NCBI GenBank assembly: GCA_965231825.1
Contig: OZ246889.1
Coordinates: 4,441,859-4,505,858 of the forward strand
Source of the DNA: Acidobacteriota bacterium
GTDB taxonomy: Bacteria; Acidobacteriota; UBA6911; RPQK01; JAJDTT01
Reading direction: 5' to 3'
DNA: 64,000 bases
Shown here: positions 1-64,000 of the stretch, in pieces
Layout: every line of letters begins with the position of its first letter
How positions within the stretch are numbered: position 1 is the first letter of the stretch
Notes under the pieces: model-generated
Told to the model about the DNA's origin: nothing
Seen by the model: only the letters and a program-made list of their open reading frames with translations
Databases searched by the model: none
Translations under genes and position numbers: made by a program

Positions 1-8556: not shown

Positions 8557-11149
8557 AGTGATTGTAGGCGAACTCCCGCGAGCTGATGAGGGCCCACATC
8601 AGGTTCGCCAGTTGCTCCTTCCTCGGGGAGGATCCCTCTTGGACGAACGCTTCCAGGTCGGACCGTTCCCGTTCGGTCGGGTAGCGCGACAGCGCCGACA
8701 AGTAGAAGCCTTCGATGATTTGGGAATCGGTTTGGCCGTCCTGCAGGGCCCGGTCCAGGCGTCCTCCCGATTGAGTGATCTTGGTCGTGTAGGTCGAGCC
8801 CGCCCACATGTGCAGGGCCTGGGCCAAGGTCAGGGACGGCTGTTCCGGAAGCGACTTGCGCATGGACCGTCCGTAGACGTTGAGGAAATGGCACGGAAAC
8901 AGCTCGGGAATCAGGTCGATGGCGCGGGCCCCCGGACGAGCCGCGCCGGTGCGCAAGGTCTTGGGGTGCACCGGGAACTCCTCCGGGACCCCGGTGGCGT
9001 GGGAGATGGCGTCCAGCAGGACGGTGGCCTGCAACGGCCGGGCCAAAGCCCGCGCATAGTTGATTTCATCCTCCTTGTTGGTCCGGTTGGGGATTCCCGA
9101 AGCCTGGTAGGTCCTCGACCGGGCGATTCGCCTCATCAGATGCTTCAGATCGTATCCGTGCGCCACGAAGTCTTCCGCCAGCGCCGACAGCAGTTCGGGA
9201 TGCGTCGGCGGGTTGGACACCTTGAAGTCGTCCACCGGGTCCACGATTCCACGGCCGAAGAAATAGCCCCAGACCCGGTTCACGATGGTCTGGGCGAAGG
9301 CGGGCTGGGCGATGATCCAGTCGGCCAGGGCCATGCGCGGATCGCGCTCCTGCTCCCCGGTCGGGAATGCCCCGTCCAGGAACCTGGCCCGGACTTCTTC
9401 CTTCCGGCGCGGATGGACGGTCTTGATGCCCTCCTGTTTCAAGTCGTAGGATCGCCCACCCTCCGGATTGTCGAAAACCAATTGGGAATCCTGAAGTTGC
9501 GTGACGTTGCCGAAAAAGGCGGTCATTCCCCAGAACTGGTCCTGGCTCCAGGTCTCGAAGGGATGGTTGTGGCACTGGGCGCAATCCAGCCGGCGCCCCA
9601 TGAAGAGGCGGACCTGCTCGGCCATGATCTCGTGGGGCACGATCAGTTCGGTATAACGAAAAAAGTGACGGGTGGGAGCCCCGTACCCCTGAGCGGCAAT
9701 GCGTTCCCGCGCCATGCGGTCGTACCGCTTGTTCTGAAGGATGCCGTTGCGGAGCCAGTCGTCGTATGCCTTGACCTCCTTGAACGAGGTCACGGTGGTG
9801 TAGCTCACCCGGAACAGATCCGCGAACAGGAAGCTCCAATAGTCCGCGTGCTGGGGAGAGGCGAGGAGCGTCTCGATGAGCTTGTCCCGTTTCCGCGGAT
9901 CGCGGTCGGCCAGGAATTCCCGGACACGATCCGGCGGCGGCAAGGTGCCCGCGATGTCCAGACAGACGCGGCGCAGGAACTCAGAATCGCTGGAAAGCAC
10001 AGAAGGACGGATCTGAAACTTCCGCAATTTGGCGAAGACGTGTTCGTCGATGAGATTGCGGGGCTCGATCCTGAAGTCGGTTGGGACCGCCTCGTCCACC
10101 ACTCCGAAACGTGCGCTGACGGCATGACCGGCGGTCCGGACCAGCACCGTCGTCTCCCCTCTTCCCATGGCCGTGACCCGGCCGGTCTCGTCGACCGTCA
10201 CGACGTGGGGATTCTGGGAGACGTAGCGCGCCTGGTGACTGATGTCCTCGCTCCGGCCACCGGGCCCGTAGGCGGTCACCAGGAGCTGCTGCACGCCATC
10301 ATGGTCCAGTACAGCTTCCCGCGGGAAGACCGTTACTCGCACGATCCGCCCAGCCTCACTCCGGTCACCGTATCCAGCCCCCTCCCGGATCCAATCCACG
10401 AGGGCGGCGTAGTCCGGAGAGTCGGCGCCCAGGCGCTCACCGCCGCCGTGGATCACCTTCATGGCGGCCTTCTGCAGCAGCAGGCTCTCCTCCGGGCGCT
10501 CCGGATTCACGCGGGGTACTCTCGGCCCCCCCGATTCCATGACGAGAACCTGGTAGATCCCGCCTTTGACGATCCACTCGTGGTCTTCTTCCGGATAGAG
10601 GCCGTCGAGGGAGAGCTTGAATCCTCCCTTTCCCTTGACGCTGCCGTGGCACTCGCTGGCGTTGCAGCCGCGCTTGGTCAGAATGGAGGCGATATCGCGG
10701 TCGAAACGGAAGGGTCTGGGCTCCGAGCCGGGATCGATTCGAATTTGCGAACGGACATGCCGTCCTCGGGCCTCAGCCCGTAGAGTCACCTCCCCTGGCG
10801 CCAGGGCCACAACCTTGCCGGTGTCATCCACACGCGCCAAGGCGGGATCGGAGAGACGAAACGCGCTGCCGGAAGTCAGATCCCGCTCCAGTCCGTCGGC
10901 GAACGTCCCCATCACCACAATGCGCTGGGAAGCATCCGGCCCCTGGAGACGCACCTGCTCCGGGACCAACCGCAGGGATAGCAGCGTCGGAGCGTGGCTC
11001 GGTGCGGGTTCCTCGACGGCAGCAGCCAGGGACGCGAGGAATGAGAAAGCGATGGCAAAGGCCGAACAACGGTATGGACCCGGCCGACGTCGGAGATTTC
11101 TCCCGGCGGTGTTCCGAATCGACTCGTGCGCTTTCACGATTGCCATCAA
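8555..11149 (-). CDS. PSCyt1 + DUF1549 + DUF1553 domain protein (Planctomycete cytochrome-C-like family)
   Basis: CNASECHGSVKGKGGFKLS (PSCyt1-like). DCAQCHNHPFETWSQDQFWG (DUF1549). NRVWGYFFGRGIVDPVDDFKVSNPPTHPELL (DUF1553). Signal-anchor at the N-terminus. 4-bp overlap with the upstream gene. Confidence 0.85.
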   Translation of the reverse strand: MMAIVKAHESIRNTAGRNLRRRPGPYRCSAFAIAFSFLASLAAAVEEPAPSHAPTLLSLRLVPEQVRLQGPDASQRIVVMGTFADGLERDLTSGSAFRLSDPALARVDDTGKVVALAPGEVTLRAEARGRHVRSQIRIDPGSEPRPFRFDRDIASILTKRGCNASECHGSVKGKGGFKLSLDGLYPEEDHEWIVKGGIYQVLVMESGGPRVPRVNPERPEESLLLQKAAMKVIHGGGERLGADSPDYAALVDWIREGAGYGDRSEAGRIVRVTVFPREAVLDHDGVQQLLVTAYGPGGRSEDISHQARYVSQNPHVVTVDETGRVTAMGRGETTVLVRTAGHAVSARFGVVDEAVPTDFRIEPRNLIDEHVFAKLRKFQIRPSVLSSDSEFLRRVCLDIAGTLPPPDRVREFLADRDPRKRDKLIETLLASPQHADYWSFLFADLFRVSYTTVTSFKEVKAYDDWLRNGILQNKRYDRMARERIAAQGYGAPTRHFFRYTELIVPHEIMAEQVRLFMGRRLDCAQCHNHPFETWSQDQFWGMTAFFGNVTQLQDSQLVFDNPEGGRSYDLKQEGIKTVHPRRKEEVRARFLDGAFPTGEQERDPRMALADWIIAQPAFAQTIVNRVWGYFFGRGIVDPVDDFKVSNPPTHPELLSALAEDFVAHGYDLKHLMRRIARSRTYQASGIPNRTNKEDEINYARALARPLQATVLLDAISHATGVPEEFPVHPKTLRTGAARPGARAIDLIPELFPCHFLNVYGRSMRKSLPEQPSLTLAQALHMWAGSTYTTKITQSGGRLDRALQDGQTDSQIIEGFYLSALSRYPTERERSDLEAFVQEGSSPRKEQLANLMWALISSREFAYNH

Positions 11150-13056
11150 GACCCCCCATTCCCGGAATCTTGATCCGGACCAGCGGGGGCAACCACCATC
11201 AACGGGATCTCCGCGACGGGCAGATCCGCGCCGACCCGTCCCCCGACCACCGGTCTGGCGGTCAAGCGGAAGGTTACTGGCATGCGCGTGACTGCAGCAT
11301 CCGAGTCGGCCAGAAGGACCAGGGTCGTCGTCTGCACGGCCGGCAAGAAGTTTTCCTTCTGCTGGCTGACGGGGGCGGAACTCTTCTTTTTCTCCGCATC
11401 GGCTCCCGGGAAGACCCGGACCCCGGGCGGCAGCTTGGAATAGTCAAAGAGGACTTCCCCGGCAAACCCTTCCTCTTGATGCGTGACGATGCTCAGTTTC
11501 CGGGCTCGTCCCGGGACCAGGTTGATCCGGTCGGAAGGGTCGACTTCGATGGCGCCGACGTGGGGAATCGGGGCGCGTACGAGCAGGCGATACCCGTAAT
11601 CCTGACCGCCGTACCGCGAGGTGACGTCGCTGACCTCCACGAAGTACCTGCCGCTTCGCTCCAAGGTGTAAGCCATCTTGGGTTCGACCGTTTTCAGAAA
11701 AGAACTGGGAATGCCGCCGCCGCTGTAGACCGTCTCGTGTTTGTGAACATTGGCCAGCAGCGATTCGCCCTGATCTCCGAAAAGCTCCAGGCGCGGGTTG
11801 AAATGGGGCGGCTCCACCCCGGAGGTCTCGATCTCAAAGACCAGTTCCGCACCCGCTTCCCCCTCGAACGCGTAGGTGTCGCGGTCGCCGGGCGCGCCGA
11901 TGCTGCCTTCGACGATGTCCCCCACGGCCAACGGCAAGGCCTGGCCGCGCACCCCGTTCGGCTCCTGTTCCTGGAGCCGTGACAGATTCCCGGGTACCGG
12001 TGCGACCGCCGACCCGGGAGAATCGGGGGACGCCGACAGGCTGCCGGCAGCGGAGGCGGTCTCCGGTGGTTGGGAACTCGGATTCGCCTGCCGGACCGTC
12101 CGGGAACGGAGACGGGCGGTCCACTCGCCGTCGATCTTCCGGGTGAAGTGCCGTTCCGTCCACGTGGCTTCAGAGGCTGCCTGCGCCGCCGGAACGGCGG
12201 TCAGAACCCGAAGCTGGTAGCCGCAGTCGGGGCCCCCTTTTCCGAAGAGCGATTCGACCTCCACCAGGTAGCGGCCCGATTCCTCCACGCGGTAGGTGTA
12301 CCGGTTCCGAACCGGAATCAGGTCGGAATTCTCCTGCTCCTGGAATAGAAGCCGGGTCGGACGGTCAGGATCGAGCCAGCTCCCCGTCGGCCGGTATAGG
12401 GCGAGCCGGGGCTCGAAGTGCACCGCCTGTGTGATTTCGAAGGTCAGTTCCTGACCGGCAACCGCGTCGAACCCGTAGGCGTCCAGCTCGCCATGCTCTC
12501 CGATGCGGCCGTTGACGATGACAGGGACGCCGATCTCCTGCGCTTGCCGCGCCGATGGATGCGGGGTATCGATCTCGCTGATCACGCCGCCTTCATCGAC
12601 CCGGAAATGGAGCGCGTTGGATACCCCCCGATGGGAGACCAGGCGAAAAGAATGGGTTCCGGCGGGAACCGATGATCCCACGGTGAGGTGCGCCGTTACA
12701 CGAAATAAGGGGGACGATTTCTCCTTTTTTGGAGACGGACGCGCCGGTTCAGGCCCCTCGATCATCTCGACTTCGCCGACTCGAGCCTCCAGCCCGGAGG
12801 AACCGAAGACGATCGAATAGGCGCCGTCCAGAGCTTCTCCCCGAATCTCGAGTTCGACGCCGGCCCCCTGCTGCCCGCCGGGAGGAAAGACCGAAATCAA
12901 CATCGGTTCGGGAGGGGCCTCGTCGCTGGAGGACTGCGCTCCGAGCCGGCCAGTGGACGGAACGAAAAACAACAACGCGATACAAGCCATCCCGAAGAAA
13001 CACGAACGGAATTCCGGGATTCCGGAGCGGCCAAGATGTCGCCGGCTTTTTACCAC
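11146..13056 (-). CDS. secreted protein with tandem pre-peptidase-C-terminal (PPC)-like domains
   Basis: Signal peptide. Repeated motifs typical of the PPC beta-sandwich (GEHGELDAYGFDAVAGQELTFEI; GDRDTYAFEGEAGAELVFEIE; GGQDYGYRLLV). Paralog of 56000-57922. First gene of cassette 1. Confidence 0.55.
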   Translation of the reverse strand: MVKSRRHLGRSGIPEFRSCFFGMACIALLFFVPSTGRLGAQSSSDEAPPEPMLISVFPPGGQQGAGVELEIRGEALDGAYSIVFGSSGLEARVGEVEMIEGPEPARPSPKKEKSSPLFRVTAHLTVGSSVPAGTHSFRLVSHRGVSNALHFRVDEGGVISEIDTPHPSARQAQEIGVPVIVNGRIGEHGELDAYGFDAVAGQELTFEITQAVHFEPRLALYRPTGSWLDPDRPTRLLFQEQENSDLIPVRNRYTYRVEESGRYLVEVESLFGKGGPDCGYQLRVLTAVPAAQAASEATWTERHFTRKIDGEWTARLRSRTVRQANPSSQPPETASAAGSLSASPDSPGSAVAPVPGNLSRLQEQEPNGVRGQALPLAVGDIVEGSIGAPGDRDTYAFEGEAGAELVFEIETSGVEPPHFNPRLELFGDQGESLLANVHKHETVYSGGGIPSSFLKTVEPKMAYTLERSGRYFVEVSDVTSRYGGQDYGYRLLVRAPIPHVGAIEVDPSDRINLVPGRARKLSIVTHQEEGFAGEVLFDYSKLPPGVRVFPGADAEKKKSSAPVSQQKENFLPAVQTTTLVLLADSDAAVTRMPVTFRLTARPVVGGRVGADLPVAEIPLMVVAPAGPDQDSGNGGS

Positions 13057-13165
13057 TCGGAGCTTTCAGGTATATGGTTTTTGGTTAGTCATGAATTGTA
13101 CCACTCGGGACCGGCAAGGGCGAGCACAGTGGAGGGTCTGCGCTCCGATCCGGCCTCGGCCTTCG

Positions 13166-13795
13166 TCAATTCTCGTCCAACTCTCTGACGTAAATGTTCC
13201 GGAACCACAGAGGCCAGCCGTGATGCTGGAGCACAATGGGGCCTTTGGACTGGTTGAAGTCGGCCTCATACCCATCGATCACGAGTTGGTCATTGAGACG
13301 CACAGTGACCGTTTCATCCTGAACGCGAATCTCGAAGTGGTTCCACTCTCCCAGCGGACGGTCGACGGTACGCAGCGGAACGCGGTCATTGGCCGTGTAG
13401 CCGACGATCCCACCCGACCCGTGGGGAGATGAGTACACCTCCGCCGTTCTGTCCCAGATCTCCACTTGCAGCTCGCCGCGCAGGTAGATTCCGCTGTTGC
13501 CGTCTTTCTCGATCTTCCAATCGATGAGCAGAATGAAATCGCCGTATTCCTTTTCGGTGCGCAAATTGCGCTCGAACACCGTGTCAGGCGCAGGTTGCCA
13601 GCCTCCGCCGTCGTAAACGATCATGCCGTCCTCGGCCCCCCAGTGGCCGCTGCCGTCATCCTTCCAACCCCTCAGATCGTGGCCATTGAAGAGCTTGGTA
13701 AATCCCTCGGGCGGCGAGTCGTGCGACGGCGTTGCACATCCTGGAACCAGGGCGATCACCGCGGCGATAAACAACAATTTCAGGGTTCTCATCAA
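13166..13795 (-). CDS. DUF1080 (3-keto-disaccharide hydrolase-like) lipoprotein
   Basis: Lipobox LVPGC. FNGHDLRGW, WKIEKDGNSGIYLRG and IVLQHHGWPLWFRNIYVREL are characteristic of DUF1080 jelly-roll proteins. Confidence 0.8.
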   Translation of the reverse strand: MMRTLKLLFIAAVIALVPGCATPSHDSPPEGFTKLFNGHDLRGWKDDGSGHWGAEDGMIVYDGGGWQPAPDTVFERNLRTEKEYGDFILLIDWKIEKDGNSGIYLRGELQVEIWDRTAEVYSSPHGSGGIVGYTANDRVPLRTVDRPLGEWNHFEIRVQDETVTVRLNDQLVIDGYEADFNQSKGPIVLQHHGWPLWFRNIYVRELDEN

Positions 13796-16416
13796 GGCTC
13801 CTCAGTTTTTGGATGTCGAGTGTGGAAGGCCGGGTCTTCCGGATTTCCGCCCGACCTTATGTAAGCCACCAAATCCAGAATTTCTTCCTCGGTCAAGATA
13901 TCGAGCAGTCCTTCGGGCATCTCTGAAATTCTCGAGACCGCGCGGGTTTTTATCCGGTCCGCGGCAATTTCGGTCACCCCTTGTGTGAACGGATTCCCGC
14001 GAACGCGCAGCAGTCTTCCATCGTCGTAAACGACGCGGCCGACATGCAATCGGCCATCTTCCATCTCGATCGACTCGTTGAAGAAGCGATCGGCGACCAC
14101 CTTGGAGGGATCGAGCAGCGCCTCCATCAGGTACTGCGCATCGAAACGATTTCCGGCCGTCGTGATGTCCGGCCCCGTCGTGCCTCCCTGGTCGCCAAAG
14201 CGGTGGCATCGGGCGCACTCCGCGGCCTCGTAGGCAGACTTTCCCTTCTCGTAGGAGCGGCCGCTATTCACCTGCTTGAGCCGGGGCAGAAAGTCGGCAA
14301 CCCGCCAAGCTCGCACGAATCCACGGACCGGTTCCTCGCCGGCCGCCGTCATGGCTCGTTGATCATCGAGGATCTCCTCAAGTGCCGCGAGTTCCTCGTC
14401 GCTGAGGGTTTCAACGGCCGATTGCCGAAGATTCTGAAGAGTGTAGATGAAACGGCTGTTGAGACCTCTCCTCCCAAATGCTTTCTCCGCACGAAGATAC
14501 TCTCCCTGGGACGAATTCAGGGCGCGGAAGAAGGTTTGGCGCTGCGGCAGCGTCCAACCCTCTCCGAGATGGCTCAAGGCGGCGAAATAAAAGAGCTTTT
14601 CCTGTCTCCCGCCGGAGTCGATCATTCTCAACGACTTGTCGATGACACCCGGATATTTCAAGTAGACCAGGAGCCGGCAAAGCTCCTGGTTCAGTGCCCG
14701 GCTGGAGGAAGGAAACATCCGTCCAAGACGCTTGGCGGCCTGTTGCCCCAACCCGTTGCGCGGGCCGCCCATCCGGACAAAGGCCAGACTGTAGGCGCGC
14801 AGCGCCTCCAGTAGTTGATCCTCGGGAAGTCGCTCCAGAGGAAGCCGGTCGAGCCTCGCCAAGACCGCCTCCTGCAACTCCGGCCGGCCGGTTCGCGCCA
14901 GGGCCAACATGGCCTGGACCGACGCGACGGTGTCGTTCTCGCGCAGCGCGCGGTCCTGCCACTCCGCGAGATCCTGCCGCTCGATGGCGACGCGCGCCGC
15001 ATAGCGGAGTGTGCGATCGGAGCTGGCCAGGTGAGGCCACGCCTCCGCCACCGCGCGCCTGTCGTTTCGGCTATGGAACTGCTCCAAGCGCCTGCGCGTT
15101 CGTCGTGCCCGCTCGGCTGCAGGATGGTCGGCGGGATCGGCCGGATCGGTGACTTCGTCTCCCCGATAGCGGATTCGAAATAGACCCGACTTGGCCTCTC
15201 TCCCGCCCACCGTGAAATACATGTCTCCATCCCGGTTGATCACGACGTCGGTAACGGGCACGGCACTTCCCGTCAGGAATGGCTCGAAGGCCGCCGAATA
15301 ACCCGCTCCCTGCGGTTTCAGGTGAACCGCATAGATCGTGCCCGACGCCCAATCGCACGCGAACAACACCCGCTGATAGCTGGCTGGAAACCGGGCCCCG
15401 GTTCCAAAAACCAGGCCGGTCGGCGATCCGTACCCGATATCGGCCACGCTGCCGACACTGTCTGGGTAGTGTTCCGGCCACTTTCCGTAAGGTGTCCAAC
15501 GCCCCGTGTCGTAGCGCCAGCCATACTCCCCTCCCGAAACCACCTGGTTGATGCGGGTGGGGCGGTACCAGGGCGTGCCGATGCCCGCTTCGCTGTCCGC
15601 ATCGAAGGCGAACAGCTCGCCGTCGGGATTGAACGCCAGGTCATAGGGGTTCCGGAAACCTCCGGCAATCAACTCCCAGACCGAACCCGTTTCGTCGGTA
15701 CGGGCAACCCAGCCGGCCGGCACGAATCCCGGCTCAGGGGGGATCAGCAGATCATTGGCCCAATTCCTGAACGGAGAAGTCGGCGCCAACCCTTCCGGAA
15801 CCTTGGTGCCATTGCCCGCAACGAGATAGATGAGACCGTCGGGGCCGAGCACCGCGGCGTGGGGCCCATGCTCGCCATGCCCGTTCTCGTTGTCCACAGC
15901 CTCCAATCGCTTCAGCAGCTTGACCTCGTCGAACCGGTCATCGCCGTCTGTATCCAGCACCCGGTAGAAGCCGCTGCCCTGCGCCACCTTCTCCTCGGAG
16001 GTCCGGTACAGGTTGACCGTGACATAGAGACTGTCGTGGGCGTAGAGAAGCCCTTGGGCGTGGCCGATGGGAAGATTCAGCTTCTCGACTCCGGTGACGG
16101 AATCTCCAGCTCCGAGAGTCACTCGGTAAAGACTCCCGAATTGATCGGCGGCAATCAGCCGCCCTTTGGAATCCGGCGTCAAAGCCACCCAGGAACCCTG
16201 TTCCTCCAGCGGCACCGAATAGACCAGGTCCACCTCGAATCCCTCCGGCACCTGAAGCTGTCGTGAGACTTCGAGAAGGCCGTCGTCGTGGGTTGTCTTG
16301 GGACCGAAAGGATCAAGCGGGCTCTGGCACGAAAAGGAAAAGCCGGACACGATGACGATGGCGGCCAAGCAGCTCCGCCAGCCGATCAGACGATCCTTGA
16401 GAAAAACTCCAGGCAT
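13792..16416 (-). CDS. multidomain beta-propeller / HEAT-repeat / c-type heme (CxxCH) dehydrogenase-like protein
   Basis: N-terminal propeller-like blades. Central HEAT-like helical repeats. C-terminal CARCHRFGDQGGTTGPDIT heme-binding motif typical of PVC-group 'membrane-bound dehydrogenase domain' proteins. 4-bp overlap with the DUF1080 gene. Confidence 0.65.
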   Translation of the reverse strand: MPGVFLKDRLIGWRSCLAAIVIVSGFSFSCQSPLDPFGPKTTHDDGLLEVSRQLQVPEGFEVDLVYSVPLEEQGSWVALTPDSKGRLIAADQFGSLYRVTLGAGDSVTGVEKLNLPIGHAQGLLYAHDSLYVTVNLYRTSEEKVAQGSGFYRVLDTDGDDRFDEVKLLKRLEAVDNENGHGEHGPHAAVLGPDGLIYLVAGNGTKVPEGLAPTSPFRNWANDLLIPPEPGFVPAGWVARTDETGSVWELIAGGFRNPYDLAFNPDGELFAFDADSEAGIGTPWYRPTRINQVVSGGEYGWRYDTGRWTPYGKWPEHYPDSVGSVADIGYGSPTGLVFGTGARFPASYQRVLFACDWASGTIYAVHLKPQGAGYSAAFEPFLTGSAVPVTDVVINRDGDMYFTVGGREAKSGLFRIRYRGDEVTDPADPADHPAAERARRTRRRLEQFHSRNDRRAVAEAWPHLASSDRTLRYAARVAIERQDLAEWQDRALRENDTVASVQAMLALARTGRPELQEAVLARLDRLPLERLPEDQLLEALRAYSLAFVRMGGPRNGLGQQAAKRLGRMFPSSSRALNQELCRLLVYLKYPGVIDKSLRMIDSGGRQEKLFYFAALSHLGEGWTLPQRQTFFRALNSSQGEYLRAEKAFGRRGLNSRFIYTLQNLRQSAVETLSDEELAALEEILDDQRAMTAAGEEPVRGFVRAWRVADFLPRLKQVNSGRSYEKGKSAYEAAECARCHRFGDQGGTTGPDITTAGNRFDAQYLMEALLDPSKVVADRFFNESIEMEDGRLHVGRVVYDDGRLLRVRGNPFTQGVTEIAADRIKTRAVSRISEMPEGLLDILTEEEILDLVAYIRSGGNPEDPAFHTRHPKTEEP

Positions 16417-16469
16417 TAAACTCCAGTCCCCTTTGCTTTAGTCCTCGCCCAAGCCTAGGATACCCAGAA

Positions 16470-17375
16470 TTGAAGGGAGAGACTTCCGTGACTGAGAACT
16501 CTTACCGTGTGGCACCGCCAGGTTTCACCCCGGATCAATGGGAAGAATTCCAGGAAAAGGGAATTCTGGTCTTCGAGAACGCCATTCCGCAGAAGGATGT
16601 GGAACGCTATATCGAGGCCATTGACCGCGTTGCCGCAGCCGATCCGAACTACTCTCCAGGCAAGGATTTCCGGCAGCCTCACTGCGTCGCCGCCGATCCG
16701 GTTTTGAGCGAGCTCATCGACCACCCCCGCCACGTGGGCTACGGCTACGATCTCTACGGCGAGCTGTTGAAGCTCCACCGCTCGGATATCTTCATCCGGC
16801 CCCCGGACTACAAGGACGAGTCCATGTGGCACCCGGACTCCCCTCGGCCCACGCCCTACGCCGTATTCTCGATGGATCTCCCTCTGCGCCTCTGCATCGG
16901 CCTCTGGCTCACGGATCTGCCCCATGCCGAAATGGGGAACTTCATCTACATGCCGGGCAGTCATCGAAACCAGGAATTTGAGCAGTACTACACTCACGAG
17001 AGCGTCCCGGGAGAAGTCCCCCTGGTGGTTCCCGCCGGAAGCATGACGGTGATGCACTGCGGGGTCTGGCACCGGGTCGACGTCAACCATTCGAACACGA
17101 TCCGAAAGAACATGTTCGTGAGCTACTGCCCCTCCTGGCTCTGGGAGGGAGACCGGCGGCAATGCGACCCCCGATGGATCGAGACGCTGAACCGGGAGCA
17201 GCGGATCATCATGCGCAGCTTTCCCACGGCCCATGACCGAACCAATCCACCGACGGAGGACGTCCCTCTCTTCCTGGCTCGGGAGACGGAGACCGACTCG
17301 GACGCCGATGCCAACTTCCGGATCCCGCTTCGGATCCGGAAACGCAAGACGATGCCGGAAAAACTGGCGAGCTGA
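16470..17375 (+). CDS. phytanoyl-CoA dioxygenase (PhyH) family Fe(II)/2-oxoglutarate oxygenase
   Basis: WHPDS...GSHR...WHRVDVNHS spacing fits the PhyH HxD...H facial triad. Size ~300 aa. Confidence 0.6.
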   Translation: MKGETSVTENSYRVAPPGFTPDQWEEFQEKGILVFENAIPQKDVERYIEAIDRVAAADPNYSPGKDFRQPHCVAADPVLSELIDHPRHVGYGYDLYGELLKLHRSDIFIRPPDYKDESMWHPDSPRPTPYAVFSMDLPLRLCIGLWLTDLPHAEMGNFIYMPGSHRNQEFEQYYTHESVPGEVPLVVPAGSMTVMHCGVWHRVDVNHSNTIRKNMFVSYCPSWLWEGDRRQCDPRWIETLNREQRIIMRSFPTAHDRTNPPTEDVPLFLARETETDSDADANFRIPLRIRKRKTMPEKLAS

Positions 17376-17462
17376 TACTCCGGTTGCCAGTTCTCATCCG
17401 GAAGGTCGGATTGAATAGAAGTCGGATGGAGTGAGGGTTGGAAGCGGTTTTCCGGACGAGAG

Positions 17463-20285
17463 CTAGTTGATCTTCCTGACAACCATTGTGACAACGTCCC
17501 TGTCGACCTGCCTTTTGTAGTAGACGTGGACGTAAGTCCCGGGCTCGTAGTTGTTCGTCTGGCCCTTGATCGATGCGGGCCCCATTTGGAACTCTCGGGT
17601 CCCCCACTTGGTTTGCATCACCAAGCGGTCGGATGTCATGGACTCGACAGTCCCATAGAAATCGTAGGTTTTGGCCGACTTGGTTTTCTTCCGGGATTTG
17701 GGCTTTTTCGCATCACCTGACTCGGTTTTTTTCCAGGCTGGTCCCGCTTTCCTGGTCGTCGAAGGTATTGAGAGGTCAATGTTCAGGAAAGCGCTCACGG
17801 TCAGTCCCAAATAGTTGACGTCAGTGACGATCAGCTCATTCTCGATGACGTCGAACTCTTGGCGCCACACATTCTGATTGTTATATGCATTAAAAACTGA
17901 AACACCGGCACTCGCTTTACTGGTTTCCCCAATGAAAAACTCCCGGCTTGCAGAAAGGTCCAACCGATGGTAGCTCGGAAGCCTGATCCCGTTCTTCTCT
18001 CCAAATTCCAACACCGAAAGATTTCTCCCATTGGGAAGGATCACGTCCTCAAATCCGATCGGTTCCGTGAAGGGCTTCCCCGTTGCGTAAACCCAGGTCC
18101 CTGAGAAGATCCAGTTCCTCCAATTGAAGCTGTCCACAACTTTAAACTCGTGAGTCGAGTCATGGGAAGCCGAAAACGGGTTGGGACTCAGTTGAGGGAA
18201 ATCGAGCTCTACTTGTCCCAAGGTGTAGGTAGCCCATCCCGTATTGCGGCCGAACTTCTTCTGCGCCAGGAATTCAACCCCCTTGGCTGTACCCGACCCG
18301 CTGTAGAACAGCGTGCCGAAGTCAAAATCTTGGAGGATCCTTCTCCCGAATCGGAGTGATGCGAATTCCGAGAGCCCGCTCAGTTTCTTTTGGTACGCCT
18401 CGATGTCAAACAGGAAGCTTGCCGTTTCATAGCTGGCGCCGCCTATGAAGTGTGTTGCCGAACTGACCGGCACCACATCCTCGTCAGAGAGCATCCAGAA
18501 GTCCTGGTCCCCTTGCAGCACGTCCTCACGGGTGAGCCTATTTGCAAACTGATGATATCGTCCTGCTGCCGCTTTCAAGCGGAACCGGTCTGTGGCATGG
18601 AAGGTAAAGGACATCCGGGGGTCGGTATATGTGCGTTGGACCACGTCAAAGTAGGTGAAGCGCAGACCAGGTGTCACGGACAGCCTGACCCAGGGAAGCC
18701 AAGTGTCCTGCAGATAGAAAGAGTACAGGACTCCGGCGCCGTCGCGGTCAAAAAGGGCCGTATCCTGATTGAAATTAAAATTATACCCAACAGTATTTTT
18801 CGTTATCTGTGTGCCAAACTGCAAGTGATGGCTGGCATTTAATATTAGATCATTGTCCACCTTGAGGCTGATGTCGGTTAAGTTATTGCGTTCTGACGAT
18901 CCTCTATTGAAGACTCTGGGAGCAGATTCCTCACCTGCCGCTCCCGCCACCTCTTCTCCCGTCTCCGGATCGACAAATGCGACCTCAGTGGTTCTGTCGA
19001 AATCCTTGAAGTAGGAGGAACGCGCTACGGTAAAGCGGCTGAAGAACGAGTTGTTCCACTGCCTGAACCAATTGATGCTCAGGCCGGTGTTTCCCCAGTT
19101 GGACAGATTCTTGATCTCTCCTTCGATATTCCGGTCCACAGAGGATTCGCCGTCTACACCCTGGAAGAAGGACCTGTTGATACTCAATGGTCTGGAGTTG
19201 TCCAGCACGTCCTCGCCATGGTAGAGGCTGAAAATGATGTTGTCTTGGGAAGTCAGATCGAAGGTTGCCCGGGTGTTGATATCGTAGAATGAGGAGTCCG
19301 GCTGGAACGAAAAGTTGGCCGGCCTGATGCCCCCGAAACCACCTCGACCGGGTCCTGTTGGCGTGCTCTCGCTGAAACTGTTCCGAATTCGATCGCTGAA
19401 GGGACTCTGAAACGACTTGCGACCGGCGACCATAACGGCCCCTCGACTGCCGAGTGGAACATCCGCGTAGGCATTGTAACTCAGAAAACTGAACCCTCCT
19501 CCGATGGAAACCTCGTCGCTGAGCCCGCTTCGCCCAGTCAAATCCACCACGCTGGAAAGTCTGCCTCCGTATCGGGAATCGAATCCTCCCTTGTGCATGG
19601 TTATGTCTTGGATTGAATTTGCGTTGAAGGCGCTGAAAATACCAAAGAAATGGTCGACATCGTAGACGGTAAATCCATCGAAGAGCACCAAGTTCTGATC
19701 GGGAGTGCCTCCTCTGATGTACAGTCCGGCGGAAGCTTCGTTGGTAGCGCTAATGCCGGGCATGAACTGCAGGGAACGAAAGGCATCCTTTTCCCCAAGA
19801 CTGGGCAGAGTTGCCAATTGTCTCGGGGAGACAGAAACAACTCCGATACTTTCCGACGCGCTCATCAGCTCGGGCATGTCCGGCCGGACTGTGACTTCAT
19901 ATTCCAACTGAGCAAGCTCCAAGATGATGTCCACCGTGATCGCCCGGTGCCCCTGCACCAGAACGGTTGTCTCCTTTTCCTCAAATCCCGGAAGAGCTGC
20001 GGTGACAACGATCTGACCCAATGGCACCTCGGGCAGGACATACATTCCCAAATCATCTGTCACAGTCGAAAACTCTGTTCCTTTAATCGATACGAAAACT
20101 CCCGGCAATACCTGGCCGTCGGTATCTTGGACGGTCCCCAAAATCCTTCGTCCTGAAATATTTTCCGTGGCGTCAATCGGCTCCTGCGCATGAACCTTCC
20201 CCGCGAGAAGAAACAGCAACATCAGGTATGTGAAAAACCGGATAAATTCCATCCTTTCGATTCCCTTCCCTTTCACGTTCCGCAA
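17463..20285 (-). CDS. TonB-dependent outer-membrane receptor (carboxypeptidase-regulatory-like N-domain + plug + barrel)
   Basis: Signal peptide. ILGTVQDTDGQVLPGVFVSIKGTEFSTVTDDLGMY (CarbopepD_reg-like). Plug motif DAFRSLQFMPGISATNEASAGLYIRGGTPDQNLVLFDGFTVYD. C-terminal beta-barrel ending in aromatic residues. Strongly lower GC than the flanks. Confidence 0.75.
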   Translation of the reverse strand: MRNVKGKGIERMEFIRFFTYLMLLFLLAGKVHAQEPIDATENISGRRILGTVQDTDGQVLPGVFVSIKGTEFSTVTDDLGMYVLPEVPLGQIVVTAALPGFEEKETTVLVQGHRAITVDIILELAQLEYEVTVRPDMPELMSASESIGVVSVSPRQLATLPSLGEKDAFRSLQFMPGISATNEASAGLYIRGGTPDQNLVLFDGFTVYDVDHFFGIFSAFNANSIQDITMHKGGFDSRYGGRLSSVVDLTGRSGLSDEVSIGGGFSFLSYNAYADVPLGSRGAVMVAGRKSFQSPFSDRIRNSFSESTPTGPGRGGFGGIRPANFSFQPDSSFYDINTRATFDLTSQDNIIFSLYHGEDVLDNSRPLSINRSFFQGVDGESSVDRNIEGEIKNLSNWGNTGLSINWFRQWNNSFFSRFTVARSSYFKDFDRTTEVAFVDPETGEEVAGAAGEESAPRVFNRGSSERNNLTDISLKVDNDLILNASHHLQFGTQITKNTVGYNFNFNQDTALFDRDGAGVLYSFYLQDTWLPWVRLSVTPGLRFTYFDVVQRTYTDPRMSFTFHATDRFRLKAAAGRYHQFANRLTREDVLQGDQDFWMLSDEDVVPVSSATHFIGGASYETASFLFDIEAYQKKLSGLSEFASLRFGRRILQDFDFGTLFYSGSGTAKGVEFLAQKKFGRNTGWATYTLGQVELDFPQLSPNPFSASHDSTHEFKVVDSFNWRNWIFSGTWVYATGKPFTEPIGFEDVILPNGRNLSVLEFGEKNGIRLPSYHRLDLSASREFFIGETSKASAGVSVFNAYNNQNVWRQEFDVIENELIVTDVNYLGLTVSAFLNIDLSIPSTTRKAGPAWKKTESGDAKKPKSRKKTKSAKTYDFYGTVESMTSDRLVMQTKWGTREFQMGPASIKGQTNNYEPGTYVHVYYKRQVDRDVVTMVVRKIN

Positions 20286-20641
20286 TTAGACGTGTCGCAT
20301 TTAAAAATGGTTCAATTGCAAACCACGATGCGCCTTTGCCGATGACGGGAACCAAAATGACCGAACCACCCCCTCGACCGGCTCCGGTTGGAGCCGGTCG
20401 AAGTGGCTCCTGCCGGATTGCCGCAGGGGGGAGGCCCCTCTGTTGGAGAAACCAGGAGAAACGAATCGTGACGGCGGAATTTGAAAACGGTTGCAGCAGA
20501 TTCTGAAACCAGCCGCATCCAGGGTCTCGATTCAAAGGCCTTGGAACGAGCGTTGACCCTTGGCAGAATTTGCCCGTCCAGGTCGAATCAAGGATGTGCC
20601 AAGTTCATGAGTCGAAAATTCGGGAAAGAGGAATGGGAACC

Positions 20642-22195
20642 ATGATCAAGAAACTATTCTTGCCGACGGTCCTTACTGCGTTCTTCACAGGTTCGGGTTG
20701 GGCCGGCCCGATCGACCGGGTGGTGGATGTCGGGACCGCCAAGCAACTGTTCGTCGATGACGCCGTCATCGGCTCCATGGAACGGGCCTATCGGGTGCTG
20801 AATCAACCGGTGAAGTACGAGGGGAATCCGATTCTCGCTCTGAAGCCGGAGCAGAAGGTTGGAGGCCAGGATCTGGTTGTCGTCATGGGGAACGTCATCT
20901 ACGACGCCGAAGAGCAGCTCTTCAAGATGTGGTACGACGCGGCCGTCTACGACTGGAGCAAGGTCTTCCTCGCCTACGCCACCTCAAAGGACGGCATTCG
21001 CTGGGAGCTGCCCAACCTGGGGCTGCTGGAACACCAGGGATCCAAGGACAACAACCTGGTCTTCACTGCCGGAAGAGGCGAGGTGGCGGGAGGCGTCTTC
21101 AAGGATGCGATCGAAACCGACCCGCAGCGCCGCTACAAGATGATCTACCACATGCACGAGTCTCCGGGATTGGAATCTTCGAGCAACGGCATCGGCATCG
21201 CCTTCTCACCGGATGGGATTCACTGGAAGCGGGCCACCGACAAACCGGTGATTCCCATGGCCGACAGCCCGAACTCGGTGATGTGGGATCCCCGATTGGG
21301 CACCTACGTCGCCCACACCCGGGTCAATCCTGTCTACCGTGCGCCGGACTGGAAGGTCCGCCGAGACCTCCGCGATGAATTGTGGCCCGGTGTGGAGGGA
21401 GGCTACCTGCGGCGAGAGGTTCTGCAGAGCGAGAGCGACGACTTCCTCAAGTGGGAGTCCCGGGGCGTGATCATGAGCGCCGACCGAAAAGATCCGCCTT
21501 GGAACCAGCAGTTCTACAACATGGAGTGGATGCCGTACGGTGACGTTTACTTCGGTTTCATCGCGGTTTACCACACGCTGCCGGGATTGGAGACCGCGAC
21601 CTCACGGCAGATCGAATCCGGACCCGATTGGCTGGACACGGTCGACATCCAGTTGGCTTTCAGCCGGGACGGCCGGACCTGGAAACGCGCCGGAGAACGG
21701 AACGTCTTCCTGCCTCTGGGGACCCAGACCGAAGCCTTTGACCGCAGCATGATCTACGTGATGCAGCATCCGCTCGTGGTGGACGACGAGATCTGGATCT
21801 ACTACATCGGCTTCAGCGGCCTCCACTGGGCGACCCGCCGGGAAGAGGTCCAGGGAGGCAAGGTCGGTTTGGCAAAGCTCCGCTTGGATGGTTTCGTGTC
21901 GATCGACGCCGGAAGCGGAGTCTTGACCACCAAGCCGATCCGGATGTCCGGAGAGCGGCTCGTGGTCAATGCCGATGCCGGCGAAGGGTCGGTCGCGGTC
22001 GAGATTCTGGAGCCCGGGGGAGCACCGATCAAGGGATTCGGCCGGCAAGACGCGGTGGCGGCCAAGGGAGACAGCCTGGGGCATGCCATGAAGTGGGCCC
22101 GGGGTTCGGACGTCAGTGCCTTGAAAGGGCGCCCCATTGTGCTGAGGTTCCACCTCGAACGCAGCAGGCTCTTCTCGTTTCGCTTCGCCGAATGA
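20642..22195 (+). CDS. secreted glycoside-hydrolase-like protein (5-bladed beta-propeller, GH43/GH32/GH130-type superfamily)
   Basis: Signal peptide MIKKLFLPTVLTAFFTGSGWA. LFVDDAVI..NPIL..W..DAEEQLFKMWY pattern typical of GH-F/GH-J propeller hydrolases. Start moved to the second Met. The family is not resolved. Confidence 0.45.
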   Translation: MIKKLFLPTVLTAFFTGSGWAGPIDRVVDVGTAKQLFVDDAVIGSMERAYRVLNQPVKYEGNPILALKPEQKVGGQDLVVVMGNVIYDAEEQLFKMWYDAAVYDWSKVFLAYATSKDGIRWELPNLGLLEHQGSKDNNLVFTAGRGEVAGGVFKDAIETDPQRRYKMIYHMHESPGLESSSNGIGIAFSPDGIHWKRATDKPVIPMADSPNSVMWDPRLGTYVAHTRVNPVYRAPDWKVRRDLRDELWPGVEGGYLRREVLQSESDDFLKWESRGVIMSADRKDPPWNQQFYNMEWMPYGDVYFGFIAVYHTLPGLETATSRQIESGPDWLDTVDIQLAFSRDGRTWKRAGERNVFLPLGTQTEAFDRSMIYVMQHPLVVDDEIWIYYIGFSGLHWATRREEVQGGKVGLAKLRLDGFVSIDAGSGVLTTKPIRMSGERLVVNADAGEGSVAVEILEPGGAPIKGFGRQDAVAAKGDSLGHAMKWARGSDVSALKGRPIVLRFHLERSRLFSFRFAE

Positions 22196-22402
22196 GGTTG
22201 GCCGCTTGGTCCTGGAGCCTGGGACATCCTGGAAGCCGGGACCGAGAAAGGAACAGTCTATTTTTCCGCGGCCTGCCGCGAGCACGACTACACCGCGGCG
22301 GACATCGAACCACGTTGCTCCGATCCCACCGGACGGAGGTGCTGGTGGCCTGGGATCGTCCTCCCGAGGCCGTCGAGTCGGTCCTACCGCCCTACGGACA
22401 TG

Positions 22403-22813
22403 TTAAAACGACGCCACGGAATCATGGACAACCGGTCCGGTCCCTCCAGCCAGCGTTTCGGGACAGGAGAAGAACCCGCGCACCGACTGCAGGACTTCCT
22501 CCATCTTCTCGATCCGGAGAGCACAGATTCGCTTGGCAATTAGCGACGAGTGCATCGTGAACAGCTTCGTAGTCTTCACCATCGACGCCTTGGGAAGCCC
22601 AACTTGCGCGAAGTCGCCGCGCCGGAGCTGCACCGAGTTCGGATCATACGTGATGTGCGAGGTAATGACTGCCAGCACGAGATCCTCTCCGGAGACGTTG
22701 AAGGAATCCGGGGAAAGGACCAGCGCGGGGCATCTCTTGGATGAAGTGAGATCGGTGAAGGGAAAGGATACGAGAACGATGTCGCCCTGCCTATTGGCTA
22801 TCGTAGACGGCAT
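22403..22813 (-). CDS. type II toxin, MazF/PemK (Kid) family
   Basis: GDIVLVSFPFTDLTSSKRCPALVLS is a classic PemK/MazF signature. Overlaps the upstream small ORF by 23 bp. Confidence 0.6.
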   Translation of the reverse strand: MPSTIANRQGDIVLVSFPFTDLTSSKRCPALVLSPDSFNVSGEDLVLAVITSHITYDPNSVQLRRGDFAQVGLPKASMVKTTKLFTMHSSLIAKRICALRIEKMEEVLQSVRGFFSCPETLAGGTGPVVHDSVASF

Positions 22814-22991
22814 CCTCCTCGTTCTCCCAGAACTCGAAGCTGCGCTCCGAACCCTTCAACCACGGAACATCTGCCGCAAGCCGTTTCAACTCGCTCTCTG
22901 AGAGGACTTGATAGACCTCATCGCGTGTGGGTCCCTCCACCTCCTCAAGGGGTGCGAAGACCCCATCCCGGTATTCCACCTTGATGCTCAT
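22791..22991 (-). CDS. putative antitoxin (DUF104/AF2212-like N-terminus)
   Basis: MSIKVEYRDGVFAPLEEV resembles DUF104 antitoxins. 66 aa. Translationally overlapped with the PemK-like gene. Confidence 0.4.
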   Translation of the reverse strand: MSIKVEYRDGVFAPLEEVEGPTRDEVYQVLSESELKRLAADVPWLKGSERSFEFWENEEDAVYDSQ

Positions 22992-23439
22992 GGCCCATTC
23001 ACTCTAGCAGTATACGGGCAGCACAGCCAGATTTCTCCGGAGTGCCCACTGTGGCCCCGTTCGAGCCCGTGGCCGTTCCGCCACGGTGGCGAAGGAATCC
23101 GTCCCGTGCACGTGAGCGATGCGCTGGCTTGTGACCCGCTACCGGTCACAAACCAGCCTACCCCATTCCTCCTCCGGTCGCGGTCCCTCCACATGTTTCC
23201 GACCGCGGAGGATGACAATGTCGGAGTCCGCAGTGCACCACCGCCTCCTCCCGCGTATCGCCAGCCGGACTCGCGGGCTGACAAGGCACGGCCATAGCTG
23301 GATGCTTTCGCGTACGCGCTCCTTCGGGCACGTGCCTTTGATGCACATTGAGATTTTGCACGCGGCACACAGCTCGCGCTAGTCGCTTGGGAGACGAGCG
23401 TCGAGATCGGAAGGCTTAGCATCAGCCCGTGGCAAAAGT

Positions 23440-23670
23440 CCGAGAATTAACGCCGAACCTCTGACACAGAAAAACCAATTGCAGCTTCATCGAAAGAAGT
23501 ACTGCCGGATCCCGCACCGGGGCAGCGCCACATTCCCAGCCTGGCCAAGATGCAACGCGAGATTGAGGCTTGGGTCGGGGATCGGGATCAACGCCTAACC
23601 GAGATCAACTGGCATTTCAAGACGAAGGATGCACGAATCAAGCTGAAGAGCCTGTACCCACAACTTTAAG
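23440..23670 (+). mobile_element. IS630/Tc1-like transposase C-terminal remnant
   Basis: Frame reads ...IEAWVGDRDQRLTEINWHFKTKDARIKLKSLYPQL*, resembling the extreme C-terminus of IS630-family DDE transposases. No intact ORF or inverted repeats were identified. Lower GC than the surroundings. Confidence 0.35.
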
Positions 23671-23682
23671 GGTTAATGTGTA

Positions 23683-24915
23683 CTACGTAGCTACCCAGTT
23701 GTAGCCTTCGCCTCGGGAAATGAAGGGACCCCACGGCTGCTTGTCCAGCACCTGCTTGGCGAGCCGCAGGAAGTTCCCGCCGATGATCTTCCGGATTTCG
23801 TCATCGTCGAGTCCGCGGCAAACCAGTCCCACCGTGAAGTACGGCCAGTTGCTCCAGGACATGGGCCGGGGCGGGTCGTCCGGCGTAAACGTCACGTTCG
23901 AGGGGACTCCCACGTGGTCGATGCCGGCCACCTTGATGGCGTGTTCCAGGTGGGGGAACCAGGCATTGAGGGAAAAATTGGTGTCCGGATCGTGCGAGAA
24001 GTCTGCGGCCATAATGCCCGCGATACCCCCCTTGCGAGCCAAAGTGCGAAGATAGTCGTCGTCTTCGTTCTTGTAGTAGTCGTCGACCGCCCGGCAGGCC
24101 GTGTGGGCATTCATGAGCGGTTCACTGGAGACCTCGATGGCATCCAGCCCCGAGCGGTGGCCGCAATGGGCCGGATTGACGATCATTCCCAGCTGGTTCA
24201 TCCGGCGAACCACCCGCTTGCCGAGCAAGCTGAGTCCCGCGTCTCTCCGACGTTCGAACTCGTCCGATGAGGCCAGGCTGTTCTTCTCGTGAGACGTCAA
24301 TTGGGAGACTCGGACTCCCAGGGCAAAGAAGAGATCCAGAGTTTGAAGCGGATCAGGAGTCATGGCAAACCAGTTGGCGCCATGAAGGTGCAGGAGGACG
24401 GCGCGGAAGCTGGGTTCATGGAAGTGCCCCACATCTTCCACCGCCAGGTCCATGCCGGCCAGGCGATACAGATTCCGGTAATCCTCTCGCCATTGGGGAT
24501 CAAAGGCTGATTCAAAGGCCTTCATGTCCCGCCACCGGTTGAGTACCCGCTGCTGGGTCTCCTCCCGGTCCGGACCCTCCCGCTCCAGCTTGTTTCGGTA
24601 GCCCTCCAGCTCACGCTTCAGACGGTCTCCCTTCCAGATGAAGAGAGGGTCCGCCACATAGAGACAGCCGCTGAGGTCGGCGACGTAGCTGCCGTAATGC
24701 AGCTCGAAACCCCGTTCCAGTTGGCTCCGGGTGGGCTTCAGCTCTTCCAGAACCGCATGCCGGCAGGCATCCACCACCTTCCGAATCTCCGGGCGGAGCG
24801 TGACCGGACGGAAGTCCTCCGGAACCGGAAGTGTCCTCTGGGTCCAGACACGGGTCGGAAGTGCTGCTCCAGCCAGGGAGGCCCCTACGAATCCACGTCT
24901 TGAAACCTTCTTCAT
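23683..24915 (-). CDS. M19 (renal/membrane dipeptidase)-like protein with Tat signal, copy 1 (carries internal ~38-aa deletion)
   Basis: MKKVSRRGFVGASLAGAAL Tat motif. C-terminal IGGNFLRLAKQVL typical of M19 dipeptidases. Near-identical at DNA level to 24955-26301. Confidence 0.6.
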   Translation of the reverse strand: MKKVSRRGFVGASLAGAALPTRVWTQRTLPVPEDFRPVTLRPEIRKVVDACRHAVLEELKPTRSQLERGFELHYGSYVADLSGCLYVADPLFIWKGDRLKRELEGYRNKLEREGPDREETQQRVLNRWRDMKAFESAFDPQWREDYRNLYRLAGMDLAVEDVGHFHEPSFRAVLLHLHGANWFAMTPDPLQTLDLFFALGVRVSQLTSHEKNSLASSDEFERRRDAGLSLLGKRVVRRMNQLGMIVNPAHCGHRSGLDAIEVSSEPLMNAHTACRAVDDYYKNEDDDYLRTLARKGGIAGIMAADFSHDPDTNFSLNAWFPHLEHAIKVAGIDHVGVPSNVTFTPDDPPRPMSWSNWPYFTVGLVCRGLDDDEIRKIIGGNFLRLAKQVLDKQPWGPFISRGEGYNWVAT

Positions 24916-24954
24916 TTTTCCTGTTGAGCCGGGCCGCCTTGACCAGGCCCGCGG

Positions 24955-26301
24955 CTATGTGGCCACCCAGTTGTAGCCTTCGCCTCGGGAGATAAAGGGA
25001 CCCCAGGGCTGCTTGTCCAATACCTGCTTGGCGAGCCGCAGGAAGTTCCCGCCGATGATCTTCCGGATTTCGTCATCGTCGAGTCCGCGGCAAACCAGTC
25101 CCACCGTGTAATAGGGCCAGTTGCTCCACGACATGGGCCGGGGTGGGTAATTGGGCATGAAGGTCAGATCCGAGGGGATGCCCACGTGGTCGATGCCGGC
25201 CACCTTGATGGCGTGTTCCAGGTGGGGAAACCAGGCGTTGAAGGAAAAACCGGAGTCCGGATCGGGCGACAGGTATCCAGCATACATACCCGCGACACCC
25301 CCATTCCGGGCCAGCGTACGAAGATAGTCGTCGTCTTCGTTCTTGTAGTTGTCGTAGATGGCCCGGCAGCCCGTGTGGGCATTGATGACCGGTTCGCTGG
25401 AGGCCTCGATGGCATCAAGCCCGGAGCGGTGCCCGCAGTGGGCTAGGTTGATGATGATTCCCAATTCGTTCATCCGGCGAACCACCCGCTTGCCGAGCAG
25501 GCTGAGTCCCGCGTCTCTTTCACCATCGAAATCGTCCGAGGAGGCCAAGCTGTTCTTCTCGTGATAGGTCAATTGGGAGGCACGGACACCCAGGGCGAAG
25601 AAGAGGTCCAGGGTCTGAAGCGGATCGGGGGTCATGGCGAACCAGTTGGCGCCATGGAGGTGCAGGAGGACGGCAACCTTTTCGTCCCGCCGGGCAGCCT
25701 CCAGGTCGTCAGCTCCTGATATCCGCAGGGCGTCGGCCTTGATCTTGTCGTAGACGAACCCGACCCGCGCCGTGTGCTGGAGGCCGGCGCGGAAGCTCGG
25801 TTCACTGAAATGCCCCACGTCTTCTACCGCCAGGTCCACACCAGCCAGGCGATAAGGGTTCCGGTAGTCATCTCGCCATTGGGGGTCGAAGGCGGATTCG
25901 AAGGCCTTCATGTCCCGCCACCGGTTGAGCATTCGCTGTTGGATTTCCTCCGGGTCCAGACCGTCCCTTTCCAGCTTGTTTCGGTAGCTCTCCAACTCAC
26001 CCTTCAGTCGGTCGCCCTTCCAGATGAAAAGAGGATCCGCCACATAGAGACAACCGCAGAGGTCGGCGACGTAGCTCCTGTAGTGCAACTCGAAACCCCG
26101 TTCCAGTTGGCTCCGGGTGGGCTTCAGTTCCTCCAGAGCCGCATGCCGGCAGGCGTCGACCACCTTCCGGATCTCCGGCCGAAGCGTGACCGGACGGAAG
26201 TCCTCCGGAACCGGATTGCTTCTCTGGGTCCAGACATGGGTCGGGAGCGCTGCCCCTGCCAGTGAGGCTCCGACGAATCCGCGCCTTGAAAGCATGGTCA
26301 T
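24955..26301 (-). CDS. M19 dipeptidase-like protein with Tat signal, copy 2
   Basis: Start set at MTMLSRRGFVGASLAGAAL (AAGGAG SD upstream). Has an extra segment HTARVGFVYDKIKADALRISGADDLEAARRDEKVAV that copy 1 lacks. Confidence 0.65.
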   Translation of the reverse strand: MTMLSRRGFVGASLAGAALPTHVWTQRSNPVPEDFRPVTLRPEIRKVVDACRHAALEELKPTRSQLERGFELHYRSYVADLCGCLYVADPLFIWKGDRLKGELESYRNKLERDGLDPEEIQQRMLNRWRDMKAFESAFDPQWRDDYRNPYRLAGVDLAVEDVGHFSEPSFRAGLQHTARVGFVYDKIKADALRISGADDLEAARRDEKVAVLLHLHGANWFAMTPDPLQTLDLFFALGVRASQLTYHEKNSLASSDDFDGERDAGLSLLGKRVVRRMNELGIIINLAHCGHRSGLDAIEASSEPVINAHTGCRAIYDNYKNEDDDYLRTLARNGGVAGMYAGYLSPDPDSGFSFNAWFPHLEHAIKVAGIDHVGIPSDLTFMPNYPPRPMSWSNWPYYTVGLVCRGLDDDEIRKIIGGNFLRLAKQVLDKQPWGPFISRGEGYNWVAT

Positions 26302-26456
26302 GTTCCCCTTCTCCTTTTGGGATCGTGTGATTTCGACTTGGCCCGACTGCTTTCGAGTTTCGTCTACGCTACTAAGATTCTTTCGCATCGGCCAGATTCC
26401 GGTGAAACCCCGGAAAAAATGGGATGGGGAGCGACTTTCTTGTCCCCAAGGAGCGG

Positions 26457-26770
26457 CGGCTTTCTTGCCGCCGACAGGGCGAATATAGGGGGGACGGAGT
26501 CCACTTTGCGCTTACCGGAAAGAAGAGCAGGCGACAAGAAAGTCGCCTGTCCCAATGGGCGGCAAGAAAACCGCCCCTCCCAGTGGGCGGCAAGAAAACC
26601 GCCCCTCCCAATGGGCGGCAAGAAAACCGCCCTTCCCAATGGGCGACAAGAAAGTCGCCCCTCCCAATGGGCGACAAGAAAGTCGCCTGTCCCAATGGGC
26701 GGCAAGAAAACCGCCCCTCCCAATGGGCGGCAAGAAAGCCGCCCCTCCTGTGGGCGGCAAGAAAGTCGTG
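26457..26770. repeat. tandem array of ~9 copies of the 28-bp hairpin repeat (family A), preceded by one inverted copy
   Basis: Exact 28-bp periodicity (unit starts 26547, 26575, 26603, 26631, 26659, 26687, 26715, 26742). Units are gggcggcaagaaaaccgcccctcccaat and gggcgacaagaaagtcgcctgtcccaat variants. No unique spacers. Inverted copy ggcggctttcttgccgcc at 26460. Confidence 0.8.
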
Positions 26771-26777
26771 CCTCCCG

Positions 26778-28166
26778 TCAGTCGGAGGACTTTTCGATGC
26801 GATACAGGTGTGTGTCGCTGCGAATCAGGAGCGAACGGCCGGCGATGGCCATGGAGGCCAGGGTCCGTCCTTCCAATTGGTTTTCGGCCAACTTGTCGAA
26901 ACTCCGCCCCGGCTTGATGACGGTCGTCTTCCCGTCCTCGTCGAGAAGGAAAATCTTACCGTCGGCGTAGGCGGGTGAAGCGGAGAAATTCCCTCCCAGC
27001 CGTTCTCGCCAGTGCAGAGTTCCCTTTTTGGCGTCCAGGCAGGTGAGGACTCCTCCGTCGCTGACGAAATAGATCTCATCCCCGACGATCAGGGGAGAGG
27101 GCGTGACGGGAACTCCGCGCTGCCAGGTCCAGACCACGTGCGACTTGGTGACGTCTCCACGGCCGTCGGGCCGAATGGCATACAGGACGGGCCTACCCAG
27201 CGCGGGATTGACCAAGTAGACCAGACCGTGGACGAAGAGGGGCCGGGGGACCTGGGAGAAGCCAACGTAGCGGATCCACCAGAGCTTCTTGCCGGTGTTC
27301 AGTTCATAGGAGACGGCCACGTTCCCGCCGGTGCTGATCACCTGGCGCCGGCCGGCGGCGGCGATGACCAGAGGCGTCGAATAGGCCATGTCGCCATCCT
27401 CGCGCAAGGTCTTCCAACGCACGGTGCCGTCATTCTTGTCCAAGGCCGCCACGAACTGCGTGTCGGTGCCGTCGCAACTGATCAAGAGCAGGTCATCCGC
27501 GAGCGCCGGCGTCGAACCGGGTCCGTACTGTTCCACGTAACGCAGGTTCCGGCTCTTCCAGAGAACCTTGCCCCGGGCGTCGAGGGCCGCCGTGCCGAAG
27601 TCTCCGAAATGGACGTAGACCCGGTCCGGTTCCAGGATGGGCGTGGGAGAGGCGGATGAGTTCTTCGTGTGCAGCGAGGGCGGGCCCTCCAGCGCGATGA
27701 TCTCGACATCGTGCAGGAGACGGCCCGAAGCGAAGTCGAGCCCCAGGGCGCGAAGCGAGTGGCGCTCCCCCGATGAATCGCTCACGGAAATACCGGTGGT
27801 CAGCCAGATCTTGCCGTCACGCATGACGGGCGAGGACCATCCTTGGCCGGGAATGGGAACTTTCCAGACGATGTTTTCGGCTTCGCTCCAAGTCAGAGGC
27901 AGATCGACCGCATCCGAGTGACCTTGGCCATTGGGCCCGCGAAACTCGGGCCAATCTTGTGCCGGAAGGAGGCTCAAGTTCAGAGTCGACAGCAGGACAA
28001 GATTCACGACGAGGAATAGACTCGTGCGTCCTCGGAATTCCCGAACCGATGCCGGACCATCCGATGTCGAGAAGGTTGAATTTCGTTTCACCGAATTGGA
28101 ATCCTTTGCCGAGCCGGTTCTGGCCCGGCAGACGATCGGACCGAAGAGGGCGCCCACAAGGGGCAC
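26778..28166 (-). CDS. PQQ-repeat / BamB-like beta-propeller protein, secreted
   Basis: Repeated DG.I/VYA..G, G..LW motifs of PQQ-type beta-propeller blades. Hydrophobic signal segment. The start codon is uncertain. Confidence 0.6.
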   Translation of the reverse strand: MPLVGALFGPIVCRARTGSAKDSNSVKRNSTFSTSDGPASVREFRGRTSLFLVVNLVLLSTLNLSLLPAQDWPEFRGPNGQGHSDAVDLPLTWSEAENIVWKVPIPGQGWSSPVMRDGKIWLTTGISVSDSSGERHSLRALGLDFASGRLLHDVEIIALEGPPSLHTKNSSASPTPILEPDRVYVHFGDFGTAALDARGKVLWKSRNLRYVEQYGPGSTPALADDLLLISCDGTDTQFVAALDKNDGTVRWKTLREDGDMAYSTPLVIAAAGRRQVISTGGNVAVSYELNTGKKLWWIRYVGFSQVPRPLFVHGLVYLVNPALGRPVLYAIRPDGRGDVTKSHVVWTWQRGVPVTPSPLIVGDEIYFVSDGGVLTCLDAKKGTLHWRERLGGNFSASPAYADGKIFLLDEDGKTTVIKPGRSFDKLAENQLEGRTLASMAIAGRSLLIRSDTHLYRIEKSSD

Positions 28167-28312
28167 CCCTACCTATAATTCTTCAGCCATTTGCACAAGA
28201 TTTTGAGAATAAGAAACCCATTTGCAGAGGTGGTCTCGAGCCTCGAGGCCTTCGTAGGCGTTCTCGTCCCCGGTAGACCCGAAAGCGGCCTCTGACCGGA
28301 ATCGGCCATACA

Positions 28313-29329
28313 TCACGGAGACGCGAGAAACTCCAGGCCGTCCATCTTCCAGACGTTGAGCTGGTTCGTGGCGACTCCCATGATGGTGACGAGGGCGCCG
28401 TCCGCCACCGACTCGGGTGAGGAACTGAAATATCCGGTGATGTCCAAGGCGTCCATCACCTGGCCGTCCAGGGTCCAGTAGACGGTGTTGGCGTCGTCGG
28501 TCAGGTAGACGCCCCAGCGCCGAGGACGCTCCAGCAGGTCGGCAATCTCCGCCGGTTCCCGATAAACCCGGGTGGCGAGCGCCAGGCAGGGCACGGTCAC
28601 GTAGGGACCACCCGTTGCGATGGCCGCCTCATGGGCGACCCTGAGTTCCTGGGGCGTCATGTTCTTGCCCTCTTCGGTCCCGAAGGCGTCCCTGGGGTAC
28701 TTGTCGAAGTCATCGGGCCTGAGACCGCGAACCAGGTAGACGAAGAGCCCGTCGTCTCGCAACAGGTCGAAATGGAGTTGAATCCCCCGATCCTCGTCCT
28801 TCTGGGCACCCACGAACCCGTGCCAACTGCCCAGCGTGATGCTCCACGCCTGGACCAGTTGCCCCTTCTCGTTCATTTCCTCCGGGTAGTCCTCGTGGCT
28901 GAACACGCCGACGGTCACCTCCGCGCCGTTGGTGCCGGCCAATCCGGGATTGAAATACTTCCCGGTGGTGCCGAAACCGCCCAGGACCGCTTCGCCGGGA
29001 CCGGGCGGGGGAGCCCGCTCGATTTCCAGCAACCAGTGTCCATCCCGGATCCGCGCCCGGGCCGTTTCCAGGCGGGTCCAACGTTTCACGTCGAACTGGT
29101 CCGGCGGACCGTAAGCCTGGTTGAAATCGTCGCTGAGCTGCACCGTCAACTTGGCCTTGGTGGCTTCGTGCTCCGCCTGCGTCACCAGGCTGGGAGCCGC
29201 GGTCTCCTCGGCTGCCGGTTCCTCGGCCGCCGGCGCCTCTTGGGTTTGACCTCCACAGCCGAGCGCGGCAGCAACGATCACACTGCCCCCCAGAATTCCC
29301 ATCCACTGCCACACCACTCTTCTGCTCAT
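28313..29329 (-). CDS. hypothetical lipoprotein
   Basis: Lipobox VAAALGC. Ala/Glu/Pro-rich linker, then a ~280-aa globular domain without a recognisable signature. Confidence 0.45.
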   Translation of the reverse strand: MSRRVVWQWMGILGGSVIVAAALGCGGQTQEAPAAEEPAAEETAAPSLVTQAEHEATKAKLTVQLSDDFNQAYGPPDQFDVKRWTRLETARARIRDGHWLLEIERAPPPGPGEAVLGGFGTTGKYFNPGLAGTNGAEVTVGVFSHEDYPEEMNEKGQLVQAWSITLGSWHGFVGAQKDEDRGIQLHFDLLRDDGLFVYLVRGLRPDDFDKYPRDAFGTEEGKNMTPQELRVAHEAAIATGGPYVTVPCLALATRVYREPAEIADLLERPRRWGVYLTDDANTVYWTLDGQVMDALDITGYFSSSPESVADGALVTIMGVATNQLNVWKMDGLEFLASP

Positions 29330-29338
29330 GGTTTCACC

Positions 29339-31330
29339 TCACTCCGAACCGGAGCCTGGTCCGCCCGGTTCCTTGACTTCCAATTGCTGGTTGGCCTGGA
29401 TGGGTCCCGAGACGACTTGCCGTTCCCCAGAAGGCCAGATCACCTCGATCCGGTCCACGGTATTGGCGTTCCCCAATCCGAAGTACAGGGCCAGCCGGCT
29501 CTGCGAAAGATAGCCCGATTTTCCGTCGTGTACCCGAGTATAACTCTGGGCTCCAGCCTGCAACGTCACGCGTGTGCCAAGACCGTCCCGGTTGCTTCGC
29601 TCACCCTGCAGTTTCACCTTCAGATAGCTGATCGGCTTTCTCTCCGCCAGATCGCTGACCAGCACCATCGGTTCGGAGTTGAACTCGTTGGTGACGATGT
29701 CCTGGTCTCCGTCTCCATCCAAGTCGAATATCACCGATGAGCGGGTTCCCAAGGCGGCCCAGACCACGAATCGCCCGCTTCGTTGCCCACAACGTGAATG
29801 CGTCTTGTCCACGCCGTCACAGTCCAGTTCGAACCAGGGTCCGGCGGTCCGGTTTCCGCGCCTGGGCTCCACACCCAGGATAAATTCGCTGTCCCGAAAC
29901 GTCTTTCCCCCGTCATTGAGCAGGACGGAATTGACCCCGTACCGAAACGGATAGTTCATGCTCGACGCGATGAAGGCGTCGATGTAGCCGTCGGCGTTCA
30001 AATCTCCCGCGCTGAGGCCCCAGGGCCAGTAGTTCTCGGCGCCGACCTGGTCGGAGATTTCCCGGAACCGGCCCTGCCCCTGGTTGAGATAGAACGCATT
30101 CCCGTAGATGCTCTGCTCGCGCGGAACGGCCAGGCGCGAGGGAGTCCATTGCATGTTCGACTTGAGCTTCTCGAAGAGGGGAGGGATGCCTTCGCTCATA
30201 TCCGAATGCATATCGGTGAGAAAGATGTCCATGCGCCCGTCGTTGTCGAAATCGAAGACCTGGATTCCCATCGAACCCCAAGGGGTCTTGGGAAACAACT
30301 CCCGGCTTTTCTTGACGAACTTCCGGCCCTCCACGTTTTCATAGTACTCGTCGTTGCCCTGCATGTTCAGGACGTAGAGGTCGGGCCAACCATCCCGGTT
30401 GACGTCGATGGGGTTGGCGTCGCCGCTCCAACCTTCATCGACGATTCCCATTTTTTGGGAGACCTCCTCGAACCGGCGATTGCCCAGGTTCCTGTAGAGC
30501 AGGCTCTTCTCCGTACGCTCCGGCCGCAGGTGCCCTCCAAAAGCATCGTCCACGCCGACGTAGTAACCTCCCCTGCCGACCTGGTCGGTGGTGTAAACGC
30601 CCACATTCGTCACGAACAGGTCCAGGAGGCCGTCTCGGTCGAAATCGAAGAACACGCTTCCGGAGGAGTGCCCCGAATAGGCGAGGCCTGCTTCTCTGGT
30701 CACGTCCCGGAACCGGCCCTTTCCCCTGTTTTCGAACAGGATGTTTCCCTGACGCACGGTGGTGACGAAGAGGTCGGCGTCCCCATCGTTGTCGACGTCG
30801 GCGAAGGAGGCCGCCACGCTGATCCTGTCGGGCAAGCCGACTCCAGCCACATCGGTCAGGTCCCGGAACCGGCCGCGTCCCAGGTTTTTCCAGAGTTGAT
30901 TGGCTCCGATCTGGTTGAGGAAATAGAGGTCCTCAAGTCCGTCGCCGTCCACATCCGCCGCGGCAATTCCGTTCCCGTGGTCATAGTGCACCGGTTTCCA
31001 GTACTTCCCCGAATCATCCGCGATCCGGTGAACGAACTCGATTCCGGTCTCTTCGAGGCGGTCCGAGAACCGAAAATCGTGAAATACGCCGAGGGTGTCC
31101 TTGCCTTCGATCTGAAGTTCCTTGCGGATCTCCATCCATTCCGGCGCCAGCACCGTGTCCGGAACCGGCAACACTTGAGCCGCTACCTGGAAATCCTCTT
31201 TCTGTGCGGCGGCGTCCCGGCTCCAACCGGACAGGACCAGAATCAGGCCCACGGCCGTCAACCACACCCACGAACGGCCCGAGATGAACCGTCCGAGAAT
31301 CTCTTTCCGGGCCAGATGAGCCGTCCTCAT
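29339..31330 (-). CDS. CRTAC1-family protein (FG-GAP/VCBS repeats + ASPIC/UnbV C-terminal domain)
   Basis: Repeated D.DGDGD.DL.V.N FG-GAP calcium-binding loops. C-terminal GTRVTLQAGAQSYTRVHDGKSGYLSQSRLALYFGLG (UnbV/ASPIC). Start moved to MRTAHLAR before the signal peptide. Confidence 0.75.
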   Translation of the reverse strand: MRTAHLARKEILGRFISGRSWVWLTAVGLILVLSGWSRDAAAQKEDFQVAAQVLPVPDTVLAPEWMEIRKELQIEGKDTLGVFHDFRFSDRLEETGIEFVHRIADDSGKYWKPVHYDHGNGIAAADVDGDGLEDLYFLNQIGANQLWKNLGRGRFRDLTDVAGVGLPDRISVAASFADVDNDGDADLFVTTVRQGNILFENRGKGRFRDVTREAGLAYSGHSSGSVFFDFDRDGLLDLFVTNVGVYTTDQVGRGGYYVGVDDAFGGHLRPERTEKSLLYRNLGNRRFEEVSQKMGIVDEGWSGDANPIDVNRDGWPDLYVLNMQGNDEYYENVEGRKFVKKSRELFPKTPWGSMGIQVFDFDNDGRMDIFLTDMHSDMSEGIPPLFEKLKSNMQWTPSRLAVPREQSIYGNAFYLNQGQGRFREISDQVGAENYWPWGLSAGDLNADGYIDAFIASSMNYPFRYGVNSVLLNDGGKTFRDSEFILGVEPRRGNRTAGPWFELDCDGVDKTHSRCGQRSGRFVVWAALGTRSSVIFDLDGDGDQDIVTNEFNSEPMVLVSDLAERKPISYLKVKLQGERSNRDGLGTRVTLQAGAQSYTRVHDGKSGYLSQSRLALYFGLGNANTVDRIEVIWPSGERQVVSGPIQANQQLEVKEPGGPGSGSE

Positions 31331-31422
31331 GATTCGTCTCGTCCGGCTACCGTCCATTTCGTCCCAGTATACTGCCGATCTTCGTTGACGATAGAAGCCT
31401 CGTGCGCCTGTGAACCCAGCCG

Positions 31423-33177
31423 TCACTCGGAACCGCAAGGCTGTCCCGATCCACGGCGTAACGTCACGTAACAGCCGGACTCCCGGACGGGCCAGACCTC
31501 GCATCGGCCGTCCGGCCATTCGACGGCAACGCCCTGTATCTCCGTGGCGGTGCCGAGCCCGAAATGAACCCTTCCGTCATGGGCGCTCAGATAGCTTCCA
31601 TCGGTTCGGCAGCGGCTCAAGAGGGGCCGGATGCCCTCCCGCAGCACGGCAACTCCAGCCTGGTCGATCCCGGCATAGGGGCTTTTCTCTCCTTCCAAGC
31701 GGACGCCCAGCCAGCGCCGGCCCGAAGCCGCCTGGTTGAGCAGGAGACGAACCGGTCCGTTGTTGTTGGACACCACGACATCCACGTCTCCATCGTCGTC
31801 CACGTCTCCGAAAGCGGCGCCCCGGCTGACTTCGGCCCGTTCCATTCCCGGTCCGGCGGCGGAGGCGGCCACTTCCCGGTACTCGCCCCGGCCCTGGTTC
31901 CGAAAAAGCTGGTTCTTCTGGGCGTAGGGATAAGACGAATCGGAAGGCTGGTTCTCATCCACGGTGACCGCACCGTTGGCGACGAACAGGTCCAACCAGC
32001 CGTCGTGATCGTAGTCGAACCAGAGGGTGCCGAACCCGGTATAGGGGACACTGGCCTGGGCTAGTCCGAATCGAGCGGTCGCGTCGGCGAACCCCCTGGC
32101 CAGGTCGCTCAGGTAGAGGGTATTGGTCTCCCGCTGATTGTGGGTGACAAAGAGGTCCTCGTCGCCGTCGCCGTCAAAATCGGCGGCCGTCACCCCCATC
32201 CCTGCCTCCGCCACACCGTCGGCATTGTAGGCGGTTCCCGACATCAGCCCGAAATCCTCGAAACCTCCCTTGCCGTCGTTGACCCACAGTTGATTGGGCG
32301 TCCCGTCATTGGCGACATAGAGATCCAACCGGCGGTCCCGGTTGGCGTCCACCGCGATGACGCCCAATCCGGCTCCGAAGGCGGCGCCCAGTCCGGCTTC
32401 CTCGCTGACGTCTTCGAACCTGCCGCCCCCCAGGTTCCGAAACAGCCGGTCCGGCACCGGCTCGTAGACGCTGGGCGAACAGTACTCCCGGCGGCTCTCG
32501 CCGCACGCCTTGTTCCCCCTGACGGTGAAGGAAACGTAGTTGGCTAGGTAGAGGTCGAGACGGCCGTCCCCGTCGTAGTCTAAAAACGAGGCGCTGGTGC
32601 TGAACCTGGGGTCGTCCACGCCGGCGTCCCGGGTCACGTCCTGAAAGGTCCCGTCGCCGCGGTTCCGATACAGGACGTTGGGTCCGAAATTGGTCACGTA
32701 GAGGTCCAGGTCGCCGTCTTCGTCGTAGTCCCCGACGGCCAGACCCATCCCGTACCCTTCGTGTCCCACGCCGGCCCCGTCGGTGGCGTCGACAAACCCC
32801 AGCCGTCCGGTCTCCTTCAACTGATTGCGGAAGAGGCGGTTGCGCGGCGGCCAACGGCCGGTGAACGGAAACAGGGATTGGGCGAGGGTCTTGAACGGGT
32901 CCAGCATCGCTCCCTGTATCAGGTAGACGTCCAGGTCCCCGTCCCCGTCGTAGTCCAGCAGGCCGACCCCGGAGCCCATGATCTCGGGCAGATAGTACTC
33001 TCCGGTCGCGCCGATGAAGTGATGGAAATCCAGGCCCAACTCTCGGGCCGATTCCCGGAATACGGGGTCCTCCGCTGCCTCCAGTCCTCCGCCGGCCAAG
33101 ACTCCGGCCAGAGTCAGAACGAAAGCCGGCAACGAACGGCTCATGGGAACCCTCATCCTACTCGGTGCCAAGAACAC
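31423..33177 (-). CDS. CRTAC1-family protein (FG-GAP + ASPIC/UnbV)
   Basis: Same architecture as the other CRTAC1-family genes here: signal peptide, multiple FG-GAP loops, UnbV-type C-terminus. Confidence 0.75.
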   Translation of the reverse strand: MFLAPSRMRVPMSRSLPAFVLTLAGVLAGGGLEAAEDPVFRESARELGLDFHHFIGATGEYYLPEIMGSGVGLLDYDGDGDLDVYLIQGAMLDPFKTLAQSLFPFTGRWPPRNRLFRNQLKETGRLGFVDATDGAGVGHEGYGMGLAVGDYDEDGDLDLYVTNFGPNVLYRNRGDGTFQDVTRDAGVDDPRFSTSASFLDYDGDGRLDLYLANYVSFTVRGNKACGESRREYCSPSVYEPVPDRLFRNLGGGRFEDVSEEAGLGAAFGAGLGVIAVDANRDRRLDLYVANDGTPNQLWVNDGKGGFEDFGLMSGTAYNADGVAEAGMGVTAADFDGDGDEDLFVTHNQRETNTLYLSDLARGFADATARFGLAQASVPYTGFGTLWFDYDHDGWLDLFVANGAVTVDENQPSDSSYPYAQKNQLFRNQGRGEYREVAASAAGPGMERAEVSRGAAFGDVDDDGDVDVVVSNNNGPVRLLLNQAASGRRWLGVRLEGEKSPYAGIDQAGVAVLREGIRPLLSRCRTDGSYLSAHDGRVHFGLGTATEIQGVAVEWPDGRCEVWPVRESGCYVTLRRGSGQPCGSE

Positions 33178-34588
33178 TCATCCCCTCCAGCCGGGCCAGG
33201 AGCGCCTCGATTTCCCGCAGCAGGGCATGCTGTTGGGACGCAGCGGCCATCTGCTTTGCTTTCAGCGCGGCCTCTTTGGCCTTTTGAAACTGTTTCAGCT
33301 CGATCCGGACCAGGGCCAAGGTGTGCAGGTACACGGGCGTGCCCTCGTTCTCGGGTTCCAGTGTCCTCTCCAGGTGCCGAACCGCTTCGGCGGGCTTGCC
33401 TTGAGTCATGAGCAGGCGCGCCAGATTGAAGTGGGGGAGATGGAAATTGGGCTCGTACTGGATGGCCAGGCGGAAATGACGCGCCGCTTCGTCGGCCTGC
33501 CCCTTCTGGGCCAGCAGATACCCCAGGTTGTTGTGGCTCAGGGCGTGATAGGGGTTGATCTCCAGAGCCTTCCTCAGCACTTCCTCGGCCTCACCCATAC
33601 GGCCGGACATGCCCAGGAACATGCCGAAGTTGTAGTGGGTCTTGTACATGCCCGGGTCGATGGCCACCGCCTTGCGGTAGTGTTCCTCCACCTTTGCCGG
33701 GTCGCGCAACACAACGTACAGGGAGGAGAGGTTCCCGTGGACGACGGAATGATCCGGGTCGATCTCCAGTGCCTTCAGAAAAGCGGTTTCCGCGGCGCGG
33801 AAATCCCCTTGATCTCGAAGGGCGATCCCATTCTCCAGGTACCAGGTGGCGCCGGAGGCGAGTGACTGGATCGCGTCAAGCAGCGGGTCCTTGCGGGGAG
33901 GCTCCTTGGCCGAGCTTTGCCGGAACTGGACGAGATGCTCCCGCATCTTGGCTCCGTCACCCAGGTTCCGGTAGGCCAGACCGAGAGCGTAGTGGCTGGC
34001 CCCGTATTCAGGGAACAACTCGCAAGCCTTCCGGAAGTGTTCGACCGCCCCTGTCAGATCGCCGGTCTCGGCGTGGACGCGCCCCAGACCATAGTGAGCC
34101 ACGGCCGATCCGGGGTGGTCCCGGATGATCGCTTGGAATGCCTCGCGGCTCTCATCCGGCCGGCCCAGTTGCTGGAGGACTTCCGCCAGCGCCAGGCGCG
34201 CCGCGAGGTCATCCCGTCTGAGCGTTACGGCCTGACGAAACGCGGACGCCGCTCCCTCCAGCTTTCCCATCGGGACCCGGACGACTCCCAGGTAGTAGGC
34301 CCAGGGGTAATGGTCGGAGACCAGCAGGTGAGCCCTGAGATAGAGTGCCTCCGCCAGCTTGTAGCGCTTATGGGCATGGAGGATCATGCCCAGTTTTCCG
34401 TTGGCCTCCGCAGACTTGGGCTCCGAGCCCAGCCGGTTGGCGGCCGCCTCGATCTGTTCCCATGCCCTGGCTTCGAATTCATCCTTCCACGGGGCCAGAT
34501 CCGGAATGGGGGGCAGGTCCTCCACCGCTGCCGGGGTCACCAATGAGACCGTGAAGCTCAAGCCCAGAACCAACAGAAACGCGCTCAT
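33158..34588 (-). CDS. TPR-repeat protein, secreted
   Basis: Signal peptide MSAFLLVLGLSFTVSLVTPAAV. At least 8 TPR units (AxxYxxAL..P..A.A..nLG pattern). The ORF upstream of this Met is alternate-frame read-through of the neighbouring CRTAC1 3' end. Confidence 0.7.
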   Translation of the reverse strand: MSAFLLVLGLSFTVSLVTPAAVEDLPPIPDLAPWKDEFEARAWEQIEAAANRLGSEPKSAEANGKLGMILHAHKRYKLAEALYLRAHLLVSDHYPWAYYLGVVRVPMGKLEGAASAFRQAVTLRRDDLAARLALAEVLQQLGRPDESREAFQAIIRDHPGSAVAHYGLGRVHAETGDLTGAVEHFRKACELFPEYGASHYALGLAYRNLGDGAKMREHLVQFRQSSAKEPPRKDPLLDAIQSLASGATWYLENGIALRDQGDFRAAETAFLKALEIDPDHSVVHGNLSSLYVVLRDPAKVEEHYRKAVAIDPGMYKTHYNFGMFLGMSGRMGEAEEVLRKALEINPYHALSHNNLGYLLAQKGQADEAARHFRLAIQYEPNFHLPHFNLARLLMTQGKPAEAVRHLERTLEPENEGTPVYLHTLALVRIELKQFQKAKEAALKAKQMAAASQQHALLREIEALLARLEGMSVLGTE

Positions 34589-34620
34589 GCTCTTCCGTCT
34601 CCGTTCTCCCCTCTGCCAGC

Positions 34621-36393
34621 TCATTGGTCCGTCACCGTTTTCCCGCTGCCCCGGTAGAGAACCGAATACTGATCGACGGGCAGGCCGCTCCACTCCTCCA
34701 GGGTTCCGTCCGTCCATTCGGCGCGAACCTTCAGGACCCGCGTCTCGTCCCCGAGTCCGAAGAGCAGCCTGGGATCGTTGGCGGAGGCGTAACTCCCGTC
34801 GGTCCGGACCCGGCGCCAGAGCGCCTTGTCCCCGGGCAGAAATACACTCACTCGAGTGCCCAGCAGGTCCCTCTTGAGCCGCCGGTCCATCAACCGCAGT
34901 CCCAGCCAATGGCGCCGCTGGCCGGTCTGGTTGATCAGCACGCGCGCCCGGCCGTTGTTGTTGAACACCAGGACATCCGTGTCGCCGTCGTTGTCCAAAT
35001 CTCCGAAAGCCCCGCCCCGGCTCACTTCCGAGAGCTCGAAGACCGGGCCGGCCCCATTCGTCACGTCCTCGAACCGCTCCCCGCCCACATTGCGGAAGAG
35101 TTGATTGGGCTGATGAAGCGGGTAGGGGTCGTTTTTCTTGGCCAGGGCGTCGAGGGTGTCCACATGGCCGTTCACGGCCAGGACATCCAGCCAGCCGTCA
35201 TTGTCGTAATCCAGGAACGCCGTTCCGAATCCGGTGTAGGGCACGCTGGGGGGGGCGAGGCGGGTCCCGGAGGACTCGTCCTCGAACCAGCCGCTGCCGT
35301 CGTTCCGGTAGAGGGTGTTGGTCTCGTTCAGGAGATGCGTCATGAACAGATCTTCGTCGCCGTCGTTGTCGAAGTCCGCTGCATCCACGCCCATGCTCGA
35401 CTCCGCCTTCCCGTCCTTGTTGAAGGCGCAGCCGGCCAGCAACGCTTCGTTGCTGAAGGTCCCGTCCTTCTGATTCATCCAGAGATGATTGGGACGCTGG
35501 TCGTTGGCCACATAGAGGTCGATCCAGCCGTCCTGGTTGAAGTCGGCCGTGACCACCCCCAGGGAACCGTTGTACTGGCGCGCGATCTGGGATGGGGCCG
35601 ACACGTCCTCGAAGGTCCCGTCCCCCCGGTTGCGAAACAACTGGTCCGGGACCGGCTCGTAACTGAGAGGCCCGCAGTAATCGACGCGGCCCGTGATTCC
35701 GAAACAGTCCTTGGTGTAGGAGAAGCTGAAATTGACGTAGTTGCCGACGAAGAGATCGAGCCACCCGTCGCGGTCGTAATCCAGGAACGCCGCGCTGACG
35801 CTCCAGCGGGGCGCGGCCTCTTCGGGCATCGCGGCTTCTCGAAAGCTGCCGTCCCCGTTGTTGCGAAACAGTTGGTTCCGACCGAAGTTGGTCACGTAGA
35901 GGTCGATCCAGCCATCGTTGTCGACGTCGGCCGCCGCCGCTCCCATGCCGTACCCGGTGGCCTCGACTCCGCTCTCCTTGGTGACGTCGGTGAAGCGCAG
36001 GACGCGGCTCCGATCCGCCCGGACCTCCAGGTCATTTCGATACAAGCGGTCTCTCGGGGGCAATGGGACCCGCGGCGGAAAAAGGGCGTCCTCAAGACCC
36101 TTTCCCAGCCCCAGCATGTTGCCTTGAACGATATAGAGGTCCAGGTCTCCGTCGTTGTCGTAATCGAACAGGGCGCCGCCCGATCCCACGACCTCACAGA
36201 AGTACTTCTCCCCCGACATCCCGTTGAAGTGCACGAAATCGATCCCGACCGCCTGGGCCTCGTCGGTGAAGATTTCGGACCCGGAAGTCGCGAGACCTGA
36301 CATGAAGAACAGGCTCAGAACCAAAAGACCGGCGCCTGCAACGGACGGCCGCCGGGCTCCCCGGACTCGGCGTTGCCCCCTTCGCCGTTTCAT
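34621..36393 (-). CDS. CRTAC1-family protein (FG-GAP + ASPIC/UnbV), tandem paralog A
   Basis: Near-identical over long stretches to 36390-38198 (e.g. LFRNRGDGTFED...QDGWIDLYVANDQRPNHLWMNQKDGTF). Signal peptide present. Confidence 0.8.
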   Translation of the reverse strand: MKRRRGQRRVRGARRPSVAGAGLLVLSLFFMSGLATSGSEIFTDEAQAVGIDFVHFNGMSGEKYFCEVVGSGGALFDYDNDGDLDLYIVQGNMLGLGKGLEDALFPPRVPLPPRDRLYRNDLEVRADRSRVLRFTDVTKESGVEATGYGMGAAAADVDNDGWIDLYVTNFGRNQLFRNNGDGSFREAAMPEEAAPRWSVSAAFLDYDRDGWLDLFVGNYVNFSFSYTKDCFGITGRVDYCGPLSYEPVPDQLFRNRGDGTFEDVSAPSQIARQYNGSLGVVTADFNQDGWIDLYVANDQRPNHLWMNQKDGTFSNEALLAGCAFNKDGKAESSMGVDAADFDNDGDEDLFMTHLLNETNTLYRNDGSGWFEDESSGTRLAPPSVPYTGFGTAFLDYDNDGWLDVLAVNGHVDTLDALAKKNDPYPLHQPNQLFRNVGGERFEDVTNGAGPVFELSEVSRGGAFGDLDNDGDTDVLVFNNNGRARVLINQTGQRRHWLGLRLMDRRLKRDLLGTRVSVFLPGDKALWRRVRTDGSYASANDPRLLFGLGDETRVLKVRAEWTDGTLEEWSGLPVDQYSVLYRGSGKTVTDQ

Positions 36394-38198
36394 CGTTTCG
36401 CCATTGCTGTTCCGCTACCCCGATAGAGCACCGTATACCGGTCGACGGGCAGGCCGCTCCACTCCTCCTGTGTTCCGTCCGTCCATTCGGCGCGAACCTT
36501 CAAAACCTGCGTTTCGTCTCCGAGTCCGAAGAGCAGCCTGGGATCGTTGGAGGAGGCGTAGCTCCCGTCGGTCCGGACCCGCCGCCACAGAGTCCGCCCT
36601 CCATTCAGGAATACGGCGACTCGAGTGCCCAGCAGGTCCCTCTTGAGCCGCCGGTCCATCAACCGCAGTCCCAGCCAATGGCGCCGCTGGCCGGTCTGGT
36701 TGATCAACAGCCTCGCCCGGCCGTTGTTGTTGACCACCAGGACATCCGTGTCGCCATCGTTGTCCACATCCCCGAAGGCACCGCCCCGGCTCACTCCCGA
36801 GAGCTCGAAGACCGGGCCGGCCCCACTCGTCACGTCCTCGAACTGGTCACCGTCCAGGTTGCGAAAGAGTTGATTGGGCTGATGAAGCGGGTAGGGATCG
36901 TTGTCCTTGGCCAGGGCCTCGAGGGTTGAGACATGGCCGTTCAGAGCCAGGACGTCCAGCCAGCCGTCGTTGTCGTAGTCCAGAAAGGCCGTTCCGAATC
37001 CTGTAAAGGGGACGCTCGGGGGCGCGAGCTGGGTACCCGAGGACTGGTCCTCGAACCAGCCGCTGCCGTCGTTCCGGTAGAGGGTGTTGGTCTCGTTCAG
37101 GAGATGCGTCATGAACAGATCTTCGTCGCCGTCGTTGTCGAAGTCCGCTGCATCCACGCCCATGCTCGACTCCGCCTTCCCGTCCTTGTTGAAGGCGCAG
37201 CCGGCCAGCAACGCCTCGTTGCTGAAGGTCCCGTCCTTCTGGTTCATCCAGAGATGATTGGGACGCTGGTCGTTGGCCACATAGAGGTCGATCCAGCCGT
37301 CCTGGTTGAAGTCGGCCGTGACCACCCCCAGGGAACCATTGTATTGGCGCGCGATCTGGGACGCGGCTGATGCATCTTCGAAGGTCCCGTCTCCCCGGTT
37401 GCGAAACAACTGGTCCGGGACCGGCTCGTAACTGAGCGGACCGCAATAGTCGACGCGTCCCGTCGAACCGAAACAGGCCTTGGTGTGTGAGAAGTTGAAG
37501 TCGACGTAATTGCCGACGAAGAGGTCGAGCCACCCGTCGCGATCGTAGTCCAGGAATGCCGCGCTGACGCTCCAGCGGGTCGCCGCCTTCGGCATCGCGG
37601 CCTCGGTGAAGCTGCCGTTCCCGTTGTTGCGAAACAGTTGGTTCCGTCCGAAGTTGGTGACATAGAGATCGATCCAGCCATCGTTGTCGACATCGGCCGC
37701 CGCCACTCCCATGCCGTATCCGATGGCCTCGATGCCACTGGCGTCGGTGACGTCGGTGAAGCGCAGGTTCCGGCTCCCGTCCGCCCGAAGCTCAAGGTCG
37801 TTTCGGTACAAGCGGTCTCTCGGGGGCAACGGGACCCGGGGCGGAAATAGCGAGTCCTGCAGACTCTTTTCCGGCCCCAGCATGTTGCCCTGAACGATAT
37901 AGAGGTCCAGGTCTCCGTCGTTGTCGTAATCGAACAGGGCGCCGCCGGACCCCACCATCTCACAGTAGTACTTTTCTCCCGACATCCCGTTGAAGTGGAC
38001 GAAATCGATCCCCGCCGCCTGGGCCTGATCGCGGAAGAGGACCGTGCCGGAGTCCGATCCGGCCAGAGGTGCCAAGCTCGCTTGCAGGAAAAGAACAACG
38101 AAGAGCCCGCGCCACCCTCGGAGGGCGAACCGAAGCCCCACCGCGGCATGCCTTGCATCGAGTGGGTTCCGCACATCCCCGTCTGGTGTTTTCGTCAT
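36390..38198 (-). CDS. CRTAC1-family protein (FG-GAP + ASPIC/UnbV), tandem paralog B
   Basis: As for paralog A. 4-bp overlap with the downstream paralog. Confidence 0.8.
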   Translation of the reverse strand: MTKTPDGDVRNPLDARHAAVGLRFALRGWRGLFVVLFLQASLAPLAGSDSGTVLFRDQAQAAGIDFVHFNGMSGEKYYCEMVGSGGALFDYDNDGDLDLYIVQGNMLGPEKSLQDSLFPPRVPLPPRDRLYRNDLELRADGSRNLRFTDVTDASGIEAIGYGMGVAAADVDNDGWIDLYVTNFGRNQLFRNNGNGSFTEAAMPKAATRWSVSAAFLDYDRDGWLDLFVGNYVDFNFSHTKACFGSTGRVDYCGPLSYEPVPDQLFRNRGDGTFEDASAASQIARQYNGSLGVVTADFNQDGWIDLYVANDQRPNHLWMNQKDGTFSNEALLAGCAFNKDGKAESSMGVDAADFDNDGDEDLFMTHLLNETNTLYRNDGSGWFEDQSSGTQLAPPSVPFTGFGTAFLDYDNDGWLDVLALNGHVSTLEALAKDNDPYPLHQPNQLFRNLDGDQFEDVTSGAGPVFELSGVSRGGAFGDVDNDGDTDVLVVNNNGRARLLINQTGQRRHWLGLRLMDRRLKRDLLGTRVAVFLNGGRTLWRRVRTDGSYASSNDPRLLFGLGDETQVLKVRAEWTDGTQEEWSGLPVDRYTVLYRGSGTAMAKR

Positions 38199-38213
38199 CG
38201 GGAATCCGTGTAC

Positions 38214-38648
38214 CTATCCAATCGGATCAACGACGGTCAAAAACGGGAACCGATTGAAATCGGCGTCTCGGGTGCAAATCCGGCTGATGCCATGTTCCCG
38301 CATCAACACGGCAGTATGGAGATCGTGCAAGAGGTTGCCGCCGAGATCTGGAAATTCCTTCAGGGTCCAGGCCAATACCGTGGCGTGGCGCTCGGTTGCC
38401 ACCAGCAGGCCGAAGCCCGGCGACTCCAGCAACGCTCGTAGAAAACCCCACGACTCCCCCGGCGTCCAAGGGAATCTCGAGACTCGCGGGTGCGTCGTCA
38501 CCCGCAGGAACTCGTAACAGACGTTCCAAGTGAGAAAAGCGGGCGACGGATCGTCGCGAGCCTGCATGACGGTTCGGCGGCAGCGATCATGAAACGGGGA
38601 ATCTGCGTCGACCGCGTAGACCAGAACGTTGGTGTCGAAGACCAGCAC
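38214..38648 (-). CDS. vapC: PIN-domain ribonuclease toxin VapC
   Basis: MLVFDTNVLVYA...D start with the first acidic PIN residue. Conserved later D/E residues. 144 aa. Directly follows the small antitoxin gene. Confidence 0.75.
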   Translation of the reverse strand: MLVFDTNVLVYAVDADSPFHDRCRRTVMQARDDPSPAFLTWNVCYEFLRVTTHPRVSRFPWTPGESWGFLRALLESPGFGLLVATERHATVLAWTLKEFPDLGGNLLHDLHTAVLMREHGISRICTRDADFNRFPFLTVVDPIG

Positions 38649-38888
38649 TCACGCCTCGTCCATGGTTCGGTAGAGGGCCTCCCGGTCGGCGATGTCGACC
38701 TGGAGCCCCCCGCTTTTCCAGGTCGGCAACGGTGGCAGGGGTTCCCATCCATCGTCGATTTTCGTACTCCCGGCGAGGACACGCCGGAGTCCCGCCTCAA
38801 CGAGAGCGGACATGGTGGTTCCGCGCCGGGCCGCTTCTTCCCGTAGCCGCTGCATCACCGTATCGTCGATGTTGAGGGTCGTTTTCAT
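38649..38888 (-). CDS. vapB: VapB-type antitoxin (ribbon-helix-helix-like)
   Basis: MKTTLNIDDTVMQRLREEAARRGTTMSALVEAGLRRVL is a typical VapB/CopG-like N-terminus. Abuts the vapC start. Confidence 0.55.
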   Translation of the reverse strand: MKTTLNIDDTVMQRLREEAARRGTTMSALVEAGLRRVLAGSTKIDDGWEPLPPLPTWKSGGLQVDIADREALYRTMDEA

Positions 38889-38960
38889 ATGGAAAACCAT
38901 ACTCGCTGGATCTCTGAAGCGTCAACCGAAACGGGCGACGCCTCATGCTATGATGCGCGG

Positions 38961-39941
38961 ATGAGCCAAGGACTGAAGGTGCTGTTTCTTCCCCTGCCTG
39001 GTTTGTTTGAGCGTTGGGGGTCCGACGTGGTCGCCGCCGTGACGAAGAATCACGACCTGCGCATCGCCGATTACGACCAGCCCCTGGCCCCGCAGTTCGA
39101 AGGGATCGACGCCGTCATCGATCATGGCGGATCGGTGGGAACCCGGGAGATGGTCGATCTCGCGGCGGCGGGCAAGGTCCAGCATTGGCAGATCCTGGGG
39201 ACCGGGTTCGACCACTTCGACCTCGAATACTGGAAGTCGAAGGGAATGCCGGTTTCCAATTGCCCCGGAGCCTTCAGCGCCGTGGCCCTGGCCGACTGCG
39301 CCATGATGTTCATTCTGATGCTGGCCCGCAGGTACCAGGAATCAAAGGAAGTTCTGGATAGCGGCAAACTCTACCGGCCGATGGGCGCCGAGATGGAGGG
39401 GTGGAAGCTGGGCATTCTCGGTCTCGGGGCCAGCGGCATCGAACTGGCGAAACGCGCCCCGGGCTTCGGGATGAAGACTCTCGCCATCGACATCCGGGAC
39501 ATCGGGCCTGATGAGGTGAGCGAGCTGGGACTGGAGTTCGCCGGAATGCCCTCCGACATGGACGACGTTATCGCCCAATCGGATGTCGTCTCCCTGCATC
39601 TTCATCTGAACCAGGAGACCCGGCACATCATCGACGAGCGCCGGCTGAAGTTAATGAAGTCCTCTGCGTTCCTGGTCAACGTCTCCCGTGGAGAGCTGGT
39701 GGACGAGGCGGCTCTGGAGCAGGCCCTTGTGGAAGACTGGATCGGCGGCGCCGGAATCGACGTCTACAGCCAGGAACCGCCCGACCTGTCCTCGGCCATC
39801 TTCCGGTTGCCGAATGCGGTGACCACGCCCCACATCGCCGGGGTCACCGACGGCACCTCGCGCAAGCGGGCGGCCTGTGCTGCCGAGAACCTGGACCGGC
39901 TCGCCGCGGGACTGGAGCCGCTGTACCGGATCGACCAGTGA
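38961..39941 (+). CDS. D-isomer-specific 2-hydroxyacid dehydrogenase family (NAD-binding)
   Basis: GILGLGASGIELAKRA Rossmann motif. VNVSRGELVDEAAL. TPHIAG catalytic His region. Confidence 0.75.
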   Translation: MSQGLKVLFLPLPGLFERWGSDVVAAVTKNHDLRIADYDQPLAPQFEGIDAVIDHGGSVGTREMVDLAAAGKVQHWQILGTGFDHFDLEYWKSKGMPVSNCPGAFSAVALADCAMMFILMLARRYQESKEVLDSGKLYRPMGAEMEGWKLGILGLGASGIELAKRAPGFGMKTLAIDIRDIGPDEVSELGLEFAGMPSDMDDVIAQSDVVSLHLHLNQETRHIIDERRLKLMKSSAFLVNVSRGELVDEAALEQALVEDWIGGAGIDVYSQEPPDLSSAIFRLPNAVTTPHIAGVTDGTSRKRAACAAENLDRLAAGLEPLYRIDQ

Positions 39942-40002
39942 CGAACTCCCAGTCGGCGGTCCTGTCCGGCGTTCGTTGCTGAATGCCCGGCCCGCCGGCT
40001 TC

Positions 40003-40776
40003 TCAGTCCGCTTCGGCAAACAATCCCGCCGCCGGCAACCGGACCGAAAACCAGTCGTCCCCTTCCTCGAACGAGATCCGTTTCTGAAAAGACGCCGGCG
40101 TCTTCCGAATCTCCTGGCAATGGGCCAGATACTTTCCTATCTTCAACTGGAGCGGAATGGTCCGGACGGACCGCAACGTCAGCTTGGCTGGCGCAAGCAG
40201 ATCCCTATAGTCCTCAAGCGAATAGTAGGCCACGTGACCGGCCGATTCCCGCTCCGCGGCAGCGAACACGTCGTTCAGCATCGTCTGAAACCGGCCGGCT
40301 TGGGGAAGAACCTCGACGATCAAATAGACTCCACCCGCTTTGAGAATCCTGCGAACCTCGCAGAAATGGGCGGCCAGGTCGGGATAGTGGTGGAGTGAGA
40401 ATCGGCAGACCGCCGAGTCGAACACGGCATTGGGAAAAGGGAGGTCCGACTCCGCCGAAACGATGTAATCGATGCTCGCGGTCCGGTCCAGCTCCTTGGC
40501 CCTGGCGATGACCTTGGGCGAGATGTCGAGTCCGCACACCGTGGCTTGGGGATGGAGTCGCCTCAGATGAGACGCGACGTTTCCTGTCCCGCACCCCATG
40601 TCGAGTAACTTGGGCTCCGGCAACAGCGGCAGCGACTTGAGCAGGCTCAGCGTCTGGTCGTCATCCTGAATGGAAGGCGGGGAAACGTCCCTGTAACGTT
40701 CCAGCTCGGCTTCGAAGAAAGTCCGGCTTCGCCTTCGGATCTCCTCGGCCGTGCGGGGAACGAGGGGTTCGACCAC
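40003..40776 (-). CDS. class I SAM-dependent methyltransferase
   Basis: LLDMGCGTGNVASHL motif I. Methyltransf_11-like size and motif order. Confidence 0.7.
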   Translation of the reverse strand: MVEPLVPRTAEEIRRRSRTFFEAELERYRDVSPPSIQDDDQTLSLLKSLPLLPEPKLLDMGCGTGNVASHLRRLHPQATVCGLDISPKVIARAKELDRTASIDYIVSAESDLPFPNAVFDSAVCRFSLHHYPDLAAHFCEVRRILKAGGVYLIVEVLPQAGRFQTMLNDVFAAAERESAGHVAYYSLEDYRDLLAPAKLTLRSVRTIPLQLKIGKYLAHCQEIRKTPASFQKRISFEEGDDWFSVRLPAAGLFAEAD

Positions 40777-40807
40777 GCTTTGTCTTCCGTCGTCCAGCTA
40801 CGGGCCT

Positions 40808-42061
40808 TCAGCGGTGTATGAACGGCCGGGATCGATCCTGGGGCACAAGATCGCGGTATCCGTCTCCGGTGATCACCAGGGAACGCTCCATCTGCAGCGA
40901 ACCGACGCCCGGCAGAAACATGGAGGCCTCCAGGTTCAGGACCATGTTCTCTTCCATAGGCATGTCCGATGCCACGTCTATGCAATCGTCGCGTACCCGC
41001 AAACCGTTGTCGGCCACGACGGTGGGATAGTCCCGAACGTCAATACCGACCCCATGGCCATGAGGATAGGACGCAGTCAGTCCCAACTCTTCAAGGACCT
41101 GCCACATGGCGCCCCGGACGGCCGAGCAGCGGACTCCCGGCTTCATCGCATCGATCCCCGCCGCAACACTGTCCCGCACCGCTTCGAAGCGGCGCATCAG
41201 AGGCTCGGACAGCTCCTTCAGGGCGAATGTGGTTCCGGTGTCCGAGAAGCAACGCCGGTAGATGCAACCGAAATCCACCATCATGACGTCGTCTTCCCCC
41301 AGGGCGTAGTCCGGTTCGGTGGCCATGCCGAGCCCGCCCAATCCGATACAGAAATGATCGAAGTCGGCGCCCTCCCGGGCCGCCAGGAACCGGTAACGGT
41401 CATTCATTTCTCCCAGCGACGTTCCCGGTCGCGCTTCCGAAAGGACCTGCATCCCGGCCTGCTCGTTGATCTCTGCCGATCGGGTCAATAGGTCGATCTC
41501 GTAATCATTTTTGACCATGCGAATCAGTCGAATCAGGTTCGATGCGTCGAGCAGGGCGGCTCCTGGAAGTGCCTGGGCCAACTCTTCCTTCCGTTCCGTC
41601 GTCACCTCTTCCAACTCCACGCCGAGCCGTCCCCCAGTCAAGCCCCTTGCTTCGAGGATCGGCACCAGCGCCTCCACGGAACTGGACGCCCGCGGCGGCG
41701 CCAGCAGCAGATCGTGGATCCGGCGGTAGTTGTCCGGCAGGTCGTCGGAGGTGAGAGTGTCGTCCACTCCCGAGTCGCCGAAAACATGGAGATCGTGGAC
41801 CCAGAGGTCCGCGCCGTTCACGGCGAAGAGGGGATTGAGCACCAGCGCCGGCTCCCCCTCCAGGGGGAAAACCGCGTAACCGGGTAGAGCCAGGCTGGCC
41901 GGGGCTCCCGGCTGCAGCATATAGCCCCGAATGGTCGGGTCCAACCAGCAGAAATAACCGGTGAAATAGGTGATGTTCAGATGGGAGGCGGCGATCAGAG
42001 CATCGAGACCGCACTCCCGCATGAAGACTCTGGCCCGCTCCTGGTTGAAGAACATGTCCAA
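40808..42061 (-). CDS. M24-family metallopeptidase (Xaa-Pro aminopeptidase/creatinase-like)
   Basis: Creatinase-like N-domain plus pita-bread C-domain with HGHGVGIDVRDYP metal-ligand region. Confidence 0.75.
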   Translation of the reverse strand: MDMFFNQERARVFMRECGLDALIAASHLNITYFTGYFCWLDPTIRGYMLQPGAPASLALPGYAVFPLEGEPALVLNPLFAVNGADLWVHDLHVFGDSGVDDTLTSDDLPDNYRRIHDLLLAPPRASSSVEALVPILEARGLTGGRLGVELEEVTTERKEELAQALPGAALLDASNLIRLIRMVKNDYEIDLLTRSAEINEQAGMQVLSEARPGTSLGEMNDRYRFLAAREGADFDHFCIGLGGLGMATEPDYALGEDDVMMVDFGCIYRRCFSDTGTTFALKELSEPLMRRFEAVRDSVAAGIDAMKPGVRCSAVRGAMWQVLEELGLTASYPHGHGVGIDVRDYPTVVADNGLRVRDDCIDVASDMPMEENMVLNLEASMFLPGVGSLQMERSLVITGDGYRDLVPQDRSRPFIHR

Positions 42062-42097
42062 GACTCCCGGCAGGTTCGGTTTGGGCTCGTAGCGAGC

Positions 42098-43441
42098 TTA
42101 TTTCAGATTTCGGGTCCACGACCGGCCGATCTCTTCCAGGGATCGGCCCTTGGTCTCGGGGACCATCTTCCATCCGAACAGGACGGCAAAGATACAGACC
42201 GCCATAAAGATCCAGAACGCGTACGCCTCGGTTCCCAGGTCCTCTTTGAAGTAGGACATCATGGGGGGCAACACCTGGGCGCCGAGATAGGCCGACACCC
42301 AGAGGCCCAGCGCCGCCACCTGCATGGCCTTGGCCCGCAGGTGTGTGGGGAAAATCTCGGACATGATCAACCAGGCCAGAGGCGCCAGGCTGATGACGTA
42401 GCCTCCCACCACCAGGAACATGGTGAGCAGAAGGAAGATGCCGGCCAGATCGAAGTAGAAGAAGATCCCCATGAGCAGGAAGCCCACCGCCATGGCGGAG
42501 GTTCCCGCCATCATCAGCGGGCGCCTGCCGTAACGATCCACGGCCCAGAGTCCGATGCAGGTCCAGGTCAGGTTCCAGACGTTGACGATGATGGACTGCA
42601 GGATGGCGTCGGAGATGTTCTCGAAGCCTGCCCGCTGGAAGATGAGCGGAGTGTGAAACAGCAGGGGGCTGGTCCCGCTCAACTGTTGGAGGACGGCTAG
42701 GGTCAAGGCAATGAAGAGGGCCGTCCTCATGCCCGGCTTGACCAGATCGCGAAAGCTCCCCAGCTTCTCCTTCAGCGACCGGGCGATCTCCTCCAGCTCC
42801 GCCGTAGCGTACGCGCTCCCGCCGATCCGGGTCAGCACATCCCGCGCCTCCTCCTTCCGATTCACCTGGGCGAACCATCTGGGGCTCTCGGGCACGAAGG
42901 TCAGGCCGATGAGCAAAATCACGATGGGGACCAGCTCGGACGCGAACATCCAACGCCAGGACCCGATCAATGAGAGATAGTAGGAGACGATGATGGAGGA
43001 CAACGAGCCGACCACGATGGCCACCTGGTTGACGAGAACCAGACGCCCCCGCATCCGGGCCGGCGCCACCTCCGCGATGTACATGGGCGAGATGATGGAG
43101 GCCAGACCCACTCCGACGCCGCCGACAATCCGGAAGATGTAGAACTCCGTCATTGTCCGGGGCAGAGCGGTCCCGATAGCCGAGACTCCGAACAGGACGG
43201 CGCAAAAGACGAGGGCCTTCTTTCTACCCCAGCGATCGGTGAGGCCGCCTCCCACGAGCGGACCGATGATGCACCCGATGACGGCGCTGCTGACGGCGAA
43301 TCCCAGCCAGAACGGGCTCAAGGCGAACTCTTCCTTCAAGAAGAGGCTGGCGCCGGCGATGATGGAGAGGTCGTATCCGAAGATGAATCCGCCGACGGCG
43401 GCCACCAGAGCGACACCGTAGAGGTAAGTTGTTCGTACCAT
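42098..43441 (-). CDS. MFS sugar porter family transporter
   Basis: GGFIFGYDLSIIAGA, GRKKALV and PESPRWF sugar-porter signatures. 12 predicted TM segments. Confidence 0.8.
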   Translation of the reverse strand: MVRTTYLYGVALVAAVGGFIFGYDLSIIAGASLFLKEEFALSPFWLGFAVSSAVIGCIIGPLVGGGLTDRWGRKKALVFCAVLFGVSAIGTALPRTMTEFYIFRIVGGVGVGLASIISPMYIAEVAPARMRGRLVLVNQVAIVVGSLSSIIVSYYLSLIGSWRWMFASELVPIVILLIGLTFVPESPRWFAQVNRKEEARDVLTRIGGSAYATAELEEIARSLKEKLGSFRDLVKPGMRTALFIALTLAVLQQLSGTSPLLFHTPLIFQRAGFENISDAILQSIIVNVWNLTWTCIGLWAVDRYGRRPLMMAGTSAMAVGFLLMGIFFYFDLAGIFLLLTMFLVVGGYVISLAPLAWLIMSEIFPTHLRAKAMQVAALGLWVSAYLGAQVLPPMMSYFKEDLGTEAYAFWIFMAVCIFAVLFGWKMVPETKGRSLEEIGRSWTRNLK

Positions 43442-43652
43442 GTGTGAGGAGTATATGCAGTCCGCTGGTTATTGTCCTGCGGGTTGCTGAGGTTGGAGTT
43501 TCGCCCGGCCAGGGCAGGCGCGTGACTTGATCTGAATTCGGTCCGTCCATGATAATCGGCCCGTCCTGAGGCGAGGATGACCGGGCCATCACGTTCCGGC
43601 CGAGCCCCTCAGGAGTCTGATCGAAACGAGTTCCCAACCAGGAGGAGTCGGA

Positions 43653-44114
43653 ATGGAATGGGTAAGGAATCTTGACCACGTAGCGGTCACCGTCAGCGAC
43701 TTGGATCGCTCGCTTCGCTTCTACTGCGACGTGCTCGGTTTCAAGGAGGTCGAACGGCACCTGCTGGAAGGGGAGATGATCTCCAAGATGGCGGCCAAGG
43801 AGAACGTGGTCATGCAGGTGGTCCGGCTGGCCATTCCCGAGACGCCTGGAATTCTGGTGGACCTGCAGCTCTATGTCGAACCCCCGGGTGAAAACTCCAA
43901 CGCCGTTCTGGGCATGTCCAACCAGGGGCACTTCTGCTTCGGGGTGAAGGATATGGATCGAGCGTATCGGGAGCTCACTGAAGCCGGAGTGGAGTTCGTC
44001 TCCGAACCGGTGGTCTTCGACTTGGGTGACGACTGGGAATACGGCGCCCTCAAGGTCGTCTTCTTCAAGGACCCGGATGGGTTCGTGCTGGAATTGATGG
44101 AGTTCACCGACTGA
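43653..44114 (+). CDS. VOC-family (glyoxalase/bleomycin-resistance/dioxygenase) protein
   Basis: LDHVAVTVSDLDRSLRFYCDVLGF...HFCFGVKDMDRAYREL, typical of paired beta-alpha-beta-beta-beta VOC modules. Confidence 0.7.
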   Translation: MEWVRNLDHVAVTVSDLDRSLRFYCDVLGFKEVERHLLEGEMISKMAAKENVVMQVVRLAIPETPGILVDLQLYVEPPGENSNAVLGMSNQGHFCFGVKDMDRAYRELTEAGVEFVSEPVVFDLGDDWEYGALKVVFFKDPDGFVLELMEFTD

Positions 44115-44145
44115 GGCCGGGACACGAACAGGGGAGCGAACCACC

Positions 44146-44946
44146 ATGGCCAGATATCCGGAAATCGAGGGACAAACCGCGTTGGTCACCGGAGCCGCGC
44201 GCAGCATCGGCCGGGCCATCGCCATGCGCCTGGCCCGGGAAGGGGCGCAGGTGGCGGTGGCGGACATTGACCGGGACGGCGCCGAGTCCGTGGCGACGGA
44301 GATTCGCACGGCGGGCGGGAAGGCGATGGGTCTGCAGGCGGACGTGACGTGCTCCGGCGACGTCGACGCCATGATCGCCGCGACGGTGGAAGGCTTCGGC
44401 AAGCTGGACATCCTCGTGGCCAACGCCGGGATCGGCATCGTCGCACGCCTGATCGACACCGATGAAGCGAGTTGGGACCGGCTCATGGCCGTCAATGCCA
44501 AGGGGGTCTTCCTCTGTTGCACGGCTGCGGGCCGGCAAATGATCCGGCAGGGTCACGGCGGGCGGATCGTCATCAATGCTTCGGGGGCCGGCAAGATTGC
44601 ACCGGGGAAGAACACGCCATTGGGCGCCTACGCCGCCAGCAAGCACGCGGCGATTGGGTTCGGGAAGCAACTCGGACTGGAGTTGTCCGACCACCAGATC
44701 CTGGTCAACAGCATCTGCGGCGGCATCATCGATACGCCCATGTGGGACCTGATCGACCGTGAGACCGCCCGGATTCTGGGCGTTCCCGAGGGATCGGTCA
44801 AAGCGGGCGCCGTGGACAGCATTCCGCTGGGCCGGATTCAGCAGCCGGAGGACATGGCCAACGTGGTGGCGTTCCTCTGTTCCGACGATGCCGGCTACAT
44901 TACGTCCAGCGCCATGAACGTCGAGGGCGGGTTGCTGCCGTACTAG
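44146..44946 (+). CDS. SDR-family oxidoreductase
   Basis: TALVTGAARSIGRAIA (TGxxxGxG). NAGIG. YAASKHAAIGF (YxxxK). Confidence 0.85.
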   Translation: MARYPEIEGQTALVTGAARSIGRAIAMRLAREGAQVAVADIDRDGAESVATEIRTAGGKAMGLQADVTCSGDVDAMIAATVEGFGKLDILVANAGIGIVARLIDTDEASWDRLMAVNAKGVFLCCTAAGRQMIRQGHGGRIVINASGAGKIAPGKNTPLGAYAASKHAAIGFGKQLGLELSDHQILVNSICGGIIDTPMWDLIDRETARILGVPEGSVKAGAVDSIPLGRIQQPEDMANVVAFLCSDDAGYITSSAMNVEGGLLPY

Positions 44947-45237
44947 CGATGATCACGTTCATCGAAGCTCTGAATTACCGTTGCCTGCGGTCTGTTTCCA
45001 GACCCCTCGACTCTTTTCACGTTCTAGGAGCCTGCGCCGCAGAACTTGATCTACTGCGAAAGCGGTGAATCGGTCCATATTTCCCCGATTTCTCGGCGAA
45101 TAGAACTACTATGCACCTCCAAATCGTGAAAATCCGGCCTGATTCTCCACTATCTCGCTACGATCATTTCTACGGCGCAGATTCCTAGTTCCCGGTAATT
45201 GAGTTCATTCGCGCGTAAACATCGAAGTCGCCAGAAG

Positions 45238-48200
45238 TCAACGCACCGTAACTGATGGACTGTTCGAGAGCTGCTTGGCCCCTGCCGTGCATATCGCACC
45301 CTCCGCGCCGCAGGACCGCCCCCCCGGTAGCACGATGGTGATGTTCTCGGGGGAAGATGGCTCTATGGCAATCTCCCAACGCACGTTGCTCGGGGGGTTG
45401 AGCCGCCGCGCCTTCGCCACGCTTCCATTCGTCACCGTGAAGGCGCTGTCCCGCAGTGTCACGTAGCTCAACGCCACCTCCTCGCTGAACCGCAACTCGA
45501 ACGTGAATGCAGTCTCGCCGTCATGCTCGGCCGGGACCCCATGGAACCCGGCCGTCAACGGAGTGTCCGACTCCTCGGTAGCCTCAACCGTGGCCCGCAC
45601 CGAGCCCGTCAGCGAACGCCCGTCCGAGGTGCATACCGCGCCGGTGGAATCACAGGATCGTTCCCCTGGAAGAACGATGGTGATGTCATTGAGGGAAGAC
45701 GGGGCTATGGCGATCTCCCAACGCACGTTGCTCGGGGGGTTGAGCCGCCGCGCCTTCGCCACGCTTCCATTCGTCACCGTGAAGGCGCTGTCCCGCAGCG
45801 TCACGTAGCTCAACACCACCTCCTCGCTGAACCGTAGTTCGAAGGTGAACGAAGTCGCCCCTTCGTGCGACGCGGGCATGCCGTGGAAGCTCGCGGTTAG
45901 CTCGGGCTCTTCGGCCGCAACGACGGTCACGGTAACCGTGTCCTCACCGGCCAATTTGCCCGCATCGGTCACCGTAAGCCTGAACTTCAGTACGGCGTCC
46001 TCCGTCAATCCGTTCGGCGCCGTGAACGTTGTCTCGGCATCTGACGGCGCCGAGAGCTCCACCGTGACGCCGGAGACTTGCGTCCACGCGAACTGCAGTG
46101 TGTCGCCCACGTCCGGATCCTCACCAGCACCGCGCAACGTAACCGTCGCGCTCTCCGCTACACCCGACTGGTCCGACCCCGCCTTGGCCGTCGGCGCCTC
46201 ATTACGATTCGAGAGCGAGACGCGCACGTCCGCCGTGTCCTCCTCCGTGCCGTCGCTCACTCGCACCGCCAGCTCGTAGGTGCCGTCCCCGTTCGCGTCG
46301 TCCGGCGCCTCGTAGTCTTTCTCCGCTACGAACGCCAGCGAACCATCCTCGCTCAATGTGAAGTGGCCGCTGTCCGCGCCGCCCGCCATCGACCACACGA
46401 GGTTCGCCCCCGCCCCGCCGTTGTCCGTGGCCGTCAGCCACCAGATCTCCGTATCGCCCTCGAGTATCGTGAACGATGTCGGACCGCTCACCTCCAGAGG
46501 GCCACCGGAGACGGTGGCGTGCACCGCGTTCGATTCCGGGCTTGGATAGCTGCCAAAGAGCGCTTGGAGGATCCACTCATAGTCGCCCGGGACTAGGTCG
46601 CCGTCCGTCCAGGTCGTGTCCGTGTTGCCGGTATCCTCGTAGCTGGTCGGCGTTTCTCCGGCCACCCCGCGGAGAATTCGATAGCCGCTCAGCCCACTGA
46701 CGTCCTCGGGGGCATCCCAGTCCAGAACAGCGTCGCCGTCGACCAGTTCGACCGTCAGGTTGCCCGGCTTGGTGTTCCTCAATACGTCACACACTCGCGG
46801 CGCCATGACTTCGAGGTGACCCTCGAAGAAAGCTGCGCTCGTCGCTCCGCCGAAACTATCCAGCCGTTCGTTCTGACGCGTGCGGTCCGCAAGGGCCGCT
46901 GGATTCCCATTGCCGAAATGGAGGCGCAGCTTCATGATCAACTCGTCTTCCGCCGTCGCCTCTCCCTGGGCGTAGTACAACCACGAAGAGAGCGTCGTTG
47001 AAGTCCACCCCTCAGAAAGCGTATCGCTGTTGGAAACCTCTCGGTACAGCTTCCGGACAATCGCTTCCTGTTCCCACAGCTCCACGACCAGCAGGAATGT
47101 CAACGCCCCGCCCAATTTCCCAAAAACGCCATAGAAATGGTCCGGCCCCAGGAAGGAACCTGTCCCACTGCGGAGGTGAATGATCCGCCCGGTGTCGGCC
47201 CGCACGGCGAGATGGTGGTCTCCGATATTGAACGGTGCGAGCGCGGCCTTTCGTATATTCGACGATTCCGATCCGCATACGGTATTCTCGGCAAACTGCC
47301 GGAAGTCCTCGCGGCCCTTCAGCCTGCGCAATAGCACTTCCGCATGCCGCCACGCCATGACGTTTCCAGCCTCTTCGACCGTTGCGAAACACTGGGCGCA
47401 ATCGGCCCTGAAGTATCTTCTCCCTTCGAGGACACGCGACGCGGAGAAATCGAGTGGCTCAATCCGCGGATTCGTTGACTCGAACGCCTGCCGTGTCTCT
47501 CCCCCGAAATTCCGGTCGAAGTCGGTTCCCCTCCAATGCGTGTAGGTGCCCCAGAGCGGCTTGTTCAGCGGACCGTGACATGACCGGCACGAAGCGGGCT
47601 CCGTGACCGTGGGAGTTCCGCCGGAGAAATCGATGATGCCGGCGGACCATTCGGTATCATTCCGCCGAAGGAACTCGACCCCGTCCCGGAACATTGCCGG
47701 GGCGGCGGGATCGGTGTTCCAGGAGAAGACAAACCGCCCGTCCCCGCCGAAGGACACCATCCGCGGATAGTCGCCGGATACATGGTCGCGTGCCGGCGAT
47801 TCCGAGGCGAAGACCATCGCAAAGCGCTCCTTGTACAGCGCCGGCAGTGCCGCGATGAACTCCTCGACCGTGTTCACGCCGCCCACAAAACCGTCCAGGG
47901 ATCCGGCATCGATTCCCCAATTGGGAAGTACGACGGTCTCTGTTTGGGCGGCGAACGGCCAAGGATCAGCGAGCATACCCGTTGGGTGAACGAGAAGCGG
48001 GTTGCCGTCCAGCGTCAGTTCCTCGAGCATCAAGAGCCTGTCGAACAGGTTCGCCGGCAGAGTCCAAAGGAGGTTCCCGTCGAGGTGTAGTCTCCTCAGC
48101 AGCAGCAACTCGTCGAACGCGTGCTGCGGCAGTTCCACAAGGATGTTGTCGGACAGGTCGAGCGTGTGCAGGCGAACCAGACCATCGAAATCCCCAACGC

Positions 48201-48411
48201 TGACACTTGCGATGCCTTGACCGCGCAGGTCGAGAGACGTTATTTCCCGCAGGTGGCTTACCGTGACGTCGGCGCAGGTGGCGGCGCCGGATGCGGTCAC
48301 GATGGCGGCGCTCACCTGGAACGTGCGGTCGCAGACGCTGTGACCTATGCCCGGGAGCTGCGCCGAAACGGACCGGCTGCCACTCATCACGAGCGCAGTT
48401 GCAATGCTCAT
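45238..48411 (-). CDS. giant secreted LRR / FN3 / cadherin-like / PKD-like repeat protein with duplicated C-terminal modules
   Basis: Signal peptide MSIATALVMSGSRSVSAQ. LRR units (LDLSDNILVELPQHAFDELLLLRRLHLDGNLLWTLP). FN3-like (LDWDAPEDVSGLSGYRI). Cadherin-like (DYEAPDDANGDGTYELAVRVSDG). PKD-like (LQFAWTQVSGVTVELS). Two ~117-aa C-terminal repeats. Confidence 0.6.
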   Translation of the reverse strand: MSIATALVMSGSRSVSAQLPGIGHSVCDRTFQVSAAIVTASGAATCADVTVSHLREITSLDLRGQGIASVSVGDFDGLVRLHTLDLSDNILVELPQHAFDELLLLRRLHLDGNLLWTLPANLFDRLLMLEELTLDGNPLLVHPTGMLADPWPFAAQTETVVLPNWGIDAGSLDGFVGGVNTVEEFIAALPALYKERFAMVFASESPARDHVSGDYPRMVSFGGDGRFVFSWNTDPAAPAMFRDGVEFLRRNDTEWSAGIIDFSGGTPTVTEPASCRSCHGPLNKPLWGTYTHWRGTDFDRNFGGETRQAFESTNPRIEPLDFSASRVLEGRRYFRADCAQCFATVEEAGNVMAWRHAEVLLRRLKGREDFRQFAENTVCGSESSNIRKAALAPFNIGDHHLAVRADTGRIIHLRSGTGSFLGPDHFYGVFGKLGGALTFLLVVELWEQEAIVRKLYREVSNSDTLSEGWTSTTLSSWLYYAQGEATAEDELIMKLRLHFGNGNPAALADRTRQNERLDSFGGATSAAFFEGHLEVMAPRVCDVLRNTKPGNLTVELVDGDAVLDWDAPEDVSGLSGYRILRGVAGETPTSYEDTGNTDTTWTDGDLVPGDYEWILQALFGSYPSPESNAVHATVSGGPLEVSGPTSFTILEGDTEIWWLTATDNGGAGANLVWSMAGGADSGHFTLSEDGSLAFVAEKDYEAPDDANGDGTYELAVRVSDGTEEDTADVRVSLSNRNEAPTAKAGSDQSGVAESATVTLRGAGEDPDVGDTLQFAWTQVSGVTVELSAPSDAETTFTAPNGLTEDAVLKFRLTVTDAGKLAGEDTVTVTVVAAEEPELTASFHGMPASHEGATSFTFELRFSEEVVLSYVTLRDSAFTVTNGSVAKARRLNPPSNVRWEIAIAPSSLNDITIVLPGERSCDSTGAVCTSDGRSLTGSVRATVEATEESDTPLTAGFHGVPAEHDGETAFTFELRFSEEVALSYVTLRDSAFTVTNGSVAKARRLNPPSNVRWEIAIEPSSPENITIVLPGGRSCGAEGAICTAGAKQLSNSPSVTVR
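45377..45815. repeat. intragenic tandem duplication (~350-bp unit x2, ~100-bp core identical) encoding the repeated C-terminal module
   Basis: ctcggggggttgagccgccgcgccttcgccacgcttccattcgtcaccgtgaaggcgctgtcccgcag occurs at 45388-45455 and again at 45738-45805. Confidence 0.7.
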
Positions 48412-48519
48412 CCGAATGACCCACCGGACGGCCGCGCGTGGACTCCCGGTCCACGATAGTTCTCCTCCTAACATGGCGTGGCTACTCGGTTGAACTGACG
48501 ACGGCCACAACCGTCGCCG

Positions 48520-49100
48520 TGATCCTGTCTCACCGACGAAGCGTTCAAGCTCGTCTTGGGCCGAGCGACGATGATTGGCTCGCCAACCCTCATGGGGATT
48601 GATCGCTGGAAAAGGACGGTGGCCCGCCCATCATGCAAATGGGAACCGTATCGGCTGCGTTCCACAAGCGTGCCGTGGTGAGCTTCAGTCTGGACTGTTC
48701 TCTGGCATATGAATAGGTCATGCGTAGCGCCTGTCAGGTCATCTCACGCTTGGGAGGCTTGCTTCTGAGGGTCTGAAGAGTACGATAAGGAAGAAGCGAT
48801 TGTCAAATTGAATTGGCTCTATGCCAAATTTAATTATGTAGTTTTCACCCGGCGGCTTCATCGATTGGCTCGCCATCACGAGATCGTCTTGCGCGATCAC
48901 CAGCGCCAGGTCAAGCATCGGTTTCTGGAGATCAAGAACCGTCGAGGAAACCTCGCTTGCGAGCGTATCGGGACCTGTTGAAGGTCGCTCGCAAGACGGC
49001 TCATTACGCCGCGGTGGCCCGACGGCAAGCGAACCGGTTCACGGACCTTCCCAGTCAGCTCATCGCTGGAACGTTTCGCCACCACGCGGAGAACGTGGAT
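48520..49100. other. low-GC non-coding region with degraded ORF fragments (possible mobile-element or pseudogene remnant)
   Basis: No ORF above 65 aa. GC drops to ~45-50%. 12-bp direct repeat gattggctcgcc at 48574 and 48859. Stop-interrupted frames only. Confidence 0.25.
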
Positions 49101-49102
49101 GG

Positions 49103-49921
49103 TTAGCCCATTCGTTTCGGCGGACTTTCACCGCCTTTCTTGTGCCAGTTAGCCTGGCGCACAACCGCCGCTCCTCGGGCCAACAAGTCGTTCAGGTCGG
49201 CGGCAGTCATCTCCCCCTTTTTCACAATCTTCCTGAGCCGGCCCCGCTCCAGGACGGCAATTCGGTCGGCGACGGGGACCACATGATTCATGTTGTGGTC
49301 GATGTAGAGGATGCCCAGTCCTCGTTTCCTGGCCTGGTCGATGGTTTCATGAACGCGACGCACCTCCCGTACCGAGAGGGAAGCTACGGGCTCGTCCAGG
49401 ATCAGCAGCCGCGACTCGAAGTGGACCGCCCTGGCGATGGCCAGGGTCTGGCGCTCACCTCCCGAGAGCGAGGATGCCAACTGGTCCGGCGAGTGGATAC
49501 TCACCAGCCCGAAATCAAGGAGCCGCTCCAGGCAGATCCGTCTCATGGCGCTCCGATCCAGGACCCTTGCGCCGAGAGATTTCCTTTTCATTTCCTGACC
49601 CAGGAAGAAGTTCCGCCAAAGGCTCAGTTGGCCGATGATGGCCAGATCCTGATACACGGTTTCGATTCCGTGCCGGCGTGCGTCCCGGGGGGAGTCGAAG
49701 TGGACTTTCTGGCCTCGCACCTCCAGCCTGCCTGACGTCGGACTCAGATAGCCGCTGACGATCTTGACCAGCGTAGACTTGCCGGCACCGTTGTCACCGA
49801 CCAGGGCCACCACTTCCCCGGCGCCCAGGGAGAGATTGACGTTTCCCAGGACCTCCACTTCCCCGTAGGCCTTGGAGACCTCCATCAACTCCACGAGCGG
49901 TTGCCGCGAATCAACGGACAT
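49103..49921 (-). CDS. ABC transporter ATP-binding protein (sugar/ribose type)
   Basis: GDNGAGKSTL Walker A. LSGGERQTLAIARA signature. ILDEP Walker B. Start set at MSVDSRQP; the track extension upstream is out-of-frame overlap with the permease. Confidence 0.85.
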   Translation of the reverse strand: MSVDSRQPLVELMEVSKAYGEVEVLGNVNLSLGAGEVVALVGDNGAGKSTLVKIVSGYLSPTSGRLEVRGQKVHFDSPRDARRHGIETVYQDLAIIGQLSLWRNFFLGQEMKRKSLGARVLDRSAMRRICLERLLDFGLVSIHSPDQLASSLSGGERQTLAIARAVHFESRLLILDEPVASLSVREVRRVHETIDQARKRGLGILYIDHNMNHVVPVADRIAVLERGRLRKIVKKGEMTAADLNDLLARGAAVVRQANWHKKGGESPPKRMG

Positions 49922-49923
49922 GT

Positions 49924-50919
49924 TCACAAACCGTTCCCACTTCCCCGGCGCACCGACTCGGCCCGGGCATTGATCACTGCCACCACCAGGAGAAGCACCC
50001 CGATCAGCCCCGTGTAATATTCCCCCCGGGTCCCCACCAGGATCAGGCCGGTCTTGAGAGCCCCCAGGATCAAGGTTCCCAGCAGCGTCCCCAGGATGGT
50101 GCCGCGAACCCCGAAAAGAGAGGTGCCCCCCATGACCACGGCTACGATGGCCAGCAAATTGTAATTTTCTCCCGAACTCACGCCGGACGAACCGAAATCC
50201 GCGAACTGGAGGCAGCCGGCTAGCCCGGCCAGCCCGGCGCACAGAGCAAAGTTGGTCAGCTTGACTCTGGCGACGGGCACGCCCATGGCCCGGGCTACGT
50301 TTCCTCCCGCGTGCCCGGCGGCCCGGGTCCAATTTCCGTAACCGGTCCGCTCCAGCACGAACCAGAGCATGGCCGCCGCAGCCAACATCCAGAGAAAGGG
50401 GGCGCCCACAGGCGTGGCCGGCACGTCCTCCCCCAGGAGACGAATCAACGGACTCTCCCGGCCATAGAGCTGGACCGGATAGCCGCCGGCCAGGACCCGA
50501 TTCAAGCTGGTGACGGCGAACAGCATTCCCAGAGTCACGATCAGAGAAGGGATTCGGGCCAGCGTGGTCAACAGACCGTTGATCAATCCGACCAACAGTA
50601 CAGCCGTGAGGGCCAAACCCAGCGCGACCGTCGCCGGCCAGTCCAGGTCGGTCATCAGCCGGCCCATGAGGATGGGCGCCAAGGCGAAGGTCTGGGAGAC
50701 GGAGAGATCGAACTCCCCGCTGATCATAAGCAGGGTCACGCCCAGGGCCACCATGCCCAGCGAGGCCGAGAGAGCGGCCAGAGCGCTCAACTGAGGGAAG
50801 GTCAGGAAGTTCCCTCCCGAGAAGCCCTGGAACAGGAGTCCCAAAGCCAATAGCCCCACCAAGGGACCCGACTCGGGTCGCCGGAGTGCCCGGGCCAAGA
50901 GTCTGCTTGCTCCCTGCAA
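49924..50919 (-). CDS. ABC transporter permease (BPD_transp_2, ribose/branched-sugar type)
   Basis: 8-10 hydrophobic segments. Conserved GGTSLFGVRGTILGTLLG motif region. Stop abuts the ATPase start. Confidence 0.8.
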   Translation of the reverse strand: MQGASRLLARALRRPESGPLVGLLALGLLFQGFSGGNFLTFPQLSALAALSASLGMVALGVTLLMISGEFDLSVSQTFALAPILMGRLMTDLDWPATVALGLALTAVLLVGLINGLLTTLARIPSLIVTLGMLFAVTSLNRVLAGGYPVQLYGRESPLIRLLGEDVPATPVGAPFLWMLAAAAMLWFVLERTGYGNWTRAAGHAGGNVARAMGVPVARVKLTNFALCAGLAGLAGCLQFADFGSSGVSSGENYNLLAIVAVVMGGTSLFGVRGTILGTLLGTLILGALKTGLILVGTRGEYYTGLIGVLLLVVAVINARAESVRRGSGNGL

Positions 50920-51008
50920 TCCCCAATTCCCTAAACTGGATTCTTAGAACTGAATTCTTAGTGGATTATCTTTAAATATCTTTACAGAAGGTTTATTTCT
51001 TGCTCTTA

Positions 51009-52030
51009 CTAGCCCAGGACCCCCCGCTTGAACAGGTCCTCCACCTGGTCGATGTTGGATCGGTCCACGAGCAGCCGGCCCGGGTCGACGAACGGCGTTT
51101 CAAGGATTCCGCGCCTGAGCTTGAGGTAGAGGGCGACCACGGCATAGTAGGCTTGAAGGTATGGCTGCTGGCTCAGTGTCAGGGTCAGCGTGCCCTCCTT
51201 GACGCTGCGGATGGTGATCGAATCCAGGTTCCAGCTCAGGACCGGGATGTCCAGTCCCACGTCCGCCTTGGCCCGCGCCGCCGCCGATCCCGTCAGTGAA
51301 TCCCAGCAGACGATGCCGCGGGTCTCCGGGTGCGCCGTCAGGTAGACCTTCATCAACTGGAAGTTCTGGGCCGGGTCCAACCCCACCGGAAACAGCTCGA
51401 TCCGCTCTTGGGACCAACCGGCTTCCTCGAACACCTTGAGATAGGCATTCTGGATGACCAGATGCTCCGGAGAGTCCGGGAGACCGTTGAACAGAACCAC
51501 CGGATCGCCGGGCTTCAGATGTTCGAGAAACGCTTCCCCGCTTCGGCGGGCAGCTTCCATCTTGTCCAGACCAACCGCAGTCTCGGCCAGCCGCACAATC
51601 CTGGGATCTGCCGAATCGAACCCTTCGAAGTTGTTGAAGAACTGGATGGCGATTCCCCGATCCAGAGCCAGCCGGGTGACCTCCTCGAACTCCCGTCCCC
51701 GGTAATCGATGGCGATGCCGTCCGGCGACCCGGCGATCACTCCCTGGATCAGCGCGCTGATGTTGGCCAGACTGAACTCTTCCGGCGCGGCATAGGTCAC
51801 GGAGATACCGGTCAGATCCCGGCCGGCTGCTCGGGCGCCCCGGGCGATCAGGTCCCAGAAGGGGTTGTTCAGCACCGCTCCGACGAGGGAGATTCGGATC
51901 TCTTCCCGCTGGCCGTCAGGCTCGGCGCCGGTGCAGGCGGAAAAGAGTGCGCCTGCCGAGGCGGACCCGCCCAACAGCAGGTCTCGGCGCCTGAACCGGT
52001 TTCTGGATCGATTTGGGGCAACCCGAGCGG
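51009..52030 (-). CDS. periplasmic sugar-binding lipoprotein (Peripla_BP_4-like) of the ABC transporter, start uncertain
   Basis: RFRRRDLLLGGSASAGALFSAC Tat/lipobox. PBP type-I fold motifs. No in-frame ATG/GTG between the DUF1501 stop and the signal peptide. Confidence 0.7.
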
Positions 52031-52048
52031 GCGGGATGCGGGGCCGAC

Positions 52049-53419
52049 TCAGACCAACTCCTTGAGCGGGACTCCGGTCATGTCGTCGATGGAGTTGGCG
52101 ATCTTGATGGGGCGACCCGTGGGGCTCATCAATTCCTTGTTCCAGTCGATCCCGAGGGCCTTGTAGATGGTGGCGTGCAGGTCTCCCATGGTGACCATGC
52201 GCTCGGCCACGTACCCGCCGCGTTCGTCGCTGACGCCGACCACCTGCCCCCCGCGGATGCCTCCGCCTCCCAGGGCCAGGGACCAGCACTCGGGCCAGTG
52301 GTCGCGTCCGTTGTTGGGGTTCACGTGGGGGGTGCGGCCGAACTCGCCCATCACCAGGACCACGGTCGTCTCCAGGAGTCCTCTCTGGTGCAGGTCCTCC
52401 AGCAAGGTTGAAAGCGCCCGGTCCAACGGAGGCACCAACTCATCCCGGTGTTTGGCGTCGTTGTCGCCGTGCGTGTCCCAGACGTTGTGGCTATAGCCGT
52501 TGGCGGTGACAAAGCGGCTGCCGGCTTCCACCAGACGCCGGGCCAGCAGGACACTCTGCCCGAACTTGTGCTTGCCGTAGGCCTCCTTCATTTTCTCCGG
52601 CTCTTGAGAAAGATCGAAGGCGTCCCGAACCGAGGGAGACAGAATCATCTGGAGGGCCTTCTCGCGGAAGCCGTCCATGTTGGAGAATTCGGCCAACTCC
52701 ACCTTTTGGCGGTAGTGACGGTCCACGATCTTGAGAAAGGAACTGCGGTTCTCCAGACTCTCCACCGGAAAGGACTGGGGCAGGACCAGGTCGGTGACGT
52801 CGATCCCCTTCTCTCCCCGGTCCGCAAGAATCATGGGGTCGTAGTTAGCGCCCAGGAAAGCGGACCGGAACAGATCGTTGTAGCGCTTGGCATCGGCCGA
52901 ATCCCAGCCGGGACAGAGGACGTGGGGCGGCACCTCGCCCCGGGGGCCCAGTTCCTTGGTGATGATGGAAGGAAAGCTGGGAAACTTGTCGGCGGCATTG
53001 GGGCGGTGCCCGGTGAGAACGTAGTGGTGTCCCTGAGGATGATTGTTCTCCTCGGTGTGCATGGACCGAATGATGGAGAGCTTGTCCATGTGCCGGGCGG
53101 TCAAGGGCAGGATCTCCGAGATCCGGATGCCGTCGACGTTGGTGGCGATGGGTTTGAAGGCGCTATTGGATTTAGGATCCCAGGTGTCCATCTGACTGGG
53201 ACCACCCCCCAACCAGAGCAGGATGCAGGCCTCTGCCTTCTTGACACGATCTGCCGGTGCGGCCGGGCCCGCCATCAGGCTTTCCCACTGCAGAACCTGG
53301 CTCAGGCTGAGGCCGAGTGCTCCCACCGAGCCGACCCGCAGGAAATCCCGCCTGCCCAGTTCTTCTTCGGTACAGGTCAGACAACCGACTTTCTTCATCT
53401 GACTCCAAAACCTCCACAA
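52049..53419 (-). CDS. DUF1501 domain protein with Tat signal
   Basis: LGRRDFLRVGSVGALGLS. DUF1501 blocks (LLWLGGGPSQMDTWDPK, MGEFGRTP, GRDHWPECWSLALGGGGIRGG). Last gene of cassette 2. Confidence 0.85.
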   Translation of the reverse strand: MWRFWSQMKKVGCLTCTEEELGRRDFLRVGSVGALGLSLSQVLQWESLMAGPAAPADRVKKAEACILLWLGGGPSQMDTWDPKSNSAFKPIATNVDGIRISEILPLTARHMDKLSIIRSMHTEENNHPQGHHYVLTGHRPNAADKFPSFPSIITKELGPRGEVPPHVLCPGWDSADAKRYNDLFRSAFLGANYDPMILADRGEKGIDVTDLVLPQSFPVESLENRSSFLKIVDRHYRQKVELAEFSNMDGFREKALQMILSPSVRDAFDLSQEPEKMKEAYGKHKFGQSVLLARRLVEAGSRFVTANGYSHNVWDTHGDNDAKHRDELVPPLDRALSTLLEDLHQRGLLETTVVLVMGEFGRTPHVNPNNGRDHWPECWSLALGGGGIRGGQVVGVSDERGGYVAERMVTMGDLHATIYKALGIDWNKELMSPTGRPIKIANSIDDMTGVPLKELV

Positions 53420-53449
53420 TCCCGAGCCCAGGTTGGGCCCGAGGTTCCG

Positions 53450-55996
53450 TCAATGGTTATACGCAAACTCCCTGGAAGTGAGCAACGCCCAGGTCAGATC
53501 GACGAACGCCTGCTTCCGATCCGGCATCTTGATATTCGCCAGCACCGCTTCCAACTGGTCTTTTTCCTCACCCGTGGGCAGGCGGGACAATGAAGCAAGA
53601 TAGAGATGTTCGATGATGTCCCCTTGCGGCGTCTCCTCTTGGACCAACCGGCTGATTCGTCCGTCCTCCCGGGTCAGTTTTTCCGTGTAGGTTTTCCCGG
53701 CATAGAGGTGCAGGGCCTGGGAGACGCTGGGACCCGCGTCCCGCTCCGGCACCGCGTAACGCATCGGGCGGCCATAAAGGTCCAGAAAATGCGAGAAATA
53801 GCGCACCGGAGCCTTCAACTGGATGGCTCGGGTTCCCAGGGGAGGCTGCCCCTCGGGTGACTCCGGTTTCTCGTGAAAGACTTCGGGGACGCCGGCCACG
53901 TGGGAGATGGCGTCCAGGAGCACCTCCGCTTCCAGGGGCCTGGGCAAGAAATGAGAGTAATTGACCAGGTCGCCGCGGTTGTTCCGGTTCGGCCGGCTCG
54001 TCAACTGGTAGGTCCTGGACTGCACAATATTACGAATCAGGCGCTTGAGGTCGTGTCCGTTCTCCCGGAAATCGGCGGCGAGTTCCTTGAGCAGCTCCGG
54101 GTGAGTCGGCGGATTGGAGGCTTTGAAATCGTCCACCGGATCCACGATCCCCCGCCCGAAAAAGTATCCCCAGACCCGATTGACGATGGCTTCGGCAAAG
54201 TAGGGGTGAGAGGTAAGCCACTTGGCCAGCTCCCGGCGCTGGTTGGGCCTCAGCTCCTCGGGCAATGTGGTCCCGTCCAGGAATGCCGGTTGGATCACCG
54301 TCTTCTTCCGGGGATGCTTCAACGGCCCCGCCTTCCCCTTGTCTCCGTACCCTCCGGCCGGGTTGTCGAAGGCGATGTCGTAGTAGCCGATGAAGTCGAG
54401 GTTTCCGAAGAAGGCGGCCAGCCCCCAGAACTGATCCTGGGACCACGGCTCGAAAGGATGGTCGTGGCACTGGGCGCAGTCGAAGCGCCGCCCCGTATAG
54501 ACGCGAAGCTCCTCGGAGAGGATCCGCTCCGGCTGGGAGTTGTTCTCGAAGTAGTGCCGCGACGGCCGATCCCGGCCCTGAGCGTCCAGACGCTCCCGGG
54601 CCATCTGGTCGTACGGCTTGTTGGACGCGACGCTGGTTCGAATCCACTCAAAGTAGAGTTGGCTGTAGTTGGGTTCCTGCACCAACCGCAGGAGATCGGA
54701 AAAGCGGAAGGTCCAGAAATCCACGTATTCCGGCGAATCCAGAAGAATCTCGATCAGTTTGTTCCGCTTGTCAGGATCGGAGTCCTCCAGAAATTCGCGG
54801 ACCCGGTTCGGGGGCGGCAGGGTGCCGATGACGTCCAGGCAGACCCGCCTCAAGAACTCGGAGTCGTCCGAGAGCTCCGACGGGATCAGGTGAAACCGTT
54901 TCAGCTTGGCGTTGACGTGCCGATCGATGAAGTTCCACTCGGGGACGTCCGGGTAATCGACGATGGGCTCGGTGATGACGCCGATCCGAGCGTGAACCGT
55001 GTGGCCGGCGGCTCGAACCAGAACGTTGGTCTCGCCGGGCTTGACGGCGGTGACGACACCGTCGGCGTCCACCTTGGCCACGGCCCGGTTCTGGGATTCG
55101 TAACGGACCTCATCGCTGATGTCCCGGGTCCGGCCGTCGGACAACCTGGCCGTGACCACCAGACGATGGACTCCTTTCTTGTCCAGGACGATTTCCCCCG
55201 GATAGACCGCCACCTGCTCGATCCGCGGAACGGTGACGCCTCCTTCCGGCTCGAATGGAGCTCCGTTCCGGACCCAATTCACGATCGTCGCGTATTCTTG
55301 GGAGTCCGTATCGAAACGCGGTCCACCGCCGTGGGGAATGGCGAAGGTCGGTTTTTTCAATATAAGACTCTCGTCCGGCGCGCCCAGATCGATCCGCGGA
55401 ACCAGAGGTTCGCCCGCCTCTGGCGACAGCACGTGGTAGACGCCTCCCCTCACGATCCAGTCGTAATCCTCGCGCGGATTCAGAGAGTTGAGCGACAGCT
55501 TGAACCCGCCCCTTCCCTTGACGCCTCCATGACAGCCGCTGCCGTTGCAGCCGCTCTTGGTGAGAACGGGCGAGACGGCGCGTTCGAAGCTGAGAGGAGT
55601 TTCCCGTCCCGAGTCCACGACTCGAACGGCGGCTCTGAGCCGGTGGCCCTGAATTTCGGCATCGATTTCGGTCTCGCCATCGGCCACGGCGGTGACCTTG
55701 CCCGCCTCGCCGACGGTTGCCAAGCCGGAATCGCCGAGGCTGAAACGACTGGCGGAAGTCAGATCCCGCTCCAAACCGTCGGCGAACCTGCCGATCACCA
55801 GAAACCGCTGCGACGCTCCCTGCTCCCGAAGCGTGGCCGATTCGGGAAAAATCCGAGCCGACAGCAACGCCGGATCGTGACTCGGGACCGCGGGCATGGA
55901 ATGGCTTCCGTAGGCCACGGAAAGACCGAGCCAGAAGGGAGCAATAGAGGTGAGAAAGAGTCTAATCAAGGGATCCTTCTCCGTCGGGATCGCCAA
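53450..55996 (-). CDS. PSCyt1 + DUF1549 + DUF1553 domain protein
   Basis: CNGSGCHGGVKGRGGFKLS. DCAQCHDHPFEPWSQDQFWG. NRVWGYFFGRGIVDPVDDFKASNPPTHPELL. Paralog of 8555-11149. Confidence 0.85.
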   Translation of the reverse strand: MAIPTEKDPLIRLFLTSIAPFWLGLSVAYGSHSMPAVPSHDPALLSARIFPESATLREQGASQRFLVIGRFADGLERDLTSASRFSLGDSGLATVGEAGKVTAVADGETEIDAEIQGHRLRAAVRVVDSGRETPLSFERAVSPVLTKSGCNGSGCHGGVKGRGGFKLSLNSLNPREDYDWIVRGGVYHVLSPEAGEPLVPRIDLGAPDESLILKKPTFAIPHGGGPRFDTDSQEYATIVNWVRNGAPFEPEGGVTVPRIEQVAVYPGEIVLDKKGVHRLVVTARLSDGRTRDISDEVRYESQNRAVAKVDADGVVTAVKPGETNVLVRAAGHTVHARIGVITEPIVDYPDVPEWNFIDRHVNAKLKRFHLIPSELSDDSEFLRRVCLDVIGTLPPPNRVREFLEDSDPDKRNKLIEILLDSPEYVDFWTFRFSDLLRLVQEPNYSQLYFEWIRTSVASNKPYDQMARERLDAQGRDRPSRHYFENNSQPERILSEELRVYTGRRFDCAQCHDHPFEPWSQDQFWGLAAFFGNLDFIGYYDIAFDNPAGGYGDKGKAGPLKHPRKKTVIQPAFLDGTTLPEELRPNQRRELAKWLTSHPYFAEAIVNRVWGYFFGRGIVDPVDDFKASNPPTHPELLKELAADFRENGHDLKRLIRNIVQSRTYQLTSRPNRNNRGDLVNYSHFLPRPLEAEVLLDAISHVAGVPEVFHEKPESPEGQPPLGTRAIQLKAPVRYFSHFLDLYGRPMRYAVPERDAGPSVSQALHLYAGKTYTEKLTREDGRISRLVQEETPQGDIIEHLYLASLSRLPTGEEKDQLEAVLANIKMPDRKQAFVDLTWALLTSREFAYNH

Positions 55997-55999
55997 AGT

Positions 56000-57922
56000 T
56001 CAAGTTTGTGGAGGCGCCACTACCATCAAAGGAACCACGGCCACCGGAATCAGCGGCCCCGTCTTCCCGCCCACGATGGCCCGGGCCTTGACTCGCACCA
56101 TGCGAGGAAGGTTCGTGGTCGAGGCTCCATCCTCGGCCATCAGCGAAATGGAGACCTTCTGGGTCTCGGGACGGAACATGTGTTTCTCCGACTCGTCGAA
56201 GGCGGGAGGCTTTTCCGACTCCGGAACCGCCGTCGCGTAGGCATGGACACCTTCCGGAAGCTCTTCGACGACAAGGGCAACTTCCCCGTCGAAATTCTCT
56301 TCGCGGTCCACGGTCAGGGTCAGCCGGCGGGTCTGTCCCCGCACGAGGTTGAGGCGGTCCTGCTCCACCTTCAACTGCCCGACGTGGGGGATCTGGGGAC
56401 GAATCAACACGCGGTAGTTGAAGTCGGAGCCCGCGTGGGCGGTAGTCAGTTCGCGAATCTGGAGCGTGTATTCCCCTCCCCGGTCGAAGGTGTAGATCAT
56501 CTTCGATTCGAGTTCGCGAAACAGCATGACGTTGTTGCCGGTGACTCGATTGTAGATGGCGCTGAAGACCACCTCATCTTTCTGGTCCAGAACCTGCACC
56601 CAGGGAACGAAGATGGGAACCGTGTCCCCGGGGGTCTCGACTTCCACCGCCACGGCTTGGCCCGCGCTGGCCTTGAACCTGACACGGTCGGCTTTGCCGG
56701 GATGGTCGATGACTCCTTCGACAATCGCCGGCAGAGTCACCAGGGCCGGTTTCGGAGCGATTTCAGAAGATCCTCCGAGCCGATGGGTGGAGACGACGCC
56801 GAGGGCATCGGGTTCCGGGGTCGGACCGCTGGCGTCATCCACTCCGGAGGCGCCTGAGGAACCGGCCGATCCGGTCACGCCCTCCGTCGCCTTGACTCCT
56901 TCGGCCTGGAGCACGGTTCGCTTGGACAGTTCCTGGAGCCGGGCCGGAGAGACCTGGACCTGGAACCTTCGTTCGAACCATGCGAAGGGGTTGGAATGCG
57001 CCAACGGCCAGGAACTCCTGTCAGCGGAGATCCCTTCACCCTTCGCGTCGACGATTCGAAGCTGATAGACGAAATCAGGCCCGCCCCGGTCGTCGAAGCC
57101 CTTGACGGCGATCAGATAGCGTCCCGAGTCGGCGAATCGATGCTTCAGGCTCGCCCTGCGGACGGTCCCGTGCTCGGCAAACAGACCGGCTTCATGAACG
57201 ACCGGGTCGTCATTGAATGCGAGCACCCGAAGGCGGTGCGGGTCCACCCAGCTCGGTTCATGCCGATACAGATAGAGCAACATCTTGGGGATCGGCCCCT
57301 TGCCACGGGCCGGAAAAAAGACTTCGAAATAGAGTTCACGGCCCGCGTCCGCGTCGAAACTGTAATAGTCGACCTCCCCACCCAGCGACCGGCCGATCAG
57401 TCCGTTGACGGCCACGGGAACTTCCAATGGCTGCCCCTCGGTCGGGCGACCGGGTCCGGTCCGGCTCACGTCCTCGCCGATCACCGGCTCATGTTCCGAA
57501 CTCACTCGGAACGGAAGGGGGTCGGAGACGCCCCTCGAGGAAACCAACCGGAGAGAATGGCCGCCGAGTTCGGCGTTGGACGCAATCTCCACCTCCACGG
57601 TGACCCGATGGCTCAATGGGACCGACCCAATCGCATAGGGTTGATCTCCAACCTCGTCGATCTCTTCGATCTGCTTCACCCGGGCGCGGAGCGCGTCGCA
57701 GTCGGTCCAGACGGCATACGTTCCCTGGAGTGTCTGTCCCTTGATCCGGACCTCCGCGACCGCTCCCCGCTGCCCTCCCACCGGATAGATGTAGAGCGCC
57801 CGGGGGTCGCTCGGCAGAGCCTTCTTTTCGGCTTGAATCGGAGGGATAGCCAGGACTGCGCATACGAACAGAAAAACCGCAGGGAGTGTGCGGAAAACGG
57901 ATCTCTTAGATTTGGAATTCAT
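56000..57922 (-). CDS. secreted protein with tandem PPC-like domains (paralog of 11146-13056)
   Basis: Signal peptide MNSKSKRSVFRTLPAVFLFVCAVLAIPPIQA. GGEVDYYSFDADAGRELYFEVF, GKADRVRFKASAGQAVAVEVE and GSDFNYRVLIRPQIPHVG motifs. Confidence 0.55.
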   Translation of the reverse strand: MNSKSKRSVFRTLPAVFLFVCAVLAIPPIQAEKKALPSDPRALYIYPVGGQRGAVAEVRIKGQTLQGTYAVWTDCDALRARVKQIEEIDEVGDQPYAIGSVPLSHRVTVEVEIASNAELGGHSLRLVSSRGVSDPLPFRVSSEHEPVIGEDVSRTGPGRPTEGQPLEVPVAVNGLIGRSLGGEVDYYSFDADAGRELYFEVFFPARGKGPIPKMLLYLYRHEPSWVDPHRLRVLAFNDDPVVHEAGLFAEHGTVRRASLKHRFADSGRYLIAVKGFDDRGGPDFVYQLRIVDAKGEGISADRSSWPLAHSNPFAWFERRFQVQVSPARLQELSKRTVLQAEGVKATEGVTGSAGSSGASGVDDASGPTPEPDALGVVSTHRLGGSSEIAPKPALVTLPAIVEGVIDHPGKADRVRFKASAGQAVAVEVETPGDTVPIFVPWVQVLDQKDEVVFSAIYNRVTGNNVMLFRELESKMIYTFDRGGEYTLQIRELTTAHAGSDFNYRVLIRPQIPHVGQLKVEQDRLNLVRGQTRRLTLTVDREENFDGEVALVVEELPEGVHAYATAVPESEKPPAFDESEKHMFRPETQKVSISLMAEDGASTTNLPRMVRVKARAIVGGKTGPLIPVAVVPLMVVAPPQT

Positions 57923-58139
57923 CGTTTTCAACCCAGGGGATCCTTTACAGAGACTTTCAACGCCCTGATCTGTCCCTATCTTGGCGATGCAATTACTAAG
58001 GATCATAGCACAAAGCTGCGTCGATTTACTCCGCACCATCGCCAGCTGGAATGGTCCCACCCGGCCTTCGGGCAGCGCCCGTTTCGTTGCCCTGCTCCGA
58101 TATTATGGACTACCATGAGCTTTTTTTCCGGGACTACCT

Positions 58140-59291
58140 ATGGACACCCGCGATCGATTCGAAGCCGCCTACACTGGACGACCCACCGACCGGGTTCCCA
58201 TCTGTGCCTGGCTCGGCATGCCGCTCCTTCGCCAACTCACGGGGAAGGGGCCCCGAGCCATTCTGGAGGAGCTGGTGGAAAACCCCCTTGAAATGGTCCG
58301 AATCCAGGAAGAACTGGGCCTGGATCCGGTCCTGGTGACCCCGGACGAGCGCCGGTTCTCCATGCACCGGTATCCCCGGCTGATCTACAGTTGGCCGGAG
58401 GAGGCTCTGGCAACCTGGCAGGTTCGGGAAGAGGTCCAGGAGGACGGCCGGAACTTCCGCACCCATCGGTTCACGGCGACGACTCCGGAGGGACCCGTCA
58501 CCTGGAGCTACCGAATGGGTGAGGGGCAGGTGGCCGAGGTGGAGCCGGCCGTCAAGAATGAACGCGATCTGGACCTCTGCATTCGCTACCTTCCGGAGCC
58601 GGAAAGCCTGAACCAGGACAAGCTGAAGGCCATGGTGGATGCCGCCGGGGACCGGGCCTTCTTCATGCACTGCTTCATCGGTGTCTGGGGTGAGGCGTCC
58701 AACATGCGTGGCCTCGTGACCTTGGCCTGCGACCTCCTCGACCAGCCGAGATTCGTGGAGAAATTCTCCGAGTTCCTCAGGGACCGGGCCATTCGGAGGG
58801 TTCGTCATCTGGCCGCCACCGGAGTCCATTCCATCCTCTACGACCAGTCGTGGGCCGGGATCGGGTTTTCTCCCGAGCAGTTCCGGAGGTTCATGTACCC
58901 CTACGACAAGGCGGTGGTGGATGCCGCCAAGGAGGCCGGCTTTCTGGTCAGCTATCACAACTGCGGTTGCGGACAGGCGTTCATCGAGGACATGGCCGAC
59001 ACCGGGGCCCATTCCCTGGAAACTCTGACCCCCAAGACCTCCTCCGGCGACTTCGACCTGGCCGAGTCCAAGCGCCGGGTCGGGGCCCGGATCACCCTCA
59101 ACGGAGGCTTCAACGAACGAATCCTGTCGAACGGAAAGCCCGGGGAGGTCCGCGATGAGGCGAAACGGTGCATCGACGCTGCCGGCGAGGGAGGCCGTTA
59201 CGTCCTGCGGTCGACCGGGCAGATCATGGATTCGGCTCGCGGAAACATCCAGGAGTTTGCGGAGGCCGGAAGGGAGTACGGCCGGTATTGA
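58140..59291 (+). CDS. uroporphyrinogen-decarboxylase (URO-D/MtaA) family protein
   Basis: TIM-barrel URO-D-like motif order. YHNCGCGQAFIEDMADTGAHSLETL region typical of the family. 383 aa. Confidence 0.7.
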   Translation: MDTRDRFEAAYTGRPTDRVPICAWLGMPLLRQLTGKGPRAILEELVENPLEMVRIQEELGLDPVLVTPDERRFSMHRYPRLIYSWPEEALATWQVREEVQEDGRNFRTHRFTATTPEGPVTWSYRMGEGQVAEVEPAVKNERDLDLCIRYLPEPESLNQDKLKAMVDAAGDRAFFMHCFIGVWGEASNMRGLVTLACDLLDQPRFVEKFSEFLRDRAIRRVRHLAATGVHSILYDQSWAGIGFSPEQFRRFMYPYDKAVVDAAKEAGFLVSYHNCGCGQAFIEDMADTGAHSLETLTPKTSSGDFDLAESKRRVGARITLNGGFNERILSNGKPGEVRDEAKRCIDAAGEGGRYVLRSTGQIMDSARGNIQEFAEAGREYGRY

Positions 59292-59311
59292 GCCTGTCAC
59301 TTGGGAGCGGA

Positions 59312-60226
59312 TCCAATGACCCGAGGAGCCTACGGCGCAGACTCCTGGAGTCCCCTGAATTCCAAATCGCTGCCGACCTCCGTTGCACGGTCGGGGAAGG
59401 GCCGGTCTGGCACCCTGATGTGAAAAGGCTCTACTGGACCGATATCCTGTCGAGCCGGATCTACTGGTACGAACCCGCGAGCGGCAAGAGCCGGCTCTGT
59501 TATGAGGGCCGGATCGTAGGCGGGATGACGCTCCAGGCCGATGGTTCGCTGCTGCTTCTCATGGACCGGGGAACCGTCGCGGTCTGGCGGGATGGCGGGA
59601 TCGTCCGAACGCTTCTGGACCATATCCCGGCTGAAGCGGACCGGCGCTTCAACGACGTCATCGCCGATCCCGAAGGACGCGTTTTCGCCGGCGCCATGCC
59701 CTTCAAGGACCTGGATCAAAAAAGGGGACGCCTCTACCGACTGGGTCGCGACGGATCGTACGAAGTGGTGCTGGAGGGAGTGGGAATTCCCAACGGCATG
59801 GCCTTCACCTCCGACCGCCGTTCCTTCTACTTCATCGACTCCCTGGACAACGTGGTCTGGAAATTCGACTACGATCCCCGGACCGGCGCCCTCGGCCGGC
59901 GGCGGGCCGTTCTGCGATTCGACGCGGCCCGGGACGGCCACGCTGACGGCATGACCTTGGACAGCGAGGACAACCTCTGGATCGCCATGGCCATGGGCGG
60001 GAAGGTGCTGCAGTTCGGCCCCGACGGCAGCCGGAAGCGGAGCATCGAATTGCCGGCCAGGTTCACCGCCAGCGTGACCTTCGGAGGAGAAGATCTTTCG
60101 GACCTCTACGTCACGACTGGAAATCACCCGGAAGACGAAGACCTGGGACCGGCGGCCGGCGCCCTCATGGTCCTGAACCCGGGTGCCGTCGGCGTACCCG
60201 AGTTCCGATCCCGCATCGCCATCTGA
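59312..60226 (+). CDS. SMP-30/gluconolactonase/LRE-like beta-propeller protein, start unresolved
   Basis: GEGPVWHP, LYWTDI, DPEGRVFAG, NGMAFTSD and DGMTLDSEDNLWIA blades. No in-frame ATG after the URO-D stop; an out-of-frame ATG is at 59316. Confidence 0.7.
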   Translation, partial: SNDPRSLRRRLLESPEFQIAADLRCTVGEGPVWHPDVKRLYWTDILSSRIYWYEPASGKSRLCYEGRIVGGMTLQADGSLLLLMDRGTVAVWRDGGIVRTLLDHIPAEADRRFNDVIADPEGRVFAGAMPFKDLDQKRGRLYRLGRDGSYEVVLEGVGIPNGMAFTSDRRSFYFIDSLDNVVWKFDYDPRTGALGRRRAVLRFDAARDGHADGMTLDSEDNLWIAMAMGGKVLQFGPDGSRKRSIELPARFTASVTFGGEDLSDLYVTTGNHPEDEDLGPAAGALMVLNPGAVGVPEFRSRIAI

Positions 60227-60246
60227 TTTTGGAAGTCGCTCCGGAG

Positions 60247-61086
60247 TCAGGGAGTTCCTACGTATTCCGTCCCGAACCGGAACCGGCGGCGGCCGCGAAA
60301 ATCGCCGGTGTTGGGCATGATCGCCAATTGGCCTCCGTCGATGACCAGCGTCTGACCCACGATGTAGCGCGATTCCCCGGAGGCCAGAAAGACGGCCAGA
60401 CGGCCGATGTCCCCGGGCGTGCCGATAAAACCGGCGGGCAGCGTCTTCTCGGCTTCCTCCCAGTTGAAGTTCTCTCCCAGCACCTTTTCCTGATTCGGGA
60501 CCCGGACCCAACCCGGCGCGATGGCGTTAACGCGCACGCCCTTCTGGATCAACTCCAAGGAGACTTCACGAGTGAACGCCACGATGGCTCCCTTGGTGGC
60601 GGCGTAGACCGAGTGCTCGACCAGGCCCGCATAGGCATGGACCGAGGTCAGATTGATGACCGCGCCCCCCTCCTGTTCGGCCATTGCCGGTAGGACGGCC
60701 TGGGTCAGAAAAAACATGGCTTTGAAGTTGATGTCGAAGAGGGTGTCGAATTGGTGGAGCGTCGTCTCCTCGAACGGGCTGTTTGCCGTCACTCCGGAGT
60801 TGTTGACCAGGACGTCGATTCCGCCCAGAAGCTCCTCCGAGGTTGCCGCCAGACCCTGGACCGACTCCACCCGCCGGAAATCGGCGCCCACAGCGAAGGC
60901 TCGCCCCCCGGAGTTCCGGATCTCCTCCACGGCCGATCGGCAGCCGGCACTGCTGTGACAGTAATGGAGCACCACCGCGGCCCCTTCCGCTGCGAATTGC
61001 AAGGCAACGCCCCGCCCAATCCCGGTTCCCGCTCCGGTGACCAGGACACGCTTGCCCTCCATCCTCCTACTCTTCTCATTGGCCAT
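60247..61086 (-). CDS. SDR-family oxidoreductase
   Basis: RVLVTGAGTGIGRGVA. NNSGV. YAATKGAIVAF. The alternative start MEGKRVLVTG is 24 nt downstream. Confidence 0.8.
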   Translation of the reverse strand: MANEKSRRMEGKRVLVTGAGTGIGRGVALQFAAEGAAVVLHYCHSSAGCRSAVEEIRNSGGRAFAVGADFRRVESVQGLAATSEELLGGIDVLVNNSGVTANSPFEETTLHQFDTLFDINFKAMFFLTQAVLPAMAEQEGGAVINLTSVHAYAGLVEHSVYAATKGAIVAFTREVSLELIQKGVRVNAIAPGWVRVPNQEKVLGENFNWEEAEKTLPAGFIGTPGDIGRLAVFLASGESRYIVGQTLVIDGGQLAIMPNTGDFRGRRRFRFGTEYVGTP

Positions 61087-61143
61087 GATGGTCCCCCCGG
61101 TGAGGCATAATGTCCACGGATTCTAGTCCCCGGAAAGAAGGTC

Positions 61144-61944
61144 ATGCAACACGGTCGCGAGTCCATTTACAAGTCCAGCATCTCGTGGCGCGCGTCGCTC
61201 CTTGCCGTTACGGCTCTGATTGGATTGGTGGCCGGCAAGCACGTTATCGCCGCCGGTGACGATTCCATTTTCGATAAGGCCAGAACCTATACCGGATTCT
61301 TCATCGGCTCTGCTCTCGTGGGCAACGAGATCGTCGACGTCGAGGGTTTCGCGAACTGGGGCCAACCGGGATACACGCTTGGCTACGGCGACAACCGGTT
61401 CGTCGCCGGTGGGCTCATCGGCACGAAGGTCGGGATTCGCGGTGTCCGGTTCCGGATCGAAATCGACGGCACCTTCGGCGACCTGTCCGGAAAATCGAAC
61501 CGGCTCGATCCCGCAGGACTGGACGAGACGGCCGGGTCCGAGATCCACTGGATCGCCACGGGGCGGGTCGGCTTCGAGCACCCCGTCGGTGGAGCGACGG
61601 TTTTCGCCACCGCCGGCCTGGCGGCCTCCAGGATCACGAATTTCGTCACCGACATCGATTCGGGCCGGGATATTCTTCCCCATTTGGACCTGGACGATTC
61701 CTTTCGCGCCGGCACGACCGATCTGGGCCCGGTCTTCGGCGCCGGAATCGAGGCTCCGCTGGCCGGCGCCTGGAGCTTGCGCGTGGAGGGCTCCTTTCTG
61801 GACTTCGGGTGGACCACCCACACCGTCAACCACTCCGGGAACAACAGTTGCGGACCGGGAAACCCCCGGCGCCCCTGTCCCTACGACGTGCGGAATCAGT
61901 TGGGCGTCATCCGCTTCGGTCTGATTCACCGCTTCGCGCGATAG
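61144..61944 (+). CDS. outer-membrane beta-barrel protein (OmpW/OmpA-barrel-like)
   Basis: Signal peptide. Alternating hydrophobic beta-strand pattern. C-terminal ...IRFGLIHRF aromatic terminus typical of OMP barrels. Confidence 0.5.
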   Translation: MQHGRESIYKSSISWRASLLAVTALIGLVAGKHVIAAGDDSIFDKARTYTGFFIGSALVGNEIVDVEGFANWGQPGYTLGYGDNRFVAGGLIGTKVGIRGVRFRIEIDGTFGDLSGKSNRLDPAGLDETAGSEIHWIATGRVGFEHPVGGATVFATAGLAASRITNFVTDIDSGRDILPHLDLDDSFRAGTTDLGPVFGAGIEAPLAGAWSLRVEGSFLDFGWTTHTVNHSGNNSCGPGNPRRPCPYDVRNQLGVIRFGLIHRFAR

Positions 61945-62083
61945 ACGATTTCCCGAGATCCGTTTGCGGAGTCCGGGTGGGGCTTCTGCGGCCGGATCGG
62001 GTTCCGCAAATCTGGTCAGGAGCGTTCAGTACACTTCACCCGCAAGGGTTCAAGAATCACCCGATCCGCATGGAGCGTCACCA

Positions 62084-62929
62084 ATGAACAGAGCGGTTCA
62101 ATCCCAGCACTTCGTCCCACCCGCAATCCATCGGCGGTTGTCCGCAGTGCCGGTGATCTTGTTCCTTGCCCTATGGACCCAAGTGGTCCCGTCGATTGCT
62201 CAGGACCGGGGCTTCTATGTCGGCGTCACGGCCCCCCTGGATTATCTCGACGTCACCTTCGAGAAGACCGTGGACAGCACCGCCCCCAACACTCTGGTTC
62301 CAGCACCGCGGGCCGGCCAGATTCTTCAGGACCAGAGTTCGGCCAAATCCCTGACTTACGGAATCGGTTTCGTAGCCGGCTATCACCTGCCCTTTCCCGG
62401 AACCGGCTTCTTCGTGAGCGCCGAGTTCGATGTCGAGTTGCCCCGGGGCGCGGTGGACGGCCGATTGCTGGGGGTCGGATCGTCCCCGGGCCGAAATCTG
62501 CTTGGAGAGAGTTGGCCGGAGCAATGGTCGTACGAGAAAAAGAGGAGCTACGGCGTCACGTTCAAGCTGGGCGGCAGCCCCGGCCCACTGAATTTCTGGG
62601 ATCTTCGCCTCTATGGTCTTGCAGGCATGCGCCTCGTGGAAGCGGAGTTCACGACTCACTTCAACGGCTGTCTGAATCCCGTCCCCTGTTCAGCCGGCGA
62701 ATTCACTTCGGGAACGGATTCCCGAGACCAGGATTTCAAGGGCTGGGTGGTCGGCGCCGGGGTGGAAAAAATGCTCGGTCACCATATCGGGTTTCGCGCG
62801 GAGATGCGTCGACCCAAATCTGGGATTGAACAGTGGACCACGCCATTCCAGAACGTGGGAGTGACCGTCCCCGCCAGTGTGACTACCAGTGGCACCAATG
62901 TGTCGATCGGTCTGATAACTTACTTTTGA
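62084..62929 (+). CDS. outer-membrane beta-barrel protein
   Basis: Signal peptide VPVILFLALWTQVVPSIAQ. Amphipathic strands. Terminal ...SIGLITYF. Confidence 0.5.
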   Translation: MNRAVQSQHFVPPAIHRRLSAVPVILFLALWTQVVPSIAQDRGFYVGVTAPLDYLDVTFEKTVDSTAPNTLVPAPRAGQILQDQSSAKSLTYGIGFVAGYHLPFPGTGFFVSAEFDVELPRGAVDGRLLGVGSSPGRNLLGESWPEQWSYEKKRSYGVTFKLGGSPGPLNFWDLRLYGLAGMRLVEAEFTTHFNGCLNPVPCSAGEFTSGTDSRDQDFKGWVVGAGVEKMLGHHIGFRAEMRRPKSGIEQWTTPFQNVGVTVPASVTTSGTNVSIGLITYF

Positions 62930-63115
62930 GTGGTCTGGCCGGCGGCTTTCTTGCCAGCGAACGGGAGCGGCGGTTTCCAACCGCCGATCGGGGGTGAAGG
63001 GGGATCTGCCCCCCCTCTACAGTCGAGAATGAGCGATTGGAAGCTCGCCACCACCGGGCGATTAGAAATCGCCCTTCCAGTGGGCGACAGGGATGTCGCC
63101 CCTCCGGCCCCTGCC
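62930..63115. repeat. cluster of ~5 family-A hairpin repeat units in mixed orientation
   Basis: ggcggctttcttgccagc, gaacgggagcggcggtttccaaccgcc (inverted form), gggcgattagaaatcgcccttccagtg and ggcgacagggatgtcgcccctccg (forward form). Same stem/loop/CTCCC architecture as 8444-8556 and 26457-26770. Confidence 0.6.
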
Positions 63116-63129
63116 CTGGCGCAAGTGAG

Positions 63130-63495
63130 ATGTTGATCCGATCCCTTCTTGTCGTTGCCGGGAGCGTTTCGGTGGCGCTGGGAATCGTCGGCATCTTCCT
63201 CCCTCTGCTTCCTACCACCCCCTTTCTCCTGCTGGCCGCTGCCTGTTACGTCCGCAGTTCCCCCAGTCTCTACCAGTGGTTGATGACCCACCGCTGGACG
63301 GGAGAGTACATTCGCGACTATCGGGAGAAACGGGGCCTGCCGCTCCGAACCAAGATCCTGACCGTCCTGATCCTCTGGGCCACCGTGGGATGGTCGGCCT
63401 TCCGGATTTCGAATTCGTGGCTGTTGGCGCTCCTGTTCGCGGTGGCGGTAGTGATTCCCATCGTCATTTTGCGGCTCCCCACCCGCAAGCCGTGA
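63130..63495 (+). CDS. DUF454/YbaN-family inner-membrane protein
   Basis: GIVGIFLPLLPTTPFLLLAAACY hallmark of DUF454. ~120 aa. Two TM hairpins. Confidence 0.7.
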   Translation: MLIRSLLVVAGSVSVALGIVGIFLPLLPTTPFLLLAAACYVRSSPSLYQWLMTHRWTGEYIRDYREKRGLPLRTKILTVLILWATVGWSAFRISNSWLLALLFAVAVVIPIVILRLPTRKP

Positions 63496-63576
63496 CGCGT
63501 CTCCCGGACGAGCTTCCACCGCAGGGCAGCCGGCCGGATCTCTGCTATCCTTCTTGACCATGACCGAGAGGACCCC

Positions 63577-64000
63577 ATGACGCTTGTCGACTGGCTGCTG
63601 GTCCTGGTCGTCAACCTGGGCATCGTCCTTTACGGTCTCATCACCTTCAAAGGCATCCGGAAGAGCTTCGACTGGTACCTCGCCGCCAAATCCCTGCCCT
63701 GGTGGGCAGTGGGCCTCTCCGCCTTCTCCACCGCCGTGGACAGCGGCGACTACGTGGCCATCGCCGGCGGATCCTACCGTTTCGGTCTCTCCCAGCTCAC
63801 CCAGTGGTGGCTGGGCATCACCGTCGGCTGGTTCGCCCTCAGTTGCTTCGTCATCATTCCCATGTACCGCTCCGGCGTCTACACCAACGCCGAGTGGCTC
63901 GAGTTCCGCTTCGGCCCCCTCACCCGGGTGCTGGCCGTTTTCATCAACATCCAGTCCCGCACCAACGTGGTGGGGAACATCTTCTTCTCCCTCTACCTGG
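63577..64000 (+). CDS. sodium:solute symporter (SSF) family transporter, 3' end off the right edge of the window
   Basis: N-terminal TM1-TM4 pattern with KSFDWYLAAKSLPWWAVGLSAFSTAVDSGDYVAIAGGSYRFG typical of SSF/SLC5. No stop within the window. Confidence 0.7.
   Translation, partial: MTLVDWLLVLVVNLGIVLYGLITFKGIRKSFDWYLAAKSLPWWAVGLSAFSTAVDSGDYVAIAGGSYRFGLSQLTQWWLGITVGWFALSCFVIIPMYRSGVYTNAEWLEFRFGPLTRVLAVFINIQSRTNVVGNIFFSLYL

Follow-up and report, generated by a model that had tools for sequence, protein, structure and literature searches.

The window analysed here is a 64-kb stretch of bacterial DNA, and its strongest compositional outlier is a segment around a single gene for a TonB-dependent transporter. 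The features of the locus, including the parts of the encoded protein, are the following.

16470-17375, plus strand: PhyH-family dioxygenase gene, convergent with the transporter gene (PF05721, E=1.4e-13)
17359-20693, no strand: low-GC segment holding the transporter gene and both intergenic regions (52.7% GC; maximum-scoring segment)
17463-20252, minus strand: coding sequence of the 929-aa TonB-dependent transporter (stop codon 17463-17465, ATG 20250-20252; Pfam CarboxypepD_reg and Plug)
17466-17678, minus strand: C-terminal CusF/DUF5666-like OB barrel domain, residues 859-929 (domain model, Foldseek, profile)
17679-17765, minus strand: periplasmic linker, residues 830-858 (pLDDT below 50 at residues 844-859; alignment)
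17766-19547, minus strand: beta-barrel, residues ~236-829 (strand pattern in the model, Foldseek matches, alignments)
19548-19841, minus strand: plug domain, residues 138-235, with the Pfam match at 152-231 (PF07715; model)
19878-19904, minus strand: TonB-box-like motif EYEVTVRPD, residues 117-125 ('EVTV' is the family consensus)
19920-20144, minus strand: N-terminal extension, a CarboxypepD_reg beta-sandwich, residues 37-111 (PF13620, PF13715)
20187-20252, minus strand: signal peptide, residues 1-22 (MEFIRFFTYLMLLFLLAGKVHA|QE), read from the sequence, with a helix at 3-18 in the model
20253-20641, no strand: intergenic region ahead of the transporter gene, which is transcribed divergently from its neighbour; 54% GC, within the low-GC, low-divergence tract
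20642-22195, plus strand: secreted protein, weakly similar to GH117 anhydro-galactosidase (no Pfam match; PDB 4ak5-7, E=1.4e-3)
22403-22991, minus strand: MazF/PemK toxin gene (22403-22813) with a 66-aa upstream ORF (22791-22991) (PF02452, E=4.9e-16)

The open reading frame at 17463-20285 is real. The initial annotation had it begin at an upstream TTG at 20285; translation more likely starts from the ATG at 20252, the first codon of the signal peptide. The N-terminal extension matches PF13620 (E=7.6e-13, 49.1 bits) and PF13715 (E=2.2e-11, 44.1 bits), both over their cut-offs, and the plug matches PF07715 (E=2.3e-9, 38.2 bits against a Pfam gathering cut-off of 23.9). The earlier description of a compositional island made of one gene, a TonB-dependent receptor with a CarboxypepD_reg N-domain, is borne out. 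The motif EYEVTVRPD may represent the TonB box, as it lies where this box is usually found, after the N-terminal domain and before the plug. PF00593 stays below threshold for the window protein and is on record for most of its homologues. The full-length AlphaFold model has a pLDDT of 82.4, and Foldseek matches it to PfeA, BtuB, FepA and FhuA at E ~1e-21. As modelled, the product of 17463-20252 is an outer-membrane TonB-dependent transporter with a predicted 22-strand barrel.

TonB-dependent transporters normally terminate in an assembly signal at the last barrel strand. The last strand of the window protein, VNYLGLTVSAFLNIDL, is aligned to the point where short-form relatives end in ...F, and is followed by a linker, which consists of a conserved AGPAW turn and a Lys/Ser-rich disordered stretch, and then by a small OB barrel. 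Because of the established topology of such barrels, the linker and the OB barrel must be periplasmic. The isolated domain is modelled with high confidence (pLDDT 93.3, pTM 0.80). Its best Foldseek matches are CusF and the C-terminal domain of SilB (TM 0.74-0.83, rmsd 1.8-3.2 A), and for the CusF structures 1zeq, 2qcp and 2vb2, the values are 0.80-0.83 and 1.8-2.3 A. All share the same five-strand OB barrel, at a sequence identity of 12-18%. SilB offers the additional parallel of an envelope transport protein whose CusF-like domain is likewise C-terminal and periplasmic. At the sequence level, the relationship is far less visible. No Pfam family, CusF_Ec and DUF5666 included, reaches its threshold on the window domain, even at E<=10; hhalign to CusF is not significant (E=0.18), and no link to any solved structure was found in this way. 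The domain profile also retrieves stand-alone secreted proteins of ~100 aa and tandem-repeat proteins that Pfam calls DUF5666 (PF18914), CusF_Ec or DUF1344, whereas in the window protein the domain occurs once, attached to a barrel. Conserved OB domains past the last barrel strand occur in ~60 sequence clusters of acidobacterial transporters. No separate gene for the domain was found beside short-form relatives, and no description of a CusF-like C-terminal OB domain in such transporters was found in the literature. OmpA-type proteins, which have an 8-strand barrel and then a peptidoglycan-binding OmpA_C fold in the periplasm, resemble the window protein by analogy only: in both, the last barrel strand is internal and is followed by a linker and a globular periplasmic domain, but the barrels have 8 and 22 strands, respectively, and the domains are an OmpA_C and an OB fold.

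A metal site of the CusF type was considered for the OB domain and rejected. The ligands of the Cu(I)/Ag(I) site of CusF (H36-M47-M49 with W44) are placed opposite gaps or non-conserved residues of the window domain. Since H36, M47 and M49 match no conserved residues, metal binding by this domain is not supported.

The transporter gene is monocistronic. A scan around it for sigma-70 consensus promoters and terminators gave nothing above shuffle expectation, and 16000-24000 has no Rfam match at E<=0.1, which disposes of a riboswitch or other RNA upstream of the gene as a candidate. As the initial annotation had observed, no SusD/RagB gene is adjacent: PhyH lies on one side and the protein with no Pfam match on the other. 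None was found beside the homologues either. The long-form gene is solitary, and its contexts at different loci are unrelated, so that the neighbourhood holds no conserved clue to the substrate. TonB-ExbB-ExbD genes are absent among the window ORFs scanned. Inspection of the flanks for att-like sites or direct repeats, as the initial annotation had advised, gave only short matches at chance level, for example a 12-mer at 17233/20357, of which ~1.7 are expected by chance. A tRNA target is likewise rejected, as the sole ARAGORN call (5108-5191) is 12 kb away and falls within an ORF. No integrase or transposase flanks the transporter gene in the window, and only L004 and L088, among the relatives, have transposases next to the gene. 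The MazF/PemK region is a variable zone that adjoins the island, with an insertion of 1.13 kb next to it in the related genome L005.

The GC content of 17463-20285 is 52.6%, compared with 62.1% for the whole window and 62.6% and 61.0% for the 10-kb flanks. The drop reported earlier for this gene is thus present but milder than the 40-50% against ~65% given there; 47-49% GC is reached in only a few 300-bp windows, and the 45-mer cited at the time lies at 18781-18825. The gene nevertheless occupies the lowest-GC 2.8-kb stretch of the window, ~4 sd under the mean, with sharp compositional boundaries at both ends. The maximum-scoring low-GC segment, 17359-20693, has a score of 159.6, against a mean of 29.7 over 500 block shuffles, the highest of which scored 63.5. 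The island therefore comprises the transporter gene plus two intergenic regions. By codon position, the gene has a GC1 of 0.516, a GC2 of 0.420 and a GC3 of about 0.643, compared with ~0.64, ~0.45 and ~0.78 in typical window genes; against the window genes, its GC3 has a z-score of -3.7 and its overall GC one of -5.3. The GC3 expected for the gene is 0.781, and the observed value in that comparison is 0.642.

This deficit has two components. The observed GC of the gene is 0.527, its amino-acid content and the codon usage of the host would give 0.582, and the genes of the host have a mean of 0.628 (sd 0.019). Approximately 45% of the deficit is due to an amino-acid composition that is typical of the whole transporter family, and approximately 55% to a general move to A/T-ending codons. 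The move is seen in the codons of nearly every amino acid, with AGA and AGG enriched. The codon-usage KL of the gene is 0.104, and other genes of >600 codons do not exceed 0.056. Composition and codon usage therefore deviate from the host beyond the share of the amino-acid content, and the earlier idea of a foreign allele is plausible in this respect.

The window is collinear with OY764083.1, a MAG chromosome deposited as 'Acidobacteriota bacterium', at an identity of mostly 94-99%. Going by the depositor label of this one MAG, the host is an acidobacterium. The best matches of the PSCyt, PSD1 and DUF1501 genes of the window are acidobacterial as well. Named homologues of the neighbouring DUF1501 and M24 peptidase genes are mixed (Acidobacteria, Acidimicrobiia, Planctomycetes, Caldilineaceae) and are uninformative on the phylum. 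As for the transporter itself, long-form loci in GTDB genomes carry an Acidobacteriota label in all cases but one, the exception being a 3-kb contig deposited as 'uncultured Enterobacteriaceae'. In an NJ tree, the window transporter is nested in an acidobacterial clade, and the homologues from Bacteroidota form a separate deep clade. Among the sampled genomes, the transporter subfamily is confined to Acidobacteriota, and because the host is acidobacterial, the gene is native at the level of the phylum. The initial annotation had held that best homologues from the same phylum with similar composition would speak against an acquisition; the phylum part of this is what was found. The low-GC gene is also present in two related genomes, L005 and L004, and in L005 it has the same place as in the window.

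The GC1 of the transporter is 0.07-0.12 under that of the flanks in every host. Its GC3 is 0.12-0.15 below the flanks in the window, L005 and L004, but in most other hosts, the GC3 of the orthologue minus that of the flanking genes is between -0.04 and +0.16. Since orthologues in most other hosts match the GC3 of the host, the deficit is lineage-specific, and since they equal or exceed it, the transporter family has no intrinsic tendency to a low GC3. The nearest outgroup copies, L088 and L090 (70-73% identical), come from genomes of 50-56% GC, in which the copies match flanks of 50-55% GC. The codon usage of the window transporter is nearer to that of the genes flanking L088 (mean absolute difference 0.069) than to that of the genes of its own host (0.102).

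The synonymous divergence of the transporter is decoupled from that of its flanks. Between the window and L005, the dS of the transporter is 0.024, compared with 0.09-0.38 for most neighbours; between the window and L004, it is 0.63, compared with 0.31-0.37 for the flanks. The context of the gene differs by genome, and homology between the compared loci stops a few bases from the coding sequence. In L004, the transporter is inverted and adjoins a DDE transposase, and L088 holds a frameshifted copy among transposases. A search for an empty site via PhyH relatives in metagenomes gave one usable locus, L091 (76% identical), which has no transporter gene beside PhyH; this locus is rearranged and counts as weak evidence.

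We consider it somewhat more probable than any other reading, and a little better than an even bet, that this monocistronic acidobacterial gene owes its low GC to transfer or allelic replacement from a lower-GC acidobacterial lineage. The low GC has two causes, a family-typical amino-acid composition and a lineage-specific preference for A/T-ending codons, and the latter resembles the 50-56% GC genomes that hold the closest outgroup copies. The gene may have been transferred horizontally, or its allele replaced, from such a lineage within the phylum, and recombination at the locus may later have continued among related strains. The event would be older than, or repeated across, the three related genomes that carry the allele. 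The earlier description of the acquisition as 'recent' is doubtful, given the same low-GC gene in two other related genomes.

The main alternative is vertical inheritance, in which the atypical composition reflects amino-acid content together with relaxed or different codon selection in genes for outer-membrane proteins and leaves no trace of transfer. The occurrence of the gene in three related genomes, with a shared location in two of them, and the family-wide part of the deficit, with its low GC1 in every host, fit this explanation. In addition, both transporter copies of the KW1-S15_197 MAG lie ~5-6 GC points below their flanks. The GC-normalised Karlin dinucleotide signature of the transporter is host-like and not anomalous (delta* 59 against 51 +/- 16.5, rank 18/80). 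No drift towards the GC of the host was seen in substitutions polarised with the outgroup (8 AT->GC and 15 GC->AT, only 23 changes); the flanks likewise have an excess of GC->AT changes, which leaves the drift test uninformative. The window contains just one other outer-membrane protein gene (61964-62929), and its GC3 is likewise low at 0.68, which hints at a gene-class effect. The signature and this second gene count against transfer, as do the missing att, tRNA and integrase signals and the distance of the nearest candidate donor among those sampled, which is only ~71% identical. Nevertheless, vertical inheritance does not readily account for orthologues with a GC3 at or above their flanks in most other hosts, for an A/T shift in nearly all codon families like that of a lower-GC genome, for a dS at odds with that of the flanks in each of the two pairwise comparisons, or for the rearranged context with adjacent transposases in L004 and L088. 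It is therefore regarded as unlikely, although it deserves serious attention.

In the original proposal, a genome of the PVC group had recently acquired a SusC-type receptor, possibly from Bacteroidota; this is now very improbable. It drew on real features: the CarboxypepD_reg domain is present, homologues exist in Bacteroidota, and the PSCyt2/PSD1/DUF1501 and FG-GAP/ASPIC genes of the window resemble planctomycete content. The collinear chromosome and the acidobacterial best matches described above speak against a PVC host. The Bacteroidota homologues are 39-44% identical to the window transporter, are placed in a clade of their own and are without the C-terminal domain, while the close relatives are acidobacterial apart from the 3-kb contig, which leaves no case for a donor in Bacteroidota. 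The SusC assignment fails as well. SusC/RagA proteins (TIGR04056) share the N-terminal CarboxypepD_reg-like domain, the plug and the 22-strand barrel, but the window transporter reaches 29.8 bits where the cut-off is 368.25, with only the N-terminal 180 residues aligned. It has no SusD partner gene, and no solved SusC structure is among its top 50 Foldseek matches. Of all TonB-dependent transporters, 28% have a CarboxypepD_reg-type extension preceding plug and barrel, and these come from many different phyla (PMC6434023). Consequently, for annotation, CarboxypepD_reg is not a safe marker of Bacteroidota or SusC, and PSCyt/PSD1/DUF1501 genes are not safe PVC markers. The last possibility, that assembly or binning joined a fragment of a lower-GC organism into the contig, would suit the sharp change in composition at the gene ends but can be dismissed almost entirely, as the same junctions occur in the independently assembled chromosome L005, whose identity to the window is unbroken across both island boundaries, and in a 17-kb contig from ENA that encodes a 99% identical protein.

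The same order of PF13620/PF13715 extension, plug and barrel is seen in Oar of Myxococcus xanthus, and some homologues of the window transporter have faint PF25183 matches. The likeness to Oar is one of architecture, and nothing in the data on the window transporter points to protein secretion. Oar is ~1,060 aa long and is not known to have a C-terminal OB domain.

If an acidobacterial gene was indeed replaced from a lower-GC relative, the event itself would be ordinary, one more outer-membrane gene swapped among related soil or sediment Acidobacteriota. The part worth keeping is the architecture, with its well-folded, conserved periplasmic OB domain beyond the last barrel strand. The protein may serve in the TonB-energised uptake of a scarce substrate, and the tethered domain might be an acceptor or docking module. 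More specifically, it is conceivable, if rather speculative, that the OB domain, held under the barrel by a flexible linker of ~30 residues, receives the cargo (a metal, a metallophore or another ligand) on its exit from the lumen, or else docks the transporter to a partner in the periplasm. Such a role would be a mode of coupling with no description for TonB-dependent transporters. Acidobacteriota, an abundant phylum that has been little studied, possess very large sets of these transporters. If the domain handles cargo or partners, it could provide a handle on how these sets are used.

The closest solved structures, PfeA, FepA, PirA and BtuB, have the same plug-in-barrel fold (E ~1e-21, TM 0.6-0.74 normalised to the target) but neither the N-terminal extension nor the C-terminal domain. 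Because their sequence identity to the window transporter is only 10-14%, the substrate cannot be inferred from them. The automatic JGI names of homologues, such as 'ferric enterobactin receptor', are generic.

The gene of the low-GC tract encodes a TonB-dependent transporter with a carboxypeptidase-regulatory-like N-terminal domain, as the initial annotation had correctly recognized; Pfam places CarboxypepD_reg at residues 37–111 and Plug at residues 152–231. The SusC type proposed there is not borne out, as the protein reaches 29.8 bits with the NCBIfam SusC/RagA model, whose cut-off is 368. Neither is the CarboxypepD_reg extension a hallmark of Bacteroidota, because this “Oar architecture” is present in 28% of 34,893 TonB-dependent transporters across phyla (Gomez-Santos et al., PMC6434023). 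In the full-length AlphaFold model, built from 118 homologues (pLDDT 82.4, pTM 0.74), a beta-sandwich at the N-terminus is followed by a plug and a long barrel. Among PDB structures, the model best matches PfeA, PirA, BtuB, FepA, FecA, and FhuA (E ~1e-21), but the identity is just 10–14%, so no substrate can be read from them. The N-terminal domain is followed by a TonB-box-like strand, EYEVTVRPD (family consensus EVTV), and then by the plug. Neither a riboswitch nor a consensus promoter was found upstream of the gene, and the window ORFs scanned included no TonB, ExbB, or ExbD. The genomic context gives no clue to the substrate, since the long-form gene stands alone, among neighbours that vary by genome (two-component systems, SNF transporters, isoprenoid genes, ribosomal genes, and IS elements). 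In the window, it is convergent with a PhyH dioxygenase gene and divergent from the gene of a secreted protein, X541.

Features of the transporter and its surroundings (window positions)
16470–17375 (+): PhyH dioxygenase gene
17463–20252 (-): TonB-dependent transporter gene, 929 aa
17466–17765 (-): C-terminal extension of the transporter, residues 830–929 (AGPAW turn, Lys-rich disordered linker, CusF/DUF5666-like OB barrel)
20642–22195 (+): X541, secreted protein
22403–22813 (-): MazF/PemK toxin gene, overlapping the upstream ORF
22791–22991 (-): 66-aa upstream ORF, overlapping the MazF/PemK gene

The new element is the domain architecture only, namely, an additional periplasmic C-terminal OB domain that is apparently undescribed. 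Short forms of the transporter (~830 aa) end in the usual terminal F right after the last barrel strand. Long forms (~930 aa) run past this strand: an AGPAW turn, which is conserved, leads into a Lys/Ser-rich segment of 20–35 residues and then a conserved domain of ~70 residues (consensus YDFYGTVESM...GT.VHVYY...VTMVVRKI). The extension is found in ~60 acidobacterial clusters and is absent from the short forms. Against Pfam, the domain has no hit, even at E<=10, and a PDB sequence search with it gave no match. Modelled alone on 37 sequences, it forms five strands with high confidence (pLDDT 93.3, pTM 0.80). In structure, it best matches E. coli CusF (TM 0.80–0.83, rmsd ~2 A) and, in SilB, the CusF-like C-terminal domain, followed by cold-shock and other OB folds; the Cu(I) ligands of CusF are not conserved. 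A profile of the domain found only 86 matches among 1.84 billion representative proteins: transporter C-termini, stand-alone proteins of ~100 aa, and, more weakly, tandem-repeat proteins that are DUF5666, CusF_Ec, or DUF1344 by Pfam. In the full-length model, the domain is confident and linker residues 844–859 are disordered (pLDDT <50). Since the barrel of a TonB-dependent transporter has its two ends on the periplasmic side, the modelled domain must be periplasmic, tethered under the barrel, where it might act as a cargo acceptor, a docking module, or an anchor. No description of such a transporter architecture was found in the searchable literature, where absence is no proof that none exists.

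The drop in GC content at this gene is real, but the contrast had been overstated as 40–50% against ~65%. The stretch 17463–20285 has 52.6% GC, compared with 62.1% in the whole window and 62.6% and 61.0% in the adjacent 10-kb flanks. It is the lowest-GC 2.8-kb stretch of the window, ~4 sd under the mean. Only a few 300-bp windows within the region reach 47–49% GC, and the 45-mer quoted as an illustration (18781–18825) lies inside one of these. A maximum-scoring-segment search delimits the tract to 17359–20693 (52.7% GC) with a score of 159.6, beyond the maximum of 63.5 reached when 100-bp blocks were shuffled 500 times. The island is thus exactly one gene with its two intergenic regions. As the start codon of the gene, the ATG at 20252 is more likely than the TTG at 20285; a purine-rich stretch precedes this ATG and a typical signal peptide follows it.

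Codon usage deviates from that of the window genes as well. The transporter has GC1 0.516, GC2 0.420, and GC3 0.643, against ~0.64, ~0.45, and ~0.78 in credible window genes. Encoded with the synonymous codon preferences pooled from the other 31 genes, the same protein would give a GC content of 58.2%; the observed value is 52.7%, and host genes average 62.8% (sd 1.9). Amino-acid composition thus accounts for about 45% of the deficit and synonymous choice for about 55%. Its GC3 is 0.642 against 0.781 expected (z = -3.7), and its codon-usage Kullback–Leibler divergence (0.104) is ~2x the highest among other genes of >600 codons. A/T-ending codons are favoured in almost every family and AGA/AGG are enriched; this pattern resembles the effect of another mutational background more than that of selection on individual codons. 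Apart from the transporter, the window has a single outer-membrane beta-barrel gene (61964–62929, +, PF13505), with a GC3 of 0.68 against 0.78 for the window and a codon usage resembling that of the transporter, which could be a gene-class effect or mark a second foreign gene.

The genome had been taken for PVC-type, which the comparison with relatives does not uphold. Among GTDB genomes, one scanned per species, the best locus, with 98% identity over the whole protein, is L005 on OY764083.1, a 5.5-Mb record named “MAG: Acidobacteriota bacterium ... chromosome: 1”. Window positions 7623–26374 are collinear with 22.8 kb around it at mostly 94–99% identity; therefore, the organism of the window and that one are close relatives. 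The names of homologues are indecisive: among the named homologues of the DUF1501 protein, Acidimicrobiia, Acidobacteria, and Bryobacteraceae rank before Planctomycetes, and the M24 peptidase has Chloroflexota names only, at 56% identity. The host phylum, probably Acidobacteriota, therefore rests on the depositor's label. Several PSCyt2/PSD1 + DUF1501 pairs (31–3540, 8555–11149, 52049–55996) and four FG-GAP/ASPIC genes (29339–38198) give the window a planctomycete-like gene content and were probably the source of the PVC call; these genes are not diagnostic of PVC.

The transporter has 3,186 matches in a large protein database. The top ~60 clusters span the full ~930 aa, and those that are named are Acidobacteria. 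Long-form loci in GTDB genomes are likewise labelled Acidobacteria/Acidobacteriota, except for one 3-kb contig, whose label is implausible. The long forms are followed by ~830-aa forms of Aminicenantes and other Acidobacteriota (~45% identity), and further out by Bacteroidota, Gemmatimonadota, and Vicinamibacteria (39–44%). A neighbour-joining tree built on the barrel region joins the window sequence first to L005, then to the relatives' loci L004 (81%), L006/L007 (71–73%), and L001 (59%), then to other acidobacterial long forms; pairwise comparisons place two further loci, L088 and L090, beside L006/L007. Bacteroidota form a separate deep clade, so the acquisition from Bacteroidota suggested earlier is excluded on present sampling.

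Transfer or replacement within the phylum is somewhat favoured, and the case is an ordinary one: an outer-membrane transporter allele whose history is probably foreign, though from within the phylum. In most other hosts (36% to 67% GC), orthologue GC3 differs from that of flanking genes by -0.04 to +0.16, and GC1 is 0.07–0.12 lower in every host; the family thus follows the composition of its hosts, and the effect of amino-acid content is a general one. A GC3 deficit of 0.12–0.15 is confined to the window, L005, and L004, with a smaller one (0.05–0.07) in both copies of MAG KW1-S15_197. This argues against vertical descent with a gene-specific composition, the less likely alternative, as does the codon usage of the window gene, which its own host resembles less than the flanking genes of L088 do. 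L088 and L090, the sister copies, match their surrounding 50–55% GC DNA. The history of the transporter is also decoupled from that of its neighbours: dS against L005 is 0.024, compared with 0.31 for PhyH, 0.13 for X541, and 0.09–0.38 for other genes, whereas against L004 it is 0.63, compared with 0.31–0.37 for three flanking genes. The low-divergence tract against L005 (~17400–20900) coincides with the low-GC tract. In L004, the transporter lies next to a DDE_Tnp_1_4 transposase, in inverted orientation relative to the two genes for M19 peptidases, and in L088 a frameshifted copy sits among two transposases of this kind. Homology between these loci breaks off a few bases from the coding sequence.

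Several other observations are neutral or count against a foreign origin. The dinucleotide signature is host-like, and polarised substitutions (8 AT->GC, 15 GC->AT) reveal no drift to host GC, although the counts are small and the flanks behave alike. No att repeats, tRNA, or integrase flank the gene in the window. The second outer-membrane gene shares the low GC3, and the nearest possible donor is only ~71% identical. As for the timing of a transfer within the phylum, a “recent” event is not supported. By a rough two-state estimate, a donor GC3 of ~0.55 would relax to ~0.65 over the window–L004 divergence, as could be expected from a single acquisition that preceded the split of the two.

Just beyond the transporter, the MazF/PemK gene and the 66-aa ORF are probably a type II toxin–antitoxin pair. 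Between the X541 and MazF genes, L005 has an insertion of 1.13 kb (6886–8057) that includes a 240-aa ORF and is absent from the window (~22200); the pair and the indel fit a variable zone. The description of X541 as glycoside-hydrolase-like is weakly supported: no Pfam model matches, and the similarity to GH117 anhydro-alpha-L-galactosidase structures is weak (E=1.4e-3). The window and L005 genomes are a recombination mosaic, with a gene-by-gene dS of 0.02 to 0.38 over 7600–26400 and a sharply diverged patch (13500–15250, ~83% identity) inside a GSDH/cytochrome c gene. A tRNA-Leu(taa) called by ARAGORN at 5108–5191 (+) is probably a false positive, lying inside a 1001-aa ADH/enoyl-CoA hydratase fusion ORF (4258–7263, -). 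In L004 (331–8250, ~88–90% identity), a DDE transposase parts the transporter from tandem M19 dipeptidase genes at the site where the window has X541 and MazF. The 70%-identical L088 copy (10001–12772, contig ~52% GC) is split by a frameshift into 666 + 249 aa; its surroundings also include an rve integrase, besides the two DDE_Tnp_1_4 transposases. A ~108-nt repeat flanks this gene (9058–9165, 12797–12836) and recurs upstream of the L090 copy (3990–4093).
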